This document shows positions 1 to 64,000 of a stretch of 64,000 bases of DNA, piece by piece; within the stretch, counting starts at the first letter, position 1, and each line of letters starts with the position of its first letter. The translations under genes were made by a program, and so were the position numbers. The notes beneath the pieces are model-generated. The model saw nothing but the letters and a program-made list of their open reading frames with translations, was not told where the DNA came from and did no database searches. The stretch is taken from NCBI GenBank assembly GCA_963718745.1, contig OY970370.1, forward strand, positions 1,479,904 to 1,543,903, in the 5' to 3' direction. Source of the DNA: Candidatus Fermentibacterota bacterium (GTDB lineage: Bacteria > Fermentibacterota > Fermentibacteria > Fermentibacterales > Fermentibacteraceae).

Positions 1-87
1 CGCGAACGCTCCTGCCAGGAAGTGCAGCCCGGGGAGAGCCGTAGCAATCCCGAGCGCGATCTTTCGCAGAATCCGGCCCTTGTTCAT
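1..87 (-). CDS. partial gene (5' end only): hypothetical secreted protein, N-terminus MNKGRILRKIALGIATALPGLHFLAGAFA... running off window edge
   Basis: ATG at 85-87 on minus strand opens a frame with a signal-peptide-like N-terminus that is open to position 1; downstream of rpsR. Confidence 0.3.
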   Translation of the reverse strand, partial: MNKGRILRKIALGIATALPGLHFLAGAFA

Positions 88-142
88 CGCCCGCTCCAGC
101 CGAAGCCCTGGAATCCGTCCAGGCAACCCCTGCGGTCCAGTC

Positions 143-427
143 CTACCGGAAATGTTCTCTTACGTAGGGGATTATCGCAAGGAAGCGCGCCACTTTCACC
201 GAGCGGGCCACTGCCCTCTGATGCCTGGCGCAGTTTCCCGACACCCTCCTCGGGACGATCTTTCCCCTGTCGGAGACATAGCGGCCCAGCAGACGCTCGT
301 TCTTGTAGGAGATGACGAGCTCGGGGGATATGCAGAACCTGCACTTCTTCTTCTTCATCACCTTCAGGTTCGTGCGCTTCTTCTTGATCAAGAGTTCCCT
401 TCCTTTCTCTTCGCCACGGTTTGACAT
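143..427 (-). CDS. rpsR: 30S ribosomal protein S18
   Basis: 94 aa; CRFC...ISYKN...RGKI.PRR.SG.CARHQR motif typical of S18. Confidence 0.9.
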   Translation of the reverse strand: MSNRGEEKGRELLIKKKRTNLKVMKKKKCRFCISPELVISYKNERLLGRYVSDRGKIVPRRVSGNCARHQRAVARSVKVARFLAIIPYVREHFR

Positions 428-441
428 ACGGATCTGCGGCC

Positions 442-789
442 TCAGCCGCCGAGTATCTCGAGCCTGGACGCCTTCAGGACCATCCGCCTCCGGACCGCCC
501 TGCCGGTCACCTCGAACTCTCTGCTCGAGAGGGTTCCCTCCGCGAAGACACAGGTGCCGGCGACAAGGGCTCGATCAGAGTCACGGGCCTGGTCTCCCCA
601 GATCTCCACGTCGAAGACCTCGATCGTCTCCCCGCCCGCATCGTCCCTTCTGGGCATGGCCAGCTCGAACTCGAGCACATACAGCCCCTTCTGGGTCACC
701 TTGATGTGCTGTCTGCTCTGGACTCTGCCTGACAGGAAGAACCGGTTGAGCAGGGGAGGATATGCGTCCCGGCCTGCCTCCATCAACAC
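442..789 (-). CDS. OB-fold PriB/SSB-like protein between ssb and rpsR
   Basis: 115 aa, pattern NRFFLSGRV...LEFELA...VFDVEIWG resembles PriB/SSB OB fold; position rpsF-ssb-X-rpsR matches priB locus. Confidence 0.5.
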   Translation of the reverse strand: MLMEAGRDAYPPLLNRFFLSGRVQSRQHIKVTQKGLYVLEFELAMPRRDDAGGETIEVFDVEIWGDQARDSDRALVAGTCVFAEGTLSSREFEVTGRAVRRRMVLKASRLEILGG

Positions 790-792
790 CGC

Positions 793-1242
793 CTAGAATG
801 GGATGTCGTCATACTCCGCATCGCTGTCCGGAGGTTCCTCCGCCTGCGTGTAGGGCGCCTTCTCCTCCCGGGCGGTCGATTCGACCTTCTGCTGCTGTCC
901 CGGACGCTCGAGGAACTGGACCCGCCTGGCGACGATCTCCACCCTGCTCCGCGGCGAGCCGTCCTGAGCCTGCCAGGAGCTCGTCTGGAGCTCCCCTTCG
1001 ACGAGGACCGGACTGCCCTTGCGGAGATACTCTGCCACGAGCTCGGCAGTCCTCCTCCAGGCGACCACGTCGACGAAACACGTCTTCTCGTGCCATTCTC
1101 CGTCGCGTCCCCTGAAGGACTGGCTGCTGGCCAGGCGGAAGTTGGCGACATGCGTGCCGTTCTCCAGCAGGTCCGTCCTGGGTTCGTCGACGAGGTTCCC
1201 GGAGATCATGACGCGATTGATGCTCGGCATTCTGATGTTCAT
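793..1242 (-). CDS. ssb: single-stranded DNA-binding protein
   Basis: 149 aa, N-terminal OB fold (VMISGNLVDEPR...), acidic tail ending DDIPF. Confidence 0.9.
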   Translation of the reverse strand: MNIRMPSINRVMISGNLVDEPRTDLLENGTHVANFRLASSQSFRGRDGEWHEKTCFVDVVAWRRTAELVAEYLRKGSPVLVEGELQTSSWQAQDGSPRSRVEIVARRVQFLERPGQQQKVESTAREEKAPYTQAEEPPDSDAEYDDIPF

Positions 1243-1251
1243 TCTTGGAAC

Positions 1252-1659
1252 CTACTCCTCCGCGTCCTGCTCGGATTCGTCCTCTGAGTCGAACTCGTCG
1301 GTGAAGGCCGGTTCTTCCGGCATCGCAGCCTCGTCCTGGATCCTGTCCTCTCCAGCCGTCACCCGGCTGTCGTCGAGCCTGAGGTTCAGATGGCGGAGGC
1401 AGTTCTCGTCTATCTTCAGGTTCCAGTCGATGGCGGCGCTCACCTCTTCGGTCCCGTTCCAGCGGATGAAGTAGTAGACGCCCTCGGTCTGCTTCTTCAG
1501 CGGGAAGGTGAGCAGCCTCCTGCCCCACTGCTGGGTTCCCGTGTGGACTCCATGCGCCTTCCCGATCAGATCGACGATCTTGGAGACTTCCTGCTCCAGT
1601 TCCGTCTCCGACAGGGAGGCGCTGAGGATCACGGCGGTCTCGTAACTGCGCAAAAGCAT
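1252..1659 (-). CDS. rpsF: 30S ribosomal protein S6
   Basis: MLLRSYETAVIL... S6 signature, acidic C-terminal tail; start at ATG 1659 preceded by GAGGAGG; ORF-track start 1908 is an upstream extension. Confidence 0.9.
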   Translation of the reverse strand: MLLRSYETAVILSASLSETELEQEVSKIVDLIGKAHGVHTGTQQWGRRLLTFPLKKQTEGVYYFIRWNGTEEVSAAIDWNLKIDENCLRHLNLRLDDSRVTAGEDRIQDEAAMPEEPAFTDEFDSEDESEQDAEE

Positions 1660-1928
1660 TCCTCCTCTTTGTGGAGAGACTGTTGACAGATGCGAAGCCG
1701 CCCGGAAAAACAGGGACTCCCGCAGCATGTGCGGGAATGCAGGCAGGTGTCGCTTCCGGACGGGTGACGCATCGATCACCACGGCCGCGCATCCGACAGC
1801 GCGGCAAACGACAGCCCGTTTATCGCCCGGCACGCGCACCCGGTCAAGCCCCGTGCGGGAGTTGACCCCCTGCTCCGGGGGGGAGATACTCGAAATGGAA
1901 TAGGACACCCGGACCCTGGAGGGATGAT

Positions 1929-2420
1929 GTGAGAACTGTTTTCCCGCTCCTGGCGCTGCTCCTGCTCCCGGCAGTCCTGCCCTCCGTCGCCTTTGCGCAG
2001 CTCGACGGTCTGGGGGTCGGGATCATCGCCGGCGATCCCACCGGCCTCTGCCTGAAGAGCTGGCTCTCCCAGAAGTCGGCACTCGAAGTGGCGGCGGCAT
2101 GGTCGTTCGAGGGCGAAGGGGGATTCTTCCTGGCGGCAGATTACGTACTGCACTCCTTCGGCATAATGAATGAACCCGAAGCCGATCTCGACGGCCTGAT
2201 GTTCACGTACGGCCTCGGAGGGAAGGTCTACTTCCGCGACGGGAACGACGAAGACGACGACGGAGAGGTCGTACTGGGGCTGCGCATCCCCCTGGGCCTC
2301 TGCTACCCCTTCGAGGGGGCTCCTGTAGACATGTTCGTGCAGCTCGCCCCGGTGATGGATGTCGTCCCGGAGACGGAGCTGGGATTGAACGGCGGCATCG
2401 GGGCGAGGCTCTACTTCTAG
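1929..2420 (+). CDS. small outer-membrane beta-barrel-like protein
   Basis: GTG start after GGAGGG; signal peptide MRTVFPLLALLLLPAVLPSVAFA; ends in aromatic F; alternating hydrophobic strands. Confidence 0.5.
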   Translation: MRTVFPLLALLLLPAVLPSVAFAQLDGLGVGIIAGDPTGLCLKSWLSQKSALEVAAAWSFEGEGGFFLAADYVLHSFGIMNEPEADLDGLMFTYGLGGKVYFRDGNDEDDDGEVVLGLRIPLGLCYPFEGAPVDMFVQLAPVMDVVPETELGLNGGIGARLYF

Positions 2421-3922
2421 CCCGTCTGCCCGATCCACAGGTTGCCCGAGGGATAGCCGGGGTCGCTCGTGACATTGACGCCCAGCTCCCTCAGCCCCAT
2501 CGCATCCCCTGCGCCGGGCAGCGACGTGATGTGCGCGTCACAGTTCCGCAGCCGCGATAGCGATTTCATCGCGAGATCCGCTGCAGGGCTGGTCATGGCG
2601 CTGACCGAGAGGGCTATCAGGACCTCCTGCAGATCCAGTTCCGGCGACACGGTTCCGAGGATGGTCTGCTTGAGCCTCGCGATCGACGAGATGGTGCCCG
2701 GCGACAGGAGGTGCATCTCCTGCGGCAGGCCGGAGAGGACCTTCGACGCGTTCAGCACGAGCGCCGCCGAGGCCGACATCAGAGCCGACGTCTTGCCCCT
2801 GACTACCGTTCCGTCGGCAAGTTCGAGCGCGGCGCCCTGGGGATTCGGTCCGTTCGACCCGGCCTTCTCCTCCCTGGCGGGGAGGACGACGATCCGCCTC
2901 TCCGGGGACAGCCCGTACTGCTCGAGGAGGGACTCGGCCTTGGCTACCGCGTTGCTCTCCACCAGACCCGTGACGTACTCGCACCTGTACCTGAAGTACC
3001 TCCGGATCAGCTCCTGGCCGGCCGCCTCCCTGAGGACTCCGTCGTCCAGTATGCCCTCTGCGATCCTGTTGACTCCCATCTCGGTCGGTGACCGGTAGGT
3101 TATCGTCCTGCCCGTGATCTTCTCGAAGACCCGCTGCAGGAGAGGGAATGCCTCGACGTCCCTGTTGTAGTTCACGGCCTCGGTGCCTGTCGCCTCGAGA
3201 TGGAACGGGTCGATCATGTTGAAGTCCGCGATGTCCGCCGTAGCAGCCTCGTAGGCCGCATTCACGGGGTGGTCCAGGGGAAGGTTCCATACCGGGAAGG
3301 ATTCGAACTTCGCATAGCCCGCGGGGGTACCGAGCAAGTGCTCGTGGTAGATCTGCGAGAGGCAGGTGGCGAGCTTGCCGCTGCCCGGACCGGGCCCGGT
3401 CACGATGACCAGGGGTTTCGAGCAGGGGATGTAGGCGTTGCGTCCATAGCCCTCCTCGCTCGCTATCCGGTCGATCTCCGAAGGATACCCCATCGTCGGG
3501 GGATGGGCGCAGACGTTGACCCCCCTCCTCGACAGGCCCTTCATGAACGCCTCCGCCGCAGGCTGACCCCTGTACCGGGTCACGACCACGCTCTTCACGG
3601 GCAGGCCGTTCGATCTGAGCTCGTCGATCAGCTTCAGCGCGTCCACGTCGTATGTGATCCCGAAATCCCCGCGGAGCCGCCTCTTCTCTATGTCCCCGGC
3701 ATGGATGCAGACGAGTATCTCCGCATCCTCGCTCAGTTCCTTGAGAAGCCTCAGTTTGACGTTGGGATCGTAGCCCGGGAGGACTCTCGCGGCATGGAAG
3801 TCGTACAGGAGCTTCCCGCCGAACTCGAGATAAAGCCTTCCCTCCACGGCGGCTATCCTCTCGACGATGGCCCGCTTCTGGACCTCCAGGTACCTTTCGC
3901 AGTCGAATCCGACTCTGTGCAC
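2417..3922 (-). CDS. DUF1846 (UPF0371) family protein
   Basis: ~500 aa; N-terminus ...VGFDCERYLEVQKRAIVERI typical of DUF1846; GTG start at 3922 after GGGGAGG (ORF track TTG 3937). Confidence 0.6.
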   Translation of the reverse strand: MHRVGFDCERYLEVQKRAIVERIAAVEGRLYLEFGGKLLYDFHAARVLPGYDPNVKLRLLKELSEDAEILVCIHAGDIEKRRLRGDFGITYDVDALKLIDELRSNGLPVKSVVVTRYRGQPAAEAFMKGLSRRGVNVCAHPPTMGYPSEIDRIASEEGYGRNAYIPCSKPLVIVTGPGPGSGKLATCLSQIYHEHLLGTPAGYAKFESFPVWNLPLDHPVNAAYEAATADIADFNMIDPFHLEATGTEAVNYNRDVEAFPLLQRVFEKITGRTITYRSPTEMGVNRIAEGILDDGVLREAAGQELIRRYFRYRCEYVTGLVESNAVAKAESLLEQYGLSPERRIVVLPAREEKAGSNGPNPQGAALELADGTVVRGKTSALMSASAALVLNASKVLSGLPQEMHLLSPGTISSIARLKQTILGTVSPELDLQEVLIALSVSAMTSPAADLAMKSLSRLRNCDAHITSLPGAGDAMGLRELGVNVTSDPGYPSGNLWIGQTG

Positions 3923-3943
3923 TCGGAGCCTCCCCAATAAGGA

Positions 3944-3966
3944 GGGCGGGGCCGGGGGCCCCGCCC
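3944..3966 (-). terminator. GC hairpin (GGGCGGGGCC-ggg-GGCCCCGCCC) followed on minus strand by UCCUUAUU; candidate intrinsic terminator of the C25 peptidase gene
   Basis: 10-bp perfect GC stem 26 nt downstream of the 3992 stop, U-rich tail. Confidence 0.3.
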
Positions 3967-3991
3967 TGGACCTATGTCAGTCGAACCCTGT

Positions 3992-6271
3992 CTACCGGAT
4001 CACCATGACCTGGCGGGAGACCGAGCCCGACGGCGTGTTCAGCCTGAAGAAGTAAACGCCGTTGGAGACCGTGCCGGTCTGCCACTCGACCGAGTGTTCG
4101 CCCGCGGAGAGATCGGTTGCGATTATGCTCTCGACGAGACGCCCCGTGACATCGTAGACCGCCAGGTCCACCCTGCCGGCGACGGGGTTGGAGAAGGAGA
4201 GCATGGCCGAGGTTGTAACCGGGTTGGGGGAGGGAAGACCCATCCACAGCTCGGTCATGTCACCGGCATCTCCGTCCCCGATGCCCACGCCGATCGTCCA
4301 GAAGATCGAGGCGCTCCTGCAGTTGTGCATGGAGGCTCCGGCGTGGATCGTTCCCGAGGCTGGGAGCGTGACGTTGAAGGAGACCTGGCCCGAGGCGTTC
4401 GATACGGCCTCCTCGTAGAAGGTAGGCTCGACGGCCGTACCCATGACGCCGTCGGTCAGCACCACCGTGGCGCCCTCGACCGGAACGCCCTCGGAGGTGA
4501 CGGTCAGCGCTACGGTCTGGGTGCCCGGATCGAGCTGGGCAGGGCCGCCGATGCTCAGGATGCCGTATTCGTCCATGGAGTCGAAGGTCCATATATCCAT
4601 GGCCGGATCGCCGAACCAGAAGTACATCTTGGCGTTCGCTACGCCCAGGTCCGGGTGCTGGGCGATCGTGATCTCGGTGGTCGCGCAGACGGCCTCGCCT
4701 ATCGCGAAGACGCCCGTGTCATAGATTGCCTTGTAGAGTTCCTTCATGTAGGTGTGGTTGGCCTCGGTGTAGGACGGGTCGTTCGCCGCGAGGTTGCCGG
4801 AGGAGCCGTTCGTCGCGAACTGCCAGCTCTCGGCGAGGCATTCGGACGCCTCCTGGTAGCGGCCGCAGTAGCAGGCGATGTTGAACACCGGAGGCATGAA
4901 CGTGTTGGTCAGGGCGTTGATGTTGGCTGCGTTCCAGCCGGGGCTCCACGACCACACCGTCACGTCTCCGTGACCGCGGTATCCTACCGTCCCGACGGAG
5001 TTGTTGATGGCGTCGGACACCATCTGTGCGGTTCCGCCCTCGGGAGGGTAGACCTTCGTGAATGTGATCTCGCAAAGCCCGTAGTCGTAGGATGCTATCT
5101 GGTTGCAGCAGAGCGTGTACTTGTTCGGGTACTGCTCCTCGTGGGCCGCGAGAACCGTCTCGCTCGGGGTTATGCCGGTCGTGTTCGCGTCATCGAAGGA
5201 GTACTGGAGATAGCCGTCGACGATCTTGTCGACCTGGTGCTCGATCTGTGCCACCGTGCCCGTCAGGCGGCCGACGGCGATCTCGGGGAGGAAGTCACCG
5301 CCGGTGAGGCATGCATAGTAGTGGTCTCCCACATGGGAGCCGTAGTTGTAGGAGGGCAGCTCCGCGTGGGAGCCCACGATGAGGGCGAACCGGGTGATGC
5401 CCGTTTCGTAGTTGTCGGCTATCGCGCCGTAGATCGCTCCGGGGTTCGAAGGTGTCGCCAGGACTTCGACCTGGACCTTGAGCCCCAGCCAGTTGTGCAT
5501 CTCGTAAAGAGGGGCCACTGCGGCCTGGTTCTCGGCCGTGCATACCACGATGTACTCGGCTCCGCTCCTCGTGCCGTCCGTGCGCGCGGTCGAGCGGAAG
5601 GTGCCGAAGTTGACGAGGGCATCGGACATGGCGCGCTCCATGCCCGGGGTGACGGTCTGAGAGATCATCTCGGCGTCACCTGTGAAGTCGACCCTGATCC
5701 TCATGCTGGAAGCGGCGCGAAGCTCGCCCGAGGCGACGTCGTAGCTGAACGGGTTGACCACCAGCCTGGCGCAGTGCATGCCCGCCCACGAGGCGTCCAT
5801 GTCCGTGGAGGCCCACGCGTCGGGAGTCGTCGCTCCGCGGGCGCTGTAGATCCTGTCGTTCCTCTCGAAGGGCCAGGGTGCGTGGGGCATGTCTATCTCG
5901 GCCGGCTGCCTCGGCAGGATGGAGAGGTCCTGGAAGGTGGAGTATTCGACACTCTCGACGGTCACCTCGGCGCGCGTGCCGAAGGGCAGCGCGAACATCA
6001 CCGGATAGGCGGGGAGTTCAGGGAAGCCGACCTCGCCCTGGGGGGTGCATCCGGGCATCTCCAGCCTGTCCCAGGTGGTTCCTCCGCCCGGGAAGGAGTA
6101 GAGCCAGAACCCTCCGAACGTCACGTCGGCGACGATGTGTTCCTGATCGGACTCGACGAGGCTGAAGCCAGGCGCTGCGCCTATGGCTCCGCCGGTCGAC
6201 TGCCACTGGTAGGAATCTCCCGCTGCTAGAACGAGAGTGAAAGGAATCAAGGCCAGAAGCAGATGCTTCAT
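3992..6271 (-). CDS. peptidase C25 (gingipain-like) with T9SS C-terminal sorting domain
   Basis: signal peptide MKHLLLALIPFTLVLAAG; catalytic-region motifs YRGHGD... and NIACYCG resemble RgpB His/Cys sites; C-terminal ~80 aa T9SS-type CTD (LAVYDVTGRLV...GVYFFRL). Confidence 0.8.
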   Translation of the reverse strand: MKHLLLALIPFTLVLAAGDSYQWQSTGGAIGAAPGFSLVESDQEHIVADVTFGGFWLYSFPGGGTTWDRLEMPGCTPQGEVGFPELPAYPVMFALPFGTRAEVTVESVEYSTFQDLSILPRQPAEIDMPHAPWPFERNDRIYSARGATTPDAWASTDMDASWAGMHCARLVVNPFSYDVASGELRAASSMRIRVDFTGDAEMISQTVTPGMERAMSDALVNFGTFRSTARTDGTRSGAEYIVVCTAENQAAVAPLYEMHNWLGLKVQVEVLATPSNPGAIYGAIADNYETGITRFALIVGSHAELPSYNYGSHVGDHYYACLTGGDFLPEIAVGRLTGTVAQIEHQVDKIVDGYLQYSFDDANTTGITPSETVLAAHEEQYPNKYTLCCNQIASYDYGLCEITFTKVYPPEGGTAQMVSDAINNSVGTVGYRGHGDVTVWSWSPGWNAANINALTNTFMPPVFNIACYCGRYQEASECLAESWQFATNGSSGNLAANDPSYTEANHTYMKELYKAIYDTGVFAIGEAVCATTEITIAQHPDLGVANAKMYFWFGDPAMDIWTFDSMDEYGILSIGGPAQLDPGTQTVALTVTSEGVPVEGATVVLTDGVMGTAVEPTFYEEAVSNASGQVSFNVTLPASGTIHAGASMHNCRSASIFWTIGVGIGDGDAGDMTELWMGLPSPNPVTTSAMLSFSNPVAGRVDLAVYDVTGRLVESIIATDLSAGEHSVEWQTGTVSNGVYFFRLNTPSGSVSRQVMVIR

Positions 6272-6403
6272 CCCGACGCCCCTTTCCATAAGGGTACTAC
6301 ACCCGTTCGACCCGGTCACGGTCCATCGACAGATTCAACGTACATTCTGACTCCACCGTTCCCCGGGGTCAAGGCTTCGTTGACTTGCGCCACGGGGTGC
6401 TCC

Positions 6404-7132
6404 ATGTTGCAGCACACCAAAAAGGAGGTCGCCTTGAGAAATCTGATTCTTGTCCCGATCATGGTCGCAGCGGCTCTCGCCGGACCCAGATTCGGCGGAA
6501 GGGTCGGCTACTACAGCGGCAACGATCCCAGGACCGAGGACGGAGGCAGCAGCCCGATCTTCGGAGGCCAGATCCTCCTTCCGCTCATGGAGATGGTGTC
6601 GGTCGAGCTCAGCGCGGGCTATGCCTCCACCGAGACGGACATCATGATGCAGGACTATCTCCTCAACTACATCGAGCAGGAGGAGGGCGTGAGCTTCGGG
6701 GGCGACATCGACTCCCTCAGGAGCTACCTCGAGGAGGAATGGGGCTGGACGGCTCCCGAGGAGGCCGATCTCCTCGAGAACTACACCGCGACCTTCCACG
6801 ACCTCGATCTCGCGGCCACGCTGAAGATCAACCTGCCCGTCGGCAGCATCCCCATCGAGCCATACATCGGCGGCGGCGGCGGAGCGCACATCATAGTCAG
6901 CGACGCCGACCTGCTGATCCAGTACGTGGAGCAGCAGACCGGACAGGGTTCGCCCCTGGACGTCTACGACAAGGTGCATCCCTCGGTACACGGCGTGATC
7001 GGAGCCAACTTCCAGCCCGCCATGCTGCCCCTGGGATTCTTCGCCGAGTACAGGTATGCCAGGGCGCTCGGAAACGAGGCTGCCTCCGGAGCGATCAGCA
7101 CGGTATACGCAGGTTTCAACCTGGGGTTCTGA
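6404..7132 (+). CDS. outer-membrane beta-barrel (porin-like) protein
   Basis: signal peptide MLQHTKKEVALRNLILVPIMVAAALA, C-terminal ...YAGFNLGF aromatic end; opposite-strand 630-aa ORF judged spurious. Confidence 0.5.
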   Translation: MLQHTKKEVALRNLILVPIMVAAALAGPRFGGRVGYYSGNDPRTEDGGSSPIFGGQILLPLMEMVSVELSAGYASTETDIMMQDYLLNYIEQEEGVSFGGDIDSLRSYLEEEWGWTAPEEADLLENYTATFHDLDLAATLKINLPVGSIPIEPYIGGGGGAHIIVSDADLLIQYVEQQTGQGSPLDVYDKVHPSVHGVIGANFQPAMLPLGFFAEYRYARALGNEAASGAISTVYAGFNLGF

Positions 7133-7246
7133 GGGGCCGGCAGGCATCCCCCGGCTCGGCAGGGGATTGGACGCGGCAGCGTTTATGAGCGATGATTTCA
7201 ATGTGTTTTGGATGATCGTTCGATTGAGTCCGAAGGGGGGTGCAGC

Positions 7247-8218
7247 GTGAACAGGTTTGTTCAGGTGATGTTCCTGGTCCTGTCCGTCGCCTCCGCCCAG
7301 ACCGTGATCGGGACCCTGGATGCTCCCGACACGAACATAAGCGGCCTCGCCTACGGCGGAGGATCGCTCTGGGCGGTGGACGGCGTGACCAACTATCTCC
7401 ACAGCGTCGATCCGGTCACCGGTGAAGTACTCGGCTCCTGGTACGTGGCTCCGGTATCGGGCGAAACCCCGACCGGATGCGCCTTCGGGAACAACACGGT
7501 CTACGTCGGCCTGTCCAACGACTATGTCAACATGTACAACATCTCCGGGGAGTATCAGGGCCAGTTCACCGTAGCCTGTTGAGGAAGCCAACTCTCGTCG
7601 GTGACGGGACTGGGTTCTGATGCAAGCAAGCTCTATGCGATAGGTGCAAGCAGCTACGGCTACTCGGTGGAGACATACACCTGGACGGGGACCGTCGGCT
7701 CCACTCCATATGTGAACAGCTTCACGGGTCTCGTGACCCCCTACGACTGCGACTTCAGTGGTGGACTCATCTGGACGGCATGCGACGGAGCGGACAGCCC
7801 TGTGAAGGCCTTCAACACCTCGGGCACCCTCATGAACATGATCCCCGGCGAACTCGTCGCCAACGCCGCCAGGGGTGTCGCCTTCGAGTCTGAGAACATT
7901 GTGTGGGTGAGCAATCCCGAGACGGACAAGCTCTACAGGATCGATCTCAGCCTCGGCACCGGCGGTGAGGAGGGCGGCATGGAGCCCGTCACTCTCGGCG
8001 CCAGCGCCAATCCCTTCTCGGCAACCGTCGAGATCGAGGGTTCGGGTTTCGGCGACGGAGCGACCCTCGAGATCTTCGACATGAGCGGTCGCATGATCGA
8101 GAGTGCCGCTTTCGACGGCGCTTTCTTCTGGAACGGCTCGAACGCCCCGTCGGGCGCCTACATCGTCAGGGTCGCCGACGGCGAATCGCTGGAGAGCCTC
8201 AGGCTCGTCAAGTTCTAG
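7247..8218 (+). pseudogene. secreted beta-propeller-like protein with T9SS CTD, interrupted by a single in-frame TGA at 7580-7582
   Basis: ORFs 7208..7582 and 7601..8218 are in the same frame separated only by TGA + 6 codons; N-part has signal peptide, C-part has T9SS CTD (LEIFDMSGRMIE...GAYIVRV). Confidence 0.55.
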
Positions 8219-8272
8219 ATCCGGCATCCGCCGGTCCGGGGGGCTGCGCCACAGGGCGCGGCCCCTTCCTTA

Positions 8273-9052
8273 TCAGACCCGGGGCATCCCCTCGAGCAGC
8301 GCGTCCATGATCCCGGGCGCCGCCGCCAGCGCGCCGCCCGACTCTACCGTCCACCTCCGCCCGCCCCATCCGAGCGCCAGTCCGCCGGCCTCCTTCACCA
8401 GGAGGACCCCTGCGGCCATGTCCCAGGGCCGCAGGTGCTCCTCCCAGAACCCGTCGAGCCTGCCGCACGCGACATAGGAAAGGTCCAGGGCGGCCGACCC
8501 TGACCTCCGGATGCCTCTCACCCGCCCGAGGAGGTACAGGAGCGGGGCGACGTCGAAGCCGAGATCCTCCACGGATCTCCTGTACGGGAAGCCTGTCGCG
8601 AGTATCGATTCTTCCAGGCATGATGCAGCGCTCACGGAGATCCGCCGGCCCGAGAGGAAGGAACCCTGCTCCCTGGCGGCGGTGAAGGTCTCCCCGCGGA
8701 CGGGGTCGTGCACGCATGCTGCAGCCGGACCTCGTTCGTCCACGAATGCTATCGATACGGAGAAGAACGGATAACCGTGGGCATAGTTCGCCGTTCCGTC
8801 CAGCGGATCGACGAGCCAGCAGGGTTCACCCTCTCCCGGCGCCGCCGCCCCGCCCTCCTCGCCGATGAACGGGACTCCGGGCAGCCCTGTCCCGAGAATC
8901 GAGCGGATGCGGTCCTCACTCTCGAGATCGGCCTCCGTCACGAACTCGCGCCATGCCTTGCCCTCGATCCTGTGCTGCCGCCCGAACTTCGACATCAGGA
9001 GGATGCCCGCCTCCTCCGCCGCTCTCCTTGCCAGGTCGAGAATACCGTCCAA
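8273..9052 (-). CDS. inositol monophosphatase family protein
   Basis: WLVDPLDGTANYAHGYPFFSVSIA and WDMAAG motifs of IMPase/SuhB. Confidence 0.8.
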   Translation of the reverse strand: MDGILDLARRAAEEAGILLMSKFGRQHRIEGKAWREFVTEADLESEDRIRSILGTGLPGVPFIGEEGGAAAPGEGEPCWLVDPLDGTANYAHGYPFFSVSIAFVDERGPAAACVHDPVRGETFTAAREQGSFLSGRRISVSAASCLEESILATGFPYRRSVEDLGFDVAPLLYLLGRVRGIRRSGSAALDLSYVACGRLDGFWEEHLRPWDMAAGVLLVKEAGGLALGWGGRRWTVESGGALAAAPGIMDALLEGMPRV

Positions 9053-9177
9053 GCGAACTCCTTCCTCCCGTGCTCCGGTATCATATTCAAATGCATTCCC
9101 GTACCGGGTCCGGTCGGGATGCGGGCTGATCTTGCGGACGGACGGGGAGGTGCCTCCTGAGAGCTACCATCATCAGA

Positions 9178-9915
9178 GTGCTCGGGCTGGCAGGGATTGC
9201 GCTCGGTCTCGTCTCGACGGTGACGGGCGTCTTCCTGATGGGGGTCTCGGGCGACTGGGGGCGCCGGGTCTCGGCCTCGGCGACGGGTCTCGCCCAGGGC
9301 ATCGAAGGCGCGGAACGGGCGATCGCAGTTCTGAGCGACGACCTCGAGGGGACCACCTCTCTCCTGGGGAGAGTCAGCCTCACAGTCAGGCAGACATCCG
9401 CCGTAGTCCAGCAGACCCGGACCACGCTGGACAGGGTGGATGAGGCCGGAGTCGAGATGATCGAGTTCTCCCTGCTGCTCTCGGACGATCTCGACGCGGT
9501 CTCCGGACTCCTCGGACCCGTGGGCGGGGGGCGTCTGCAGCAACCTGCGTCCAGGCTCAGGCTCGCAGCGGCTTCCGGGGACTCGGCCGTCGCGAGCTTC
9601 TCGAGTCTCAGGTCGAGGATGGGCTCACTCTCGGGAACGCTTGCCGATGTGGCCGACTCCGTCGACTCCCTGTCGATTGATCTTGGGGCGACGAGCTCTG
9701 CGATCGCGGAGGCAAGAGGGGGGCTCTCCAGCATAAGGGAGGCGATGGAGATCCTGTCGACGACAGAGATCGCATCGACCGTCCTGTTCCTCTTCGGAGT
9801 GCTGCTGTTCTTCCTCGGAGTGCAGGAGATACTCCTGGGGGCTATCCTCGGGCGGACGGGGCCGGACCGCCTGCAGCGACCCTCCCGGACCGGGGCAGGG
9901 ATCCGGAATCCCTGA
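9178..9915 (+). CDS. hypothetical membrane protein (N- and C-terminal TM helices, S/L-rich coiled region)
   Basis: ORF with TM segments at both ends; no recognisable family. Confidence 0.4.
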   Translation: MLGLAGIALGLVSTVTGVFLMGVSGDWGRRVSASATGLAQGIEGAERAIAVLSDDLEGTTSLLGRVSLTVRQTSAVVQQTRTTLDRVDEAGVEMIEFSLLLSDDLDAVSGLLGPVGGGRLQQPASRLRLAAASGDSAVASFSSLRSRMGSLSGTLADVADSVDSLSIDLGATSSAIAEARGGLSSIREAMEILSTTEIASTVLFLFGVLLFFLGVQEILLGAILGRTGPDRLQRPSRTGAGIRNP

Positions 9916-10996
9916 CGAGTCCGGGGTCGTCGTCCACCGGGACAGCCTCCCTCTCCAGCAGGTGCTCGTCGGCCGGAATGCTCCCGAGCCGTGCGATGGT
10001 GTTCGTCTCCCTGTGCCTGATCGCCAGATTCATCCAGTTGTACTGGCCCGGGAAGTCCGTCCCGAGCCGGGTTATCCTGTCGAACAGGGACTGCGCCGCA
10101 GCCTCCCTTTCCCCGGGGAGCCGGAGCCGTTCGAGCGAGATCCTGTATCTGAAGCCAGGCAGGGTGTGGTTCACGGCCAGCAGGAGTGCGCACCCCGCGG
10201 CCTCCCTCAGCCTGTGGAAGGTCGCAGGCGCCAGCACGGGGACTCCGAAGCTCCGGGTCCAGATGCCGTGAGCTCCTCCGTAACCAGTGGGCGCTGTCTG
10301 GACTATCGCGCCCGATTCCAGCGCCCTGTACATCCACCTGGGGTTGTCGGACGGGAAGGCCATGTGATGCGTCCTCTCCGAGACCGACAGCCTCGCACGC
10401 CTCACCGCCTCGGGGGCGCCCGCGTAGTCGGTCGAAAGGACGTGCATGTCGTATCCGGACCTTGCCATGACGATGTGCATGGTTCGCTCGTCCCCGAAGT
10501 GCGGCGCCAGGAGGAGGACCCCCCTGCCTTCCGAAACGGCCTGGTCGAGTTCCGTGCGCCCCTCCCACTCGACGGCCGACTGCAGGTCCGCCTCCGACAT
10601 CTCCTCGGCGTGGAAGAGCCCCAGCATCGCTCTCTGGTGGGTCCTCCAGTATTCCGCGAGGACGGTCCGTCTCCATGAATGGCTGCGATCGGGGAAGATC
10701 CGCTCCAGATGGCCGAGGTAGATTCTCCTCCGGCCGTTCCTGCCGCGGGAGTCCGCTGCGAGCCGGACGCGCGCCAGCACTGCCGTCAGGAGATCCGGAT
10801 GCGCTCTCCCCACAGAGTTGTAGAGCCGTTCTACGACCGCATAGTACGTGCTTCTGACCAAATCCGCTCCATCCGAGGTCTGTGCCGGACCGGCAAGTGC
10901 CCTATAATATGAACGGGAGGTATGCCGTGAGAACGCCGCTATTGCTGTTGCTTGCGGTTTCCCTGTCCGCGCCGGGAGGATCCTTCGAGCTGGCAC
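9842..10996 (-). CDS. lipid A biosynthesis (Kdo2-lipid IVA) lauroyl/myristoyl acyltransferase family (LpxL/HtrB-like)
   Basis: LLAPHFGDERTMHIV... LPLAT/LpxL-like core; start uncertain; 3' end overlaps convergent ORF 9178..9915 by ~74 nt. Confidence 0.5.
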   Translation of the reverse strand: MPARRILPARTGKPQATAIAAFSRHTSRSYYRALAGPAQTSDGADLVRSTYYAVVERLYNSVGRAHPDLLTAVLARVRLAADSRGRNGRRRIYLGHLERIFPDRSHSWRRTVLAEYWRTHQRAMLGLFHAEEMSEADLQSAVEWEGRTELDQAVSEGRGVLLLAPHFGDERTMHIVMARSGYDMHVLSTDYAGAPEAVRRARLSVSERTHHMAFPSDNPRWMYRALESGAIVQTAPTGYGGAHGIWTRSFGVPVLAPATFHRLREAAGCALLLAVNHTLPGFRYRISLERLRLPGEREAAAQSLFDRITRLGTDFPGQYNWMNLAIRHRETNTIARLGSIPADEHLLEREAVPVDDDPGLVRDSGSLPRSGRVAAGGPAPSARG

Positions 10997-11484
10997 GGGA
11001 TACGCTCGACATCCCGGTGGGACAGTACCGCTGGATCGGATTCACCGTGGACATCGCCCAGCAGGAGCAGTCACGGGTCGAGGGATTCCTGTCGCTGTCG
11101 CCGGACTCGGCCGGGATAGAACTGGTCCTCATGCACCGGGACGACTTTGCGCGCTGGTCGGCCGGGCTCCCGGATGTCGACACCCTCTTCTACTCCCGGA
11201 CGGGGAGCGGAGAGGTGCTCATACCGATCGAAGGAATGGGCGACATGGCCCTGGTCCTGTCGAACAGGGGCAACTACCACCGCACTGGCGTCATCGCCTC
11301 CCTGGACTTCGCCTTCGCTGGCGACGGAGTCCCTTACAATCCCCTCCTGACCGGGAGCAGGATCGTAGTAGCCGTGCTCGCGGGCGGAGTGGCCCTGGCC
11401 CTTCTGCTGGGCATAGTCGTGAGGGAGAGCGGCAGGAGGCGCCGACGGCGCCGGGGGGTTGACGGTCCGGAGGCGCGGGCATAA
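10927..11484 (+). CDS. hypothetical secreted/membrane-anchored protein
   Basis: GTG after GGGAGG; signal peptide VRTPLLLLLAVSLSAPGG; C-terminal TM + R-rich tail. Confidence 0.4.
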   Translation: MRTPLLLLLAVSLSAPGGSFELARDTLDIPVGQYRWIGFTVDIAQQEQSRVEGFLSLSPDSAGIELVLMHRDDFARWSAGLPDVDTLFYSRTGSGEVLIPIEGMGDMALVLSNRGNYHRTGVIASLDFAFAGDGVPYNPLLTGSRIVVAVLAGGVALALLLGIVVRESGRRRRRRRGVDGPEARA

Positions 11485-11509
11485 TTTCCTACAAATAAAG
11501 GGGAGAAAT

Positions 11510-11977
11510 ATGCTGGTCTCCACGAGGAGCAGATACGGTCTGAGGGCGCTGGTCGGAATAGTCCGCGGCGGGTGGACCAACCCCCTGTCTCTTGCAGAGC
11601 TTGCGGAAGCCGAAGAGGTTTCCCAGCGCTATCTCGAGCAGATCTTCATCAGGCTCCGCGAGGCCGGCATCGTCAGGGGGAGGCGGGGTCCGGGCGGTGG
11701 CTACGTCCTGTCCCGAGACCCCTCCGAGATATCCCTGCTCGAGGTCATAAGAGCTCTGGAAGCCGATTTCATGGTCACCGACTGCTCGGAGGACTCCCCG
11801 AAATGCTCGGGCTCCAGGGAGGTGCTGCGCGTGCCCTGCCACAGGCAGGAGGGCTGCGCGACACGCCTGCTATGGAAGCATCTCCGCAACTGCTGCTTCA
11901 GGTATCTGGGAGAAAGGTCGCTTCACGATCTCGTCAACGGCACGCTAAGCGAGGATGAAAATGTGGAAGTATTCTGA
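11510..11977 (+). CDS. Rrf2 family transcriptional regulator (IscR-like, 3 Cys Fe-S ligands)
   Basis: MLVSTRSRYGLRAL HTH start typical of Rrf2; CSGSREVLRVPCHRQEGC cluster-ligand cysteines; RBS GGGGAG. Confidence 0.8.
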   Translation: MLVSTRSRYGLRALVGIVRGGWTNPLSLAELAEAEEVSQRYLEQIFIRLREAGIVRGRRGPGGGYVLSRDPSEISLLEVIRALEADFMVTDCSEDSPKCSGSREVLRVPCHRQEGCATRLLWKHLRNCCFRYLGERSLHDLVNGTLSEDENVEVF

Positions 11978-12527
11978 CAAGCTGATGGATCACTTCGTCA
12001 ATCCCAGGAACGTCGGCACCATCGAGAACGCCGACGGGCACGCCCAGGTCGGCTCCCCCGTGTGCGGGGATGCCATGACCCTGGACATATCCGTCTCGGA
12101 TGACGGCAGGATCAGTGAAGTCAAGTTCCGGACGTTCGGCTGTGCGGGCGCGATAGCCTCCGCGTCCGCCCTGACCGAGATGGTCGCGGGCAAGACGCTG
12201 GAAGAGGCTCTGGCGGTGAAGAACAAGGATATAGCCGACTATCTCGGCGGCATGCCTGAAGAGAAGTACCACTGCTCCGTCATGGGCCACGAAGCCCTCC
12301 ATGACGCCATCGAGGACTTCAGGGCCAGGACCGCCGAAGTCGAGAAGGAGGCGGGGGCGATCCCCGGCGCGTTCCCCGGAGCCCGGGGTCTGTCCTTCCT
12401 CAGGGCGAGACCCGGAGCTGTAGTATTCAGGACGGATGGCGAGCCGCCCGAGGGTCTCGCGGAGAAGATTGCTGAAGCCCTCTCTGCAACCCTGGGCCGC
12501 AGGATAGAGGTGGAGCTGTCAAGATGA
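11955..12527 (+). CDS. nifU: Fe-S cluster assembly scaffold NifU/IscU-like
   Basis: YSDKLMDHFVNPRNVG...GSPVCGD...GCAGAIAS...HC scaffold motifs plus C-terminal extension. Confidence 0.8.
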   Translation: MKMWKYSDKLMDHFVNPRNVGTIENADGHAQVGSPVCGDAMTLDISVSDDGRISEVKFRTFGCAGAIASASALTEMVAGKTLEEALAVKNKDIADYLGGMPEEKYHCSVMGHEALHDAIEDFRARTAEVEKEAGAIPGAFPGARGLSFLRARPGAVVFRTDGEPPEGLAEKIAEALSATLGRRIEVELSR

Positions 12528-13684
12528 GGGTCTATCTCGACAACAACGCCACCACGCCACTGGATCCCCGGGTCCTCGACAGGATGCTCCCGTTCCTGCG
12601 CGAGCTCTTCGGCAACCCGTCGAGCTTCCACTCCTTCGGCAGCTCCGTCATGGAAGCCGTGGAGGAGGCGAGGGGACATACAGCCGCTCTTCTCGGCGCC
12701 GAGCCCGACTCCTCCCGGACCCCTTCCGTCGTCTTCACGAGCGGAGGGACCGAGAGCGACAACTGGGCGCTCGAGGGAGCCCTCGAGCTGACGGGTCGGA
12801 AGACGATAGTGACCACTCCCGTCGAGCATCCGGCCGTCCTGGAGACCGCGAGGCAGCTCGAGAGAGAGGGTTTCGGCCTTCGCCTGCTCCGCGTGACGTG
12901 CGACGGAGCACTCGACATGGACAGCCTGAGCGATGCCCTGGACGAAACTGTGGCGGTTGTCTCCGTCATGGCGGCCAACAACGAGACCGGCGTGATCATG
13001 CCGATCGCAGAGTGCGCGTCGCTGGCACACGGCAGCGGAGCCCTCTTCCACACGGATGCCGTTCAGGCCGCGGGCAAGATCCCTCTCCATGCGGCCGCGG
13101 ACGGGATAGACCTCCTGAGCATGTCAGCGCACAAGATCCATGGGCCCAAGGGGGTGGGAGCGCTCTACATCAGGCCGGGGCTGAATTTTCCCGCCCTTAT
13201 CCATGGCGGGCACCACGAGAAGGGTCTTCGAGCGGGCACCTACAACGTACCCGGCATAGTGGGTCTGGGTGAGGCCGCCCGACTTGCATCCGCAGAGCTG
13301 GAGTCGGGCATCCGGCCCGTCGCGGCGATGCGCGACAGGTTCGAGAGGGAGATGCTCGCGACCTGCCCGGGAGCAAGCATAGCTGGAGCCCTCGCCCCGA
13401 GGCTACCCAACACTACGACGGCACTGTTCAGCGGGGTCGAGAGCGAGGCGATCCTCACCCTGCTGGACATGCGCGGCATAAGCGTCTCCTCGGGATCGGC
13501 CTGCAGCACCGGCAGCAAGGATCCGAGCCATGTGCTGAAGGCGATGGACATCGACCGGAACCTCGCCAACAGCGCCGTCCGGTTCAGCCTCAGCCGCTTC
13601 AACACGGAAGCCGAGATCGACTACACGCTCGAGGTCCTGTCCGGAGTGATTGAGAAGCTGAGGATGATCTCGCCCTACACCTGA
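12524..13684 (+). CDS. nifS: cysteine desulfurase NifS/IscS
   Basis: SAHKIHGPKGVGALYIR PLP lysine and SSGSACS active-site Cys loop. Confidence 0.85.
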   Translation: MRVYLDNNATTPLDPRVLDRMLPFLRELFGNPSSFHSFGSSVMEAVEEARGHTAALLGAEPDSSRTPSVVFTSGGTESDNWALEGALELTGRKTIVTTPVEHPAVLETARQLEREGFGLRLLRVTCDGALDMDSLSDALDETVAVVSVMAANNETGVIMPIAECASLAHGSGALFHTDAVQAAGKIPLHAAADGIDLLSMSAHKIHGPKGVGALYIRPGLNFPALIHGGHHEKGLRAGTYNVPGIVGLGEAARLASAELESGIRPVAAMRDRFEREMLATCPGASIAGALAPRLPNTTTALFSGVESEAILTLLDMRGISVSSGSACSTGSKDPSHVLKAMDIDRNLANSAVRFSLSRFNTEAEIDYTLEVLSGVIEKLRMISPYT

Positions 13685-13706
13685 CGGGCCGCCATCCGGG
13701 GGTCCG

Positions 13707-14474
13707 TCAGATGAGGCCCGGCAGCACCGACGCAGAAACTTCGAACCCGAAACCCGGGTCGTCCGCCATCTCCACCTCGGCCGACGCAGAGGCATGGAGC
13801 CAGTCCAGCGGTGCCGCCACGGCTCCGAAGGCGAGGAGCGGATCGTGTGCGGTGCGCGCTCCCGCCGCGAGGAAGATCTGTACGTCGGGAAGCACGAAGC
13901 TCGCACAGCCCACCCCGATATCCAGTCCGTCCCGGATCCTGGCATCGAGTGGATCCTGCCCGCCTTCGGCATAGTAGTCGAAATCCATCGTGAGCCTGAC
14001 GAGCCGGTAGACCGTACTCGTGCAGAAGCCCGCCCGCAGTTCGGCACCCCGGTCGCGCGGAGCATCGCCGGTGGGGAGGGAGAGGGAACTCTTGAGGGCC
14101 AGCGCCGTGCCGCCCCGTGTGGTCTCATAGAGGTATTTCACTCCCAGAGACAGGTCGCCCGGCAGGCCGCCTTCGTAAGCGGAGTCGTGGAGGTAGACGG
14201 GGAGGCGCGCCCCCGCCTCGAGACCTTCGCCTGCGCCCCAGGTCGCGGCGAGGGACAACGGAACGGCTCCGAAGTCGCCTCCGGGCATGTCCGAGCCCAG
14301 GCCGACCCCCAGGCGCAGTTCCCCACGAGGGACGAAATCAGCTGATTCCACATGCCAGTAGCCGGACAGCCCGGACTCGGTCCAGGCCGTGCACGGAAAG
14401 TCCGAAGGCGGCGTGGAGGCCATTCCCGCGGACATTATCAGAATCGTGATCATCGCGGGCATCGAAACCTCCAT
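13707..14474 (-). CDS. outer-membrane transporter-like beta-barrel protein
   Basis: signal peptide MEVSMPAMITILIMSAGMASTPP; beta-strand periodicity, aromatic-rich; start chosen at 14474. Confidence 0.45.
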   Translation of the reverse strand: MEVSMPAMITILIMSAGMASTPPSDFPCTAWTESGLSGYWHVESADFVPRGELRLGVGLGSDMPGGDFGAVPLSLAATWGAGEGLEAGARLPVYLHDSAYEGGLPGDLSLGVKYLYETTRGGTALALKSSLSLPTGDAPRDRGAELRAGFCTSTVYRLVRLTMDFDYYAEGGQDPLDARIRDGLDIGVGCASFVLPDVQIFLAAGARTAHDPLLAFGAVAAPLDWLHASASAEVEMADDPGFGFEVSASVLPGLI

Positions 14475-14553
14475 GATGCTGTTGACCGGCGGGGAAGATA
14501 GGCAGAGAATAGACTGCCGGCCAAACCGCCGTCGGAAGGGAGCGTCGCCTGAG

Positions 14554-14946
14554 ATGAGCACCGGGTCCACTGCCGCGATCCTGCTGGCTCTCCTGTCCCT
14601 CGCGGGGCTCGCGGTGCTCCTGTTCACCGACCCGCCCGTTCCGCCGCCCCCAAGGGAGCCGGAGGTCGGAGAAGCCCCGGCCATCGAGGCCCTCTGCGGC
14701 CGGGTGGCGCTCGGAGGGATGCCCAGGGTGCAGATGCGGTCGGATACCACCGTCCTGGTCCTCGACCTCGACGGCGGCCTCTACACGATGACCCAGGCCA
14801 ACCAGTTCCTCACCAGGGCTCTTGCATCCGCCCGCTGCGCTCATGCCGAGACCAGGGCGAGGCCCGACGGCGGACTGACCTTCTTCGCGTCATATCCGGA
14901 CGGCAGACCGCTCCGGATGGAGTTGAAACCGGTCGGCTCCAGCTGA
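14554..14946 (+). CDS. hypothetical membrane-anchored protein
   Basis: ATG 14554 followed by TM helix AAILLALLSLAGLAVLLF. Confidence 0.3.
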   Translation: MSTGSTAAILLALLSLAGLAVLLFTDPPVPPPPREPEVGEAPAIEALCGRVALGGMPRVQMRSDTTVLVLDLDGGLYTMTQANQFLTRALASARCAHAETRARPDGGLTFFASYPDGRPLRMELKPVGSS

Positions 14947-15104
14947 AGGATCGTTGACAGCGGCAAGCTGATGCGGTTATTGATCGCCTTCCGGCATAAC
15001 CGTCAAGACAGTGGGTAACCGCTCCGATCTGGGGCCTCCGGCCCCTCGACGCGTCCGGCACACGGGGGCTGGAGCGGGGGACATTACAGGAGGTTGCCAG
15101 AGTT

Positions 15105-17996
15105 ATGAAGCGTTCCTCCCTGGACTGGAGGCTGCTGAGTTCAGCCGCCCTCTTCATCCTCGCCGCAGTGCTGATATGGCCGACGATCAACTGGTACTCC
15201 ATGCCCGAGTCGGAGCGCGACAGGGCCGAGGCCAGCGTGCAGCCCGAGACGGACAACCCACACTTCCTGGCGCTTCTCGATGAGATGAGGGCGGAAGGGG
15301 GAGAGGAGACTCTCGCCCGCTACCGTGACGTCTACGAGCAGAGCAAGGGGACCATCAAGCTGGGGCTCGACCTCCAGGGAGGCATGTACCTCTCCTACAT
15401 AATCGAGCCGGTCGGCGGCCTCGAACCTTCCGAAGCCATCGAGCAGGCTCTCGAGACCATCCGAAACAGGGTGGACGAGTTCGGCGTCTCCGAGCCGTCC
15501 ATCACCCGCCAGGGCGACGACCGCATGGTCGTGCAGCTTCCCGGCATCAGGGACCCGGCGCGCGCCCGCTCGATCGTCGAGAGGCAGGCGCTCCTCGAGT
15601 TCAAGATAGTCGCCTACCCGACCCCCAGGGTGGGGATCCCCTCCGATGTGCCGGTCCTTGCCGAGATCGACGGGCTGCTTGCAGCGGAGATCACGCAAAT
15701 GCCGGTCGAGATCGACAGCACCCTCGTCTCCCCGTCCATGGACGTGGAAACCATGCAGGAGGTCCTGGATACCGCCGAGGGAACGAGTCCGGTCGAGGAC
15801 TCCGTCCCGGCGGAAGAGGATTTCTCCCTGCCGGAGGCCGTGCCTGTCGACCAGGATCTTGCGCTGCCAGTCCCCGGAGACTCGCTGCTCACGATACCCG
15901 AGATCCCCGTCGCCGGGACGGGCGGGATGTTCACCGGGCTGATCGAGGGTGCGGACGAGTATTCCGCTCTCTCCCTGAGCATCTCCCCCGGAGACTGGAT
16001 GATCGCCTCTGGCGAGAACTACGAACTCTTCGTCAGCTACTCCTCGAGGGCCGACGTCGAATCCCTCCTCGTCAGCCGGAATCTGCAGATCGTCCTCGGC
16101 CGCGAGGCCGAGACCCCCTCCGGGATGTACAGGTCGATCTTCCTCGTGCCGCTGGACGTAACCCGCGGCTATGACGAGAACACCGGGCTTGTCAGGGAAT
16201 ACTACTCCCTCACCGGCGCTTCGCTCACAGATGTCTATGTCAGGATGGGCGACGGCCAGTCCCTGAGCAACGCCCCCTACCTGATCCTCGAGTTCGACTC
16301 CGAGGGTGCCTCGAACTGGGAGCGCATCACGGGCGAGAACGTCGAGGAGCGCGTCAGCGTCATCCTCGATGGCACGATGTACTCCGTCGCCACCATCCGC
16401 GAGAGGATCTCCGGATCCAGCACGAGGCTGTCCGGGGGATTCTCCGTCCAGGAGGCGCGCGATCTGAGGCTCGTACTCAAGGCGGGTTCGCTGCCCGCGC
16501 GGCTCGTCCTCGCCGAGGAGCAGACGATCGGCCCGAGCCTGGGCCGGCAGGCGCTCGACAGGGGACTCCTCGCCGCCCTGATCGGATTCGCAGTAGTCGC
16601 GGTGTTCATGATGGTCTACTACGGGACCGGCGGTGTGATTGCCACTGTCGGCCTGCTCCTCAACATGCTCCTGATCCTGGCCGTCCTCTGCTTCCCCGGC
16701 CCGCTCGCGCGCCTGGGCCTGGCAGGGCTCGGAGCAACGCTCACCCTCCCGGGCATCGCGGGCATCGTCCTGACCATAGGCATGGCGGTGGATGCGAATG
16801 TCCTCATCTTCGAGCGCATACGCGAGGAGCGCCGGTCCGGCAAGAGCATCCGTCCGGCCGTCGATGCCGGTTTCTCCCGCGCCTTCACGACGATCCTCGA
16901 CTCCAACCTGACCACGCTCATCACCGCCCTGATCCTCTACAGGTTCGGGACCGGCCCGATACGCGGCTTCGCCGTAACCCTGTCGATCGGTATCCTCGCG
17001 AGCCTCTTCTGCTCGCTGGTGTTCGGCCGCGGGATGTTCGCACTCCTCCTGCAGAAGAAGTCACGGACCGACATCAACCTTGGCAGGCTCGCGTTCTTCC
17101 TGAACTCGGCCATAAGGTTCGTGAGCGTCCGGAAGATCTCCTACATCGCCTCCCTCGCACTGATCATGCTCGGAGTGGTCGCGTTCGCGGTCTCCGGCGG
17201 GTTCAGGATGTCGATCGACTTCACGGGCGGGCTGGAGACGAATGTCACCGGTCCTGACGGGATGTCGGTCGAACAGCTCCGTGGAGCCCTGTTCGATGCG
17301 GGTCTCGAGGGAGTCCAGGTCCAGGAGCTGGAGGACTACGTCGGGGAAGGCGAGGCTTTCGTCATCAGGACCTCCACGATGGATTCAGAGCAGGTGAACG
17401 CCACCCTCGTCGAGAACGGATGCTCGCCCATGGGCAGCGACGAGGAGGGAGTCTCCTACATCCGGCAGATCGGCCCCAGGGTAGGCTCGGAGCTTCGGTC
17501 CAAGGCCATAAGCGCAGTCCTGCTCTCCTGGGCCGCGATCATCCTCTACGTCTGGTACAGGTTCCAGCTGAAGTGGGGCATCGCCGCCGTCGCGGCCCTG
17601 GTCCACGACACTCTCATAACGCTGGGCTTCCTGGCCTTCACTCGGATAGAGATCTCCCTCACGATCATCGCGGCCATCCTCACGATCATCGGCTACTCGA
17701 TAAACGACACGATAGTCGTGTTCGACCGGATCAGGGAGAACCGCCGGCTTCGCAAGGGCAGGACATTCGAGGAGACCGTGGACCTGAGCGTCAACGAAAC
17801 CCTCAGCAGAACGGTGATAACGGCCCTGACGACGTTCCTGGCCGTCCTGTCGCTGTTCATCTTCGGCGTGGGCGAGATCGCGGACTTCGCGCTGACGATG
17901 TGCCTTGGTCTCGTGGTCGGCACCTACTCCTCGATCTTCGTCGCCAGCATGCTCCTCGTGGACTGGAAGAGCCGCAGGGACCGCGCGAACCAGTAG
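15105..17996 (+). CDS. secDF: protein-export membrane protein SecDF (fused)
   Basis: 963 aa; SecD N-terminal TM + periplasmic domain + 6 TM, then SecF-like second half (FVSVRKISYIASLALIMLGV...). Confidence 0.9.
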   Translation: MKRSSLDWRLLSSAALFILAAVLIWPTINWYSMPESERDRAEASVQPETDNPHFLALLDEMRAEGGEETLARYRDVYEQSKGTIKLGLDLQGGMYLSYIIEPVGGLEPSEAIEQALETIRNRVDEFGVSEPSITRQGDDRMVVQLPGIRDPARARSIVERQALLEFKIVAYPTPRVGIPSDVPVLAEIDGLLAAEITQMPVEIDSTLVSPSMDVETMQEVLDTAEGTSPVEDSVPAEEDFSLPEAVPVDQDLALPVPGDSLLTIPEIPVAGTGGMFTGLIEGADEYSALSLSISPGDWMIASGENYELFVSYSSRADVESLLVSRNLQIVLGREAETPSGMYRSIFLVPLDVTRGYDENTGLVREYYSLTGASLTDVYVRMGDGQSLSNAPYLILEFDSEGASNWERITGENVEERVSVILDGTMYSVATIRERISGSSTRLSGGFSVQEARDLRLVLKAGSLPARLVLAEEQTIGPSLGRQALDRGLLAALIGFAVVAVFMMVYYGTGGVIATVGLLLNMLLILAVLCFPGPLARLGLAGLGATLTLPGIAGIVLTIGMAVDANVLIFERIREERRSGKSIRPAVDAGFSRAFTTILDSNLTTLITALILYRFGTGPIRGFAVTLSIGILASLFCSLVFGRGMFALLLQKKSRTDINLGRLAFFLNSAIRFVSVRKISYIASLALIMLGVVAFAVSGGFRMSIDFTGGLETNVTGPDGMSVEQLRGALFDAGLEGVQVQELEDYVGEGEAFVIRTSTMDSEQVNATLVENGCSPMGSDEEGVSYIRQIGPRVGSELRSKAISAVLLSWAAIILYVWYRFQLKWGIAAVAALVHDTLITLGFLAFTRIEISLTIIAAILTIIGYSINDTIVVFDRIRENRRLRKGRTFEETVDLSVNETLSRTVITALTTFLAVLSLFIFGVGEIADFALTMCLGLVVGTYSSIFVASMLLVDWKSRRDRANQ

Positions 17997-18041
17997 CCGC
18001 AACGGGATCGGTTCCCAGGGACCGGTTCCGACATGGTACGG

Positions 18042-18080
18042 AAAAGGCCGGGAGCTCCACAGGGGCTCCCGGCCTTTCGA
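18042..18080. terminator. bidirectional intrinsic terminator between convergent secDF and histidine kinase genes
   Basis: AAAA-GGCCGGGAGC-loop-GCTCCCGGCC-TTTC: 10-bp GC stem flanked by A-run and T-run. Confidence 0.6.
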
Positions 18081-18091
18081 TCAGGACCTCG

Positions 18092-19333
18092 TCAGGAGCG
18101 GTCCGGCCCGTCGCCCCGTAGCGGCAGGCAGAGTCTCACGCAGGCGCCTCCCTCGGGCGCACGGGCGTATTCGACCCACCCTCCGTGAAGGGCCGCGACT
18201 CTCTCGACTATCGCAAGACCCAGGCCCGAGCCAGTGCTGGCGGGATCCCTTACGAAGGGTCGCCCCAGCTTTGCCGCGATCACCGGATCGAACCCGGGGC
18301 CGTCGTCCATCACCGAAGCGCACGCATGACCGCCTTCGAGCGACAGGGAGATCCTGACCCTGCCGGATGCGTGCTTCACTGCATTCCTGACCAGGTTGGA
18401 AAGCGCCCGGGCAACGAGGCCCGCATCGGCCCGGCACATCGCCGAACCCTCGATGCCCAGCTCGATCCCGGGTCTGCTCCAGCTCTCCGCCGCGGCCACC
18501 TCGGACGCCACTACCTCCAGGTCGATCGGGGTGACTGTGATGCCGTCCGACCTCGAGAGCCTGTTGAATGCAAGCAGTTCGGTCAGCAGCATGTCCATCC
18601 GGGAGAGGTCCTCCTCCATCCTGGCGAGCCTGCCGTCATCAGTCGTACTGGTTGCATCCTTGAGCAGTTCGAGGGCGAACCGCATCCTGGCGAGGGGGGT
18701 CCTTATCTCGTGGGCAACCATGCCGAGAAGCTCCTGATGGGAAGAGATCAGAGCCTGAATCCTCCCCGCCATCTCGTTGAAGGTCCTGCCCAGGGAGTCC
18801 ACGAGGTCTCCCTGCGGGGCGGTTTGCACCCTGGCGGCGAGATCCCCCGAGGCTATGGCCGCTGCCGCTCCCTCCAGGCGGGAGAGCCTCTTCTTCAGGG
18901 GTCTCAGGGAGGTCATCAGGACTGCGCCTTCTGCTACCACGAGAAGCCCGACGAAGAGCCACGGGATGAGCCAGCCCAGCCCGTGCCTGCCCCTCGGGAT
19001 GACGGGGACCTCGACCTGGAACCCCAGTTCGGCAGGAAGCCCCGGGATGAAGATGTGTCCGGGTCTCGGGGGTTCGAACGGCATCCCGCTCCGCGCTCCC
19101 GGGAATGGGATTATCCTGGCGTCGATGTCCATCGAGTCGGCGATGGCAAGGATCCCTCCGGGCGACTGCGGTTCGTGCCGGAGGATCTCCTCCCTGAACT
19201 CGGTCAGGGTGTTCCTGTAGTAATCCCCGGCCCTCTCCGGGATGAACTTGAAGGCCAGGATGAAGGCGATGCACAGGACAGCGAGGATCGTAGCTGCAAG
19301 CGGGAGGTAGATGTGCAGGAAGAGCCTGTTCAA
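18092..19333 (-). CDS. sensor histidine kinase (TM-HAMP-HisKA-HATPase)
   Basis: HEIRTPL H-box, HATPase N/G boxes (DDGPGF, GSGLGL); TTG start after GGAGGGAGG overlapping RR stop; ORF-track 733-aa ORF is an upstream read-through. Confidence 0.8.
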   Translation of the reverse strand: MNRLFLHIYLPLAATILAVLCIAFILAFKFIPERAGDYYRNTLTEFREEILRHEPQSPGGILAIADSMDIDARIIPFPGARSGMPFEPPRPGHIFIPGLPAELGFQVEVPVIPRGRHGLGWLIPWLFVGLLVVAEGAVLMTSLRPLKKRLSRLEGAAAAIASGDLAARVQTAPQGDLVDSLGRTFNEMAGRIQALISSHQELLGMVAHEIRTPLARMRFALELLKDATSTTDDGRLARMEEDLSRMDMLLTELLAFNRLSRSDGITVTPIDLEVVASEVAAAESWSRPGIELGIEGSAMCRADAGLVARALSNLVRNAVKHASGRVRISLSLEGGHACASVMDDGPGFDPVIAAKLGRPFVRDPASTGSGLGLAIVERVAALHGGWVEYARAPEGGACVRLCLPLRGDGPDRS

Positions 19334-20034
19334 GATCCTCCCTCCAGCACGAGCATGTAGCCCAGACCCCGGACTGTCCTTACAAGGTCGGCGCCACCCT
19401 CCACGGCTGCCAGCTTGCGCCGCAGCCTCGATACGACGACATCCACGGATCTGTCGAAGGAGTCGAAGTCTATGCCACGGAGTTCCTCGACGAGTCTGGC
19501 CCTCTCCTGGACCCTTCCCGCCCTCCTCGCGAGCAGGACGAGCAGGTCGAACTCGGTCGTCGTCAGGGTCAGTTCGGTTCCCGACAGCCAGACCCTGCGG
19601 CTGGAGATGTCCAGCCTGAGGCCGCCCGTCAGGAGAGTCTCGGCCTCCGAGTCCCCCGCAGCACGCCGGAGGAGGGCCCTGATCCGCGCGAGCAGGACCC
19701 TGGGGGACACCGGCTTGGTTATGTAGTCGTCGGCTCCGAGCTCCAGACCGACCACCACGTCCGTCTCGTCGCCCAGCGCCGTGAGGAAGAGGACGGGTCC
19801 GCGCCAGGTCTTCCTTATCGACCTGCAGACGTCCAGCCCGCTGCCGTCCGGCAGCATTATGTCCAGGATGACCAGGTCCGGACTCCACCTGGAGACCGTC
19901 TGCTCTGCCCCTTCGGCGCGGGGGGACAGCCTCGTCTCCATGCCCTGACCGGTCAGGTACTCGGAGAGCAGGGAACCGAGTGCGGGATCGTCCTCTATAA
20001 CCAGTATCCGAGGAGCGGCCGGAGGCAGTCTCAT
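19330..20034 (-). CDS. OmpR-family response regulator
   Basis: REC domain (ILVIEDD...DLVILDIMLPDGSG) + winged-helix (VRTVRGLGYML). Confidence 0.85.
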   Translation of the reverse strand: MRLPPAAPRILVIEDDPALGSLLSEYLTGQGMETRLSPRAEGAEQTVSRWSPDLVILDIMLPDGSGLDVCRSIRKTWRGPVLFLTALGDETDVVVGLELGADDYITKPVSPRVLLARIRALLRRAAGDSEAETLLTGGLRLDISSRRVWLSGTELTLTTTEFDLLVLLARRAGRVQERARLVEELRGIDFDSFDRSVDVVVSRLRRKLAAVEGGADLVRTVRGLGYMLVLEGGS

Positions 20035-20115
20035 GCTTTCCCCGTTCGGATTGACGAAGACTCTGTCGATCGTATTCTATCGCCCGGAGACGATGGCACC
20101 AATACCGGAGGAGAG

Positions 20116-20664
20116 ATGACCACAATCCTTCTGATCCTTGCTGGCGCGCTGGCCCAGTCGAACAACACGGAGACCGCGCAGCCCTTTGTGCTCGAGCACC
20201 CCGGATTCGTGTTCGAGTGGCTCCCGCCTTCCATGCAGCCGCCTGTCGAAGGCACGCTCGACGAGGAGAGCGGAGCAGTCGCGAGCAGCCCATCCAGCGA
20301 CGGGACCGAGTACCGCCTCCACTACTGGCTGGAGGAGATACCTACCGAGGGCATGGAGGCCTGGCTGCTCCAGAGGCTCCAGTCGGAACTTCCTCCCGAT
20401 GTTCTCGAGGGGCTGGTCACGGGAGACGTGATCTGGACCGAAGGCGGGATGGAGAGCGGCGAGCGGGGCGGGAGATCGATCGGTCTCGTCGTGTCCGTGA
20501 ACTTCAACATCCTCACCGAAACCGGCAACATAAGGGGCCGCGGACGGGCGGTCGGCGTCTTCCGGAACGGATACTCGCTGCTCGTGTTCGGGATCGCCCC
20601 GTTCGAGTCCTCGGAGATACTGGGCTCCTCCGTGGACGCGATCATCTCCCACATGCACATCTAG
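20116..20664 (+). CDS. hypothetical secreted protein
   Basis: ATG after GGAGGAG; N-terminal signal-like MTTILLILAGALA; antisense ORF is R/G-rich and rejected. Confidence 0.45.
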   Translation: MTTILLILAGALAQSNNTETAQPFVLEHPGFVFEWLPPSMQPPVEGTLDEESGAVASSPSSDGTEYRLHYWLEEIPTEGMEAWLLQRLQSELPPDVLEGLVTGDVIWTEGGMESGERGGRSIGLVVSVNFNILTETGNIRGRGRAVGVFRNGYSLLVFGIAPFESSEILGSSVDAIISHMHI

Positions 20665-20839
20665 CGCGCGGCCGGACCTTCCCGGATCCTGCTCCGACCG
20701 GCAGCCCGGCTGCCGGTCGGAGCGTATTTCCTCCCTTTGGAGCCCGCCTGATCGCATCATCTGATGCAATCCCGCAGAGGCGATCGTTGACTTCCATCCA
20801 CTCCCCCGAGATTATCTGACCGGTACAGGCAGATCATCA

Positions 20840-22531
20840 GTGGAGGATGGTGGAAAAATGATCCTTTCATCTTCTCGGTTTCTTTTGCTTCCCGCCTTGT
20901 CGATTATCCTCTCGGGGGTGCCGGACGCTCAGCAGGACGGCGTGAGCGAGTCCTGGGTCGCCCGCTACAACGGTCCGGCTAACAATGAGGACGAGGCGAC
21001 CGCGATGGTCCTGGACGCCTCCGGCAACATCCTCGTGACGGGACACAGCATCGGCAGCGGGACCGGTATCGACTTCGCAACCGTCAAGTACAGCGCCGTC
21101 GGCGGCCAGATGTGGGTCGCCCGCTTCAACAGCACGGGCAACAGGGACGACCGCGCGGCTGCGATAGGGGTCGACGGCGCCGGCAATGTCTATGTGACCG
21201 GCTACATCGCGGGCGGAAGCATGGGTGACGACTACGTAACCGTCAAATACAACTCGTCCGGGGTCGAGCAGTGGATCAACGTGTACAACGGCCCCGGAAA
21301 CGGCAGCGACCGCGCCACGGCCATAGCGGTCGACGCCGCGGGGAATGCATTCGTGACCGGGTTCAGCTGGGGAGGCGCCGGCACGGGGACGGACTACGCG
21401 ACAATTATGTACAGCCCGACGGGCTCGGTGCAGTGGGTGACCCGCTACGGCTGCGTCGGGAACTACCCCGACACACCCTCTGCAATTGCGCTGGATGCCG
21501 CAGGCAACAGCTATGTGACCGGGATGAGCAGGTGGTACAGCTACAGCGGCATGCCCCCCTCGACCGGAGACTATGCAACCATCTGCTACAGCCCGGCCGG
21601 GGAGCAGCAGTGGGTGGCCCGTTACATGGGCACGGGCATCGGCGAGGACAATGCGCATGACATAGCCCTCGATGCCGGCGGGAGGGCGCATGTGACCGGA
21701 GAGGGCTTCTGCCTCGAAGGGAGCGAGAGTACCTTCGACTATGTGTCCATCGCCTACGACGACGGCGGAGACACTCAGTGGATGGCCATCTACGACGGAA
21801 CGAGGGACCAGGCCGTCGATCGCGCCTTCGCCCTGGCCGTCGACGCTGCCGGCAGCCTCCGTGTGACCGGGACCAGCGACGGCGCCTCATGGAGCCAGGA
21901 CTACGCCACGATCAGATACAACTCGGCCGGCTCGCAGCAGTGGGCAGCGAGATACGACGGAACCGGCAGCGGTTCTGACGAGGCGCTCGACATAGCGCTC
22001 GACGCCGCCGGGAATGCCTATGTGACCGGGAGGAGCCAGGGGATCGGCACCAGCAATGACTACGCCACCCTGATGTACGATCCCGCCGGCGCGGTGCAGT
22101 GGGTTGCCAGGTATGACGGTCCGGAGCATGCGGAGGATTGTGCGGTCGCTCTTGCCGCCGGCATACCGGGGATCGTCTACGTGACCGGGTACAGCCCGGG
22201 CATCGGCACCGGAGCTGACTACACCACGATCAAGTACGTGCAGACGACCGGCATCGAAGAGGAGCAGGGGGCGCCGTTCGGGCTCGAAGTCTCCCCCAAT
22301 CCGGCGTTCTCGAATGCTACGATAGCGTTGGAGTTGCCGGAACCCTCCCACTGCTCGATCCTGGTCTACAGCCTCGATGGAAGGCTGGTGGAGACGCTCC
22401 ACGACGGCGAAGCCCCTGCAGGGGCGTCTTCGTTCGGCTGGAGTGCGGCGGGCTTCCCGGAAGGCGTCTACTTCGTCCGGGCCAGGGCCGGGAACAGTGA
22501 GGAGACCGCCCGGGTGGTGCTCGTCCGGTAG
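20840..22531 (+). CDS. SBBP beta-propeller-repeat protein with T9SS C-terminal sorting domain
   Basis: ~9 repeats of GN.YVTG.S...DY.T.KY...G..QWVARYNGPGN..D.A.A; CTD LVYSLDGRLVETL...GVYFVRA. Confidence 0.75.
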   Translation: MEDGGKMILSSSRFLLLPALSIILSGVPDAQQDGVSESWVARYNGPANNEDEATAMVLDASGNILVTGHSIGSGTGIDFATVKYSAVGGQMWVARFNSTGNRDDRAAAIGVDGAGNVYVTGYIAGGSMGDDYVTVKYNSSGVEQWINVYNGPGNGSDRATAIAVDAAGNAFVTGFSWGGAGTGTDYATIMYSPTGSVQWVTRYGCVGNYPDTPSAIALDAAGNSYVTGMSRWYSYSGMPPSTGDYATICYSPAGEQQWVARYMGTGIGEDNAHDIALDAGGRAHVTGEGFCLEGSESTFDYVSIAYDDGGDTQWMAIYDGTRDQAVDRAFALAVDAAGSLRVTGTSDGASWSQDYATIRYNSAGSQQWAARYDGTGSGSDEALDIALDAAGNAYVTGRSQGIGTSNDYATLMYDPAGAVQWVARYDGPEHAEDCAVALAAGIPGIVYVTGYSPGIGTGADYTTIKYVQTTGIEEEQGAPFGLEVSPNPAFSNATIALELPEPSHCSILVYSLDGRLVETLHDGEAPAGASSFGWSAAGFPEGVYFVRARAGNSEETARVVLVR

Positions 22532-22551
22532 CGGTCCTGAGGGGGGATCTG

Positions 22552-22875
22552 ATGGCCGGGAGGAAGTCCTTTTCCTGCAGCCAGTGCGGCGGTCCGGACC
22601 TGGAGCGGTCGGGGGAGGGCAAGCTGCGCTGCTCCTACTGTGGCAGCCTCTACGGCTACAGCGTCAGAGGCCCGGCTGTGGTCATCCGGAAGGGTGCAAG
22701 CGTCGTCTTCGGCAGGAATGCAAAAGTGGTGATCAGGGGCGGTCTGGAGATAGAGGACGAGGCCGATGTACGGATGGACGGAGAGATAACCCTCCTCGAG
22801 CGGGCCCCGGAGGAGGACGTCACCGCGGCCAGACTGCGGCTCCTGGAGAGTGGGCGGGCGGACGGGGAATCCTGA
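22552..22875 (+). CDS. hypothetical zinc-ribbon protein (CxxC...CxxC)
   Basis: CSQCGG ... CSYCGS N-terminal pair. Confidence 0.4.
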   Translation: MAGRKSFSCSQCGGPDLERSGEGKLRCSYCGSLYGYSVRGPAVVIRKGASVVFGRNAKVVIRGGLEIEDEADVRMDGEITLLERAPEEDVTAARLRLLESGRADGES

Positions 22876-22918
22876 ACCGCCGGCTGCATGGGAATGGGTG
22901 AAGAGGAGAGCTGAAGCG

Positions 22919-23707
22919 ATGAAGGTTGTCGATCTCCCCGAGGACAGGAAGGATCTGTTCTGCCTCTGTCTCGAGGACTGGTCGGAGGAAGCCAGGGAAG
23001 CCGGCCCGCGGCGCCGCCAGTGGCTCGACCGCGGTCGCAGTCGTCTCGGGCTGCGAGCCATGCTCGCCATCGACGACTCGGGTATCGAGGGGGGGATGAT
23101 CCAGTACGGACCCATCGAGCACTCGCACGTCCATGGATCGGGCCTCTACTTCATCTACTGCATCCATGTGCACGGCTACAGACAGGGCCGGGGCGACTTC
23201 CGGAAGCGTGGGATGGGCGAGGCCCTGCTGGCGGCCGCCGAGGAGGACGCGCGCGGTCTGGGGGCGGGCGGCATGGCCGCATGGGGTGTCTCCCTGCCTT
23301 TCTGGATGAAGGCCTCGTGGTTCCGGAAGCATGGCTACCGGAAGGCTGACCGCCGGGGCATCTCGGTACTGCTCTGGAAGCCCTTTACGGACGGCGCAGA
23401 ACCTCCTCGATGGATTCCGAAGGCTTCGAAGCGCCCTGATCCCATCCCCGGGAAGGTCGTCGTCACTGCGTTCTCCAGCGGGTGGTGCATGGCGCAGAAC
23501 CTCGTCCTGGAGCGCGCCCGGCGTGCTGCTGCCGAGTTCGGCGACAAGGTCGCCTTCTGCGAGATCGACACGTCTTCGAGGGATGCCGTAGCCCTGTGGG
23601 GCATCTCCGACGCCGTCCTGGTGGATGGCAGGAATCTGCAGAAGGGCCCGCCGCCCAGCTACGAAGCGATCCGCAAGGCGATTGCACGGCGCGTCGCCAG
23701 GCTGTAG
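22919..23707 (+). CDS. GNAT-like acetyltransferase fused to thioredoxin-like C-terminal domain
   Basis: central ...GYRQGRGDFRKRGMGEALL GNAT motif-A-like; C-terminus VVVTAFSSGWCMAQN...ISDAVLVDG thioredoxin-fold-like; start at ATG 22919 after GAGGAGAG. Confidence 0.45.
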   Translation: MKVVDLPEDRKDLFCLCLEDWSEEAREAGPRRRQWLDRGRSRLGLRAMLAIDDSGIEGGMIQYGPIEHSHVHGSGLYFIYCIHVHGYRQGRGDFRKRGMGEALLAAAEEDARGLGAGGMAAWGVSLPFWMKASWFRKHGYRKADRRGISVLLWKPFTDGAEPPRWIPKASKRPDPIPGKVVVTAFSSGWCMAQNLVLERARRAAAEFGDKVAFCEIDTSSRDAVALWGISDAVLVDGRNLQKGPPPSYEAIRKAIARRVARL

Positions 23708-23923
23708 CCGTCCGTCCGGTTCCCATTGTAGGAGAACGCAACCCCGTTTGCAGTATCCATGCAGTTTGAACGTGACCGTGTCTTCCTGTGGTCCAGTCGA
23801 CCGGAGGAGCAGCAGATGGAAGCGCTGCAGGGTCGACCGATGCACTGGGGTCTGGTTGCCGGCACAAGTTGACATACTTCATCCACAGGGTGATTTTCAA
23901 TAGGAAAACACCGGAGGGGGGAC

Positions 23924-25132
23924 ATGAACGGACGGGGCATCGGGGTATTGCCGAAGATCGTTCTGTTATTTGTCATGGCGGGGACCGTCCATGCGCAGAC
24001 CGACGGCTCGATAGTCGCCTGGGGGAGCAACGGGTCCGGCCAGTGCGACGTTCCGCCGCCCAACGAGGGATTTGTCGACGTCTCCGCGGGATACTCCTTC
24101 ACGGTCGCCCTGAAGGATGACGGCACGGCGGTGGCCTGGGGCAGCAACAGCTTGGGCCAGTGCGACGTACCATTTCCGAACAACGGTTTTGTCGAACTGT
24201 CCTGTGGCGCTTTCCACACCCTGGCACTGAAGGCGGACAGCTCCATCGTCGCCTGGGGGTTCAATTCGAGCGGCCAGTGCAACATCCCGCTCCCGAACAG
24301 TGATTTCATCGCCGTGGCCGGAGGTGAGCAGTACAGCATGGCGCTCAGGGCCGACGGCACAATTGAGGCCTGGGGATCGAACAGTCATGGACAGCTGAAC
24401 ATACCCTCTCCCAACCAGGACTTCGTTGCCATTGCAGCCGGGATCAATCACTCCATGGGCCTGAAGGCGGACGGCTCCATCGTATGCTGGGGTAACAACA
24501 ACTACTACCAGTGCATGGTCCCCGACCCCAACACCGGTTTCGTCGCGATGGCCGCCGGAGGCAACCACAGCCTCGGCCTGAAGGCGGACAGCACCGTTAT
24601 TGCCTGGGGCAGCAACCAGTCCGGGGCTTGCGAAGTACCCGCCCCGAACCAGGATTTCACTGCTATCGACGCTGGAATCGGCCACAGTCTGGGCCTCAAG
24701 GCTGACGGGTCCATCGTGGCGTGGGGTTGGGACGAGTACGGCCAGAGCACCGTTCCCCAGCCAAGTCAGGATTTCACCGCGGTGGCAGCGGGCAGCACCC
24801 ACAGCCTTGGCCTGCACATATTCGAAACAGGAATAGAGGAAACCTCTCCCGGCATGACCGATCTTGCGATTCTCTCCGTTGCCCCGAATCCCTGCTGCCG
24901 CACCGCCTCGCTGATGCTCCGGATGCAGCAGCCCGGCAGCCTCCTGCTGGAGGTCTTCGACATGTCCGGAAGGCTCGTGGAGGAATCCGATCTCGGGGCA
25001 TTCCCCGCAGGCACTCACTCCTTGATGTGGACGGGAGTGGATGTCGGCGGCAGGCCCCTGTCACACGGCGTCTACATAATCCGCATCTCGTCGTCATCGC
25101 GGAGCGCAGCCGCCAGGGTGATGCTGCTGTAG
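23924..25132 (+). CDS. RCC1-repeat beta-propeller protein with T9SS C-terminal sorting domain
   Basis: 7 repeats G(S/T)IVAWG.N..GQC.VP.PN..F; CTD LEVFDMSGRLVE...GVYIIRI. Confidence 0.75.
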   Translation: MNGRGIGVLPKIVLLFVMAGTVHAQTDGSIVAWGSNGSGQCDVPPPNEGFVDVSAGYSFTVALKDDGTAVAWGSNSLGQCDVPFPNNGFVELSCGAFHTLALKADSSIVAWGFNSSGQCNIPLPNSDFIAVAGGEQYSMALRADGTIEAWGSNSHGQLNIPSPNQDFVAIAAGINHSMGLKADGSIVCWGNNNYYQCMVPDPNTGFVAMAAGGNHSLGLKADSTVIAWGSNQSGACEVPAPNQDFTAIDAGIGHSLGLKADGSIVAWGWDEYGQSTVPQPSQDFTAVAAGSTHSLGLHIFETGIEETSPGMTDLAILSVAPNPCCRTASLMLRMQQPGSLLLEVFDMSGRLVEESDLGAFPAGTHSLMWTGVDVGGRPLSHGVYIIRISSSSRSAAARVMLL

Positions 25133-25281
25133 CAGCCGGGACATCCGAACCTGCCTGGAAAGACCCGGGCAGCAATCCTCATCGAACAATGCCCGTTCGG
25201 CACGGGTGGGATGGGGAGTCAGCCTACAAATCCGGTATCACGCAACCCCCCTGAGATCCCGGATCGCCCCGGGCGTCACGC

Positions 25282-26457
25282 TCAGGCGGCTGACGGGAAC
25301 CAGCCGCGGGTCTTCAGGCAGATCTTCACGAGCATCAGCATCACGGGCACCTCGATGAGCACGCCGACCACGGTCGCAAGCGCTGCCCCGGAGGAGAGCC
25401 CGAACAGCATCGTCGCCGTCGCGATGGCCACCTCGAAGTGGTTCGAGGCTCCGATCATGGCCGCCGGTGCGGCGTCCTCGTACCGCAGTCTCAGCAGTCT
25501 GGCAAGCCAGTATCCGAGCCAGAAGATCAGGTTGGTCTGGATGAAGAGCGGGATGGCGATCCAGAGGATCGTCAGGGGATTGGACAGGATGGTCTCCCCC
25601 TTGAAGCTGAAGAGCAGCACCAGGGTGGTCAGCAGGGCGACTATCGTGACGGGGGTGAGGGTGTGCAGGAACTTATCCCGGAACCACTGTTCGCCCTTCG
25701 AACGGATGATCCACCTGCGCGAAAGGTATCCGGCAACCAGTGGCAGGGCGACGTAGATGGCGATCGACAGCACCAGTGCCTGCCACGGGACGGGGAGTCT
25801 GCCGACACCCAGCAGGAACCCGCCGAGCAGGCCGTACAGGACCAGCATGGAGAGAGAGTTGATGGCTACCATCACAAGCGTCAGCCCGTCGTTCCCGCGG
25901 GCCAGGTAGCCCCAGACCAGGACCATCGCCGTGCACGGGGCGATCCCCAGCAGGATGCAGCCGGCGAAGTAGCTCCTCCAGAGAGGCACCTGGAGCATCT
26001 TCACGCCGTCCTGCATGACTACGGTCCCGGCCCCGTGAGTCGCGCCGACGGGGAGATCCAGCCCGAAGGGCATCTTGACGAGATCGATGGCGTCAGGGCC
26101 GATGAATCCCCTGAACAGGATGCCGAGGAACAGGGCGGCGATCGCGTACATGGTGAAAGGCTTGATGGCCCAGTTCACGAACAGCGTAAGCCATACCGGT
26201 CTGCCGCTTCTTCCAGCCTGGACGACCGAGGCGAAGTCGATCTTCACCATGATGGGATACATCATGAAGAAGAGACAGATGGCTATCGGTATGGATACGA
26301 CCGGGGCGCCGTTCACGAAGATCGAGAGCCCGTCGAGCCTCGAAGCCAGTGTCGGCGCAAGCTTGCCGAGGAGGATGCCGCCGCCTATGCAGAGCAGGAC
26401 CCACAACGTCAGGTTCCGCTCGAAGCCGCTTATCCTGCGGGAGGTTTCCACACCCAT
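25282..26457 (-). CDS. acr3: arsenite efflux transporter ACR3 family
   Basis: 10-TM BART-superfamily protein with [18 protein letters not shown] motif typical of Acr3; start at ATG 26457. Confidence 0.8.
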
Positions 26458-26480
26458 TCCCCGACACCGCCTTTCAACCA

Positions 26481-26507
26481 AGATCGGTTTTAACTATTGA
26501 TCCTAAC
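26481..26507 (+). repeat. AT-rich 27-bp palindromic repeat (A/G)GATCGGTTTTAACTATTGATCCTAAC, copy 1
   Basis: identical to copy at 54461 and inverted (1 mismatch) at 26693. Confidence 0.7.
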
Positions 26508-26692
26508 TTTTCCCGTACGAATCCAGCCAGCATTTCCCATGCACTCGAAACGGCCTCGCTTCCTCGCCGCTGCCCTTCGCCAGGTCACGGTGCTCAGGAT
26601 CAGTGCTTCATGCGCTTGAACCGTTGCGGGACAGCGCATCGGACTTCATCTGAGAACGGCTCTGAGTGATGAGCCGGGGCATCCGTCAGATA

Positions 26693-26719
26693 GTTAGGAT
26701 CAGTAGTTAAAACCGATCC
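26693..26719 (-). repeat. AT-rich 27-bp palindromic repeat, copy 2 (inverted; CTACTGATCC variant)
   Basis: reverse complement of copy 1 with 1 mismatch; the pair flanks ~185 bp between ccdA stop and acr3 start. Confidence 0.7.
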
Positions 26720-26725
26720 TGACAG

Positions 26726-27424
26726 TCAGACCGCCTTGCGAAGAAGATAGATGCCCGCCAGGATCACGAGCGCCCCGGCGATACGCCTCAGGATCAGTAG
26801 AGCCTTTGACTTCTCGTTCCAGTTCAGGAGCCTGCAGACTGATCCGGAGAAGGTCCCTGCGAGCAGTATGACACCGCAGTGCCCTGCGATGAAGGCCCCC
26901 ATCATCCCTGCTGCGAATACGGGCCGGGCTGCCTGCGCCGCCAGGATCACGCCGAGGAGCGGAGCGATGAAGGCGAATGTGCAGGGGCCGGCGGCTGCGC
27001 CGAAGACGAGCCCGCATATGGCGGCTCCTGCGAGCCCGGACCTCCTCCCCGGCATCGAGAGTGCCGGGACGGGGATGGTGAAGACCTCCATGAGATTGAG
27101 GCCGAACAGGATCATCAGTACAGAAAGGATGATCCCGCCGGTGCGGCCGATGTCTCCCGCTATCCTGCCTGCACCGAGGGTTATGACCCCAAGTGAGGCA
27201 ACCGCCAGGAAGACTCCCCCGGCGAAGGCTGCCGAGATCCGGAAGGCCTTCTTCGTCGATGTCCCCGGGTCCCTGGATATGTACCCCACCAGCAGGGGTA
27301 TGCTGGCGAGGTGGCACGGGCTGAGGATGATGCTCAGGATGCCCCAGAGAAGTGCTGCGGCGAGTCCGACGGCCGGGGCGGAGCTTTCGACGGCCCTTCC
27401 CAGACCGGTCAGGAATTCACTCAC
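26726..27424 (-). CDS. ccdA: cytochrome c biogenesis / thiol-disulfide transporter CcdA (DsbD TM-domain family)
   Basis: 6-TM protein with SPCHLASIPLL and second TM Cys (AAGPCTF). Confidence 0.75.
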   Translation of the reverse strand: MSEFLTGLGRAVESSAPAVGLAAALLWGILSIILSPCHLASIPLLVGYISRDPGTSTKKAFRISAAFAGGVFLAVASLGVITLGAGRIAGDIGRTGGIILSVLMILFGLNLMEVFTIPVPALSMPGRRSGLAGAAICGLVFGAAAGPCTFAFIAPLLGVILAAQAARPVFAAGMMGAFIAGHCGVILLAGTFSGSVCRLLNWNEKSKALLILRRIAGALVILAGIYLLRKAV

Positions 27425-27836
27425 CGGGCTCCTCCGGGATCACATCGTATCCCAGCTCGACCCACTTTGCGACCATGTCCTCGGCCGAAACGACACCCTC
27501 GTGTCTCCACAGCTCGATTCCGGTCTCGGACAGGAAGATCTGCGTCGGGATCACCCTGATGCCGTAGGTGCTCGCCGCAGCCTGGTTCTCGTTCACATCG
27601 ATGAAGGAGATATCGAGGCTCCCCTGCGTCATGTCCTCGAGACGATCGAGCTCGGTCATCATGGTCTGGCACGGGATGCACATCTGCGAACCGAGGTCTA
27701 TCACCCTCGGCAGCGAGGTGGTCGATGTCGAATCCGGAGCCTGGACCGGATCGCCCCCCTTGTCCCGGGTAAGTACCGCTGCGGCCGCTATGCCGGCTAC
27801 GGCTGCGATTATCGCAATCCTCCCAAGTGTCTTCAT
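27419..27836 (-). CDS. membrane-anchored thioredoxin-fold protein (CIPC active site)
   Basis: N-terminal TM MKTLGRIAIIAAVAGIAAAAV then Trx fold with C-I-P-C; ATGA overlap with ccdA start. Confidence 0.65.
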
Positions 27837-27853
27837 CGGTGTGATCTCCAGCT

Positions 27854-28108
27854 TCAGTTGAGCTTCTGTTTGTTTCCCGTCAGGATGTCCACGATCTCGT
27901 CGACACCCGGGACTCTGCCCATGACACTGACGACACCGTCCACCACTAGCGCCGGAGTCATCATCACGCCGAACTTCATGATCTCCATGATGTCGGTGAC
28001 CTTCTCGACCCTGACGTCCGCGAGCCCTGTCCTCTCGACGGCCTGATGCACGTGCTCCGAGAGCTTCACGCACTTCGGGCATCCTGTCCCCAGCACCTGG
28101 ACGAGCAT
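27854..28108 (-). CDS. redox-active disulfide protein 2 (small thioredoxin-like, TIGR00412 type)
   Basis: MLVQVLGTGCPKCVKL...VTDIMEIMKFGVMMTPALVVDG matches the ~80-aa GCPKC family. Confidence 0.75.
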   Translation of the reverse strand: MLVQVLGTGCPKCVKLSEHVHQAVERTGLADVRVEKVTDIMEIMKFGVMMTPALVVDGVVSVMGRVPGVDEIVDILTGNKQKLN

Positions 28109-28127
28109 CTTCCTGCCTCCGGTCCGG

Positions 28128-29423
28128 TCAGCCGGCAAAGGAGCCGAACACGAACCCGGTTAGAGTTGCGAGAACGATTACGAGCAGCACGAATACCGCG
28201 GTCTTCCTGGTCCCCATGATGCTCTTCAGGACCAGCATGCTGGGCAGTGAGAGCGCCGGGCCGGCCAGGAGCAGCGCAAGGGCCGGTCCGCTGCCCATGC
28301 CGGAGCCTATGAGCCCCTGGAGTATGGGGACCTCCGTCAGGGTAGCGAAGTACATCAGCGCGCCGGAGAAGGATGCGAAGAGATTGGCGAGGATGGAGTT
28401 CCCTCCGACCGCTCCGGCGATCCAGCCCGAGGGGATCATCGCCTCGTGTCCGGGCCTGCCCAGGAGGAAGCCCGCGACCAGGACACCGCCCAGGAGGAGA
28501 GGGATGATCTGTCGCGCGAAGCCGACCGTGGCGTCGAACCATTCCCTGAGCTGGGGTCCGCCCCGGGCGGAGATGGCGCCGACTGCGACGATACCGGCCG
28601 AAAAGGCATAGACCGGGTGCCCTGGCCAGATCACCGCAAGCGTCCCGACAGGGATGCTTCCGAGCAGCACCTTCCTCCAGCCCACCTTGAAATCGAGCAC
28701 CAGCATGAGCGCCAGGAGGATGGCGAAGGCCGATGTGATCTGCCACTTGATGCCTGCGATGAACGCCCACAGGGGAGCAGCTCCCTCGGGGCTGCCCCAG
28801 TTGGCGAAGACCAGGATCCCGACCATCGAGGCGAAGTACAGGACGGTTCTCCACAGAGGGCGCTGAGGCTCGGCTGGTCCCGTCGCAATGGCCGTCCTCG
28901 CGATCTCGGACTTCGACTTCCTGAAGAAGAGGCTCATGAGCAGGCCGATCACTATGCTGAAGACAACCGCCCCGACGGCCCTGGCGATTCCTATCTCGAG
29001 CCCGAGCACCCTGGCCGTCATCACGATGGCCAGGATGTTGATGGCGGGGCCGCTGTACAGGAAGGCCGTGGCGGGGCCGAGTCCGGCACCCATCGTATAG
29101 ATGCCCGCGAAGATGGGCAGTACGGTGCAGGAGCAGACCGCCAGGATCGTACCGGACACCGAGGCGACTCCATAGGCCTTCATCCTGTTTGCCCCCGGAC
29201 CGAGGTACTTGAGGACCGAGTCCTTGTTGAGGAAGACTCCGATCGCTCCTGCGATGAATAGGGCCGGCACGAGGCAGAGCAGAACGTGGAGTCTCGCGTA
29301 CTCGTTGAGCATGTAGAAGGCCTCGAGCACCGCGCCCTCGAATCTGGCGGAACCGGCGGGTATGAACCATGCCGCGAGGAGAACTGCGGCAAGGAGCAGC
29401 AGGGTCCGGGTCGTCGAGGTCAT
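28128..29423 (-). CDS. permease of DUF318/ArsP family (vicinal-Cys CSC motif)
   Basis: multi-TM; AVCSCTVLP resembles ArsP TPFcSCS motif; ATG overlaps arsR stop (ATGA). Confidence 0.65.
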   Translation of the reverse strand: MTSTTRTLLLLAAVLLAAWFIPAGSARFEGAVLEAFYMLNEYARLHVLLCLVPALFIAGAIGVFLNKDSVLKYLGPGANRMKAYGVASVSGTILAVCSCTVLPIFAGIYTMGAGLGPATAFLYSGPAINILAIVMTARVLGLEIGIARAVGAVVFSIVIGLLMSLFFRKSKSEIARTAIATGPAEPQRPLWRTVLYFASMVGILVFANWGSPEGAAPLWAFIAGIKWQITSAFAILLALMLVLDFKVGWRKVLLGSIPVGTLAVIWPGHPVYAFSAGIVAVGAISARGGPQLREWFDATVGFARQIIPLLLGGVLVAGFLLGRPGHEAMIPSGWIAGAVGGNSILANLFASFSGALMYFATLTEVPILQGLIGSGMGSGPALALLLAGPALSLPSMLVLKSIMGTRKTAVFVLLVIVLATLTGFVFGSFAG

Positions 29424-29752
29424 ACCTTCGAATTCTCTCTGAGACAGAGGGCGCTGGTGCACTCCTCACCGTTCATGACCCGCTCGATGCACTCGAAGAA
29501 ATCGGTTATGCATGGTGCTGCAAGGGAGTAGAAGACCCTGTTCCCCTCCTTGCGATCCCTTACAAGCCCGGCGTTCCGGAGCACCACGAGGTGCCTCGAG
29601 ACAGTGGAGATGTCCTGCCCGACAGCGGCTGAAAGATCTCCGACACAAAGCTCACGGTCCGTCAGGAGATCCACCATGTGGAGCCTGGCCGGATTCGCCA
29701 TCGCAGAAAGAACAGATGCCCTCCTGCGGAAGAGTTCGTTCTGTTCGGTCAT
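29420..29752 (-). CDS. arsR: ArsR/SmtB family metalloregulator
   Basis: HTH ...ELCVGDLSAAVGQDISTVSRHLVVLRNAGLV...; extra C-terminal Cys cluster CITDFFEC...EEC. Confidence 0.8.
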   Translation of the reverse strand: MTEQNELFRRRASVLSAMANPARLHMVDLLTDRELCVGDLSAAVGQDISTVSRHLVVLRNAGLVRDRKEGNRVFYSLAAPCITDFFECIERVMNGEECTSALCLRENSKV

Positions 29753-29760
29753 ATGGTCAG

Positions 29761-29808
29761 CCTCCTTGCTTATTTTGTAAAATAGACAAACGTATGGTCT
29801 TGGTCAAG
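29761..29808 (-). promoter_or_regulatory. arsR operon promoter/operator: -35 TTGACC, 18-nt spacer, -10 TATTTT overlapped by palindrome TTTGT-N7-ACAAA; RBS GGAGG
   Basis: read on minus strand: cTTGACCaagaccatacgTTTGTcTATTTTACAAAataagcaaGGAGGctgaccatATG. Confidence 0.45.
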
Positions 29809-29913
29809 CATCGGTTGACTTTCGACTTGTTCTCCTGGGTGTTTCGAGGAAACCACGAGGCACGGAGGATGATCCGTCTGTTCAACAATGCATTTACCGC
29901 ATGCAGGCTGGCT

Positions 29914-30345
29914 TCAGGGCAGCCCCACGCCCGCGCCCAGGCTGAATAGCCAGTCGTCGGACACGTCTCCAGATAAACGCCTGTACGCACCGCCGAAGAC
30001 GGATATCAGCCGCACGGACACCATGCCTCTGGCTCCGAGGTAGGAGGCGTCGGACCCCTCCCAGAGATAGAGACCTGAGGCGCTTATCCCGGCGGTCGCC
30101 AGCGGTGCGATCATCATTATCGACCCCTTGACCCCTGCGTTGAGCCCGATCCCGTCCCGGCCCGCTGAAGCCGACGCGAAAGGCCCTGCCTCGGTGACGA
30201 ATCCCGAGAAGTCGAAGAAGTTGACTCCCAGCTCGCCGCCCAGCCGGAGCGGCCAGGAGTACTGGATCTGCGCGGTCGGATAGGCGCCCTGTGCAAGCGG
30301 AGCGACAACCAGCAGGATGACTGCCAGAAGACACCTGCGGCTCAT
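29914..30345 (-). CDS. small outer-membrane/secreted hypothetical protein
   Basis: signal peptide MSRRCLLAVILLVVAPLAQGA; Gly/Ser-rich beta-strand pattern. Confidence 0.4.
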   Translation of the reverse strand: MSRRCLLAVILLVVAPLAQGAYPTAQIQYSWPLRLGGELGVNFFDFSGFVTEAGPFASASAGRDGIGLNAGVKGSIMMIAPLATAGISASGLYLWEGSDASYLGARGMVSVRLISVFGGAYRRLSGDVSDDWLFSLGAGVGLP

Positions 30346-30457
30346 GCCTGTTCTCCTTCCGGCCCCCGAAGCCCCCGAACGCATCGATCGCAACCCGGCT
30401 CTGCTCAAGCTATCGGAGGCGAAGCTCGAGGCGATCGCCGGGAGGGAGGACCCGGCT

Positions 30458-32263
30458 CTACTCTACTACCGCGAACCTGCCGGTCGCCGAGCTTATGCCG
30501 GACATCACCCTGCATACATAGACCCCCGGAGCCAGGTCGCTGACCGTGAACTGCGGACTGCCCGCTTCGAGGATCATCTCCATGGAGTCGTACACCCGCC
30601 TGCCGGAGATGTCGAATATGCAGAGCCGGACCTGGGCCTGCGCCTCCAGGCAGAGCCTGATGACCGCGACGCCGCATGCGGGATTCGGGCTTACAGGGAG
30701 GAGGGTCACACCGCTGCCTCCCGGTTCGCCTGGCGCCATACCCTGCTGGTTCCAGGTCACCCACACCTCGTCCAGATAGGGCTCCGCTCCGGGGGCGGAT
30801 ATGTCGAGGAGAGCTCGATACTGGAACAGGCTGTCCCCTGGCGCAAGAATCTGCGAGAGGCGGAGCGGAGCTTCGAAGGGTTCCGACCATTCGCCCATCT
30901 GCAGGATGTCGTCCGATGCCCTCACCTGGAACACCAGCGAAGAGCCCGATGGGATCTCGGCGATGCAGTCGAGGACATCCCATTCCGGGGCCGCTCCGGT
31001 GTCCAGCACGCTGGACTCCAGGTAACCGGAGTTCTGGCGCCTGTCCCACCACGCAATCTCCGCCGCTCCCATTGCGGCGAAAACGGGATCTATCTCGCCG
31101 TCGCCATCCATGTCCGCTGCACAGACGGACATCGCACCGTCGAGAACAACGATCGAGTGACGTCTCCAGGACCCGTCGCTGTTCTCCCACCACACGACCT
31201 CGTCGGCAACGGCGGCGGCCCCGACCAAGTCCATGTCGCCGTCGCTGTCGAAGTCACCGGGGACTATCGAGACAGCTCCGTCGAAGTCCGTGTCCAATTC
31301 GTGTCCGGTCCAGCTTCCCGACCGCCCGTCCCACCAGCCGACCACGCCATCGATCGCGGCTGCGCCCAGGATGTCCATGCTCCCATCGCCGTCGATGTCG
31401 GCAGAGCTGGCGAAGTAGGCGCCATCGAAACCGGTTGCGATGTCCTCCATCGTCCAGGCGGTCCCTGTTCCATCGGTATTGTTCCACAAAGCGACGGCAT
31501 CCAGGTAGTAGGCCGTTCCGATGACGTCCAGGTCGCCGTCCGAATCCATGTCGGATGCACTCACGGACCATGCACCATCGAAGGATTCGCCTATGGTGTG
31601 CCTGGTCCACTCGATGGCGGAACCGTCAATGTTCTCCCACCATGCGATCTCGTCGGAATAGGCGGCCGCTCCGAGGATATCAAGGTCGCCATCGCCGTCG
31701 ACATCGCCCGTGCATACGGACCTCGCGCCGTCGAAGCCGCCGTCGATGACAAGGGCGGACCAGCTCTGTCCGAGTCCGTCCCCGTTCATCCACAGGGTGA
31801 TGTCGAAAGCCTCGAACTGTGTCTTCGAGGCGCCCAGCACGTCGATGTCCCCGTCACCCTCGATGTCGGCGGCCCAGACTGAGCTCGCCCCCGTGAACAG
31901 GGAATCGATGGAGTGCCTGTTCCACTCCGTGGCGGCCTCGTCGATCCTCTCCCACCAGGAGACCTCGCCGGTCTCCACCGAGGTGCCGACAAGGTCGATA
32001 TCGCCATCACCGTCGATGTCCGCCGGGAAGATGGAAGTCGCTCCGGCAAAGGTGTCGTCGACTACTATTGTGCTGGCCTGAAGACTGATGCCTATGAACC
32101 CGGGCACTTCCGCATAATCGATGCCGGAACTGAGGTAGAAGGTGTTTCTGAACTGCATGACCGGTCCGGAGATCCCTGGGCCGCCAGACCAGTCCGCCTG
32201 CACAGCAACATCCCCACTCGGCGCAGATGCAATAACCATCAGTACAACGAGAATCCGGTACAT
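30458..32263 (-). CDS. FG-GAP/VCBS beta-propeller protein with T9SS C-terminal sorting domain
   Basis: repeats D.DGDGD.D..G; signal peptide; CTD VRLCIFDISGRRVYD...GVYVCRV. Confidence 0.75.
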   Translation of the reverse strand: MYRILVVLMVIASAPSGDVAVQADWSGGPGISGPVMQFRNTFYLSSGIDYAEVPGFIGISLQASTIVVDDTFAGATSIFPADIDGDGDIDLVGTSVETGEVSWWERIDEAATEWNRHSIDSLFTGASSVWAADIEGDGDIDVLGASKTQFEAFDITLWMNGDGLGQSWSALVIDGGFDGARSVCTGDVDGDGDLDILGAAAYSDEIAWWENIDGSAIEWTRHTIGESFDGAWSVSASDMDSDGDLDVIGTAYYLDAVALWNNTDGTGTAWTMEDIATGFDGAYFASSADIDGDGSMDILGAAAIDGVVGWWDGRSGSWTGHELDTDFDGAVSIVPGDFDSDGDMDLVGAAAVADEVVWWENSDGSWRRHSIVVLDGAMSVCAADMDGDGEIDPVFAAMGAAEIAWWDRRQNSGYLESSVLDTGAAPEWDVLDCIAEIPSGSSLVFQVRASDDILQMGEWSEPFEAPLRLSQILAPGDSLFQYRALLDISAPGAEPYLDEVWVTWNQQGMAPGEPGGSGVTLLPVSPNPACGVAVIRLCLEAQAQVRLCIFDISGRRVYDSMEMILEAGSPQFTVSDLAPGVYVCRVMSGISSATGRFAVVE

Positions 32264-32826
32264 TCCGCACCTCCATCGATGTGATTCTGCCCTGAAACAG
32301 TATCTGAGTCAATGGCATCGATTTCGGACCGCAGACCATCCTGTTCCTGGAGCGTCGACCAGGCACGACCCTGAGATGTGGTGCAGGAGGGGTGGCAAAC
32401 CCGGGCATCTGACCGGCTGACACCGGATCCTCGTCATTTGTCTTCCGCCGATGCTCCCGGGGGGACCTCGGAAACAGCTCCAGGTCGGTGACATTCTCCA
32501 GGGTGACCGGATCAGCTGCATCTGGTGCAGGCTGTCAGGTAGTCCTGAGCGCCCGGGATTTGGTGATCCACGGCCACCCCTCACAGTCAGTGTGTTCCTG
32601 CGCCAATCGAGCGGAGCTACTTCACGAGGTCTTCCACGAAAGAATAAGTATTATCTCTAGAAGAGGCGATGGTTTCAGGAACTTCGAGAACTACAGACTG
32701 AGAGTGCGAGCACTGTGCTGCTAAACTGGACCAGTGCCCCTGTTAATGGTGTAGATCCTGCAGATCTACCTGATTGAGTGGTACACCGGCCTTTGGTCCA
32801 GTCGAACCAGCTCAGAGTCATCCTTC

Positions 32827-33111
32827 ATGCTGCGTATCCCCAGACCTGACATCAGGATAGCACAGCAGAAGACCCGCTGCTACCGCAACCCGGTCATCTT
32901 CGCGATGGAGCTCCAGGCCGAGATGAGCACGGACCATCTGACAAGGCAGCAGCTCGCGGACAGGCACGGGATCTCCCTCGACCGGGTGATCCAGTGGCTA
33001 GCTCTGCTCAAGCTTCCCCAGGCACAGCTCGAGGAGATCAAGGTGCTGGGGGATCACTGGGAGCATCGGGTCGTGACGGAGCGGGAGCTGCGGAGAAGAA
33101 GATCCAACTGA
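32827..33111 (+). CDS. small ParB-type HTH protein, cassette 1
   Basis: LTRQQLADRHGISLDRVIQWLALLKLPQAQLEEI matches ParB/Spo0J HTH (LT.EELA.R.G.S...V.N.LRLL.LP); paralogs at 34825 and 41345; true start uncertain (conserved core begins MELQAEM). Confidence 0.5.
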   Translation: MLRIPRPDIRIAQQKTRCYRNPVIFAMELQAEMSTDHLTRQQLADRHGISLDRVIQWLALLKLPQAQLEEIKVLGDHWEHRVVTERELRRRRSN

Positions 33112-33284
33112 CTCCGTGATGGAAGCCAGTCAACTCATTGATCTAGGACGGTATCTCTCCCAGTCGAAGAAACCAGTGCGGGTACTGTCTTCCCCTCTTC
33201 CTAGCTCCGGATCGTGTTTCGGATCAGAGGTTGCCTCGTCCGAGGCGGTGGGCTATCTCTTTGCATCATGACTGGAGGGTGTGA

Positions 33285-34562
33285 ATGAAGCCGTTGCTCG
33301 CACTCGCGCTCATCTTCTCCCTCTCCCATGCGGAAATCGAAGTGGCGGAGCTGTTCCGGGCCGAGACGCTGGAGGAGCTCGAAGCCGCCCTTGTCGATGG
33401 CTACCCGATGCCGTGGCTGGCTGAAGTCCTCGCCGACTCCACAATCCCCGAGGATGACCGCTACTGGCTGGACTGCAGGATGAGGGCAGTCATCGCCCAG
33501 GACATGCACCTGTTCTTCGACAGAAATGGTGATCCAGTTCACGTTGAGGCTGAATGGATCGCACCCGGCGAAGACTACTGGCGTGAGAACTTCATGGTAA
33601 ATGCAGATGGAGCCGAATCCCTGTACGACCGATCAGATCAGCCGACCAATGTAGTTTCTGAACCCGGTGTTCTGGTCGATCGCTTCGGAGAGGAGATCGG
33701 CGAGCTTGCGATGATACACCGGGGGGTCAGGTTGAGCAGGGATGCCAGCATCGGTGTTACCCTATCCGGACGACACAACGAACCCGGCTGCCCGGTAACA
33801 ATGCCGCGCCTGTGTTTTGCCTGCCTTCTCTTCCCCGATGGTTCCTTCAGGGAAACGCAAATCGGTTACGCTGGGTACTCCAATTTCGCGATCAGCAACG
33901 ATGGTAGCCGGATCGTCGTTGAGACTGAAGTCCCTCGAGATTCGGATCTCGGAGAGGCGTACACCGGGTTGGTCTTCCTGCTCGATCGGGAAGGAAGCAT
34001 CGTAGCCCGTTTCCCGATGGCGGACGGGATCATGGGTGGAGCGCCTGCTGTCTCGGCTACCGGCAGATACGTGGCGTGCAGACAGAACTCGATACCCGAA
34101 AGAGGGGTCTTCCTCCTCGATGGGGAAACTGGTCAACTCCTCTATCGATTCAGAGAAGACGTGGTCGGGCACGACTTAACGTTTTCTCCCAACGAACAGT
34201 ATCTGTGCATCGGAGGTCTCTATAGGCCAGTAGTCTTCGACTGTCTTGATCGTGAGGAGATATGGTCTGTTACCCCCTCCGATCTTGATGTTGACGAGCC
34301 TGTTCTTCGCCCTGGCTATTGTGCAGATGATGGGCAAACGTTTGTGTTCAGTTCACTACAAACTCACCCGATGCGTTTCGGTACGATGATCTTCAGAGGA
34401 GACAGTCGCCCTATTGAATGGGATTCTACTAGAGGGGTCATCCAGGTATCCCCTAACGGCGCTTGCACCTTCGCTCAGTGCTACGATGCGGTAGAGCCCA
34501 ACTCCTGGAACGACTTCCTGTGCGTTCCAGTGATCGTGAACCAGCTCGAAGGTGGTGAGTAG
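33285..34562 (+). CDS. secreted PD40/TolB-like beta-propeller protein, cassette 1 (conserved N-domain, variable C-region)
   Basis: RBS GGAGGGTG; signal peptide MKPLLALALIFSLSHA; first ~90 aa near-identical to 35742 and 41860 paralogs. Confidence 0.7.
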   Translation: MKPLLALALIFSLSHAEIEVAELFRAETLEELEAALVDGYPMPWLAEVLADSTIPEDDRYWLDCRMRAVIAQDMHLFFDRNGDPVHVEAEWIAPGEDYWRENFMVNADGAESLYDRSDQPTNVVSEPGVLVDRFGEEIGELAMIHRGVRLSRDASIGVTLSGRHNEPGCPVTMPRLCFACLLFPDGSFRETQIGYAGYSNFAISNDGSRIVVETEVPRDSDLGEAYTGLVFLLDREGSIVARFPMADGIMGGAPAVSATGRYVACRQNSIPERGVFLLDGETGQLLYRFREDVVGHDLTFSPNEQYLCIGGLYRPVVFDCLDREEIWSVTPSDLDVDEPVLRPGYCADDGQTFVFSSLQTHPMRFGTMIFRGDSRPIEWDSTRGVIQVSPNGACTFAQCYDAVEPNSWNDFLCVPVIVNQLEGGE

Positions 34563-34565
34563 AGG

Positions 34566-34745
34566 ATGAAGACGACCATCATCGCTCTCGTTCTATGCGG
34601 AACTGCCTTCTGCATCCCCTGCCACTGGGTGCGACTCCCGATGCCCAGGACTCGACGCACACGATCATGCCCGTCTACGGCGATTAACACGCTCCATTCG
34701 GAATCGACCTGACGGACAGACCCATCAGGTGTCGACGATCCGCTT
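34566..34745 (+). pseudogene. degraded 5' remnant of a paralog of the 37061 large surface-protein gene
   Basis: MKTTIIALVLCGTAFC... aligns to 43079 remnant but with indels/frameshifts; THT..H.YGDY..PFGIDLTD similarity to N-terminus of 37061 protein lost to frameshift. Confidence 0.4.
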
Positions 34746-34824
34746 GTCAGCTTGGACCAGTGCCCCACTTAATGGCGGAGAACCAGAACCTAAATCCCTG
34801 TATGGCAACTATTTGTAAGGAATA

Positions 34825-35160
34825 ATGTGGTACACCGGCCTTTGCTCCAGTCGAACCAGCTCAGGGCCATCCTTCATACTGCGTATCCCGAGACCTGACA
34901 TCAGGATAGCCCCGCCCAGGACCCGTCTCTACCGCAACCCGGTCATCCTCTCGATGGAGCTCCAGGCCGAGATGAGTACGGACCAACTCACGAGGCAGCA
35001 GCTGGCCGATAGACACGGGATCTCCCTCGATCGTGTGATCCAGTGGCTGGCCCTGCTGAAGCTGCCCGAGACGAAGATCAAGGAGATCGTGGCGCTGGGA
35101 GACTACTGGGAGCGGCGTCTTGTGACGGAGAGGGAGCTGCGGAGAAAGAGAACCAACTGA
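34825..35160 (+). CDS. small ParB-type HTH protein, cassette 2
   Basis: paralog of 32827 and 41345 (MELQAEMSTDQLTRQQLADRHGISLDRVIQWLALLKLPETKIKEI). Confidence 0.5.
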   Translation: MWYTGLCSSRTSSGPSFILRIPRPDIRIAPPRTRLYRNPVILSMELQAEMSTDQLTRQQLADRHGISLDRVIQWLALLKLPETKIKEIVALGDYWERRLVTERELRRKRTN

Positions 35161-35572
35161 CTCCGTGACGGAAGCCAGTCATCTCTTTGATGTAGGACGG
35201 CATCTCTCCCAGTCGAAGAAACAAGACGTTTCCTTCGGATTGTTGCAGCACGAGCGCAAGTCTGTTTTATACCTGTCTTCGTATACGAAATTCACCATCT
35301 CAGCACAGTTGGATGAAATGCGGAATTGGGAGTGCGTATCCTTCAGTGGCATGCCGCTTCTCTAGCCTTCCTGTGTGGTGTTGTAAATGTAGACAAGGTA
35401 AAATTTTATCTGGACTCTGCGACCGCGCTGGGTCAAAGACTCGAAGCAGTCTATCTTGCATGACGGCCCTTGACGCGGATACATGAGTGAATGAGCATAC
35501 CCCTGTCTTGTCTGACATGCTCGAAGGAGAGTGCGTGAGACGGCACGAAAACAGCATCATCCATGAAAGCGC

Positions 35573-35642
35573 CTACCTACCTACCTACCTACCTACCTAC
35601 CTACCTACCTACCTACCTACCTACCTACCTACCTACCTACCT
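35573..35642. repeat. tetranucleotide simple-sequence repeat (CTAC/TACC)x~17
   Basis: 70 nt of perfect CTAC units ~100 bp upstream of the 35742 start; single TACC in equivalent position of cassettes 1 and 3. Confidence 0.9.
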
Positions 35643-35741
35643 GTCTTCCCCTCTTACTAGTTCCGGATCGTATCCAGCATCTGTGTTTGCCTCGAAGGAG
35701 GCCATGGGGTATCTCTGTACAGACGGACCTGGAGGGTATGA

Positions 35742-37061
35742 ATGAAAGCATTTCTCGCCCTGGCAGTTCTCTTCTCCCTCTCCCATGCAGACATCGAAGT
35801 GACGGAGCTGTTCCGGGCGGAGACGCCCGCCGAGCTCGAAGCTGCCCTTGTCGACGGCTACCCGATGCCATGGCTGGCTGAGGTCCTCGCAGACTCCACC
35901 ATCCCGGAGGAGGACCGCTACTGGCTGGACTGCCGGATGAGAGCGGCGATTGCCCGCGATCTCAACCTCTTCTTCGATCGGGACGGGAACCGTGTCGAGG
36001 TCGAGTGTGACTATATGCATCCGGGTGAGAGCTACTGGCGCGAGCACTTCATCGTGAATCCTCTCGGCGAGTCGTTCCGATACGACACTCAAGATCGCCC
36101 TGCTGACGTTCCATACCTGGAGATGGAGGCGCAGCCGGGGTACATCCTGAACTTGTACGGTGAACGAGTGGGAGACATCGCTATCACCCGCGACAGGGTG
36201 TGGCTGTCGCGGGACGCCTCGGTGGGGATCTTCAGGACTGGTAATACCGATGGAATCAGCTACAATCGTGCCTGCTTCCTGTACCCCGACGGATCGTTCC
36301 GGGAGCAGCCGATTGATCCGGTGTTCGTCCAGTACGCTCTGAGCCAGGACGGGAATGTAGCTGTATTCTGCTCAAGATCGCAACATGTGCCTGAAGAGAG
36401 AAACCAGGAGGAATGGGAGTGGATGGTGTATGCCTTCGACCATGAAGGCGATCTCATTTTCGAGAAACTCGCACCATATGATCCGCTATCTGGTTCGGCT
36501 ACGCCAGCGATCTCGCCGGACAGCCGGTATATAGCTATCCCCTTCGGGACAGGCTCTGTCTGGTTGCTCGATGCTCGTACCGGAGATGTGATCCATATGT
36601 GGGGTGGGACTCCTGAAAACATGGTTAGCGGGAGCAACCTCTACTTCACACAGGACAGCAGATACCTTTGTGCCGGTAGCGTGATGGTCTTCGACTGCGA
36701 GACAGGAGAACGGATTCTCAAGGTCGGCACAAGCGCGCCGTACACACAGACTTCCGAAGGCTTCCTAGAGAGAGGGCGCAACACTTGTATGGCCAGCAAC
36801 GGAGCTAGGCTGGTTAGCAACATCTTCTGGACGAACTTCCGCCCAATCGAATTTGCCCCTTACATTTACACTTCGACTGTCGAGCTGCGGGACCAGAATG
36901 CCAACCTGTTCTATTCGGAATCGTGCGACTGGCTGCCGTTCATGTCGCCGAACGGAGAATTCCTCTTAGGGGAGAAGTACAATTCCCTCTTCTTCGGAGG
37001 TTCTGGATCAGACGCTTCGTCCACTCCGCTTGCGATCATGCGCCTCCTGGAGGTGGAGTAA
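35742..37061 (+). CDS. secreted PD40-like beta-propeller protein, cassette 2
   Basis: RBS GGAGGGTATGA; signal peptide MKAFLALAVLFSLSHA; 5' ~270 nt near-identical to 41860 copy; stop overlaps start of 37061 gene (TAATG). Confidence 0.7.
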   Translation: MKAFLALAVLFSLSHADIEVTELFRAETPAELEAALVDGYPMPWLAEVLADSTIPEEDRYWLDCRMRAAIARDLNLFFDRDGNRVEVECDYMHPGESYWREHFIVNPLGESFRYDTQDRPADVPYLEMEAQPGYILNLYGERVGDIAITRDRVWLSRDASVGIFRTGNTDGISYNRACFLYPDGSFREQPIDPVFVQYALSQDGNVAVFCSRSQHVPEERNQEEWEWMVYAFDHEGDLIFEKLAPYDPLSGSATPAISPDSRYIAIPFGTGSVWLLDARTGDVIHMWGGTPENMVSGSNLYFTQDSRYLCAGSVMVFDCETGERILKVGTSAPYTQTSEGFLERGRNTCMASNGARLVSNIFWTNFRPIEFAPYIYTSTVELRDQNANLFYSESCDWLPFMSPNGEFLLGEKYNSLFFGGSGSDASSTPLAIMRLLEVE

Positions 37062-40000
37062 TGAAACTGTTCTATGCACTCACCACAGCGGCGCTGATCT
37101 TCTCTGCTTCAGCCTTCGCCACTGATCCCGTGATTTGGCCGATGAGCCCTCAGGGAGGGACTCATACACTCTTCCACAGCTTTGGAGACTACCATACGCC
37201 ATGGATGAATGCATGTGCCGACTCAACGAATTTCCACTTCGGCATCGACCTCACCGATCCGACGCCCTCGGCTGTCGATGATGCTGCTGAAGCAGTCTAT
37301 AGCGTGCGTACCGGATATGTGCGAGATGTGTTCTATCCCGAAGGAGTAACCCCTGATGCCCCGATGGCGCACGACAACTATGGGATCGTGATCTGCGACG
37401 AGTACCAGCAGCAGACCGGTTTCGGCTGGTGCCTCCAGCACATTGAGGACTACCTGTACACCGGAGGGGGCTTGGAAAACAACCCCTGGTCGCCAGACAG
37501 TATGTACACTAACAACTTCTTCGTTGAAACGGCACGTCTTGGCGACATCGACAACGATGCCTTCAGCCAGGGTGGCGCCACCTGGACTGACGATCACCTG
37601 CACTTCATGAGAAGCGCCTACACATACAATCCCGCACATCCAGGATACCTAAACCCTCTCTTCTATCTCGACCCTGCGCCGGTCGAGGGCAGCAGTCCCT
37701 TCTTCGACTGGTCATGGGATAGCGGGACTGGAATTCCCTACGGGTTCTTCGTGATCCCTCAGTACTCGGCTCTTAACGACTGGGAAACCGAGTGGGCGAC
37801 ACCTGCTGCGTGCAAGAGCGAGATTGACTCATTCGAGAGCATAATCAGCGGAGCTGTCGATCTGGTTCTTTTGATGCATGTGGAAGGTGAAGGTGTAACG
37901 GGAAGCACTCCTCCCTTCAGCTGCATGCCGCAGCGACTGGAGTGGTGGGTGGAGAGATGGGACGCATCCACGAACGCCTGGGTTGAGGTCGAGGACATCA
38001 ACGGAATCCCGTATCACAGATATCCTTTCGACTTCGGGGATATCGAGCTGGGAGGCTCCTCGGACTGGGAGCGGTACAAGCAGATCTATTTCAGGTTCGA
38101 TGCTTTCGACTTTTTCAGTAGTGCCTCTGCAGGGAGCATGTGCTGCCTCACGAACTGCAGTGATAATGATTCTTGGGACGGTATAGAGAACATCGAGGAG
38201 AACTGGTGGCAGACCAACGTCGATAAGGAGCAGGTCGGACCGACGATTGTGGCGGAGGAGATGCTGTTTCCTGATGGGCAGTACAGGATTGCAATCAGGC
38301 CCTGGGTATTCAATGGAACGACACCAGTCGCACTGACTCCGGCCTATGCGCTTGTCGATCTTCACAACAGCAGCCCGGTCGCGCATGCGGCCGAGATTCT
38401 GAGCCCTGCGAAGGGCACGATTTGGTCAGCGCACTGGGAGGCTGTGGAGGTCGTCGACGGTCTTGAGGTCGAGTTCGTCGTCCAGGAGGATGAGCCCGTA
38501 GAGGCAGGGCAGACGCTGGCAGCGACGATCGTGTTTTCGGAGCCGATGAACACCGCGTCGGGAAGCTATTCGATAACGGCTGGCAAGGCTCCGGATTATG
38601 ACGATCTGGAGGTCACGACTACGGGTTGGAGTTGCACTAACAACCCTGCACCGTACTACGATACCTGGTCAGGAACGATCGAGGTCCCCGAGACAGGGAT
38701 ATCGGGGAGGATCATCCTGCGTATCGAAGCAGAGGATACTGATGGCAACTGCTTGAAGGATCCCGCGGATGCCTTCCCGTCGGATGACGAGTATTCCGAT
38801 CTCTACCATGGCTTCGGGATAGCGTTTGGTGCGGAGCCTGGGTGGAGTGCAACGCTCCACGGTGGAGTCTATGGTTCTCCGTGTCTTGGGGATCTCGACG
38901 GCGATGGGGACCTGGACGTGGTTATCCAGAGCAAGGATGGGTGGATCAACTGCCTGGACGACACCGGGGCGCAGTTCAGCGGTTGGCCTCAGAATGGCGG
39001 CTGGGTGCCTTCTTGGACGAAGACATACAGCTCGGTTTCACTATCCGATCTGGATCAGGACGGATCACTCGAAATCCTTGCGACCAATCCCTATGGATGC
39101 AGGGCATACGAACTGGACGGGACGTATACCAGCTATCTCAATTCGAACTACTCTCACTTCAGCAAGGCATCACCTGCTGTGGGCGACGTAGACGGTGACG
39201 ATTTGCTGGAAGTCGTGCTCGGCCGGGTGGATGACGGGCAGGGCTCGGCCATGCCGTCAGTAATCTGCCTGGAGAACGACCTTACATTGAAGTGGACGAA
39301 GCTCTACTCGGGGCTGTTCGGAGAGATGCCGATACTGGCGACACCTGCTGTCGGTGACATCTCGAGCAGCCACACGGGTAACGAGATAGCAATTGCGACA
39401 GGGCAGGATTTCATCGAGGGTTATCCTTACCTGGAGACTGACACGGGGTATCCCAACTGGGTCCGACTTCTCGACGGTTCGGGGAACACGCTCTGGACGT
39501 CGGCGGACTACCTGTGCCAGTTCTGGGCGTCGCCGGTGGTGGGAGACATCGACGGGGACGAGATAAACGAGGTGGTAATAGGAAGCACCACCAACTGGGA
39601 CGACGGGAAGAAGGTGTTCGTGCTTAACGGGAACACCGGGGCGCTTGAACACACATGGACCGTTGGCAACTGGGTACTGCATCCGGCGGCACTCGCCGAT
39701 CTTGACGATGACGGCGTGCTTGATGTGATCGTGGCCTGCAACGACCACAAGGTGTACGCCTGGTCGGGCGACACTCATCAAGCCTTGTCAGGATATCCGG
39801 TGGATCTCGGATCACTAGTAGGAAGTCCTTCGGTGGCTGACATAGATGGCGACTTTGACCTTGAGGTTGTGGTAGGCACGTCGGCAGGAGAGCTTTGGGC
39901 GTTGAATCCAGATGGATCGACCTGCACAGGATTCCCGGTAGCTGATGGGACCTATTTCAGAGGGTCACCTGCGATGGGCGATCTGGATGGAGACGGGTGC

Positions 40001-41185
40001 CTGGAGGTTCTGATCGCCGACCAGACTGATGCAACCGCGTACTGCTACGACATGGGCTCGGGTTCGTTCCCGTGCGAGATGCCGTGGCGTCAGTTCCAGC
40101 ATGATTCGTGGCACAGCGGGTGCTTCGAGGCGGATAACACGGTACCTGAGGCTCCGACGGATCTGGACGCGATAGTGACGTACAACGAGTACGGCTACAC
40201 AGCAGACCTGACATGGGACCTGTCGGTGAATGATCCGTACTCGCCCGATCCGGAGGATCCTGCGGATGTTGTCAGTTACCAGATCTACAGGGCGTTTCCT
40301 CCGAGTACGTACACGATCCTCAGCCGCAGTCATGCGGGTGAGGGATACTACACGGACGAGTGCCCCGACCCGCAGGGCACGGTGGTCAGATATGTGGTTA
40401 CCGCCTCCGACGGGACGAACGAGTCGGAGTACAGCAACGAGGTGAGGTTCAGGACGGTGCCTGGGCTTAACCTCGCGGCCGGCTGCCATGTGACCGAGGA
40501 GCTGACCAGCGGAGTACGCACCAGTGTTGAGGTATCTGCTGGCTCGCACGGCATGGCGAGGATCAGTGATACCGGATCCATGTCGACGGCAGGTACTGCA
40601 ACCGGAGCGAAGCTCCTCACGGACGGAGAGACGGAAGACGTCTACATCCCCGGTGCCGGTGTGCGGGCTGTCGTGATAGACCTGGGCTGCAGCTGCCTCA
40701 TCGGGCAGGTTGATCTGATGGAGGCACGCGCTGAGGCGTCTGCCTCGATGGCCGATCCTTCGGTGATCGAGGTATCGGCCGACGGGACGGCCTGGGCGGC
40801 GCTGGGCGCGCAGAGGGCGACTGCCGGAACGGCGGGCAGATATGTCAGGATAAGCCCTGCGCCGATCACGTCCGAGGTCTTCGTCTGGGGTAACTGGACA
40901 GCGGAAGAGGATGAAGAGTCAGTGATCGGCATGGAGAGGATCGATGGCCGCTGGAACCTCGAGATGCCCGTGCTTGACGATGCTTCCTCGGGAGAGATCG
41001 GAACCTTGAGTTTGTATGACGTAACGGGTCGCGTTCTGAGGAGCTGGAGCGCCCGCCCGGGCGAGGAAGTGGACTGGGACGGCCGGACGGCATCAGGCAT
41101 GCAGGTCACTCCCGGCTGCTACTTCGTTCGCTATGAGCAGGGCGGTGAAGCCGTCACGAGGAGGCTCCTGGTAACTGCGGAGTAG
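37061..41185 (+). CDS. large surface protein: N-terminal M23-like domain (HFGID...HLH), FG-GAP repeats, FN3-like domain, T9SS C-terminal sorting domain
   Basis: 1375 aa from ATG 37061 (signal peptide MKLFYALTTAALIFSASAFA); >=8 D.DGDG FG-GAP repeats; CTD LSLYDVTGRVLRS...GCYFVRY. Confidence 0.8.
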   Translation: MKLFYALTTAALIFSASAFATDPVIWPMSPQGGTHTLFHSFGDYHTPWMNACADSTNFHFGIDLTDPTPSAVDDAAEAVYSVRTGYVRDVFYPEGVTPDAPMAHDNYGIVICDEYQQQTGFGWCLQHIEDYLYTGGGLENNPWSPDSMYTNNFFVETARLGDIDNDAFSQGGATWTDDHLHFMRSAYTYNPAHPGYLNPLFYLDPAPVEGSSPFFDWSWDSGTGIPYGFFVIPQYSALNDWETEWATPAACKSEIDSFESIISGAVDLVLLMHVEGEGVTGSTPPFSCMPQRLEWWVERWDASTNAWVEVEDINGIPYHRYPFDFGDIELGGSSDWERYKQIYFRFDAFDFFSSASAGSMCCLTNCSDNDSWDGIENIEENWWQTNVDKEQVGPTIVAEEMLFPDGQYRIAIRPWVFNGTTPVALTPAYALVDLHNSSPVAHAAEILSPAKGTIWSAHWEAVEVVDGLEVEFVVQEDEPVEAGQTLAATIVFSEPMNTASGSYSITAGKAPDYDDLEVTTTGWSCTNNPAPYYDTWSGTIEVPETGISGRIILRIEAEDTDGNCLKDPADAFPSDDEYSDLYHGFGIAFGAEPGWSATLHGGVYGSPCLGDLDGDGDLDVVIQSKDGWINCLDDTGAQFSGWPQNGGWVPSWTKTYSSVSLSDLDQDGSLEILATNPYGCRAYELDGTYTSYLNSNYSHFSKASPAVGDVDGDDLLEVVLGRVDDGQGSAMPSVICLENDLTLKWTKLYSGLFGEMPILATPAVGDISSSHTGNEIAIATGQDFIEGYPYLETDTGYPNWVRLLDGSGNTLWTSADYLCQFWASPVVGDIDGDEINEVVIGSTTNWDDGKKVFVLNGNTGALEHTWTVGNWVLHPAALADLDDDGVLDVIVACNDHKVYAWSGDTHQALSGYPVDLGSLVGSPSVADIDGDFDLEVVVGTSAGELWALNPDGSTCTGFPVADGTYFRGSPAMGDLDGDGCLEVLIADQTDATAYCYDMGSGSFPCEMPWRQFQHDSWHSGCFEADNTVPEAPTDLDAIVTYNEYGYTADLTWDLSVNDPYSPDPEDPADVVSYQIYRAFPPSTYTILSRSHAGEGYYTDECPDPQGTVVRYVVTASDGTNESEYSNEVRFRTVPGLNLAAGCHVTEELTSGVRTSVEVSAGSHGMARISDTGSMSTAGTATGAKLLTDGETEDVYIPGAGVRAVVIDLGCSCLIGQVDLMEARAEASASMADPSVIEVSADGTAWAALGAQRATAGTAGRYVRISPAPITSEVFVWGNWTAEEDEESVIGMERIDGRWNLEMPVLDDASSGEIGTLSLYDVTGRVLRSWSARPGEEVDWDGRTASGMQVTPGCYFVRYEQGGEAVTRRLLVTAE

Positions 41186-41217
41186 AACAGACAGAACGGG
41201 TGAAGACCCGCAATAAC

Positions 41218-41243
41218 AGCCGGGCGGCCTTCGGGCCGCCCGG
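41218..41243 (+). terminator. GC hairpin GCCGGGCGGCC-TTCG-GGCCGCCCGGC downstream of large gene (no U-tract)
   Basis: 11-bp stem with UUCG tetraloop 33 nt after stop. Confidence 0.35.
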
Positions 41244-41344
41244 CCTGCATCAGGGAAATCCCGGAGAGAAAGGCTCAGCACGAAAGCCGGCGTGTTCAGC
41301 CAAGGCAAGATCATTCTTACTGGCTGTCTGGCAACAACATATAT

Positions 41345-41716
41345 ATGATTTGCTGGTACACCGGCCTTTGGTCCAGTCGAACCAGCTCAGGGTCATCCTT
41401 CATGCTGCGTATCCCGAGACCTGACATCAGGATAGCACAGCAGAAGACCCGCTGTTACCGCAATCCGGTCATCTTCGCGATGGAGCTCGAGGCCGAGATG
41501 AGCACGGACCAACTGACCAGGCGGCAGCTCGCGGATCGACACGGGATCTCCCTCGACCGGCTGATCCAGTGGCTGGCTCTGCTGAAGCTGCCGACGGAAC
41601 AGCTCGAGGAGATCGCCGCTCTGGGGGATTACTCGGGAAAGCCGGTGGTTACGGAGAGGGAGTTGAGGAGAAGAAGATCCAACCGTCTCCGTGATGGAAG
41701 CCAGTCAACTCATTGA
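41345..41716 (+). CDS. small ParB-type HTH protein, cassette 3
   Basis: paralog of 32827 and 34825. Confidence 0.5.
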   Translation: MICWYTGLWSSRTSSGSSFMLRIPRPDIRIAQQKTRCYRNPVIFAMELEAEMSTDQLTRRQLADRHGISLDRLIQWLALLKLPTEQLEEIAALGDYSGKPVVTERELRRRRSNRLRDGSQSTH

Positions 41717-41859
41717 TCTAGGACGGGATCTTTCCCAGTCGAAGAAACCAGTGCGGGTCCTGTCTTGCACTCTTCCTAGCTCCGGATCGTGTCCAGCATC
41801 GTGATTGCCTCGACGGAGGCCATGGGGTATCTCTGTACAGACGGACCTGGAGGGTATGA

Positions 41860-43077
41860 ATGAAAGCATTTCTCGCCCTGGCAGTTCTCTTCTCCCTCTC
41901 CCATGCAGACATCGAAGTGACGGAGCTGTTCCGAGCGGAGACGCCCGCCGAGCTCGAAGCTGCACTCGTCGACGGCTACCCGATGCCGTGGCTGGCTGAG
42001 GTCCTCGCAGACCCCTCGATCCCCGAGGAGGACCGCTACTGGCTGGACTGCAGGATGAGGGCGGTCATCGCCCAGGACCTGCACCTGTTCTTCGACGAGG
42101 AAGGTAGTCCTGTACGGATTGATGCCGACTGGATCTGGCCTGGGGAGGACTACTGGCGTGAATGTTTCAGCATCAACAGGGACGGGGTTGATGACCCATT
42201 CGATGTGTCAAATCAACCCACCGGCAATTGGGGAGGTCAGGGCTACGTATCTGACAGATACGGAAACAACCTCGGACCTCTCGCTATCTGTCCAATTCCG
42301 AGGTACAACTCATGCATGTCCCGCGACGGATCTGTATCGATCACGCTTAGCGGTATACAGGACAATAACTTCGGGCCCGGACTCATGAACCTGTGCTTTC
42401 TAGGGGAAGACGGCAGTTTCAGCGAATTCCAATTGCATGGATGGTTCACCAAGTATGCGATGAGTCAGAGTGGTAATCTGGTCGTTGCATCATGTTACGA
42501 CAGACGGCGTGAAGTGGCCAGAGACCAACGAATACACCGTATCCTTGTATTCGATGGAGAAGGAAGTCTCCTTTACGAACTGAACCAGCCTGACTCACCG
42601 CACTTTGAACAGGGTTCGCCACTGATCTCGCCAGATGACCGATACATAGCGATTCCTTTCCGTGGATCAAGACCGATGGTTCTTCTCGACGCCGCTTCTG
42701 GAGAGGAGCTTCACGTATGGCCCGACATGCTGGGAGCGACCAAGCATTTCTCAGCCAATTCGAGGTATCTGAGCTTCTGCAACACATCATCGGGGATGGT
42801 CGTGGATTGCATATCGGGTGAAGTCGTATGGAGAGGCTATGACGGGGTAAGAGAGATCTTTTCTTCCAATGACGGTCGACTCGTCTGCTGGATGGGAGAA
42901 GGTTCCTGGACCAACCTCGTGGATCTGGAAGAGGGTATCTCCATCGACAGCATCTGCCAGGGAAGACCGACTCTGTCTCCGAATGCGTTCTTCCTAATCG
43001 CACAGAGAAGCGTGTCTGGCAGCCTGATCCCTGACGACCTCTCGTTCTTCGCCGCCCGCATCGAAGCAGGTGAGTAG
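41860..43077 (+). CDS. secreted PD40-like beta-propeller protein, cassette 3
   Basis: signal peptide MKAFLALAVLFSLSHA; conserved N-domain then divergent repeats (ISPDDRYIAIPF..., FSANSRYLSF...). Confidence 0.7.
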   Translation: MKAFLALAVLFSLSHADIEVTELFRAETPAELEAALVDGYPMPWLAEVLADPSIPEEDRYWLDCRMRAVIAQDLHLFFDEEGSPVRIDADWIWPGEDYWRECFSINRDGVDDPFDVSNQPTGNWGGQGYVSDRYGNNLGPLAICPIPRYNSCMSRDGSVSITLSGIQDNNFGPGLMNLCFLGEDGSFSEFQLHGWFTKYAMSQSGNLVVASCYDRRREVARDQRIHRILVFDGEGSLLYELNQPDSPHFEQGSPLISPDDRYIAIPFRGSRPMVLLDAASGEELHVWPDMLGATKHFSANSRYLSFCNTSSGMVVDCISGEVVWRGYDGVREIFSSNDGRLVCWMGEGSWTNLVDLEEGISIDSICQGRPTLSPNAFFLIAQRSVSGSLIPDDLSFFAARIEAGE

Positions 43078-43078
43078 G

Positions 43079-43335
43079 ATGAAGACGACCATCATCGCTC
43101 TCGCTCTATGCGGAACTGCCTTCTGCTTTCCCTGGCCGCTGGGTGCGTCTCCCGATGCCCAGGACTCTACGCACACGATCATGCACGTCTACGGCGACTA
43201 TCACACTCCATTCGGAATCGACCTGACGGACAGACCCATCGGGTGTCGACGATCCGCGTGTCAGCTTGGACCAGTGCCCCAGTTAATGGCAAAGAACCTA
43301 AATCCCTGTATGGCAACAAGTTGTAAGGAATTTTG
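43079..43335 (+). pseudogene. 5' remnant (signal peptide + ~60 aa) of a paralog of the 37061 large-protein gene, truncated at the tRNA junction
   Basis: MKTTIIALALCGTAFCFPWPLGASPDAQDSTHTIMHVYGDYHTPFGIDLTD... similar to N-terminus of 37061 protein; ORF runs into tRNA sequence. Confidence 0.4.
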
Positions 43336-43412
43336 TGGTACGCCCGCCAGGAGTTGAACCCGGAACCTTCTGGTCCGTAGCCAGACGCTCTATCCAGTTG
43401 AGCTACGGGCGC
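43336..43412 (-). tRNA. tRNA-Arg (anticodon ACG)
   Basis: 77 nt GCGCCCGTAGCTCAACTGGATAGAGCGTCTGGCTACGGACCAGAAGGTTCCGGGTTCAACTCCTGGCGGGCGTACCA folds into cloverleaf; anticodon loop CUACGGA; encoded CCA. Confidence 0.8.
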
Positions 43413-43474
43413 ACCGACATGATTGGACCGGTAGTCTACGCCAGAACCGGCCGGGGGTCAAGGCGGATATCCTC

Positions 43475-44407
43475 TCAGCGCCTGCCGGAGTAGCGGATCG
43501 TTCCCGCGAAGGTGAACGAGGAGCCGATATCATCCCCGAGGGGGATCGGTCCGTCGACGTCGAACCCGGCCGAGGCCCCGCTCGGCAGGACTTCCGGATA
43601 GCGCAGCAGGACCGAAACCGGTTCCCCGGATGAGTTCGTGACAGTTGTGCTCGTCTCGTAACCGTACGGCGTCTGGGTCGAGCTCCCGGTCACCTCCAGG
43701 CCCGGCGCGGGGATCCAGAGAGTATCACCCGTCACGATGGGCCAGGACCCGGAGTCTCCGTCCGGAAGGATCACGGGCCCCATGCCGCTCGTCACCACGG
43801 GGACCATGGCGCTCCAGGCAGCGGGGACGGGCCAGGAGTAGGCCAGAACCGGGTCCAGGGGAACCCCTGAAGCACTCCACCATGGGATGACCATGTCCCC
43901 CGGCGGGAGGTCGATCCGGCCGGTAGTCGAAGCCAGGGAGAGGCCGTCGCGGTCGATTATCCTCATGGACACCCCTCTGAAGGTCTGGCTCGTCGAGTTG
44001 TGCAGGATCACGTTGGCCTCGAAGCGTATGCCGCCGGCCTCGGAAGCCCAGGAATACCTGGGAGACCATGATATCCCTTCCAGGTCCACAATGAGTCTGT
44101 TGGTGTCGGAAACCCTGACCATCGAGGGGATGCCCGCCGCCCCCTCGATGAGGAAATCCGCGACTGACGCCGAATCCTCCCTGGAGCAGTGGAGTTCGAG
44201 CCTGCGGACTCCAGAGGTGCTCGAGAGCAGAGCTATCTCGAGAAGGTCGAGGCCTCGTCCGGGAACCCCCTCGATGCTGGCCGGTCCGTCGACTGCGACC
44301 GTCACCGAGACGGAATCGAGATCGTTGCTGAGGAGGCCTGTCGGCCTGGTGCCGCAGCCCGCGGAGATCACCGCCAGAAGTGCAAGGGTGGTCGCGAAAA
44401 GCCTCAT
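43475..44407 (-). CDS. hypothetical lipoprotein
   Basis: lipobox LLAVISAGC; S/T/G-rich beta-rich body. Confidence 0.5.
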   Translation of the reverse strand: MRLFATTLALLAVISAGCGTRPTGLLSNDLDSVSVTVAVDGPASIEGVPGRGLDLLEIALLSSTSGVRRLELHCSREDSASVADFLIEGAAGIPSMVRVSDTNRLIVDLEGISWSPRYSWASEAGGIRFEANVILHNSTSQTFRGVSMRIIDRDGLSLASTTGRIDLPPGDMVIPWWSASGVPLDPVLAYSWPVPAAWSAMVPVVTSGMGPVILPDGDSGSWPIVTGDTLWIPAPGLEVTGSSTQTPYGYETSTTVTNSSGEPVSVLLRYPEVLPSGASAGFDVDGPIPLGDDIGSSFTFAGTIRYSGRR

Positions 44408-44458
44408 GGGCTATTTATGCACATCCGACCGAGCCGGAGGGAGGCCAGAAGCGTCCGG

Positions 44459-45061
44459 ATGATAAGAGTGACGGATCTTCGCATCGGAAATGCCGGCCGG
44501 AGCCTGGGCTTCGAGGTCCGGACCGGCGAGCTGCTCGTGGTCACCGGCTTCCCCGGAGGAGAGGGCGAGGAACTCCTGCAGATCCTGTCCGGGCTGAGAA
44601 GACACCGGGAGGGCTTCGTCGAGGTCGGAGGGATGGCGCCTCAGGCATCCGGGTCGCCCGAGGGCGCCGTTTTCCTGTCTGCCGTGTCGAGCATCGATCC
44701 CTCGCGGACCGTCTTCAGGCAGCTCGTCGCAAGACACGCCGCGTCTTCAGGCGGTTCAACCGTAGACAAGGCCCGCCTGGACGGATGGATTTCCGTGCAC
44801 GGCCTCCTGAAGGAGTCGCGGGCGCGTGCCGGATCACTCCCCGCCTGGATTCCCCGGTTCCTCGAACTCTCTCTCCCCGCTCTGCTCGAGCCCTCCGTGC
44901 TCGTTGTCTCCGAGCCTCTCACGGGGCTGCCCGCGCGCTGGTCGCGCTTCGCCTCCGGCATCCTGGCGCATGCCAGGGAGCATGGTGCCGTGCTGGCCAT
45001 TTCCTCGAACCCCGCCGGCCTCGAGGAGATCGCCGACCGGACCGTATGGATCGAGGACTGA
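44459..45061 (+). CDS. ABC-transporter ATPase-like protein with degenerate Walker A/signature motifs
   Basis: ABC fold (LRIGNAGRSLGFEVRTGELLVVTG...) but GFPGGEGEE replaces GxxGxGKS/T; stop 1 nt before permease start. Confidence 0.45.
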   Translation: MIRVTDLRIGNAGRSLGFEVRTGELLVVTGFPGGEGEELLQILSGLRRHREGFVEVGGMAPQASGSPEGAVFLSAVSSIDPSRTVFRQLVARHAASSGGSTVDKARLDGWISVHGLLKESRARAGSLPAWIPRFLELSLPALLEPSVLVVSEPLTGLPARWSRFASGILAHAREHGAVLAISSNPAGLEEIADRTVWIED

Positions 45062-45062
45062 G

Positions 45063-45779
45063 ATGAGTGGTTTCCACTTCCATGAGGCGATGGAGAAGCT
45101 CATCCAGTCCTTCCTGTCCCCCTACTTCCTGCTGCCCGTCGTTCTGGTGGGGGTCGTGTCGTTCCTCCATCCGGTGCAGACATCGTACATGACCGGGATG
45201 GGAGGCGTCCAGGTCGCATTCTCCAGTTCGATCTTCGCGGTGTGCATCATCTCCGCGGCTTCAGGCGCGAGGTTCTTCTCGTGTTTCTGGGGAGCGGGCT
45301 GGTTCAGATCGACCCTTCTCCTGCCGGTCCGCAGATCGGCGGGATTCTGGCAGGCGCTGCTCGCCCAGATGTTCTTTTCTGCCCTGCTTCTGATCATGAC
45401 CTGGACCGCCGTGGCCGCCGCCCTGGTCGGAGAGCCGATGGGAGGCGTATTCCCTACGGTCGCTGCAGGGCTGGCAATCATCGTATGGACGTCGGGGCTG
45501 GCCGCGCTCGCCGGCCTGCTGACCACGCCGGTAGCCGCATCCATCCTCGCCGCCTCGGTCACCGGTTACTCCATGATCCCACTCGTGGATCCGGGCGGCA
45601 CCCTTTTCTCATCCACACTCAGCATGACCGCGATGGCGCTGCCTTCTCCGGACGGAGCGGGATGGCCCGCTGCCGGAGACATCCTGCTGCTCCTGGGCGA
45701 AGGGTTGGGATTTGTATGCCTGGCGGCGCTTGCGTACCACATCTCCCTGAGGATGGGGATCGGCACCAACCGGCAGTGA
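45063..45779 (+). CDS. ABC-2-type membrane permease-like protein
   Basis: 6 predicted TM helices; tightly linked to upstream ABC-like gene. Confidence 0.45.
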   Translation: MSGFHFHEAMEKLIQSFLSPYFLLPVVLVGVVSFLHPVQTSYMTGMGGVQVAFSSSIFAVCIISAASGARFFSCFWGAGWFRSTLLLPVRRSAGFWQALLAQMFFSALLLIMTWTAVAAALVGEPMGGVFPTVAAGLAIIVWTSGLAALAGLLTTPVAASILAASVTGYSMIPLVDPGGTLFSSTLSMTAMALPSPDGAGWPAAGDILLLLGEGLGFVCLAALAYHISLRMGIGTNRQ

Positions 45780-45898
45780 GCCGGGCGTTTGCGGGTGTTC
45801 CCATCCCTCCCCGTGTTGCACGGCCGGGGACCGACTTCAGTATTATCCTGTCATCCCTTCGGGATAGGGTTCGATCCAGCCACCGGGAGGAGAGCCTC

Positions 45899-47263
45899 AT
45901 GCGTGAAAAGCTCAGGAGCATGGTCTCGAAGGAGCCCGCCGACTTCGCGGACATCCGGTACGAGATCAGACGCCAGACCGTCGTCTCCTTCAGCGGCAGG
46001 GAGATCAAGCAGGTGAACGCAAGCGCCACGGACGGCTATGTCGTCAGGGCTCTTCGCGGTACCGGATTCTCCTCCGCGGTTGTCACGAAGGAGGAGGACG
46101 TCCCCAGGGCGCTGAAGCTGTCCTGCGAGGGTGCATCCACGATGATGAAGTTCGGCGGCAAGAAGATAGAGCTTGCCCCCGTTCCCGTGATCGAGGACGA
46201 CGTGGAAGCGGTGCTCGATGTTGATCCGAGGAAGATCCCCATATCGCAGAAGATCTCCACCGCGAGGGCCTACAACGATCTGATGCTCTCCCAGCCGGGC
46301 ATAGCGACGACCAATGTCGCCTATCACGAGGTCTGCCGCGAGAAGTTCTACGTCAACTCCGAGGGGACGGCCATACGCGAGGAGCTGGTGACGGTGGCCG
46401 TGGCTGGAGAGGTGATCGCCAGGAAGGGGGATCTCCTGCAGAACATCCGGGTCGCGGTCGGCGGCTCGAACGGGTGGAGGTCTCTCGAGGGCAGGGAGGA
46501 AGTCTTCCTCCAGAGGGCCGGCCTGGCCGGCCGGCTGCTCGATGCCGAGCCCGTGAAGGGCGGCACGTACGACGTGATCCTCAACCCGAGCATGGCGGGC
46601 GTCTTCACGCACGAGGCCTTCGGCCACTTCAGCGAAGCCGACATCATCGAGGACAATCCCTCCATGCGCGAGAGGATGGCGATCGGATCCGTCCTCGGGT
46701 CCAGGGCGGTCAGCATGGTCGCCGATTCCACCATGCCCTCCCAGCTCGGCTACTACAGGTACGACGACGAGGGTGTCGCCGTAAGGCGCGTGCAGCTCAT
46801 CAAGGAAGGCGTCCTCACCGGCAGGCTCCATTCCAGGGCGACGGCCGCCGCGTTCGGCGAAGCCCCCACGGGGCACGACGTCGCGGAAGACTACAGGTAC
46901 GAGCCCATCGTGAGGATGGGTACGATATTCATCGAGCCCGGAACCGTGAGCGTCGACGACCTGTTCGCCTCCCTGGGGAACGGGCTCTACCTCCTCGATG
47001 CGAAGGGCGGGCAGACCAGCGGCGAGAACTTCACCTTCGGAGCGCAGTACGGCTTCGTCGTGGAAAACGGCAGGATCGGCCCCATGGTCAGGGACATCAA
47101 CATCATGGGCAACCTCTTCAGCACTCTCGGGAACATCAGGCAGGCCGCATCCGACTTCGAGCTGTCGGAGCGCGGCGGGTGCGGGAAGGGCCAGACCAAC
47201 ATCAAATCGAACTACGGCGGCCCGCATGTGCTCATCTCGGGCATGGTAGTGGGGGGTGTGTGA
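45899..47263 (+). CDS. tldD: metalloprotease TldD
   Basis: HEAFGH motif, GG.TSGENFTFG C-terminal region; RBS GGGAGGAG. Confidence 0.85.
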   Translation: MREKLRSMVSKEPADFADIRYEIRRQTVVSFSGREIKQVNASATDGYVVRALRGTGFSSAVVTKEEDVPRALKLSCEGASTMMKFGGKKIELAPVPVIEDDVEAVLDVDPRKIPISQKISTARAYNDLMLSQPGIATTNVAYHEVCREKFYVNSEGTAIREELVTVAVAGEVIARKGDLLQNIRVAVGGSNGWRSLEGREEVFLQRAGLAGRLLDAEPVKGGTYDVILNPSMAGVFTHEAFGHFSEADIIEDNPSMRERMAIGSVLGSRAVSMVADSTMPSQLGYYRYDDEGVAVRRVQLIKEGVLTGRLHSRATAAAFGEAPTGHDVAEDYRYEPIVRMGTIFIEPGTVSVDDLFASLGNGLYLLDAKGGQTSGENFTFGAQYGFVVENGRIGPMVRDINIMGNLFSTLGNIRQAASDFELSERGGCGKGQTNIKSNYGGPHVLISGMVVGGV

Positions 47264-48567
47264 TGGAGAAACTCCTTCAGATGGCGATGGATGCCGCGGA
47301 CCAGGCCGAGGTCTTCTACCAGGAGTCGAACCAGACTTCCCTGTCGATGCGGAACGGCTCCGTCACCGAGATGTCGACATCGATGAACTCGGGCTATTCC
47401 CTCAGGCTGATCCGGCAGGGGATCCTCGGCACCGCCTACACCCAGAACCTCATCGATCGCAGGGATCTGCTCTCCAACGCAATAGCATCCATGGAAGGCG
47501 GGGTGGACGCAGGCTACAGGTTCCCGGAACCCCATGAGCCCGTCCAGCTGGACACGCTTCATCGCTCGGTCGAGGACCTGAGCTATTCGGACGCCGTCGC
47601 CTCCTGCAGGCACGCCCTCGAGAAGCTCTCCGGCAGGGTTTCAGGCCAGATCGACAGCAGGAGCGGGTTCTACCGCTCGTTCACCCGGATCATCAACTCG
47701 AACTCGATGGACGTATCCTCTTCGAAGGGCGGCTTCTACATCGGAACCGACGTCCTCTTCCCCGGCACGGAGACATCCATCGGAGAGTTCTGCCATTTCC
47801 TGGACAAAGGCGATATCCCGGACGAGAGGCTCGACGAGCTCGTCGACCTCTACTCGCGGGGCCTCCCTGAAGTTGATGCGCCCACCGGGCGGATGAAGGT
47901 CCTCTTCCACCCCGATGCCATGAACACGCTCACCTGGAGGCTGCGGTCGGCCCTCAGCGCCCGGTCCTTCTACTACGGCACCTCTCCGCTCATGGACAGG
48001 CTGGGCGAGAAGGTCCTCTCCGAGAAGATCACGTTCTTCGACGACCCCCACGCCGGAGGCGCGATGGGCGCCACGGCAGTCGACGACGAGGGCATGCCGA
48101 CTCATCTGCTCTCCATGATCGAGGGCGGGGTCTTCAGGAACCGCTACACCAACCTGGACTACGCCGTCCGGCTGGGCATCGAGCCGACCGGCAACGGCTA
48201 CCGCGGAGGCGACGCCATCGCCGGCCTGCCTGCCGCGGACCTGGCAGTCGAGTCGCTGGCCACGGGGGATGCGAGCTTCGCAGAGATGATATCCTCCATC
48301 GACGAGGGCGTGATCATCCTGGGCGCGCTGGGCGCGCATTCCGGGAACATCCTGAACGGCGACTTCTCCGTGGGCATGAACCCGGGCCTTCTGGTCAGGG
48401 ACGGCCTCGTCGTTGGCCGGGTCCGTGACGGGATGGTGGCCGGGAACGTATGGGACGTCCTCCAGAGGGTCGTCTCGGTGGAGAACACCATCCACAATCC
48501 GGCGGGCTGGGCCAGGTATCCGAGCGTGCTCCTCGAGGGGGTGAGCGTCTCGGCCAGGCGGGCCTGA
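47263..48567 (+). CDS. pmbA: metalloprotease PmbA/TldE
   Basis: TldD/PmbA family second subunit; start overlaps tldD stop (TGATG). Confidence 0.8.
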   Translation: MEKLLQMAMDAADQAEVFYQESNQTSLSMRNGSVTEMSTSMNSGYSLRLIRQGILGTAYTQNLIDRRDLLSNAIASMEGGVDAGYRFPEPHEPVQLDTLHRSVEDLSYSDAVASCRHALEKLSGRVSGQIDSRSGFYRSFTRIINSNSMDVSSSKGGFYIGTDVLFPGTETSIGEFCHFLDKGDIPDERLDELVDLYSRGLPEVDAPTGRMKVLFHPDAMNTLTWRLRSALSARSFYYGTSPLMDRLGEKVLSEKITFFDDPHAGGAMGATAVDDEGMPTHLLSMIEGGVFRNRYTNLDYAVRLGIEPTGNGYRGGDAIAGLPAADLAVESLATGDASFAEMISSIDEGVIILGALGAHSGNILNGDFSVGMNPGLLVRDGLVVGRVRDGMVAGNVWDVLQRVVSVENTIHNPAGWARYPSVLLEGVSVSARRA

Positions 48568-48724
48568 TGCCGCGCCAGGTTGACGCAACCCGGGGGAGTG
48601 CTTGTTTGAATCTGCTGTCCTGCTTCAGTATGCAGCGTCGGTTCTGCTGGCAAGGCCGTTGCTACTCCATGTGGCGGAAAGCCGGACTGGACGGCTTGGA
48701 TACTGAAGGAGGAGGAGAAGAGAA

Positions 48725-49168
48725 ATGGCAAACCTGCCGGACAGAAGACGCGAGAGATACCTCACCCCCGTGGACTGGGCGAGCTACACCATGAACAGGA
48801 TGCTCGAGGACTTCTTCCCGGGCAACTCGAACGGCTTCGACTGGATCCCCGCCGTCGACGTGATCGAGACGAAGGACACGATCGAGGTCAGGCTCGAGCT
48901 TCCGGGGCTCTGCAAGGAGGAGATCGAGATACAGGTCTCCAACGGCGTGCTGACGATCAAGGGCGAGAAGAAGGAGGCGAAGGAGGAGAAGGTCGAGAAG
49001 CGCTACCACCACCGTGAGATGCGCTATGGCTCCTTCGTGCGCTCCATCGCCCTGCCGGTCGACGTGAAGGCCGAGGAGGCCAACGCCCAGTGCAGGGACG
49101 GCGTCCTCTCCATCGTCCTCCCCAAGGAGGACAGGGCGATCCACAAGAAGATCGAGATCCAGGGCTGA
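48725..49168 (+). CDS. small heat-shock protein Hsp20/alpha-crystallin family
   Basis: alpha-crystallin domain ...PAVDVIETKDTIEVRLELPG...GVLTIKGEK...GSFVRSIALP. Confidence 0.85.
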   Translation: MANLPDRRRERYLTPVDWASYTMNRMLEDFFPGNSNGFDWIPAVDVIETKDTIEVRLELPGLCKEEIEIQVSNGVLTIKGEKKEAKEEKVEKRYHHREMRYGSFVRSIALPVDVKAEEANAQCRDGVLSIVLPKEDRAIHKKIEIQG

Positions 49169-49300
49169 TCCGGGTTCCCCGATCACGGGGAGCCGCAGGG
49201 GCCGCCTCTGGGCGGCCCCTTTCCGTCTGCTTCCACCTCCCGGCGCTCGAAGGCATGTTCAGGGTTCCGGAAGCTTCTTCCGGTGAACACGGGGGGTAGG

Positions 49301-49873
49301 ATGGACCTTTTCGATCTCTGCACCAGGGCAAGGACCGTCAGGCGCTTCAGGGAGGCGCTCGGAGCGGATCCTGCAACCATCCTCGAACTGGTCGAGGCCG
49401 CGGGGATGGCTCCGTGCGCGGCGAACCTCCAGGAGCTGCGCTACATGATCGTGCTGGAGAACAGCCGCAGGGAAGCCCTCTTCCCGCTCCTGTCATGGGC
49501 AGGCTATCTCGAGGACTGGCCCGGACCCGTGGAGGGCGAGAGACCCGCCGGGTACGTCGTCATCCTGGTTCCGTCGGAGGAGAAGCCGTACACCAGGATA
49601 GACGCCGGGATCGCGGCGGGTTACATCACCCTCGACGCATCTGCCCACGGCCTCGGCGCCTGCATCCTGATGAGCTTCGACTCTCAGCGGATGCACTCTC
49701 TGCTGGGGGCTCCCGAAGGCCTGAAGCCCCTTCTGGTGATAGCGCTGGGAGAGCCCGCAGAGGAGGTCGTGCTCGAGACGGTCGGACCGGACGGAGGAGT
49801 GGAGTACTGGCGCGATGGGCAAGGCGTGCATCATGTTCCCAAGCGAGCAGTTTCGGATCTGATCGTCACCTGA
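49301..49873 (+). CDS. nitroreductase family protein
   Basis: nitroreductase fold (RTVRRF...; GYITLDASAHGLGACI); start after GGGGGGTAGG. Confidence 0.7.
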   Translation: MDLFDLCTRARTVRRFREALGADPATILELVEAAGMAPCAANLQELRYMIVLENSRREALFPLLSWAGYLEDWPGPVEGERPAGYVVILVPSEEKPYTRIDAGIAAGYITLDASAHGLGACILMSFDSQRMHSLLGAPEGLKPLLVIALGEPAEEVVLETVGPDGGVEYWRDGQGVHHVPKRAVSDLIVT

Positions 49874-49889
49874 CCCACGGAGGTTCCCA

Positions 49890-51143
49890 ATGCTATCCGC
49901 CCAGGACTATTCAGCAAGACGGGCCGCGCTGATGGGCAGGCTCCCGGAACGCAGCCTCGCAGTCATACCTCCCTCGAGCGTGAAGCACTCGAGCGCCGAC
50001 GCGGTGCACCCGTATGTCCCGTCGAGGAACCTCTTCTATCTCACCGGGATGACCCAGGAGAACACATGGCTCGTACTGTGCCGCACCCCCTCCGGTGATA
50101 TCCAGGAGACGCTCTTCACGGATCCGTTCGATCCGCTGTACGAGAAGTGGTGGGGCAGGAAGCTGACGCCGGAGGAGGCCTCGACCACCTCGGGGATCAG
50201 GGACGTCAGGACCGACCAGGCCTGGAAGAGGCACCTGGACGGCATGATGCTGCGCAACGGCGTCGAGCGCGTTTACGTAGACTATCCGGCAAGCGGCCTG
50301 GAGACCCCCCGGGGGGAAAGGCAGCGATTCGCCGGGAAACTGGCGAAGGCCTGGCCCGACAGGGCTCACGGGCGCCTCTCCCCGCACATACATGCGATGA
50401 GGATGATCAAGGACGAGAAGGAGATCGAGCTCATCCGCGAGGCCGCCCGGATCACCGGGGAGGCTTTCGGAGCCGTCCTCTCGATCCTCCGCCCCGGCAT
50501 CAGGGAGTATGCCGTCGAGGCCGAGATAATGAAGACCATGATCGCCGCCGGCGCAAGGGACGCCTTCCCTGTGATAGCCGCGGGCGGTGGAAGAGCGACC
50601 TGCCTGCACTACACGAGCAATGATGCAGTGCTCGAAGAAGGCGAACTGCTCCTCATCGACTTCGGAGCAGCATGGGAGCTTTACAGTTCGGACATCACAC
50701 GGACGGTCCCTGTGAGCGGCAGATACTCCGGCAGGCAGCGCGAGCTGGTCGATATCGTGCTGGACACACAGAAGGACGCGATACGCCTTCTCACGCCCGG
50801 CAAGACGCATTCCGCCTGGAACCTGGAGGTCGCGGCGGCATATGCCGAGAGGCTCGCATCCGCAGGGGTGATCCCCGACCCTGCATCCATCGACACCGTC
50901 TACTACCACCGGACGGGGCACCACCTCGGACTGGACACTCATGACGAAGCGGTCCCGGATGCACCGATCGCACCCGGGATGGTCTTCACAGTGGAGCCAG
51001 GGCTCTACATCGCTGCGGAGTCGACCGGGATCAGGATCGAGGACGACGTGCTGGTGGGGGCGGACGGTTGCGTCATCCTCTCGGAGACAATCCCGAGGAC
51101 CCCGGACGAGATCGAAGCCCGGATGGGCCGGATGAAGGGATGA
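49890..51143 (+). CDS. pepP: Xaa-Pro aminopeptidase (M24B)
   Basis: creatinase N-domain + M24 motifs DFGAAWELYSSDITRT, HRTGHHLGLDTHD, EPGLYI. Confidence 0.8.
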   Translation: MLSAQDYSARRAALMGRLPERSLAVIPPSSVKHSSADAVHPYVPSRNLFYLTGMTQENTWLVLCRTPSGDIQETLFTDPFDPLYEKWWGRKLTPEEASTTSGIRDVRTDQAWKRHLDGMMLRNGVERVYVDYPASGLETPRGERQRFAGKLAKAWPDRAHGRLSPHIHAMRMIKDEKEIELIREAARITGEAFGAVLSILRPGIREYAVEAEIMKTMIAAGARDAFPVIAAGGGRATCLHYTSNDAVLEEGELLLIDFGAAWELYSSDITRTVPVSGRYSGRQRELVDIVLDTQKDAIRLLTPGKTHSAWNLEVAAAYAERLASAGVIPDPASIDTVYYHRTGHHLGLDTHDEAVPDAPIAPGMVFTVEPGLYIAAESTGIRIEDDVLVGADGCVILSETIPRTPDEIEARMGRMKG

Positions 51144-51604
51144 TCCCGGACCGGGAGCTCATGGAGATGGCCCTCGAGGAGGCCCGTTTCGCCATGCTCG
51201 AGGACGAGGTCCCGGTGGGAGCGGTCCTTGCAATGCCGGACGGGCGCATCTACCGGGCTCACAACACGACGTCCGCCTCGCGCCTGCCTCAGGCGCACGC
51301 CGAACTCCTCGCCATAGAAGCCGCCGCCCGCGGGACGGGTGACTGGCGCCTCGAAGGCTCCGTCCTCGCGACCACGGTCGAGCCCTGTCTCATGTGCGGC
51401 GGCCTGTGCGTGCTGGCGCGGGTGGGGAGGATAGTCTACGGGGCTCCCGATCCCCGCTTCGGAGCCTTCGGATCGGTGGCCGACATTCTCGGCATGCAGG
51501 GGCTGAACCACTATCCGGAGGTGTCCGGAGGGCTCCTCGGAGACGAGGCGGCCGGGATGATGCAGTCATTCTTCAGGATGAGGCGCACGGCGCCCGCGAT
51601 CTAG
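51140..51604 (+). CDS. tadA: tRNA-specific adenosine deaminase
   Basis: HAE...PCLMCGG zinc-binding CDA motifs; 4-nt overlap with pepP. Confidence 0.8.
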   Translation: MIPDRELMEMALEEARFAMLEDEVPVGAVLAMPDGRIYRAHNTTSASRLPQAHAELLAIEAAARGTGDWRLEGSVLATTVEPCLMCGGLCVLARVGRIVYGAPDPRFGAFGSVADILGMQGLNHYPEVSGGLLGDEAAGMMQSFFRMRRTAPAI

Positions 51605-51619
51605 CAACGGGAGGCGACC

Positions 51620-52024
51620 ATGGCAAAGTTCGTTCCGGATCCGGGGGAGAAAGTTGTCAAGTCCGGCACCATCAGCACTCTGCAGGGATCGAAGATGAAG
51701 TTCCCGGTGTACTCCGGATTCTGCCTGACCGACCGCAGGTTCGTCTGGCACGACATGGGCAGGTGGGCTTTCCTCCAGAGCCAGGGGGCGCTGTGGATGC
51801 TGCTGGTGAAGGGCAAGCCGGTCTCCATGCCGTATTCCGAGCTGAAGATAACCCACGGCAAGTATGCGATGAACAAGGACCTGCTGCTCTTCTCCACCCC
51901 GGACGGCCGCGGGGTCCTGGTGTCCAGGAGGGAGAAGACGCTCCAGATGTTGAAAGAGGCCCTGGGTCTGGCCGGTATCAGCCTGGTGCAGAACTCATCC
52001 GAGGAGTGGTGCATCCGCGCATAG
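51620..52024 (+). CDS. hypothetical protein (bacterial PH-like fold?)
   Basis: 134-aa ORF in operon-like spacing; no strong family call. Confidence 0.4.
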   Translation: MAKFVPDPGEKVVKSGTISTLQGSKMKFPVYSGFCLTDRRFVWHDMGRWAFLQSQGALWMLLVKGKPVSMPYSELKITHGKYAMNKDLLLFSTPDGRGVLVSRREKTLQMLKEALGLAGISLVQNSSEEWCIRA

Positions 52025-52066
52025 GTCGGACCCGGGCGGAAGCGTGACCTGGGACGGAGGTGGGAC

Positions 52067-52951
52067 ATGGACGGCAATCTCTCGCCCGAGGAGGAACGGG
52101 TGATCGTCCGGGGGGGAACCGAGCCGCCCTTCTCCGGCCGATACTGCGATCACTTCGAGGAGGGCACCTATCTCTGCCGCAGGTGCGGTGCCGCCCTCTT
52201 CCCTTCCGTCAGCAAGTTCCACTCCGGATGCGGCTGGCCTTCCTTCGACGACTCGATTCCCGGCGCTGTCGACCGCAGGCCGGACCCCGACGGGGTCAGG
52301 GTGGAGATAACCTGCGCAGCATGCGGAGCCCATCTCGGCCATGTGTTCAGGGGCGAGGGCTTCACCCCCAGGGAAACCCGGCACTGCGTGAACTCCCTTT
52401 CCATGACATTCGAGCCGTCGTCATCCCCGCCGGCAGACACCCCGGTCACGAGCGGGAGGGCGGTCTTCGCAGGAGGCTGCTTCTGGGGGATGGAGCAGCA
52501 GTTCAGGGCGCATCCCGGCGTCATCGGGACTACGGTCGGCTACACCGGTGGCGGCGAGCCCGATCCCACATACGAACTGGTCTGCTCTGGCGCGACGGAC
52601 CACGCCGAGGCGATAGAAGTCCTCTTCGATCAGTCGATTACGAACTTCACCGAACTCGCCCGGCTGTTCTTCGAGATCCACGACCCGACGCAGAGGGACG
52701 GCCAGGGACCCGACAGGGGCCGCCAGTACCGGTCCGCCGTCTTCTACACGGATGAGGCACAGAAAAAGGAAGCGGAGAGACTTGTCGGAATCCTCATCGG
52801 CAGAGGTTTCGCCGTTGTCACGGAGATTGTCCCGGCCGGGCTCTTCTGGCCTGCCGAGGACTACCATCAGGACTACTATCTGAAGACCGGCGGAAGGTCA
52901 TTCTGCCATGTCAGGCGGGACCGGTTCGGCGACTCGCTCCGGGAAGGGTGA
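52067..52951 (+). CDS. msrAB: bifunctional methionine sulfoxide reductase MsrB-MsrA
   Basis: N-terminal MsrB (CRRCGAALF...GCGWPSF...CAACGAHLGHVF...RHCVNS), C-terminal MsrA (AVFAGGCFWGME). Confidence 0.85.
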   Translation: MDGNLSPEEERVIVRGGTEPPFSGRYCDHFEEGTYLCRRCGAALFPSVSKFHSGCGWPSFDDSIPGAVDRRPDPDGVRVEITCAACGAHLGHVFRGEGFTPRETRHCVNSLSMTFEPSSSPPADTPVTSGRAVFAGGCFWGMEQQFRAHPGVIGTTVGYTGGGEPDPTYELVCSGATDHAEAIEVLFDQSITNFTELARLFFEIHDPTQRDGQGPDRGRQYRSAVFYTDEAQKKEAERLVGILIGRGFAVVTEIVPAGLFWPAEDYHQDYYLKTGGRSFCHVRRDRFGDSLREG

Positions 52952-53952
52952 CCATGACTCTGCCATACCTCCTCGTGACGTTCCTGCTGGCAGGATCCAC
53001 TTCGAACGGGATCGGACCGGACGCTGGAGCCTATGTAAGAGAGTGCGTCGACCATGCAATCCTCAGGGGGATCGAGGACCTCCCCGACTCGCTGCTCCCG
53101 CCTGGTTTCGACGATCTCCTGATCGTGCCCGAGGAAGAGTACTGGGAGGATGCCGTCCTGCATCTGGTGGGAGCGGGTGAGGACACGACGGATTTCGGGC
53201 TGTTCGAGTATGGCGGGATGTACAATCCGGCCAAGACCGACTGGAACTGGGACGCGGAACAGGAGCTCGTGGAGGTGTACTCCCAGATGCCCGGCAGCGC
53301 CTTTTCGTTCTGGGCCGAGTACACGCTCATGGCGGACCCTCCGGCTCTGGTGCTCCTCCGGGAGGGAACGGTCGATCCCTCGCAGGACGCTGTGACAGCC
53401 GCATGGAATCTTATCGACCAGGGGATGATCGCCCAGGCGATCGAAACCCTCTCCATGATCTTCTACCCCCAGAACTACTTCGAGCCGGAGGAGATGGGGG
53501 CGGCTCTGCTGGCGAGGAGCCACGAGCTCGCACTCGGCTTCTACCGGGAAGGCGACGGGATGGCCGCATGCTCCGTGATGACCGTGGTATTCGAGAACGA
53601 TTACCTGTTCAACCTGGATTACAGCTGGATACTGGATTGCTACTCTGAGGAGGAGTATCAGGCCGGAGACTATTCCGAGCGCATGCCCTTCGACGAAGCT
53701 CTCGTAATCGCCAACGACTACGGATTCTTCCTCCTCGAGGCGGGGTCCACCTCGGAAGCCCTGCCCCTGCTCCGCCATGTCGTAGCGCTGGATCCATGCA
53801 GGGCGGTCGCACGCCTGAACATGGCCGACGCCCTCTGGGCGCTGGGCCGGTTCGGCGAGGCCAGACCCCAGTATGGAGAATACCTCAGGCTGCTGGACGA
53901 TGATGGTCTGCTCGACCGCGCCCCTGCCCGCGCATTCGAGAGAGGGGACTGA
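52948..53952 (+). CDS. hypothetical secreted protein with TPR-like C-terminus
   Basis: signal peptide MTMTLPYLLVTFLLAGS; helical repeats near C-terminus; antisense ORF rejected. Confidence 0.4.
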   Translation: MTMTLPYLLVTFLLAGSTSNGIGPDAGAYVRECVDHAILRGIEDLPDSLLPPGFDDLLIVPEEEYWEDAVLHLVGAGEDTTDFGLFEYGGMYNPAKTDWNWDAEQELVEVYSQMPGSAFSFWAEYTLMADPPALVLLREGTVDPSQDAVTAAWNLIDQGMIAQAIETLSMIFYPQNYFEPEEMGAALLARSHELALGFYREGDGMAACSVMTVVFENDYLFNLDYSWILDCYSEEEYQAGDYSERMPFDEALVIANDYGFFLLEAGSTSEALPLLRHVVALDPCRAVARLNMADALWALGRFGEARPQYGEYLRLLDDDGLLDRAPARAFERGD

Positions 53953-54473
53953 TGCCCGCAGCAGGCGGACCGGCACCCCTCGACGGATACTGCGGGCTCT
54001 ACTGCGGAGCGTGCGAAGTGCTGAGAGCCGTACGCGACGGCACCGTGGAGGAGGCGGCCAGGGCTTTCGGCGTGGACCCGAAGGATGTCCGCTGCGAGGG
54101 TTGCAGGTCCGGGGATGTGTTCTGCAACTGCGAGAGTTGCGCCATGAGGGCCTGTGCTTCCTCCCGGGGCTTCGAGTTCTGCAGCGGGTGCGGGGACTTC
54201 CCCTGCGGCGAGTACGAAAGGGTCGCCTCTTTCGGCAAGAGGCTCCCGACGCATTTCATGATCACGATGAAGAACCTGTCCGAGATCCGGGAGAAGGGCG
54301 CGGAAGAGTGGAGGCGTCTTCAGGTGGAGAGATGGGCCTGCCCCTCGTGCGGAGCCCCGTTCTCCTGGTATGCCGTAAACTGCGCGTGCGGCTGCGACCT
54401 GCAAGGCAGGAAGGACTGGGAGATGCTCTCGGAGGAGGACACCGCCTTCTTCCGCGGGAAGGATCGGTTTTAA
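53952..54473 (+). CDS. DUF3795 family cysteine-rich protein
   Basis: YCGLYCGACEV...CEGCRSGDVFCNCESCAMRAC... Cys pattern of DUF3795; last 4 codons + stop lie inside the 27-bp AT-rich repeat. Confidence 0.6.
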   Translation: MPAAGGPAPLDGYCGLYCGACEVLRAVRDGTVEEAARAFGVDPKDVRCEGCRSGDVFCNCESCAMRACASSRGFEFCSGCGDFPCGEYERVASFGKRLPTHFMITMKNLSEIREKGAEEWRRLQVERWACPSCGAPFSWYAVNCACGCDLQGRKDWEMLSEEDTAFFRGKDRF

Positions 54474-54487
54474 CTATTGATCCTAAC
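54461..54487 (+). repeat. AT-rich 27-bp palindromic repeat, copy 3 (identical to 26481 copy)
   Basis: GGATCGGTTTTAACTATTGATCCTAAC. Confidence 0.7.
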
Positions 54488-54567
54488 TCGCCGAACAGCT
54501 CCGACCACGCGCTGGCTCGAACGCGCATCGCATTCTCTGATCGAGGCTTGCAGCCCCCCCGTCGAAG

Positions 54568-55602
54568 CTACAGGAAAAGGCTGCTCAGGCTCTGCCCGGA
54601 GTGTATCCGCTTGATCGCCTCGGCGAAAACAGGGGCGACCGACACCGTTTCGATCTTGGTGACCGGACCCCCGACGACCTCGGCTGCTGCCACGGGATCG
54701 AACTCGATCGTATCGGTGATGAAGAGCCGCGTGATCGGGCTCTCCTCTATCAGCTTCACCGCCTGCCCCGAGAGGACGCCGTGTGTCACGAACGCGAACA
54801 CCTCCTCCGCGCCGCGGTCCCTGGCCGTCTCGGCCGAGAGTACTATGCTGCGCCCGGAGAGGATCTCGTCGTCGCACATGATCACGGTGCGGTTCTCGAT
54901 GTTGTCTACCCCCTCGACGGACCTGACGTGCGGCCTTTCCGAGTCATCGAAGCGGACCTTCTTCACGTAGCCGGTCACCACTTCGGGTGAACCGCCGGCC
55001 TCCTTGATGGCGCGGGACACATAGACCGCCATGGCGTCGTTCTCGAGGATGCTGCCCGAGTCCGGAGCCAGGAATGCTATCCGCTCCCTGCCCAGCTCGA
55101 GGATCTTCTTCATGAATGTTCCCTGGGCATGGAGCTGGTCCACCGGGATGTTGCTGAATCCCTGGCTCTGGGGGCAGTGAAGGGTCATGGTCAGCACCCG
55201 CCCGGCCCCGACTGCAGCCATCATGTCGAACATCATCTTGGCCGATATCGCGATGCGGGGCTTGTCCTTCTTGTCGCTCCGGGCGTAGGGGAAGTAGGGC
55301 GTCACCGCCGTTATCCTCCCGGCGCTGTCCCGTATCGCATAGATCATCTGGAGCATCTCTATGATGTCCCCGGAGACCTTGCCGAAGGCCTTGCTCCTGT
55401 CCTGGAAGGTCGATCTCTCGCCGGACTGGATCACGAAGACGTCCTTCTCGCGGACGGTTCCTCCGACGAAGTTCACCATCAGGTTCCCGTTGGAGAACTC
55501 GACGAACTCGACGGGCTCGGGCTCGACCCCGAGCAGTTCGCAGATCCTTCTTGTGAGAGCCTCGCTGGCCCTTCCGGAACAGATCGCAATGTTCCCGAAC
55601 AT
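54568..55602 (-). CDS. prs: ribose-phosphate pyrophosphokinase family protein
   Basis: LTMTLHCPQSQGFSNIPVDQLHAQG and VIMCDDEILSGRS PRPP-binding loop; start ATG 55602 after GGAGG. Confidence 0.65.
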   Translation of the reverse strand: MFGNIAICSGRASEALTRRICELLGVEPEPVEFVEFSNGNLMVNFVGGTVREKDVFVIQSGERSTFQDRSKAFGKVSGDIIEMLQMIYAIRDSAGRITAVTPYFPYARSDKKDKPRIAISAKMMFDMMAAVGAGRVLTMTLHCPQSQGFSNIPVDQLHAQGTFMKKILELGRERIAFLAPDSGSILENDAMAVYVSRAIKEAGGSPEVVTGYVKKVRFDDSERPHVRSVEGVDNIENRTVIMCDDEILSGRSIVLSAETARDRGAEEVFAFVTHGVLSGQAVKLIEESPITRLFITDTIEFDPVAAAEVVGGPVTKIETVSVAPVFAEAIKRIHSGQSLSSLFL

Positions 55603-55780
55603 GTAAAGACCTCCGGAAGAACAGCTTTGCTGAAAAGTCGGAACGAGTGGGTGATCGTACGTGGGGAATATGTCAGGCTGGCACTCCAGGGGAAAGCGCC
55701 GCGTCTTGACTTGCCGTCGGGGGTTTAGTTGATTCCGCAGGACCGTCTTGTTTCCAACAAAGCAACCGGAGGCGCTACGG

Positions 55781-56197
55781 ATGGGTGACAGGAAGATCAG
55801 GATTCTGATCGCCAAGCCCGGCCTCGACGGGCACGACCGAGGCGCGAAATACATCGCCCGGGCCCTTCGTGACGCAGGGATGGAAGTCGTCTATACCGGA
55901 ATCAGGCAGACACCCGAGGCCATCGCCGCCGCGGCGATCCAGGAGGATGTTGATTTCGTGGGGCTCTCCCTGCTTTCAGGGGCTCACAACCACCTGTTCC
56001 CGGAGGTCGCCCGTATCCTGGCGGACCGCGGAGCCGCAGACATCGTCCTATTCGGCGGTGGAGTCATCCCGGACGAGGACATACCGGGTCTCGAGGCGGC
56101 CGGCTTCAGGGCCATCTTCACCCCGGGCACCCCGGCTTCGGAAGTGATAGAGTTCGTCGAGAAGGAGTTCGCAGCCCGAACCGGAAACAGGGCCTGA
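55781..56197 (+). CDS. methylmalonyl-CoA mutase B12-binding (small/C-terminal) subunit
   Basis: cobalamin-binding [25 protein letters not shown] motif; 139 aa stand-alone. Confidence 0.75.
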
Positions 56198-56215
56198 CCG
56201 GAGCCGGAGGTTTGC

Positions 56216-57175
56216 TTGTCGGCGTTTGATCCCGGGCGCCTCGCCGCACTTGTCAGGAACAGGGACACCCGGGGGCTCGCCCGTGCGCTTTCGGTCGTCG
56301 AGAACGGCGGACCGGAGGCTTCGGCGCTGCTGCACGAACTCTACGACCCATCCCCGGCTTCCCGATCCGTGGGGATCACCGGGCCGCCGGGTGCGGGGAA
56401 GAGCAGCCTGGCCGACGTCCTCCTCGCTCACTGGAGAGGTGCGGGCAGACGCCCCGGAGTCATAGCGGTGGATCCCTCCTCCCCCTTCTCGGGCGGAGCC
56501 ATCCTGGGCGACAGGCTGAGGATGCAGCGGCATGCATGCGATCCGGACATCTTCATCCGGAGCATGGGCAGCAGGGGGCACATCGGCGGGCTGGCCGGGA
56601 CGACGGCGCAGGCCGTCGAGGTGCTGGCAGCCGGCGGATTCGACCCCGTGCTGATAGAGACTGTCGGTGTGGGCCAGGGAGAGGTCGAGGTGGCCGCGAT
56701 CGCCGACCTGACCGTGCTGGTCCTGGTTCCAGGGCTCGGGGACGATGTCCAGATGATGAAGGCCGGGATCATGGAGATCGGTGACCTCATCATCCTGAAC
56801 AAGTCCGACAGGAACGGCATAGACCAGCTGGAATCGGTCGTGCGGGCCGGACTCGAGCTGGCGCCCGAGGGTACGGTCACGCCGTCCGTCCTCAGGTGCT
56901 CGGTCGTCACCGGTGAAGGGCTCGAGGAGGTCTTCACCGAGATAGACAGGCTGCTCGCCTCCGGAAGGGATTTCGAGGGGGCGAGGCGCGGAAGAGTGAA
57001 GGAGAACCTCCTCAGGGTTGCGGCTGAGCAGGGCGCCAGAGCGGCGCTCGGAATCCTGGAGAGGGTTTACGGAATTGAGAAGGCCGTCGACATGGTGCTT
57101 TCCGGCGAGACCACTCCATACGAGATAGGTGAACGGCTGGCCTCGCTGGCGGGAAAGGTCGTGGTGCAGGGATGA
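56216..57175 (+). CDS. meaB: methylmalonyl-CoA mutase-associated GTPase MeaB/ArgK
   Basis: P-loop [13 protein letters not shown]; ETVGVGQ; NKSD. Confidence 0.8.
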
Positions 57176-57597
57176 TAGAGCGCATAGACCACATCGGCAT
57201 TGCAGTGGAGAGCCTCGAGTCGTCGGCCCCCTTCTACAGGGACGTGCTCGGCCTCGAGGACCTCGGCAGGGAGGAGGTCCCCGCCCAGAAGGTGCGGGTG
57301 GCCATGTTCCGGGTCGGCGAAGCGAGGATAGAGCTTCTCGAGCCGACCTCGCCCGACAGCCCGATAGCCCAGTTCCTGGAGAAGAAGGGCCCCGGCATCC
57401 ACCATATCGCCTATTCGGTCACGGATGCGTCGGGAGCCGTACGGAGCCTCGTCGGGAACGGCATCGAAATGATCGACCGCGAACCGCGGATGGGTGCAGG
57501 CGGCAGCATGATAGCCTTCATCCACCCCAGGTCCAGCGGCAGGGTATTGACGGAGATATGCGAACACGGAACCAGCGAAAAGGAAGAGGGCCTATGA
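57172..57597 (+). CDS. mce: methylmalonyl-CoA epimerase (VOC/glyoxalase family)
   Basis: IDHIGIAV...; 4-nt overlap with meaB; sits in mmd operon. Confidence 0.75.
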
Positions 57598-59144
57598 CAT
57601 CGGCAGAAAAAGTCGAGAAGCTCCTCAAGCAGCGGGAGAAGGCCCAGGAGGGCGGCGGGCTCGATCGCATCGAGAAGCAGCACGCCCTGGGCAAGCTGAC
57701 CGCCCGCGAGAGGATCGAGCTGCTGCTCGACGAGGGGAGTTTCGAGGAGTTCGACATGTTCGTCACCCACAGGTGCACGAAGTTCGGGCTCGACTCGAAG
57801 CACATTCCCGGTGACGGAGTCGTGACCGGATACGGCACCATCGACGGCCGTCTGGTCTATGTGTTCGCTCATGACTTCACTGTTTTCGGAGGCTCCCTGT
57901 CGGAGACGTTCGCCGAGAAGGTCATCAAGATCATGGAGATGGCCGCCGAGAACGGCGCCCCCGTGATAGGCCTCAACGACTCGGGCGGAGCGAGGATCCA
58001 GGAGGGCATCGAGAGCCTCGCGGGATACGGCGAGATCTTCCTCCGGAATGTCGTCTACTCCGGGGTCATCCCGCAGATTTCAGTCATAATGGGCCCCTGC
58101 GCCGGCGGAGCGGTCTACAGCCCCGCGATCACCGACTTCACCATCATGGTGGAGAACTCGAGCTACATGTTCGTCACCGGCCCCAAGGTCGTGAAGACCG
58201 TCACGGGCGAAGACGTCACGGTGGACCAGCTCGGCGGGGCGCACATACACGCCACCCGTTCGGGCGTCGCCAGCCTCACCTGCAAGAGCGAGCAGGAGGC
58301 CCTGCTGTTCGTCCGGAAGCTGGTCAGCTACATCCCCCAGAACAACATGGAGGATCCGGTCCCCGCCACGCCAACGGATCCCCACGACAGGATGGAGGAG
58401 TGGCTGGACGACTTCATCCCGGACAATCCCAACAAGCCCTATGAGATGCGCCGGATCATCTCCGCGATCGTCGACGACGGCGAGTTCCTCGAGATCCAGA
58501 GGATGTTCGCCCCCAACATCATCGTGGGGTTCGCCAGGATGAACGGCAAGTCGGTGGGCATCGTCGCCAACCAGCCTTCCTTCCTGGCCGGCGTCCTGGA
58601 CAACGACGCCTCCATCAAGGGTGCACGGTTCGTACGCTTCTGCGACGCCTTCAACATCCCGGTGATGACGCTCGTCGACGTCCCCGGCTTCATGCCAGGA
58701 ACCAAGCAGGAGTATGCCGGCATCATCCGGAACGGCGCCAAGCTGCTCTATGCGTTTGCCGAGGCCACGGTCCCGAAGGTCACCGTCATCGTGCGAAAGG
58801 CCTACGGCGGCGCCTATGACGTGATGAGCTCGAAGCACCTCAAGTCGGATGTGAACTATGCCTGGCCCAGCGCCGAGATCGCGGTCATGGGTCCCGAGGG
58901 AGCGGTGGAGATCATCTTCAGCAAGGATCTCGAGAAGGCCCAGTCCCCCGTCGAGAAGAAGAAGGAGCTGGTCGAGGACTACAAGGAGCACTTCGCCAAT
59001 CCCTTCACGGCCGCCGAGCGCGGATACGTGGATGATGTGATAGTGCCTTCCACCACCAGGTTCAGGGTCATCAGGGCGCTCGAGATGCTGTCGGGCAAGA
59101 GGCGCTTCATGCCCTCCAAGAAGCACGGGAACATCCCGCTATGA
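57594..59144 (+). CDS. mmdA: methylmalonyl-CoA decarboxylase alpha subunit / carboxyltransferase (propionyl-CoA carboxylase beta family)
   Basis: 516 aa 12S carboxyltransferase fold (...[12 protein letters not shown]..., ...AYGGAYDVM...). Confidence 0.85.
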
Positions 59145-59551
59145 CGGCGGCAGCGGTCCTGATCGCTGCAGTCGCGCAGACGGGTGGACACGCCACTGCG
59201 CAGGGGGCCAGGGTATCCGTCGTGGGGATGGTGATCGTCTTCATCGGCCTGGTGGTCCTGACGCTCATCCTGCCCCTCCTCAGGAAGATCATCGAGCGGT
59301 CCGACAGCAGGAGGGCTTCCGTGGAGAGCAGGCTGGAGCCCGTGCAGCCCGCCGCTCCCACCGAGGAGGAGATGGCGGCCGTCGTGAGCGCGCTGAACGC
59401 GCATCTGCACAGCCTGGAACAGATCGAGCACGTACGGCTCACCCTGGGCCTCTATGACAAGCCCTACAGACCGTGGCGCCTCGCTGGCCGGGCCGAGGTG
59501 CTCCTCGGCAGGCAGGCTCTCGGGGGACGCCCGCGGAACAGGAGTCTCTGA
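59141..59551 (+). CDS. Na+-decarboxylase small membrane subunit (OadG/MmdD-like)
   Basis: single N-terminal TM ([21 protein letters not shown]), position between alpha and biotin-carrier genes. Confidence 0.5.
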
Positions 59552-59997
59552 TGCCAGAGTACAAGGTAGTGGTGAACGGGAAGCACTACGACGTCAACAT
59601 CGGCAGGATGATCGACGACCGTGTCGACGTGGTGGTGAACGGGAAGAACTTCAACGTGGAGGTCGAGGCCCCCCGCAAGGCCGCCTCGAAAACCCCGCGC
59701 ATCGAGACCAAGCCCCATGTGGTGAGCGCCGCCGAAGCCCCCGACAAGACCTCCCCTCCGGGAGTCGCCTCTTCGGTGGGCAGGGGGGACGTGCTCGCTC
59801 CGCTGCCAGGTCTGATCCTGAAGCTCCTCGTCAAGGAGGGCGACACGGTCGCCGAGGGCCAGACCGTCGCGATCATGGAAGCGATGAAGATGGAGAACGA
59901 GATAGAATCGCCGTTCCGCGGCACCGTAACCAGCATCCCTGTCAAACAGGGGGAAACCGTGCTCGAAAACGCACTCTTGATGAAGATAGGGAGTTGA
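59551..59997 (+). CDS. biotin carboxyl carrier subunit (MmdC-like)
   Basis: EAMKMENEIESP biotinylation motif. Confidence 0.75.
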   Translation: MPEYKVVVNGKHYDVNIGRMIDDRVDVVVNGKNFNVEVEAPRKAASKTPRIETKPHVVSAAEAPDKTSPPGVASSVGRGDVLAPLPGLILKLLVKEGDTVAEGQTVAIMEAMKMENEIESPFRGTVTSIPVKQGETVLENALLMKIGS

Positions 59998-59998
59998 T

Positions 59999-61210
59999 AT
60001 GCCTCCGGCCGGCCGCCTCCTCGGCGTGCTGACGGCCGCAGCAGGTTCACAGCCCCAGGCCGCGTCCGATCTCTCGAGCATCTTCCGGGTCACTGGATTC
60101 GGGAACATCGAAATCGGAAACCTGATCATGATCGCGGTCGGGCTGGCAATGATCTGGCTCGCCGTCAGGAAGAACTACGAACCTCTCCTGCTCGTCCCGA
60201 TAGGCTTCGGGATAATCGCGGGGAACATCCCCTACGATCCCAGCCTGATGCCGATAGGCTACCAGGATGTCCTCGGCGGGCAGCAGTCCGTCTTCAAGCT
60301 CTACTATTTCGGAGTCTCCAGCGGGCTCTTCCCTCCCCTGATCTTCCTCGGGATCGGGGCCATGACCGACTTCAGCGCCCTCCTCTCCAACCCCAAGCTG
60401 CTTCTGCTGGGGGCCGCCGCACAGATAGGGATCTTCCTCACGCTGATGGGGTCGCTGGTGCTGGGGTTCGACCTGAAGGAGGCCGCCGCCATCGGGATCA
60501 TCGGAGGCGCCGACGGCCCCACCGCGATCTTCGTCGCGAGCCAGATGGCGCCGCATCTGCTCGGAGCCATCGCGATAGCCGCATACTCCTACATGGGCCT
60601 CGTCCCGGTGATCCAGCCTCCCATAATGAAGCTCCTCACCACACCGGCGGAGCGGCGCATCAGGATGAAACCCGCACGGAAGGTCTCCAGGGCGGAGAAG
60701 ATCCTTTTCCCGATAGTGGCCTTCATAGTCACCGCCTTCATAGCACCCGGGGCGATCACCCTGCTCGGCATGCTCTTCTTCGGCAACCTGCTGAAGGAGA
60801 GCGGCGTCACCAACCGCCTCTCCGACAGCGCCCAGAACGCGCTCAACAACATAGTGGTGATGCTCCTCGGCTTCTCGGTGGGCACCAGCACCCAGGCGAG
60901 CTTTTTCCTCACTCCGCAGTCCATACTGATCTTCGCACTGGGAGCGGCCAGCTTCGCCACGGCTTCCGCCGGCGGCGTGCTCTTCGCCAAGATCATGAAT
61001 CTCTTCCTCAAGGAAGGCGACAAGATCAATCCTCTCATCGGCTCTGCCGGCGTCTCCGCCGTGCCCGACTCTGCCCGGGTCTCCGAGATCGTCGGCAGGG
61101 AGTACGACCCAAAGAACCACCTGCTCATGCATGCGATGGGCCCGAACGTTGCAGGCGTAATCGGGAGCGCGATCGCCGCGGGCGTGCTGCTGGGCATGAT
61201 CCCTCACTAG
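59999..61210 (+). CDS. Na+-translocating decarboxylase beta subunit (OadB/MmdB)
   Basis: ~400 aa polytopic membrane protein with OadB family conserved segments. Confidence 0.8.
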   Translation: MPPAGRLLGVLTAAAGSQPQAASDLSSIFRVTGFGNIEIGNLIMIAVGLAMIWLAVRKNYEPLLLVPIGFGIIAGNIPYDPSLMPIGYQDVLGGQQSVFKLYYFGVSSGLFPPLIFLGIGAMTDFSALLSNPKLLLLGAAAQIGIFLTLMGSLVLGFDLKEAAAIGIIGGADGPTAIFVASQMAPHLLGAIAIAAYSYMGLVPVIQPPIMKLLTTPAERRIRMKPARKVSRAEKILFPIVAFIVTAFIAPGAITLLGMLFFGNLLKESGVTNRLSDSAQNALNNIVVMLLGFSVGTSTQASFFLTPQSILIFALGAASFATASAGGVLFAKIMNLFLKEGDKINPLIGSAGVSAVPDSARVSEIVGREYDPKNHLLMHAMGPNVAGVIGSAIAAGVLLGMIPH

Positions 61211-61217
61211 GAGGACA

Positions 61218-62204
61218 GTGGGCATTCTCAAGATACGCGGATACGACTACCTCGTGACCGGGGGGGCGGGCTTCATCGGCTCTCACCTCTGCGATGCGCT
61301 ACTCTCGAGGGGGAAGAGCGTCCTCGTACTCGACGACCTCTCCACGGGCAACCTCGCCAACCTCGAGAAGTGCGTTTCGGACAGCGGGTTCAGCTACACG
61401 ATCGGCTCCGTGTGCGACGAGCCTCTTGTAGCCGAGGCCGTGGACCTCTGCAGCACCGTGGTGCACCTTGCCGCAGCGGTCGGTGTGGAGACGATAATCC
61501 GCCATCCCGTGGAGACCATCGAGGTGAACGTCCGGGGAACCGAGAACGTCCTGAGGGCTGCTGCGAAGAAGGGCCGCAGGACATTCATCGCATCCACCTC
61601 CGAAGTCTACGGGAAGGGCGAGGCGGTTCCGTTCAACGAGGAGGGCGACCTCGTCTTCGGGGCCACCAGCCGCAGCAGGTGGAGCTACGCCTGCTCGAAG
61701 ACGATAGACGAGTTCCTCGCCCTCGCCTACTCCAAATCCAGGGGCCTGCCCGTCACCATCGGCCGGCTCTTCAACACGGTCGGCCCGAGGCAGTCCGGGC
61801 GGTACGGGATGGTCCTGCCTCGGTTCATCAGGCAGGCTCTTGCCGGCGAACCGATAACGGTCTACGGCGACGGGACCCAGACCAGGTGCTTCAGCCTGGT
61901 CTATGAAGTCGTGGGTTGCATCCTCGCACTCCTCGACACTCCTTCCTCCGTCGGTCTCGCCGTGAACATCGGCTCGACCGACGAGATCTCCATCCTCGAC
62001 CTCGCCCGCATAGTCAGGGAGAAGACCGGGTCCTCGTCGGAAACAGTCATAGTCCCCTACGACGAGGCATATCCGAAGGACTTCGAGGACATGCAGCGAA
62101 GGGTCCCGGACATCTCGCGCCTGATGGGGCTCATCGGTTTCTCCCCGCAGGCGGGCATCGGGGAGATCATCGACAGGATCCTCGCTTCGGAACCGCCGGT
62201 CTGA
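61218..62204 (+). CDS. NAD-dependent epimerase/dehydratase (UDP-sugar)
   Basis: TGGAGFIGSH Rossmann motif; YxxxK (YACSK). Confidence 0.8.
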   Translation: MGILKIRGYDYLVTGGAGFIGSHLCDALLSRGKSVLVLDDLSTGNLANLEKCVSDSGFSYTIGSVCDEPLVAEAVDLCSTVVHLAAAVGVETIIRHPVETIEVNVRGTENVLRAAAKKGRRTFIASTSEVYGKGEAVPFNEEGDLVFGATSRSRWSYACSKTIDEFLALAYSKSRGLPVTIGRLFNTVGPRQSGRYGMVLPRFIRQALAGEPITVYGDGTQTRCFSLVYEVVGCILALLDTPSSVGLAVNIGSTDEISILDLARIVREKTGSSSETVIVPYDEAYPKDFEDMQRRVPDISRLMGLIGFSPQAGIGEIIDRILASEPPV

Positions 62205-62209
62205 GCATC

Positions 62210-63001
62210 TTGGAGAGGATCGAATCCCCCCAGAACCGGTCCGTCCGCAGGGCGGTCGAGCTGGGAACGCCCCGGGGGGTCGAGAAGCACGGGGCCTTCC
62301 TCGTGGAGGGCCCCCGTTTCGTTGCGGACATACTGCGCCTGCGCGGCGGCCTCGTCATGGAAGTTTTCCTCTGTGAATCGACCGAGCCACCGCCTGCTCC
62401 CGGCGGAAGCTTCAACGGCCGTTTCCTCAGGCTTCCGGACGAGATCTTCCGGCTTGTTTCCGATACGGCCCACTCCCAGGGAGTCGTGGCCGTCTGCAGG
62501 CTGCCCGTGCATCCCGAAACGCTCGAAACCGGCCGGGAGCCGGCTTCGGTCCTGGTGCTGGACGGGATCGCGGATCCGGGCAACGCCGGAACCCTCCTGA
62601 GGTGCGCGGCCGCCTTCCGCTTCCGGGCGGTCCTCGCGCTGGAGGGGACGTGCAACCTCTTCACGACGAAGGTCACGAGGGCATCCGCGGGAACCAACGC
62701 CTTCGTTTCCATCATGTCCGGGCTCACTGCATCCGCAGCCTCTGCGCTGCTCGTCTCCGCGGGATACGAGGCCATCGCAGCCGAGACCTCGGGGATCCCG
62801 GTCTATACCGCTCCAATACCGGCGCGGTGCGCGCTGGTGCTTGGCTCGGAGGCACACGGGCTCTCACGCGGGACGAAGGCGATCTGCCGCAGGTCGATAT
62901 CCGTTCCGCAGTCGCCCGAAGTCGAATCCCTGAACGTCGCCACGGCGGGAGCGGTCCTCATGAGCTGGATCGGCTCGTTCCGCCGGCCTCCCCGGATCTA
63001 G
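62210..63001 (+). CDS. SpoU/TrmH-family RNA 2'-O-methyltransferase
   Basis: SPOUT motifs VLVLDGIADPGNAGTLLR, LVLGSEAHGLS; TTG start assumed. Confidence 0.6.
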   Translation: MERIESPQNRSVRRAVELGTPRGVEKHGAFLVEGPRFVADILRLRGGLVMEVFLCESTEPPPAPGGSFNGRFLRLPDEIFRLVSDTAHSQGVVAVCRLPVHPETLETGREPASVLVLDGIADPGNAGTLLRCAAAFRFRAVLALEGTCNLFTTKVTRASAGTNAFVSIMSGLTASAASALLVSAGYEAIAAETSGIPVYTAPIPARCALVLGSEAHGLSRGTKAICRRSISVPQSPEVESLNVATAGAVLMSWIGSFRRPPRI

Positions 63002-64000
63002 CCCCTGCCCAGTATCCCCCCGAGGAGCCCCCTGAAGATCGAACGGCCGACCTGGCTGCCCACCGTTCTTACAGTCTGCTTGGCGAATGTCTCCACCATG
63101 CCCTGGCGCCTGCCCGTGCCCCAGAGCATCTCCCCGAGTCGGCCCCTTCCCTCGGACTTCTCTTCGGTGCCCTTTTCGCCGGCCTTTCCGTCCTGCCTGC
63201 CGCCCGCCGACTGCTCCGTGCGCCTGGTGAGGATCTCGAAGGCGGACTCCCTGTCCGCCGGCTGATCGTACCTGGTCCCGAGCGGGCTCCGCCTGCGTAT
63301 CTCCTCCCGTTCGGCGTCCGTGATGGAGCCCATCCTGCATCGCGGGGGGCAGATGATGGTCCTTTCGACGGGCATCGGGACGCCCTTCTCCTGAAGGGTC
63401 GATACGAGGGCTTCGCCTACTCCGAGCTGCGAGATGACCTCCGCGACGTCGAGGGTGGGATTCGAGACGAAGGTTTCCGCCGCTGTCCTGACAGCCTTCA
63501 TGTCCCGCGGGGTGAAAGCCCTCAGGGCGTGCTGGATGCGGTTGCCCATCTGCCCCAGGATCTCGTCGGGGACGTCGTCCGGGAACTGGGAGCAGAAGTA
63601 GACCCCCACGCCCTTGGAGCGGATTATCCGGACGACCTGTTCGACCCTCTGACGCAGGGAGGGCGTGGCGTCGGCGAACAGGAGGTGCGCCTCGTCGAAC
63701 ATGAAGACGAGCCTGGGCTTCTCCTGGTCGCCAACCTCCGGGAGGTTTTCGTAGAGCTCCGAGAGGAGCCACAGGAGGAAGCTCGAGTAGAGGCGCGGCT
63801 TGAGGACCAGCTGGTCCGCGGCCAGTATGCTGATGACCCCCTTGCCGTTCAGATCGGTGCGCATCAGGTCGGCAAGCTCCAGCGCCGGTTCGCCGAAGAA
63901 GCCGCCGCCGCCCTCTCTGTCGAGCGTCAGGAGCGCCCGCTGGATCGCCGCGACGGATTGGGGTGAGACAAGTCCGTACTCGGTTGAGATGACCTTCCTG
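62998..64000 (-). CDS. DUF853/HerA-like ATPase (partial, N-terminus beyond window)
   Basis: C-terminal region ...LVFMFDEAHLLF...VGVYFCSQ...; frame remains open to window end. Confidence 0.6.
   Translation of the reverse strand, partial: RKVISTEYGLVSPQSVAAIQRALLTLDREGGGGFFGEPALELADLMRTDLNGKGVISILAADQLVLKPRLYSSFLLWLLSELYENLPEVGDQEKPRLVFMFDEAHLLFADATPSLRQRVEQVVRIIRSKGVGVYFCSQFPDDVPDEILGQMGNRIQHALRAFTPRDMKAVRTAAETFVSNPTLDVAEVISQLGVGEALVSTLQEKGVPMPVERTIICPPRCRMGSITDAEREEIRRRSPLGTRYDQPADRESAFEILTRRTEQSAGGRQDGKAGEKGTEEKSEGRGRLGEMLWGTGRRQGMVETFAKQTVRTVGSQVGRSIFRGLLGGILGRG

Follow-up and report, generated by a model that had tools for sequence, protein, structure and literature searches.

The window analysed here is the whole stretch of 64,000 nucleotides (64 kb), with a GC content of ~64%, in which the region at ~32.4–43.4 kb forms an island of 55–59% GC. 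Three tandem cassettes make up this island, and the second of them carries a long, perfect tetranucleotide repeat upstream of an operon for two proteins with signal peptides. The features of the locus are listed below, with the evidence for each in brackets; L numbers denote related sequences.

32779–43348, plus strand: lower-GC island with three tandem cassettes (composition, repeats, tRNA, boundary alignment)
34954–35160, plus strand: small HTH protein of 68 aa from MELQAEM, in an ORF open from 34825 (weak HTH_ParB match; cassette paralogs)
35226–35639, plus strand: non-coding upstream module of 414 nt, found in cassette 2 only and ending in the tract (three-cassette alignment)
35470–35498, plus strand: P2 candidate, a distal promoter-like element, TTGACG-17-GAGCAT, 8/12 matches by eye (homology to the L019 site)
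35572–35642, plus strand: perfect tetranucleotide tract (CCTA)17.75 (Tandem Repeats Finder, census of simple sequence repeats, composition, homologous tracts in L004, L005–L010 and L019/L012)
35643–35741, plus strand: conserved block from the tract to the ATG (multi-sequence alignments, RNAalifold, pair counts)
35663–35670, plus strand: CCGGATCG in the conserved block (alignment)
35687–35692 and 35710–35715, plus strand: P1 candidate, proximal, TTGCCT, 17 nt, TATCTC (aligns with the L027 promoter)
35689–35702, plus strand: hairpin or palindrome GCCTCGAAGGAGGC (alignment, RNAalifold)
35731–35736, plus strand: Shine-Dalgarno sequence GGAGGG (alignment)
35742–37061, plus strand: secreted protein of 439 aa, first gene of the operon (ORF, homologs, AlphaFold2 model)
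37058–41185, plus strand: large protein of 1375 aa (Pfam FG-GAP_3, TIGR04183)

Three cassettes and one CCTA tract

The boundaries of the cassettes are marked by four copies of a 13-nt core, TGGTACRCCSGCC, at 32779, 34828, 41354 and 43336, the last of which is the 3΄ end of a tRNA-Arg(acg) gene (43336–43412, minus strand). Between 32 and 44 kb, Rfam returned the tRNA only, and no integrase is present inside the cassettes. Each cassette contains a small HTH gene, a gene for a protein of 405–439 aa and a large gene. The small HTH gene is the first in every cassette, and the paralogs in cassettes 1 and 3 share 76–81% identity with that of cassette 2; its product gives a sub-threshold match to HTH_ParB (E 0.006), and it is possible that it acts as a cassette-specific regulator. 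The large gene is complete in cassette 2 only, cassettes 1 and 3 having ~220-nt stubs of its 5΄ end. This bears out the sequence-only reading of this DNA that preceded our work, according to which cassette 2 alone keeps the full operon. The same reading had placed a single TACC at the equivalent position of cassettes 1 and 3, and in this it was wrong: alignment of the three cassettes shows that both lack the entire 414-nt segment (35226–35639) that ends in the tract, and that at the corresponding point they read TGCGGGT-ACTGTC and TGCGGGT-CCTGTC, respectively.

Tandem Repeats Finder delimits the tract as 71 nt with 17.8 copies of period 4, 100% matches and no indels, and with its edges it reads GCG(CCTA)17CCT-GTCTTCC. 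The tetranucleotide tract first noticed at 35573–35642 is real, its start having been placed one base too far downstream, and its distance to ATG 35742, given then as ~100 bp, measures 99 nt. The sense strand is 50% C and contains no G, the antisense strand being (TAGG)n. In a census of the simple sequence repeats (SSRs) of the 64-kb window with units of 1–6 nt, the second-longest SSR is (CGG)5, all homopolymers are of 7 nt or less, and the CCTA tract is the only tetranucleotide repeat of at least three units. A chance origin is impossible. The composition of the tract is also extreme, since it is the longest G-free run of the window (71 nt, with a runner-up of 25 nt), the most extreme C-over-G stretch of 78 nt (0.50, against a 99.9th percentile of 0.346) and the most rut-like stretch of the window.

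Signal peptides are visible in both proteins of the operon, and their description as surface proteins is plausible, though short of the threshold. The 439-aa protein has, after its signal peptide, an N-terminal domain (~100 aa) that is conserved and a 7-bladed beta-propeller of the WD40-like type that is variable; its AlphaFold2 model (pLDDT 82) matches generic WD40/BamB folds only in the PDB. Nearly all of its 163 homologs have names pointing to Fermentibacterota, the named ones being almost all Candidatus Fermentibacteria, Aegiribacteria, Sabulitectum or Fermentibacter. By exact look-up, neither the 439-aa protein nor the flanking 310-aa protein is on record. For the large gene, the most probable start codon is ATG 37058, which overlaps the preceding gene's stop codon (ATGA) and leads into a signal peptide; from there the protein measures 1375 aa and not 1420 aa. 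This protein has FG-GAP repeats (Pfam FG-GAP_3, 4e-19), and the T9SS C-terminal sorting domain predicted in it falls short of the TIGR04183 cut-off of 23 bits, with a score of 18.3. It had been described as a 1420-aa T9SS cargo; the large gene is there, the length is probably the shorter one, and the assignment to T9SS is plausible at a sub-threshold score. The HFGIDL motif at the N-terminus of the large protein was considered as a sign of an M23 peptidase and rejected, as it has no Pfam support even at E ≤ 5. The same gene pair is found in L004, L060/61 and L054.

Promoter candidates and the conserved leader

The 414-nt module is 85% identical to its counterpart in L004, and over the ~100 nt that directly precede the tract it shares 70% identity with L019. 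A comparison of the window with L004 shows no conservation of the ORFs in the module, and a coding role for it was rejected on these grounds. Together with L004 and L019, the window has a common block that starts at CTTGAC, with the P2 candidate at its left edge; the homologous sequence in L019 (TTGACA-18-CATACT, 10/12) is the only sigma-70-like site of that sequence and lies 67 nt upstream of the L019 tract.

On the other side of the tract, a block of ~100 nt is kept in every gene copy of the high-GC clade, with or without a tract. Its invariant elements are CGGATCG; TTGCC and TATCTCT separated by 17–18 nt; the hairpin or palindrome in that spacer; GGAGGG; and TGAATGAA. The P1 candidate starts 44 nt downstream of the tract. 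In L027 the aligned sequence is TTTACA-18-TATCAT, a TG-extended promoter (10/12) ~30 nt before the L027 ATG, and because of this alignment we read the block as a proximal promoter with a short leader. A sigma-70 consensus scan of 34700–35900 calls no promoter, both P1 and P2 being below its threshold, and for this reason the two assignments rest on homology to the better sites of the relatives. With both promoters being predictions, the tract sits between a distal promoter-like element, P2, and a conserved proximal block that comprises P1 and the leader.

In the structure that RNAalifold predicts for the block, three pairs are kept through changes on both sides. The covariation of 0.284, calculated from only eight related sequences and equally expected from a DNA palindrome, is above that of shuffles (0.193 ± 0.017; 0 of 500 reach it) and of slid partners (0.112 at most). 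The RNA of the tract is unpaired in the minimum-free-energy and in the centroid structures, and the leader folds worse than shuffled sequences do (−57.9 kcal/mol against −67.2 ± 4.4; z = +2.1). We also considered that (CTAC)n may have arisen by expansion of the leader motif AATACTACCTG or of the CCCTACATTACCC of related clades; for this the alignment is too divergent.

The tract and other repeats across the gene family

Relatives of the tract were sought in the contigs that encode the closest homologs, in a metagenome pattern scan (241 million records) and in a GTDB protein scan. The comparison across strains and MAGs, which the sequence-only reading had proposed as a check, showed that the same repeat occurs in three further, independently assembled lineages, 96–99 nt upstream of the orthologous ATG, with other lengths and between diverged flanks. 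In L004 (SRR33586835; 84% protein identity), a (CTAC)7.5 tract, whose length of 30 nt coincides with k−1, is followed by 98 nt, the ATG and both operon genes, and the layout matches that of cassette 2, with the end of the HTH gene, the homologous module, the tract and the operon. In L005–L010, which come from six sequencing runs (79% identity), the first 30 nt of every contig, no more and no fewer, are CCTA repeat, and the ATG follows 99 nt later; since they start with k−1 = 30 nt of pure repeat (Logan, k = 31), their tracts must be of at least 31 nt and the graph broke there. The remaining lineage is represented by L012, a SPAdes contig from the metagenome pattern scan with a resolved 38-nt (CTAC)9.5 tract, and by L019, a Fermentibacteria MAG from the GTDB species genomes, in which a tract of 38 nt precedes, by 96 nt, a family member of only 40% overall identity. 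The last two are 100% identical over 4238 nt and were therefore counted as one lineage. L001 and L002 (88% identity) have neither the module nor the tract.

The repeat number is thus polymorphic between lineages (71 nt in the window, 30 nt in L004, 38 nt in L019/L012 and at least 31 nt in L005–L010), at a whole-length protein divergence of 12–21%, L019 being more distant. Among the four lineages the flanks are 65–88% identical, every tract is uninterrupted, and the C-rich strand is the sense strand without exception. For a neutral stretch of 38 nt to stay intact at ~70% identity, we infer a probability of ~1e-6, which suggests that the repeat is maintained by ongoing slippage with homogenisation or by selection. 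Since the contigs of L004 and L019/L012 cross a homologous tract and both of their flanks are homologous to the window, the junction is not an assembly artefact. Other searches were negative or gave chance matches. An exact-pattern scan of genome contigs for the left junction and a scan of viral contigs for the tract plus motif had 0 matches each; a metagenome match, L011, proved to be an unrelated, low-GC chance match; and the 104 matches to the tract-encoded peptide PTYL were all imperfect low-complexity peptides whose flanks have no similarity.

In the lower-GC Fermentibacterota MAGs, the genes of the family are preceded by homopolymers, either G8–G13 or C9–C12. The G runs (8–13 nt) are embedded in TTGTAx-CT-Gn-TAACCC-TACAWT and precede the ATG by ~95–115 nt, and the C runs (9–12 nt) lie just after TTGACA, ~170–190 nt upstream. 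All 13 G or C runs of at least 8 nt in the 156.6 kb of fetched DNA are upstream of a family member, 12 of them upstream of the queried gene and the 13th (G10, in L025) 96 nt upstream of a second, tandem member. As the upstream regions of the family represent ~6% of the fetched DNA, the chance of 13 out of 13 would be below 1e-12. The C9 of L017 is inside the spacer of a predicted promoter (TTGACA-18-TAAATT, 10/12), as is the G9 of L034 (TTGTAA-17-TACAAT, 9/12). In the G type the spacer equals 8 + n, so that G8–G13 would give spacers of 16–21 nt. Interrupted runs are found at the same site in L028, L029, L031, L041 and L043, and these look like locked variants. A pairing of the G tract with the invariant CCUCC of the G-type leaders is predicted as well, and was set aside because it has no covariation. 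The presence of three repeat motifs upstream of one family argues for selection on repetitiveness, that is, on mutability, and not on a binding sequence.

The stability of repeat lengths was followed in contigs that encode identical proteins across assemblies, a comparison of consensus sequences, which hide minority alleles. The run of P0060 is C12 in four assemblies, and one Logan contig has its first base inside the run, at C11, which points to branching of the assembly graph at this place in the sample (SRR30024181); this C11/C12 branch fits mixed alleles, and sequencing error may also explain it. Two MAGs of 99.98% identity agree on G10 for P0005, the short G7 of P0063, which is a distant Ca. 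F. daniensis paralog, is invariant in nine assemblies, and (CTAC)9.5 is found in two assemblies (L012 and L019), perhaps of the same reads. These identical consensus lengths of sister tracts speak, mildly, against extreme instability.

Possible roles of the tract in expression

By far the most documented SSR contingency loci are those of host-adapted pathogens and commensals, and phase variation in the Bacteroidales relies mainly on invertible promoters, not on SSRs. Among the known systems, homopolymers that switch a promoter by changing its spacer are found in the Bordetella fim genes (poly-C) and in the opc (poly-C) and porA (poly-G) genes of N. meningitidis. The paralogs L017 and L034, with their C9 and G9 runs inside predicted −35/−10 spacers, resemble these, whereas the 71-bp tract of the window is too long for a spacer and represents another answer of this family, at a position close by. 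Three systems with longer repeats are closer to it. Upstream of the uspA2 surface-protein ORF of Moraxella catarrhalis, at ~130 bp (132 bp), there is an (AGAT)n repeat of which 6–23 units have been reported, with 13–18 in tabulated genomes, and the measured expression is graded with the repeat number (PMC7302503). The CCTA tract is likewise a tetranucleotide repeat of similar size upstream of an operon; unlike uspA2, it has another motif, a proximal promoter-like block lies between it and the gene, it belongs to uncultured Fermentibacterota and not to a human-adapted pathogen, and the effect on expression, measured in uspA2, is a predicted one here. In the hmw1A and hmw2A genes of Haemophilus influenzae, (ATCTTTC)n lies in the 5΄-UTR of an operon for a large secreted adhesin, downstream of the promoter(s) and upstream of the ORF; the repeats are transcribed in the leader, where they pair with a G-rich arm into a long hairpin that RNase III cleaves, and more repeats lead to less expression (PMC12721329). 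The CCTA tract has a similar place between promoter(s), here predicted, and a large secreted-protein operon, but its unit is of 4 nt and not 7 nt, and it is G-free and predicted to be unpaired, which rules out a leader hairpin of the hmw type. Finally, in the nadA adhesin gene of Neisseria meningitidis, (TAAA)n is flanked by repressor operators and precedes the core promoter, and the repeat number shifts the spacing of the NadR operators and IHF with respect to the promoter, which results in several expression levels (PMC2791445). As in nadA, the tetranucleotide tract is upstream of a promoter (here predicted), and a small HTH gene adjoins the locus; unlike the typical nadA tracts, the CCTA tract is much longer, and no nadA-like flanking operators were identified at it.

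What could the tract do in its own operon? We believe, with somewhat more confidence than doubt, that it is a selected, hypermutable element for the mutational control of expression (phase or 'volume') of the secreted-protein operon. As judged from its sequence, the locus has the structure of an SSR contingency locus, in that the repeat is long and perfect, lies upstream and varies in number between lineages; with 17.75 units (71 nt) it exceeds the length above which slippage is frequent in such loci. The sequence-only reading had seen in the tract a slipped-strand switch, and this is upheld in part. Its position, the different lengths in the lineages and the 13 of 13 runs in the family agree with it; the place of the tract, neither in a promoter spacer nor in a coding frame, and the identical consensus lengths of sister tracts set limits to it. 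A −35/−10 spacer switch is ruled out for a tract of 71 bp with no flanking pair of hexamers. Likewise, the stop codons TAG 35658 and TGA 35739, in the frame of ATG 35742 and directly upstream of it, exclude an N-terminal extension of the gene through the tract, and with it an intragenic frameshift switch; upstream ORFs that span the tract are not conserved.

In the mechanism that we propose, slipped-strand mispairing during replication would add or remove CCTA units, as general SSR biology and the differences in length between lineages suggest. The alignments and promoter scans place the tract between the distal promoter-like module (TTGACG, 35470) and the proximal promoter/leader block, and transcripts from P2 would have to cross ~71 nt of G-free, C-rich and unstructured (CCUA)n before the operon. 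The length of the tract would then set the share of distal transcription or translation that reaches the operon, the most plausible routes being the loading of Rho on the rut-like tract or a changed folding of the leader. A second possibility would be that the tract alters the distance and helical phase of upstream elements with respect to the proximal promoter. We would tentatively place the action of the tract in the 5΄ leader; an action through the spacing of the distal promoter seems unlikely, and a switch by other routes very improbable. Because the tract lies between the P2-like element and the P1/leader block, and is neither a spacer nor in frame, graded control, of the kind known for uspA2, hmw and nadA, is likelier than an ON/OFF switch. 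The cassettes without the tract keep the proximal block, and the tract should therefore be dispensable for basal expression. We found no precedent in the literature that links Rho-dependent termination to SSR phase variation.

The alternative that survives best, although we consider it unlikely, is a neutral microsatellite that arose once in the non-coding upstream region of the ancestor of the clade, its length drifting by slippage with expression unaffected. Cassettes 1 and 3 and L001 do without the tract and yet keep the proximal block, the consensus lengths of sister tracts are stable among assemblies of the same strain, and slippage alone tends to homogenise long tracts, all of which would be expected of such a sequence. 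It would not be expected, however, that the distance to the ATG stayed at 96–99 nt in four lineages with flanks of 65–88% identity, nor that the family had independently acquired other SSR types, with 13 of 13 long G or C runs, some of them in promoter spacers, upstream of its members. Moreover, the window has no other long SSR, which indicates that the genome is not generally prone to microsatellites.

Less probable still is an element of fixed function whose length would be irrelevant: a platform for proteins that bind CCTA/TAGG DNA or CCUA RNA, a constitutive Rho-loading site or insulator, or a structure-forming element such as weak G-quadruplexes. As a Rho-loading site or insulator, it would block read-through from the upstream HTH gene. 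The strictly conserved orientation, with the C-rich strand as sense, the extreme composition, and the place of the tract between the HTH gene and distal module on one side and the operon on the other are what such an element would show. Nevertheless, a range of 30–71 nt is hard to fit with a defined binding architecture, the related clades have G or C runs, so that the CCTA sequence is not conserved across the family, and no RNA structure is predicted. Two-tetrad G-quadruplexes on a (TAGG)n template strand would be no more than marginally stable.

We think it very unlikely that the gain or loss of units moves the stop codon of an upstream ORF (uORF) and in this way alters translational coupling to the operon. 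The tract is open in all three sense frames (PTYL, LPTY and YLPT), and an ORF of 60 codons runs from ATG 35563 through the tract to TGA 35743–35745, which overlaps the main ATG (ATGA); the invariant TGAATGA puts stops in two frames at the main start codon, and in L019 a GTG-initiated ORF passes through the tract and stops just where the ATG lies. These ORFs do not, however, have the same start, frame and stop in the window, L004 and L019, and such variation between lineages leaves the uORF switch without comparative support. In addition, ATG 35563 is not conserved in L004 and no Shine-Dalgarno sequence is evident before it, and TGAATGA is also present in the cassettes that lack the tract. An assembly error as the source of the tract, or of its number of copies, is the least probable explanation of all. 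Short-read de Bruijn assemblers do break or collapse at such tracts, as in L005–L010 and perhaps in L004 with its length of k−1, but the homologous tract with both flanks is found in independent contigs of different projects and assemblers (Logan, SPAdes and MAG), so that only the number of units could be in error.

The reading of the tract as a mutational control of expression could be widened, and in this wider form we hold it to be improbable. An array of integrase-less cassettes inserted at the 3΄ end of the tRNA-Arg gene, recombination between cassettes and SSR switching would then form a phylum-wide system of surface variation in two layers, such as pathogens are known to have, in uncultured environmental bacteria. 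By a mechanism that would be new, the (CCUA)n tract would load Rho in the 5΄ leader with a strength depending on its length. Each cassette would contribute a variant propeller gene with a conserved 5΄ region, with one expression copy and partial copies, and only one cassette would have the full regulatory module and the complete operon.

Candidatus Fermentibacter daniensis, with genomes of ~64% GC, was described from anaerobic digesters, the setting in which members of the phylum were first described, and its genome description makes no mention of phase variation (PMC5030696); our literature search found no paper that links the Fermentibacterota with phase variation. For some environmental bacteria, surveys predict restriction-modification genes with SSRs (PMC7383803). 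What we describe here is probably a known principle in a new phylum, an SSR locus of the contingency type that extends over a whole gene family of a candidate phylum, and it is the phylum, the free-living setting and the family-wide pattern that make it noteworthy for the field of phase variation. Such tracts break short-read assemblies at the regulatory region, as shown by the six Logan contigs that end in the repeat, and loci of this type will consequently be fragmented and missed in MAGs; the locus can be tested directly in existing metagenomes by counting the repeats in reads. Should the CCTA tract and the homopolymers that correspond to it prove to be switches, this uncultured phylum would have a conserved strategy of varying its secreted or surface proteins stochastically, for which phage, predators and antagonistic neighbours are plausible drivers.

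Possible recombination features of the cassette island

The three tandem cassettes, each built from a small HTH gene, a beta-propeller gene and a large FG-GAP gene (reduced to stubs in cassettes 1 and 3), lie in an island whose features in the window are as follows.

32779-43348, lower-GC island of three tandem cassettes, bounded by the 13-nt core TGGTACRCCSGCC
32779, 34828, 41354 and 43336, the four copies of the core TGGTACRCCSGCC
43336-43412, minus strand, tRNA-Arg
35150-35181, conserved hairpin directly 3' of the HTH-gene stop codon, present also at the matching positions of cassettes 1 and 3

The core is the same as the 3' end of the tRNA-Arg, and a conserved sequence of ~45 nt precedes three of its four copies. 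Inside the island, across the three cassettes (32779-43348), no integrase was found. From its sequence, the island looks like a set of cargo cassettes that lack their own integrase, entered the site through site-specific recombination and are mobilised in trans. The Logan contig SRR8925737_1144403 (L001, positions 1-2305) holds a related cassette that has no tract (88% protein identity). Since its terminal 30 nt (k-1) are the same at both ends, the assembly of L001 amounts to a circle or a tandem unit of 2275 bp, and cassettes 1 and 3 are of like size (2049 and 1982 bp); L001 may represent either a circle formed when a cassette was excised or an array of cassettes in tandem.

Similarity among the cassettes is mosaic: cassettes 1 and 3 share 89% in their HTH genes and 92-95% in their large-gene stubs, and cassettes 2 and 3 share 92% at the 5' ends of their propeller genes. 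This mosaic suggests that the cassettes have recombined with one another.

The hairpin at 35150-35181 scanned as terminator-like on the minus strand only, and may separate the transcription units of the HTH gene and of the operon. In L003, another locus encoding a propeller homolog, IS3-family transposase genes (HTH_Tnp_1, rve; 1488-2605, minus strand) lie directly 3' of the propeller gene, and this insertion occupies the expected start of the large gene.

Homopolymer runs and leaders upstream of the gene family

In lower-GC Fermentibacterota MAGs, the propeller gene family is preceded by runs of G8-G13 or C9-C12 (L013, L016, L017, L018, L023, L025, L026, L027, L033, L034, L037, L039, L040 and L042). 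All 13 of the G or C runs of at least 8 nt in 157 kb are upstream of a family gene, and some runs fall within predicted promoter spacers. The Logan contig SRR30024181_776826 (L056) begins inside its C-tract, with C11 at its start, and four other assemblies have C12 at this locus. Since the contig starts within the tract, at k = 31, the assembly graph branches there, which fits a sample holding mixed C11/C12 alleles.

The C-type loci (L017, L018, L024, L028, L031, L035, L037, L039 and L041) have in common a conserved leader, GCACTGGTCTTATCCCAGTCAAAGGGCAATACTACCTGAAAGGAG, some 90-150 nt before the ATG, which contains a candidate hairpin (ACTGG/CCAGT) and a CTACCTG motif similar to the 3' junction of the window tract. 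At G-type loci (L013, L023, L025, L026, L034 and L043), a strongly conserved promoter-like TTGATT-16-TATAAT (10/12) precedes the G-tract by some 165-190 nt; as this is well upstream of the G-tract promoter, these loci seem to carry two tandem promoter-like elements. In the lineage of L012 and L019, CCGTCCGATTCC occurs five times as a direct repeat (~1720-1790 on the reverse complement of L012, corresponding to ~3440-3510 in L019); the copies precede the (CTAC)9.5 tract by ~380 nt and resemble iterons or a binding-site array.

Tandem family members in L025

L025 (4001-8310) is a second case of family members in tandem.

First copy, degenerate G4, with an upstream region of another kind
6072-7352, second copy, full upstream module with G10, and a large-gene homolog after it

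Judging by these sequences, arrays in which one copy is equipped with a repeat may be a recurring layout.
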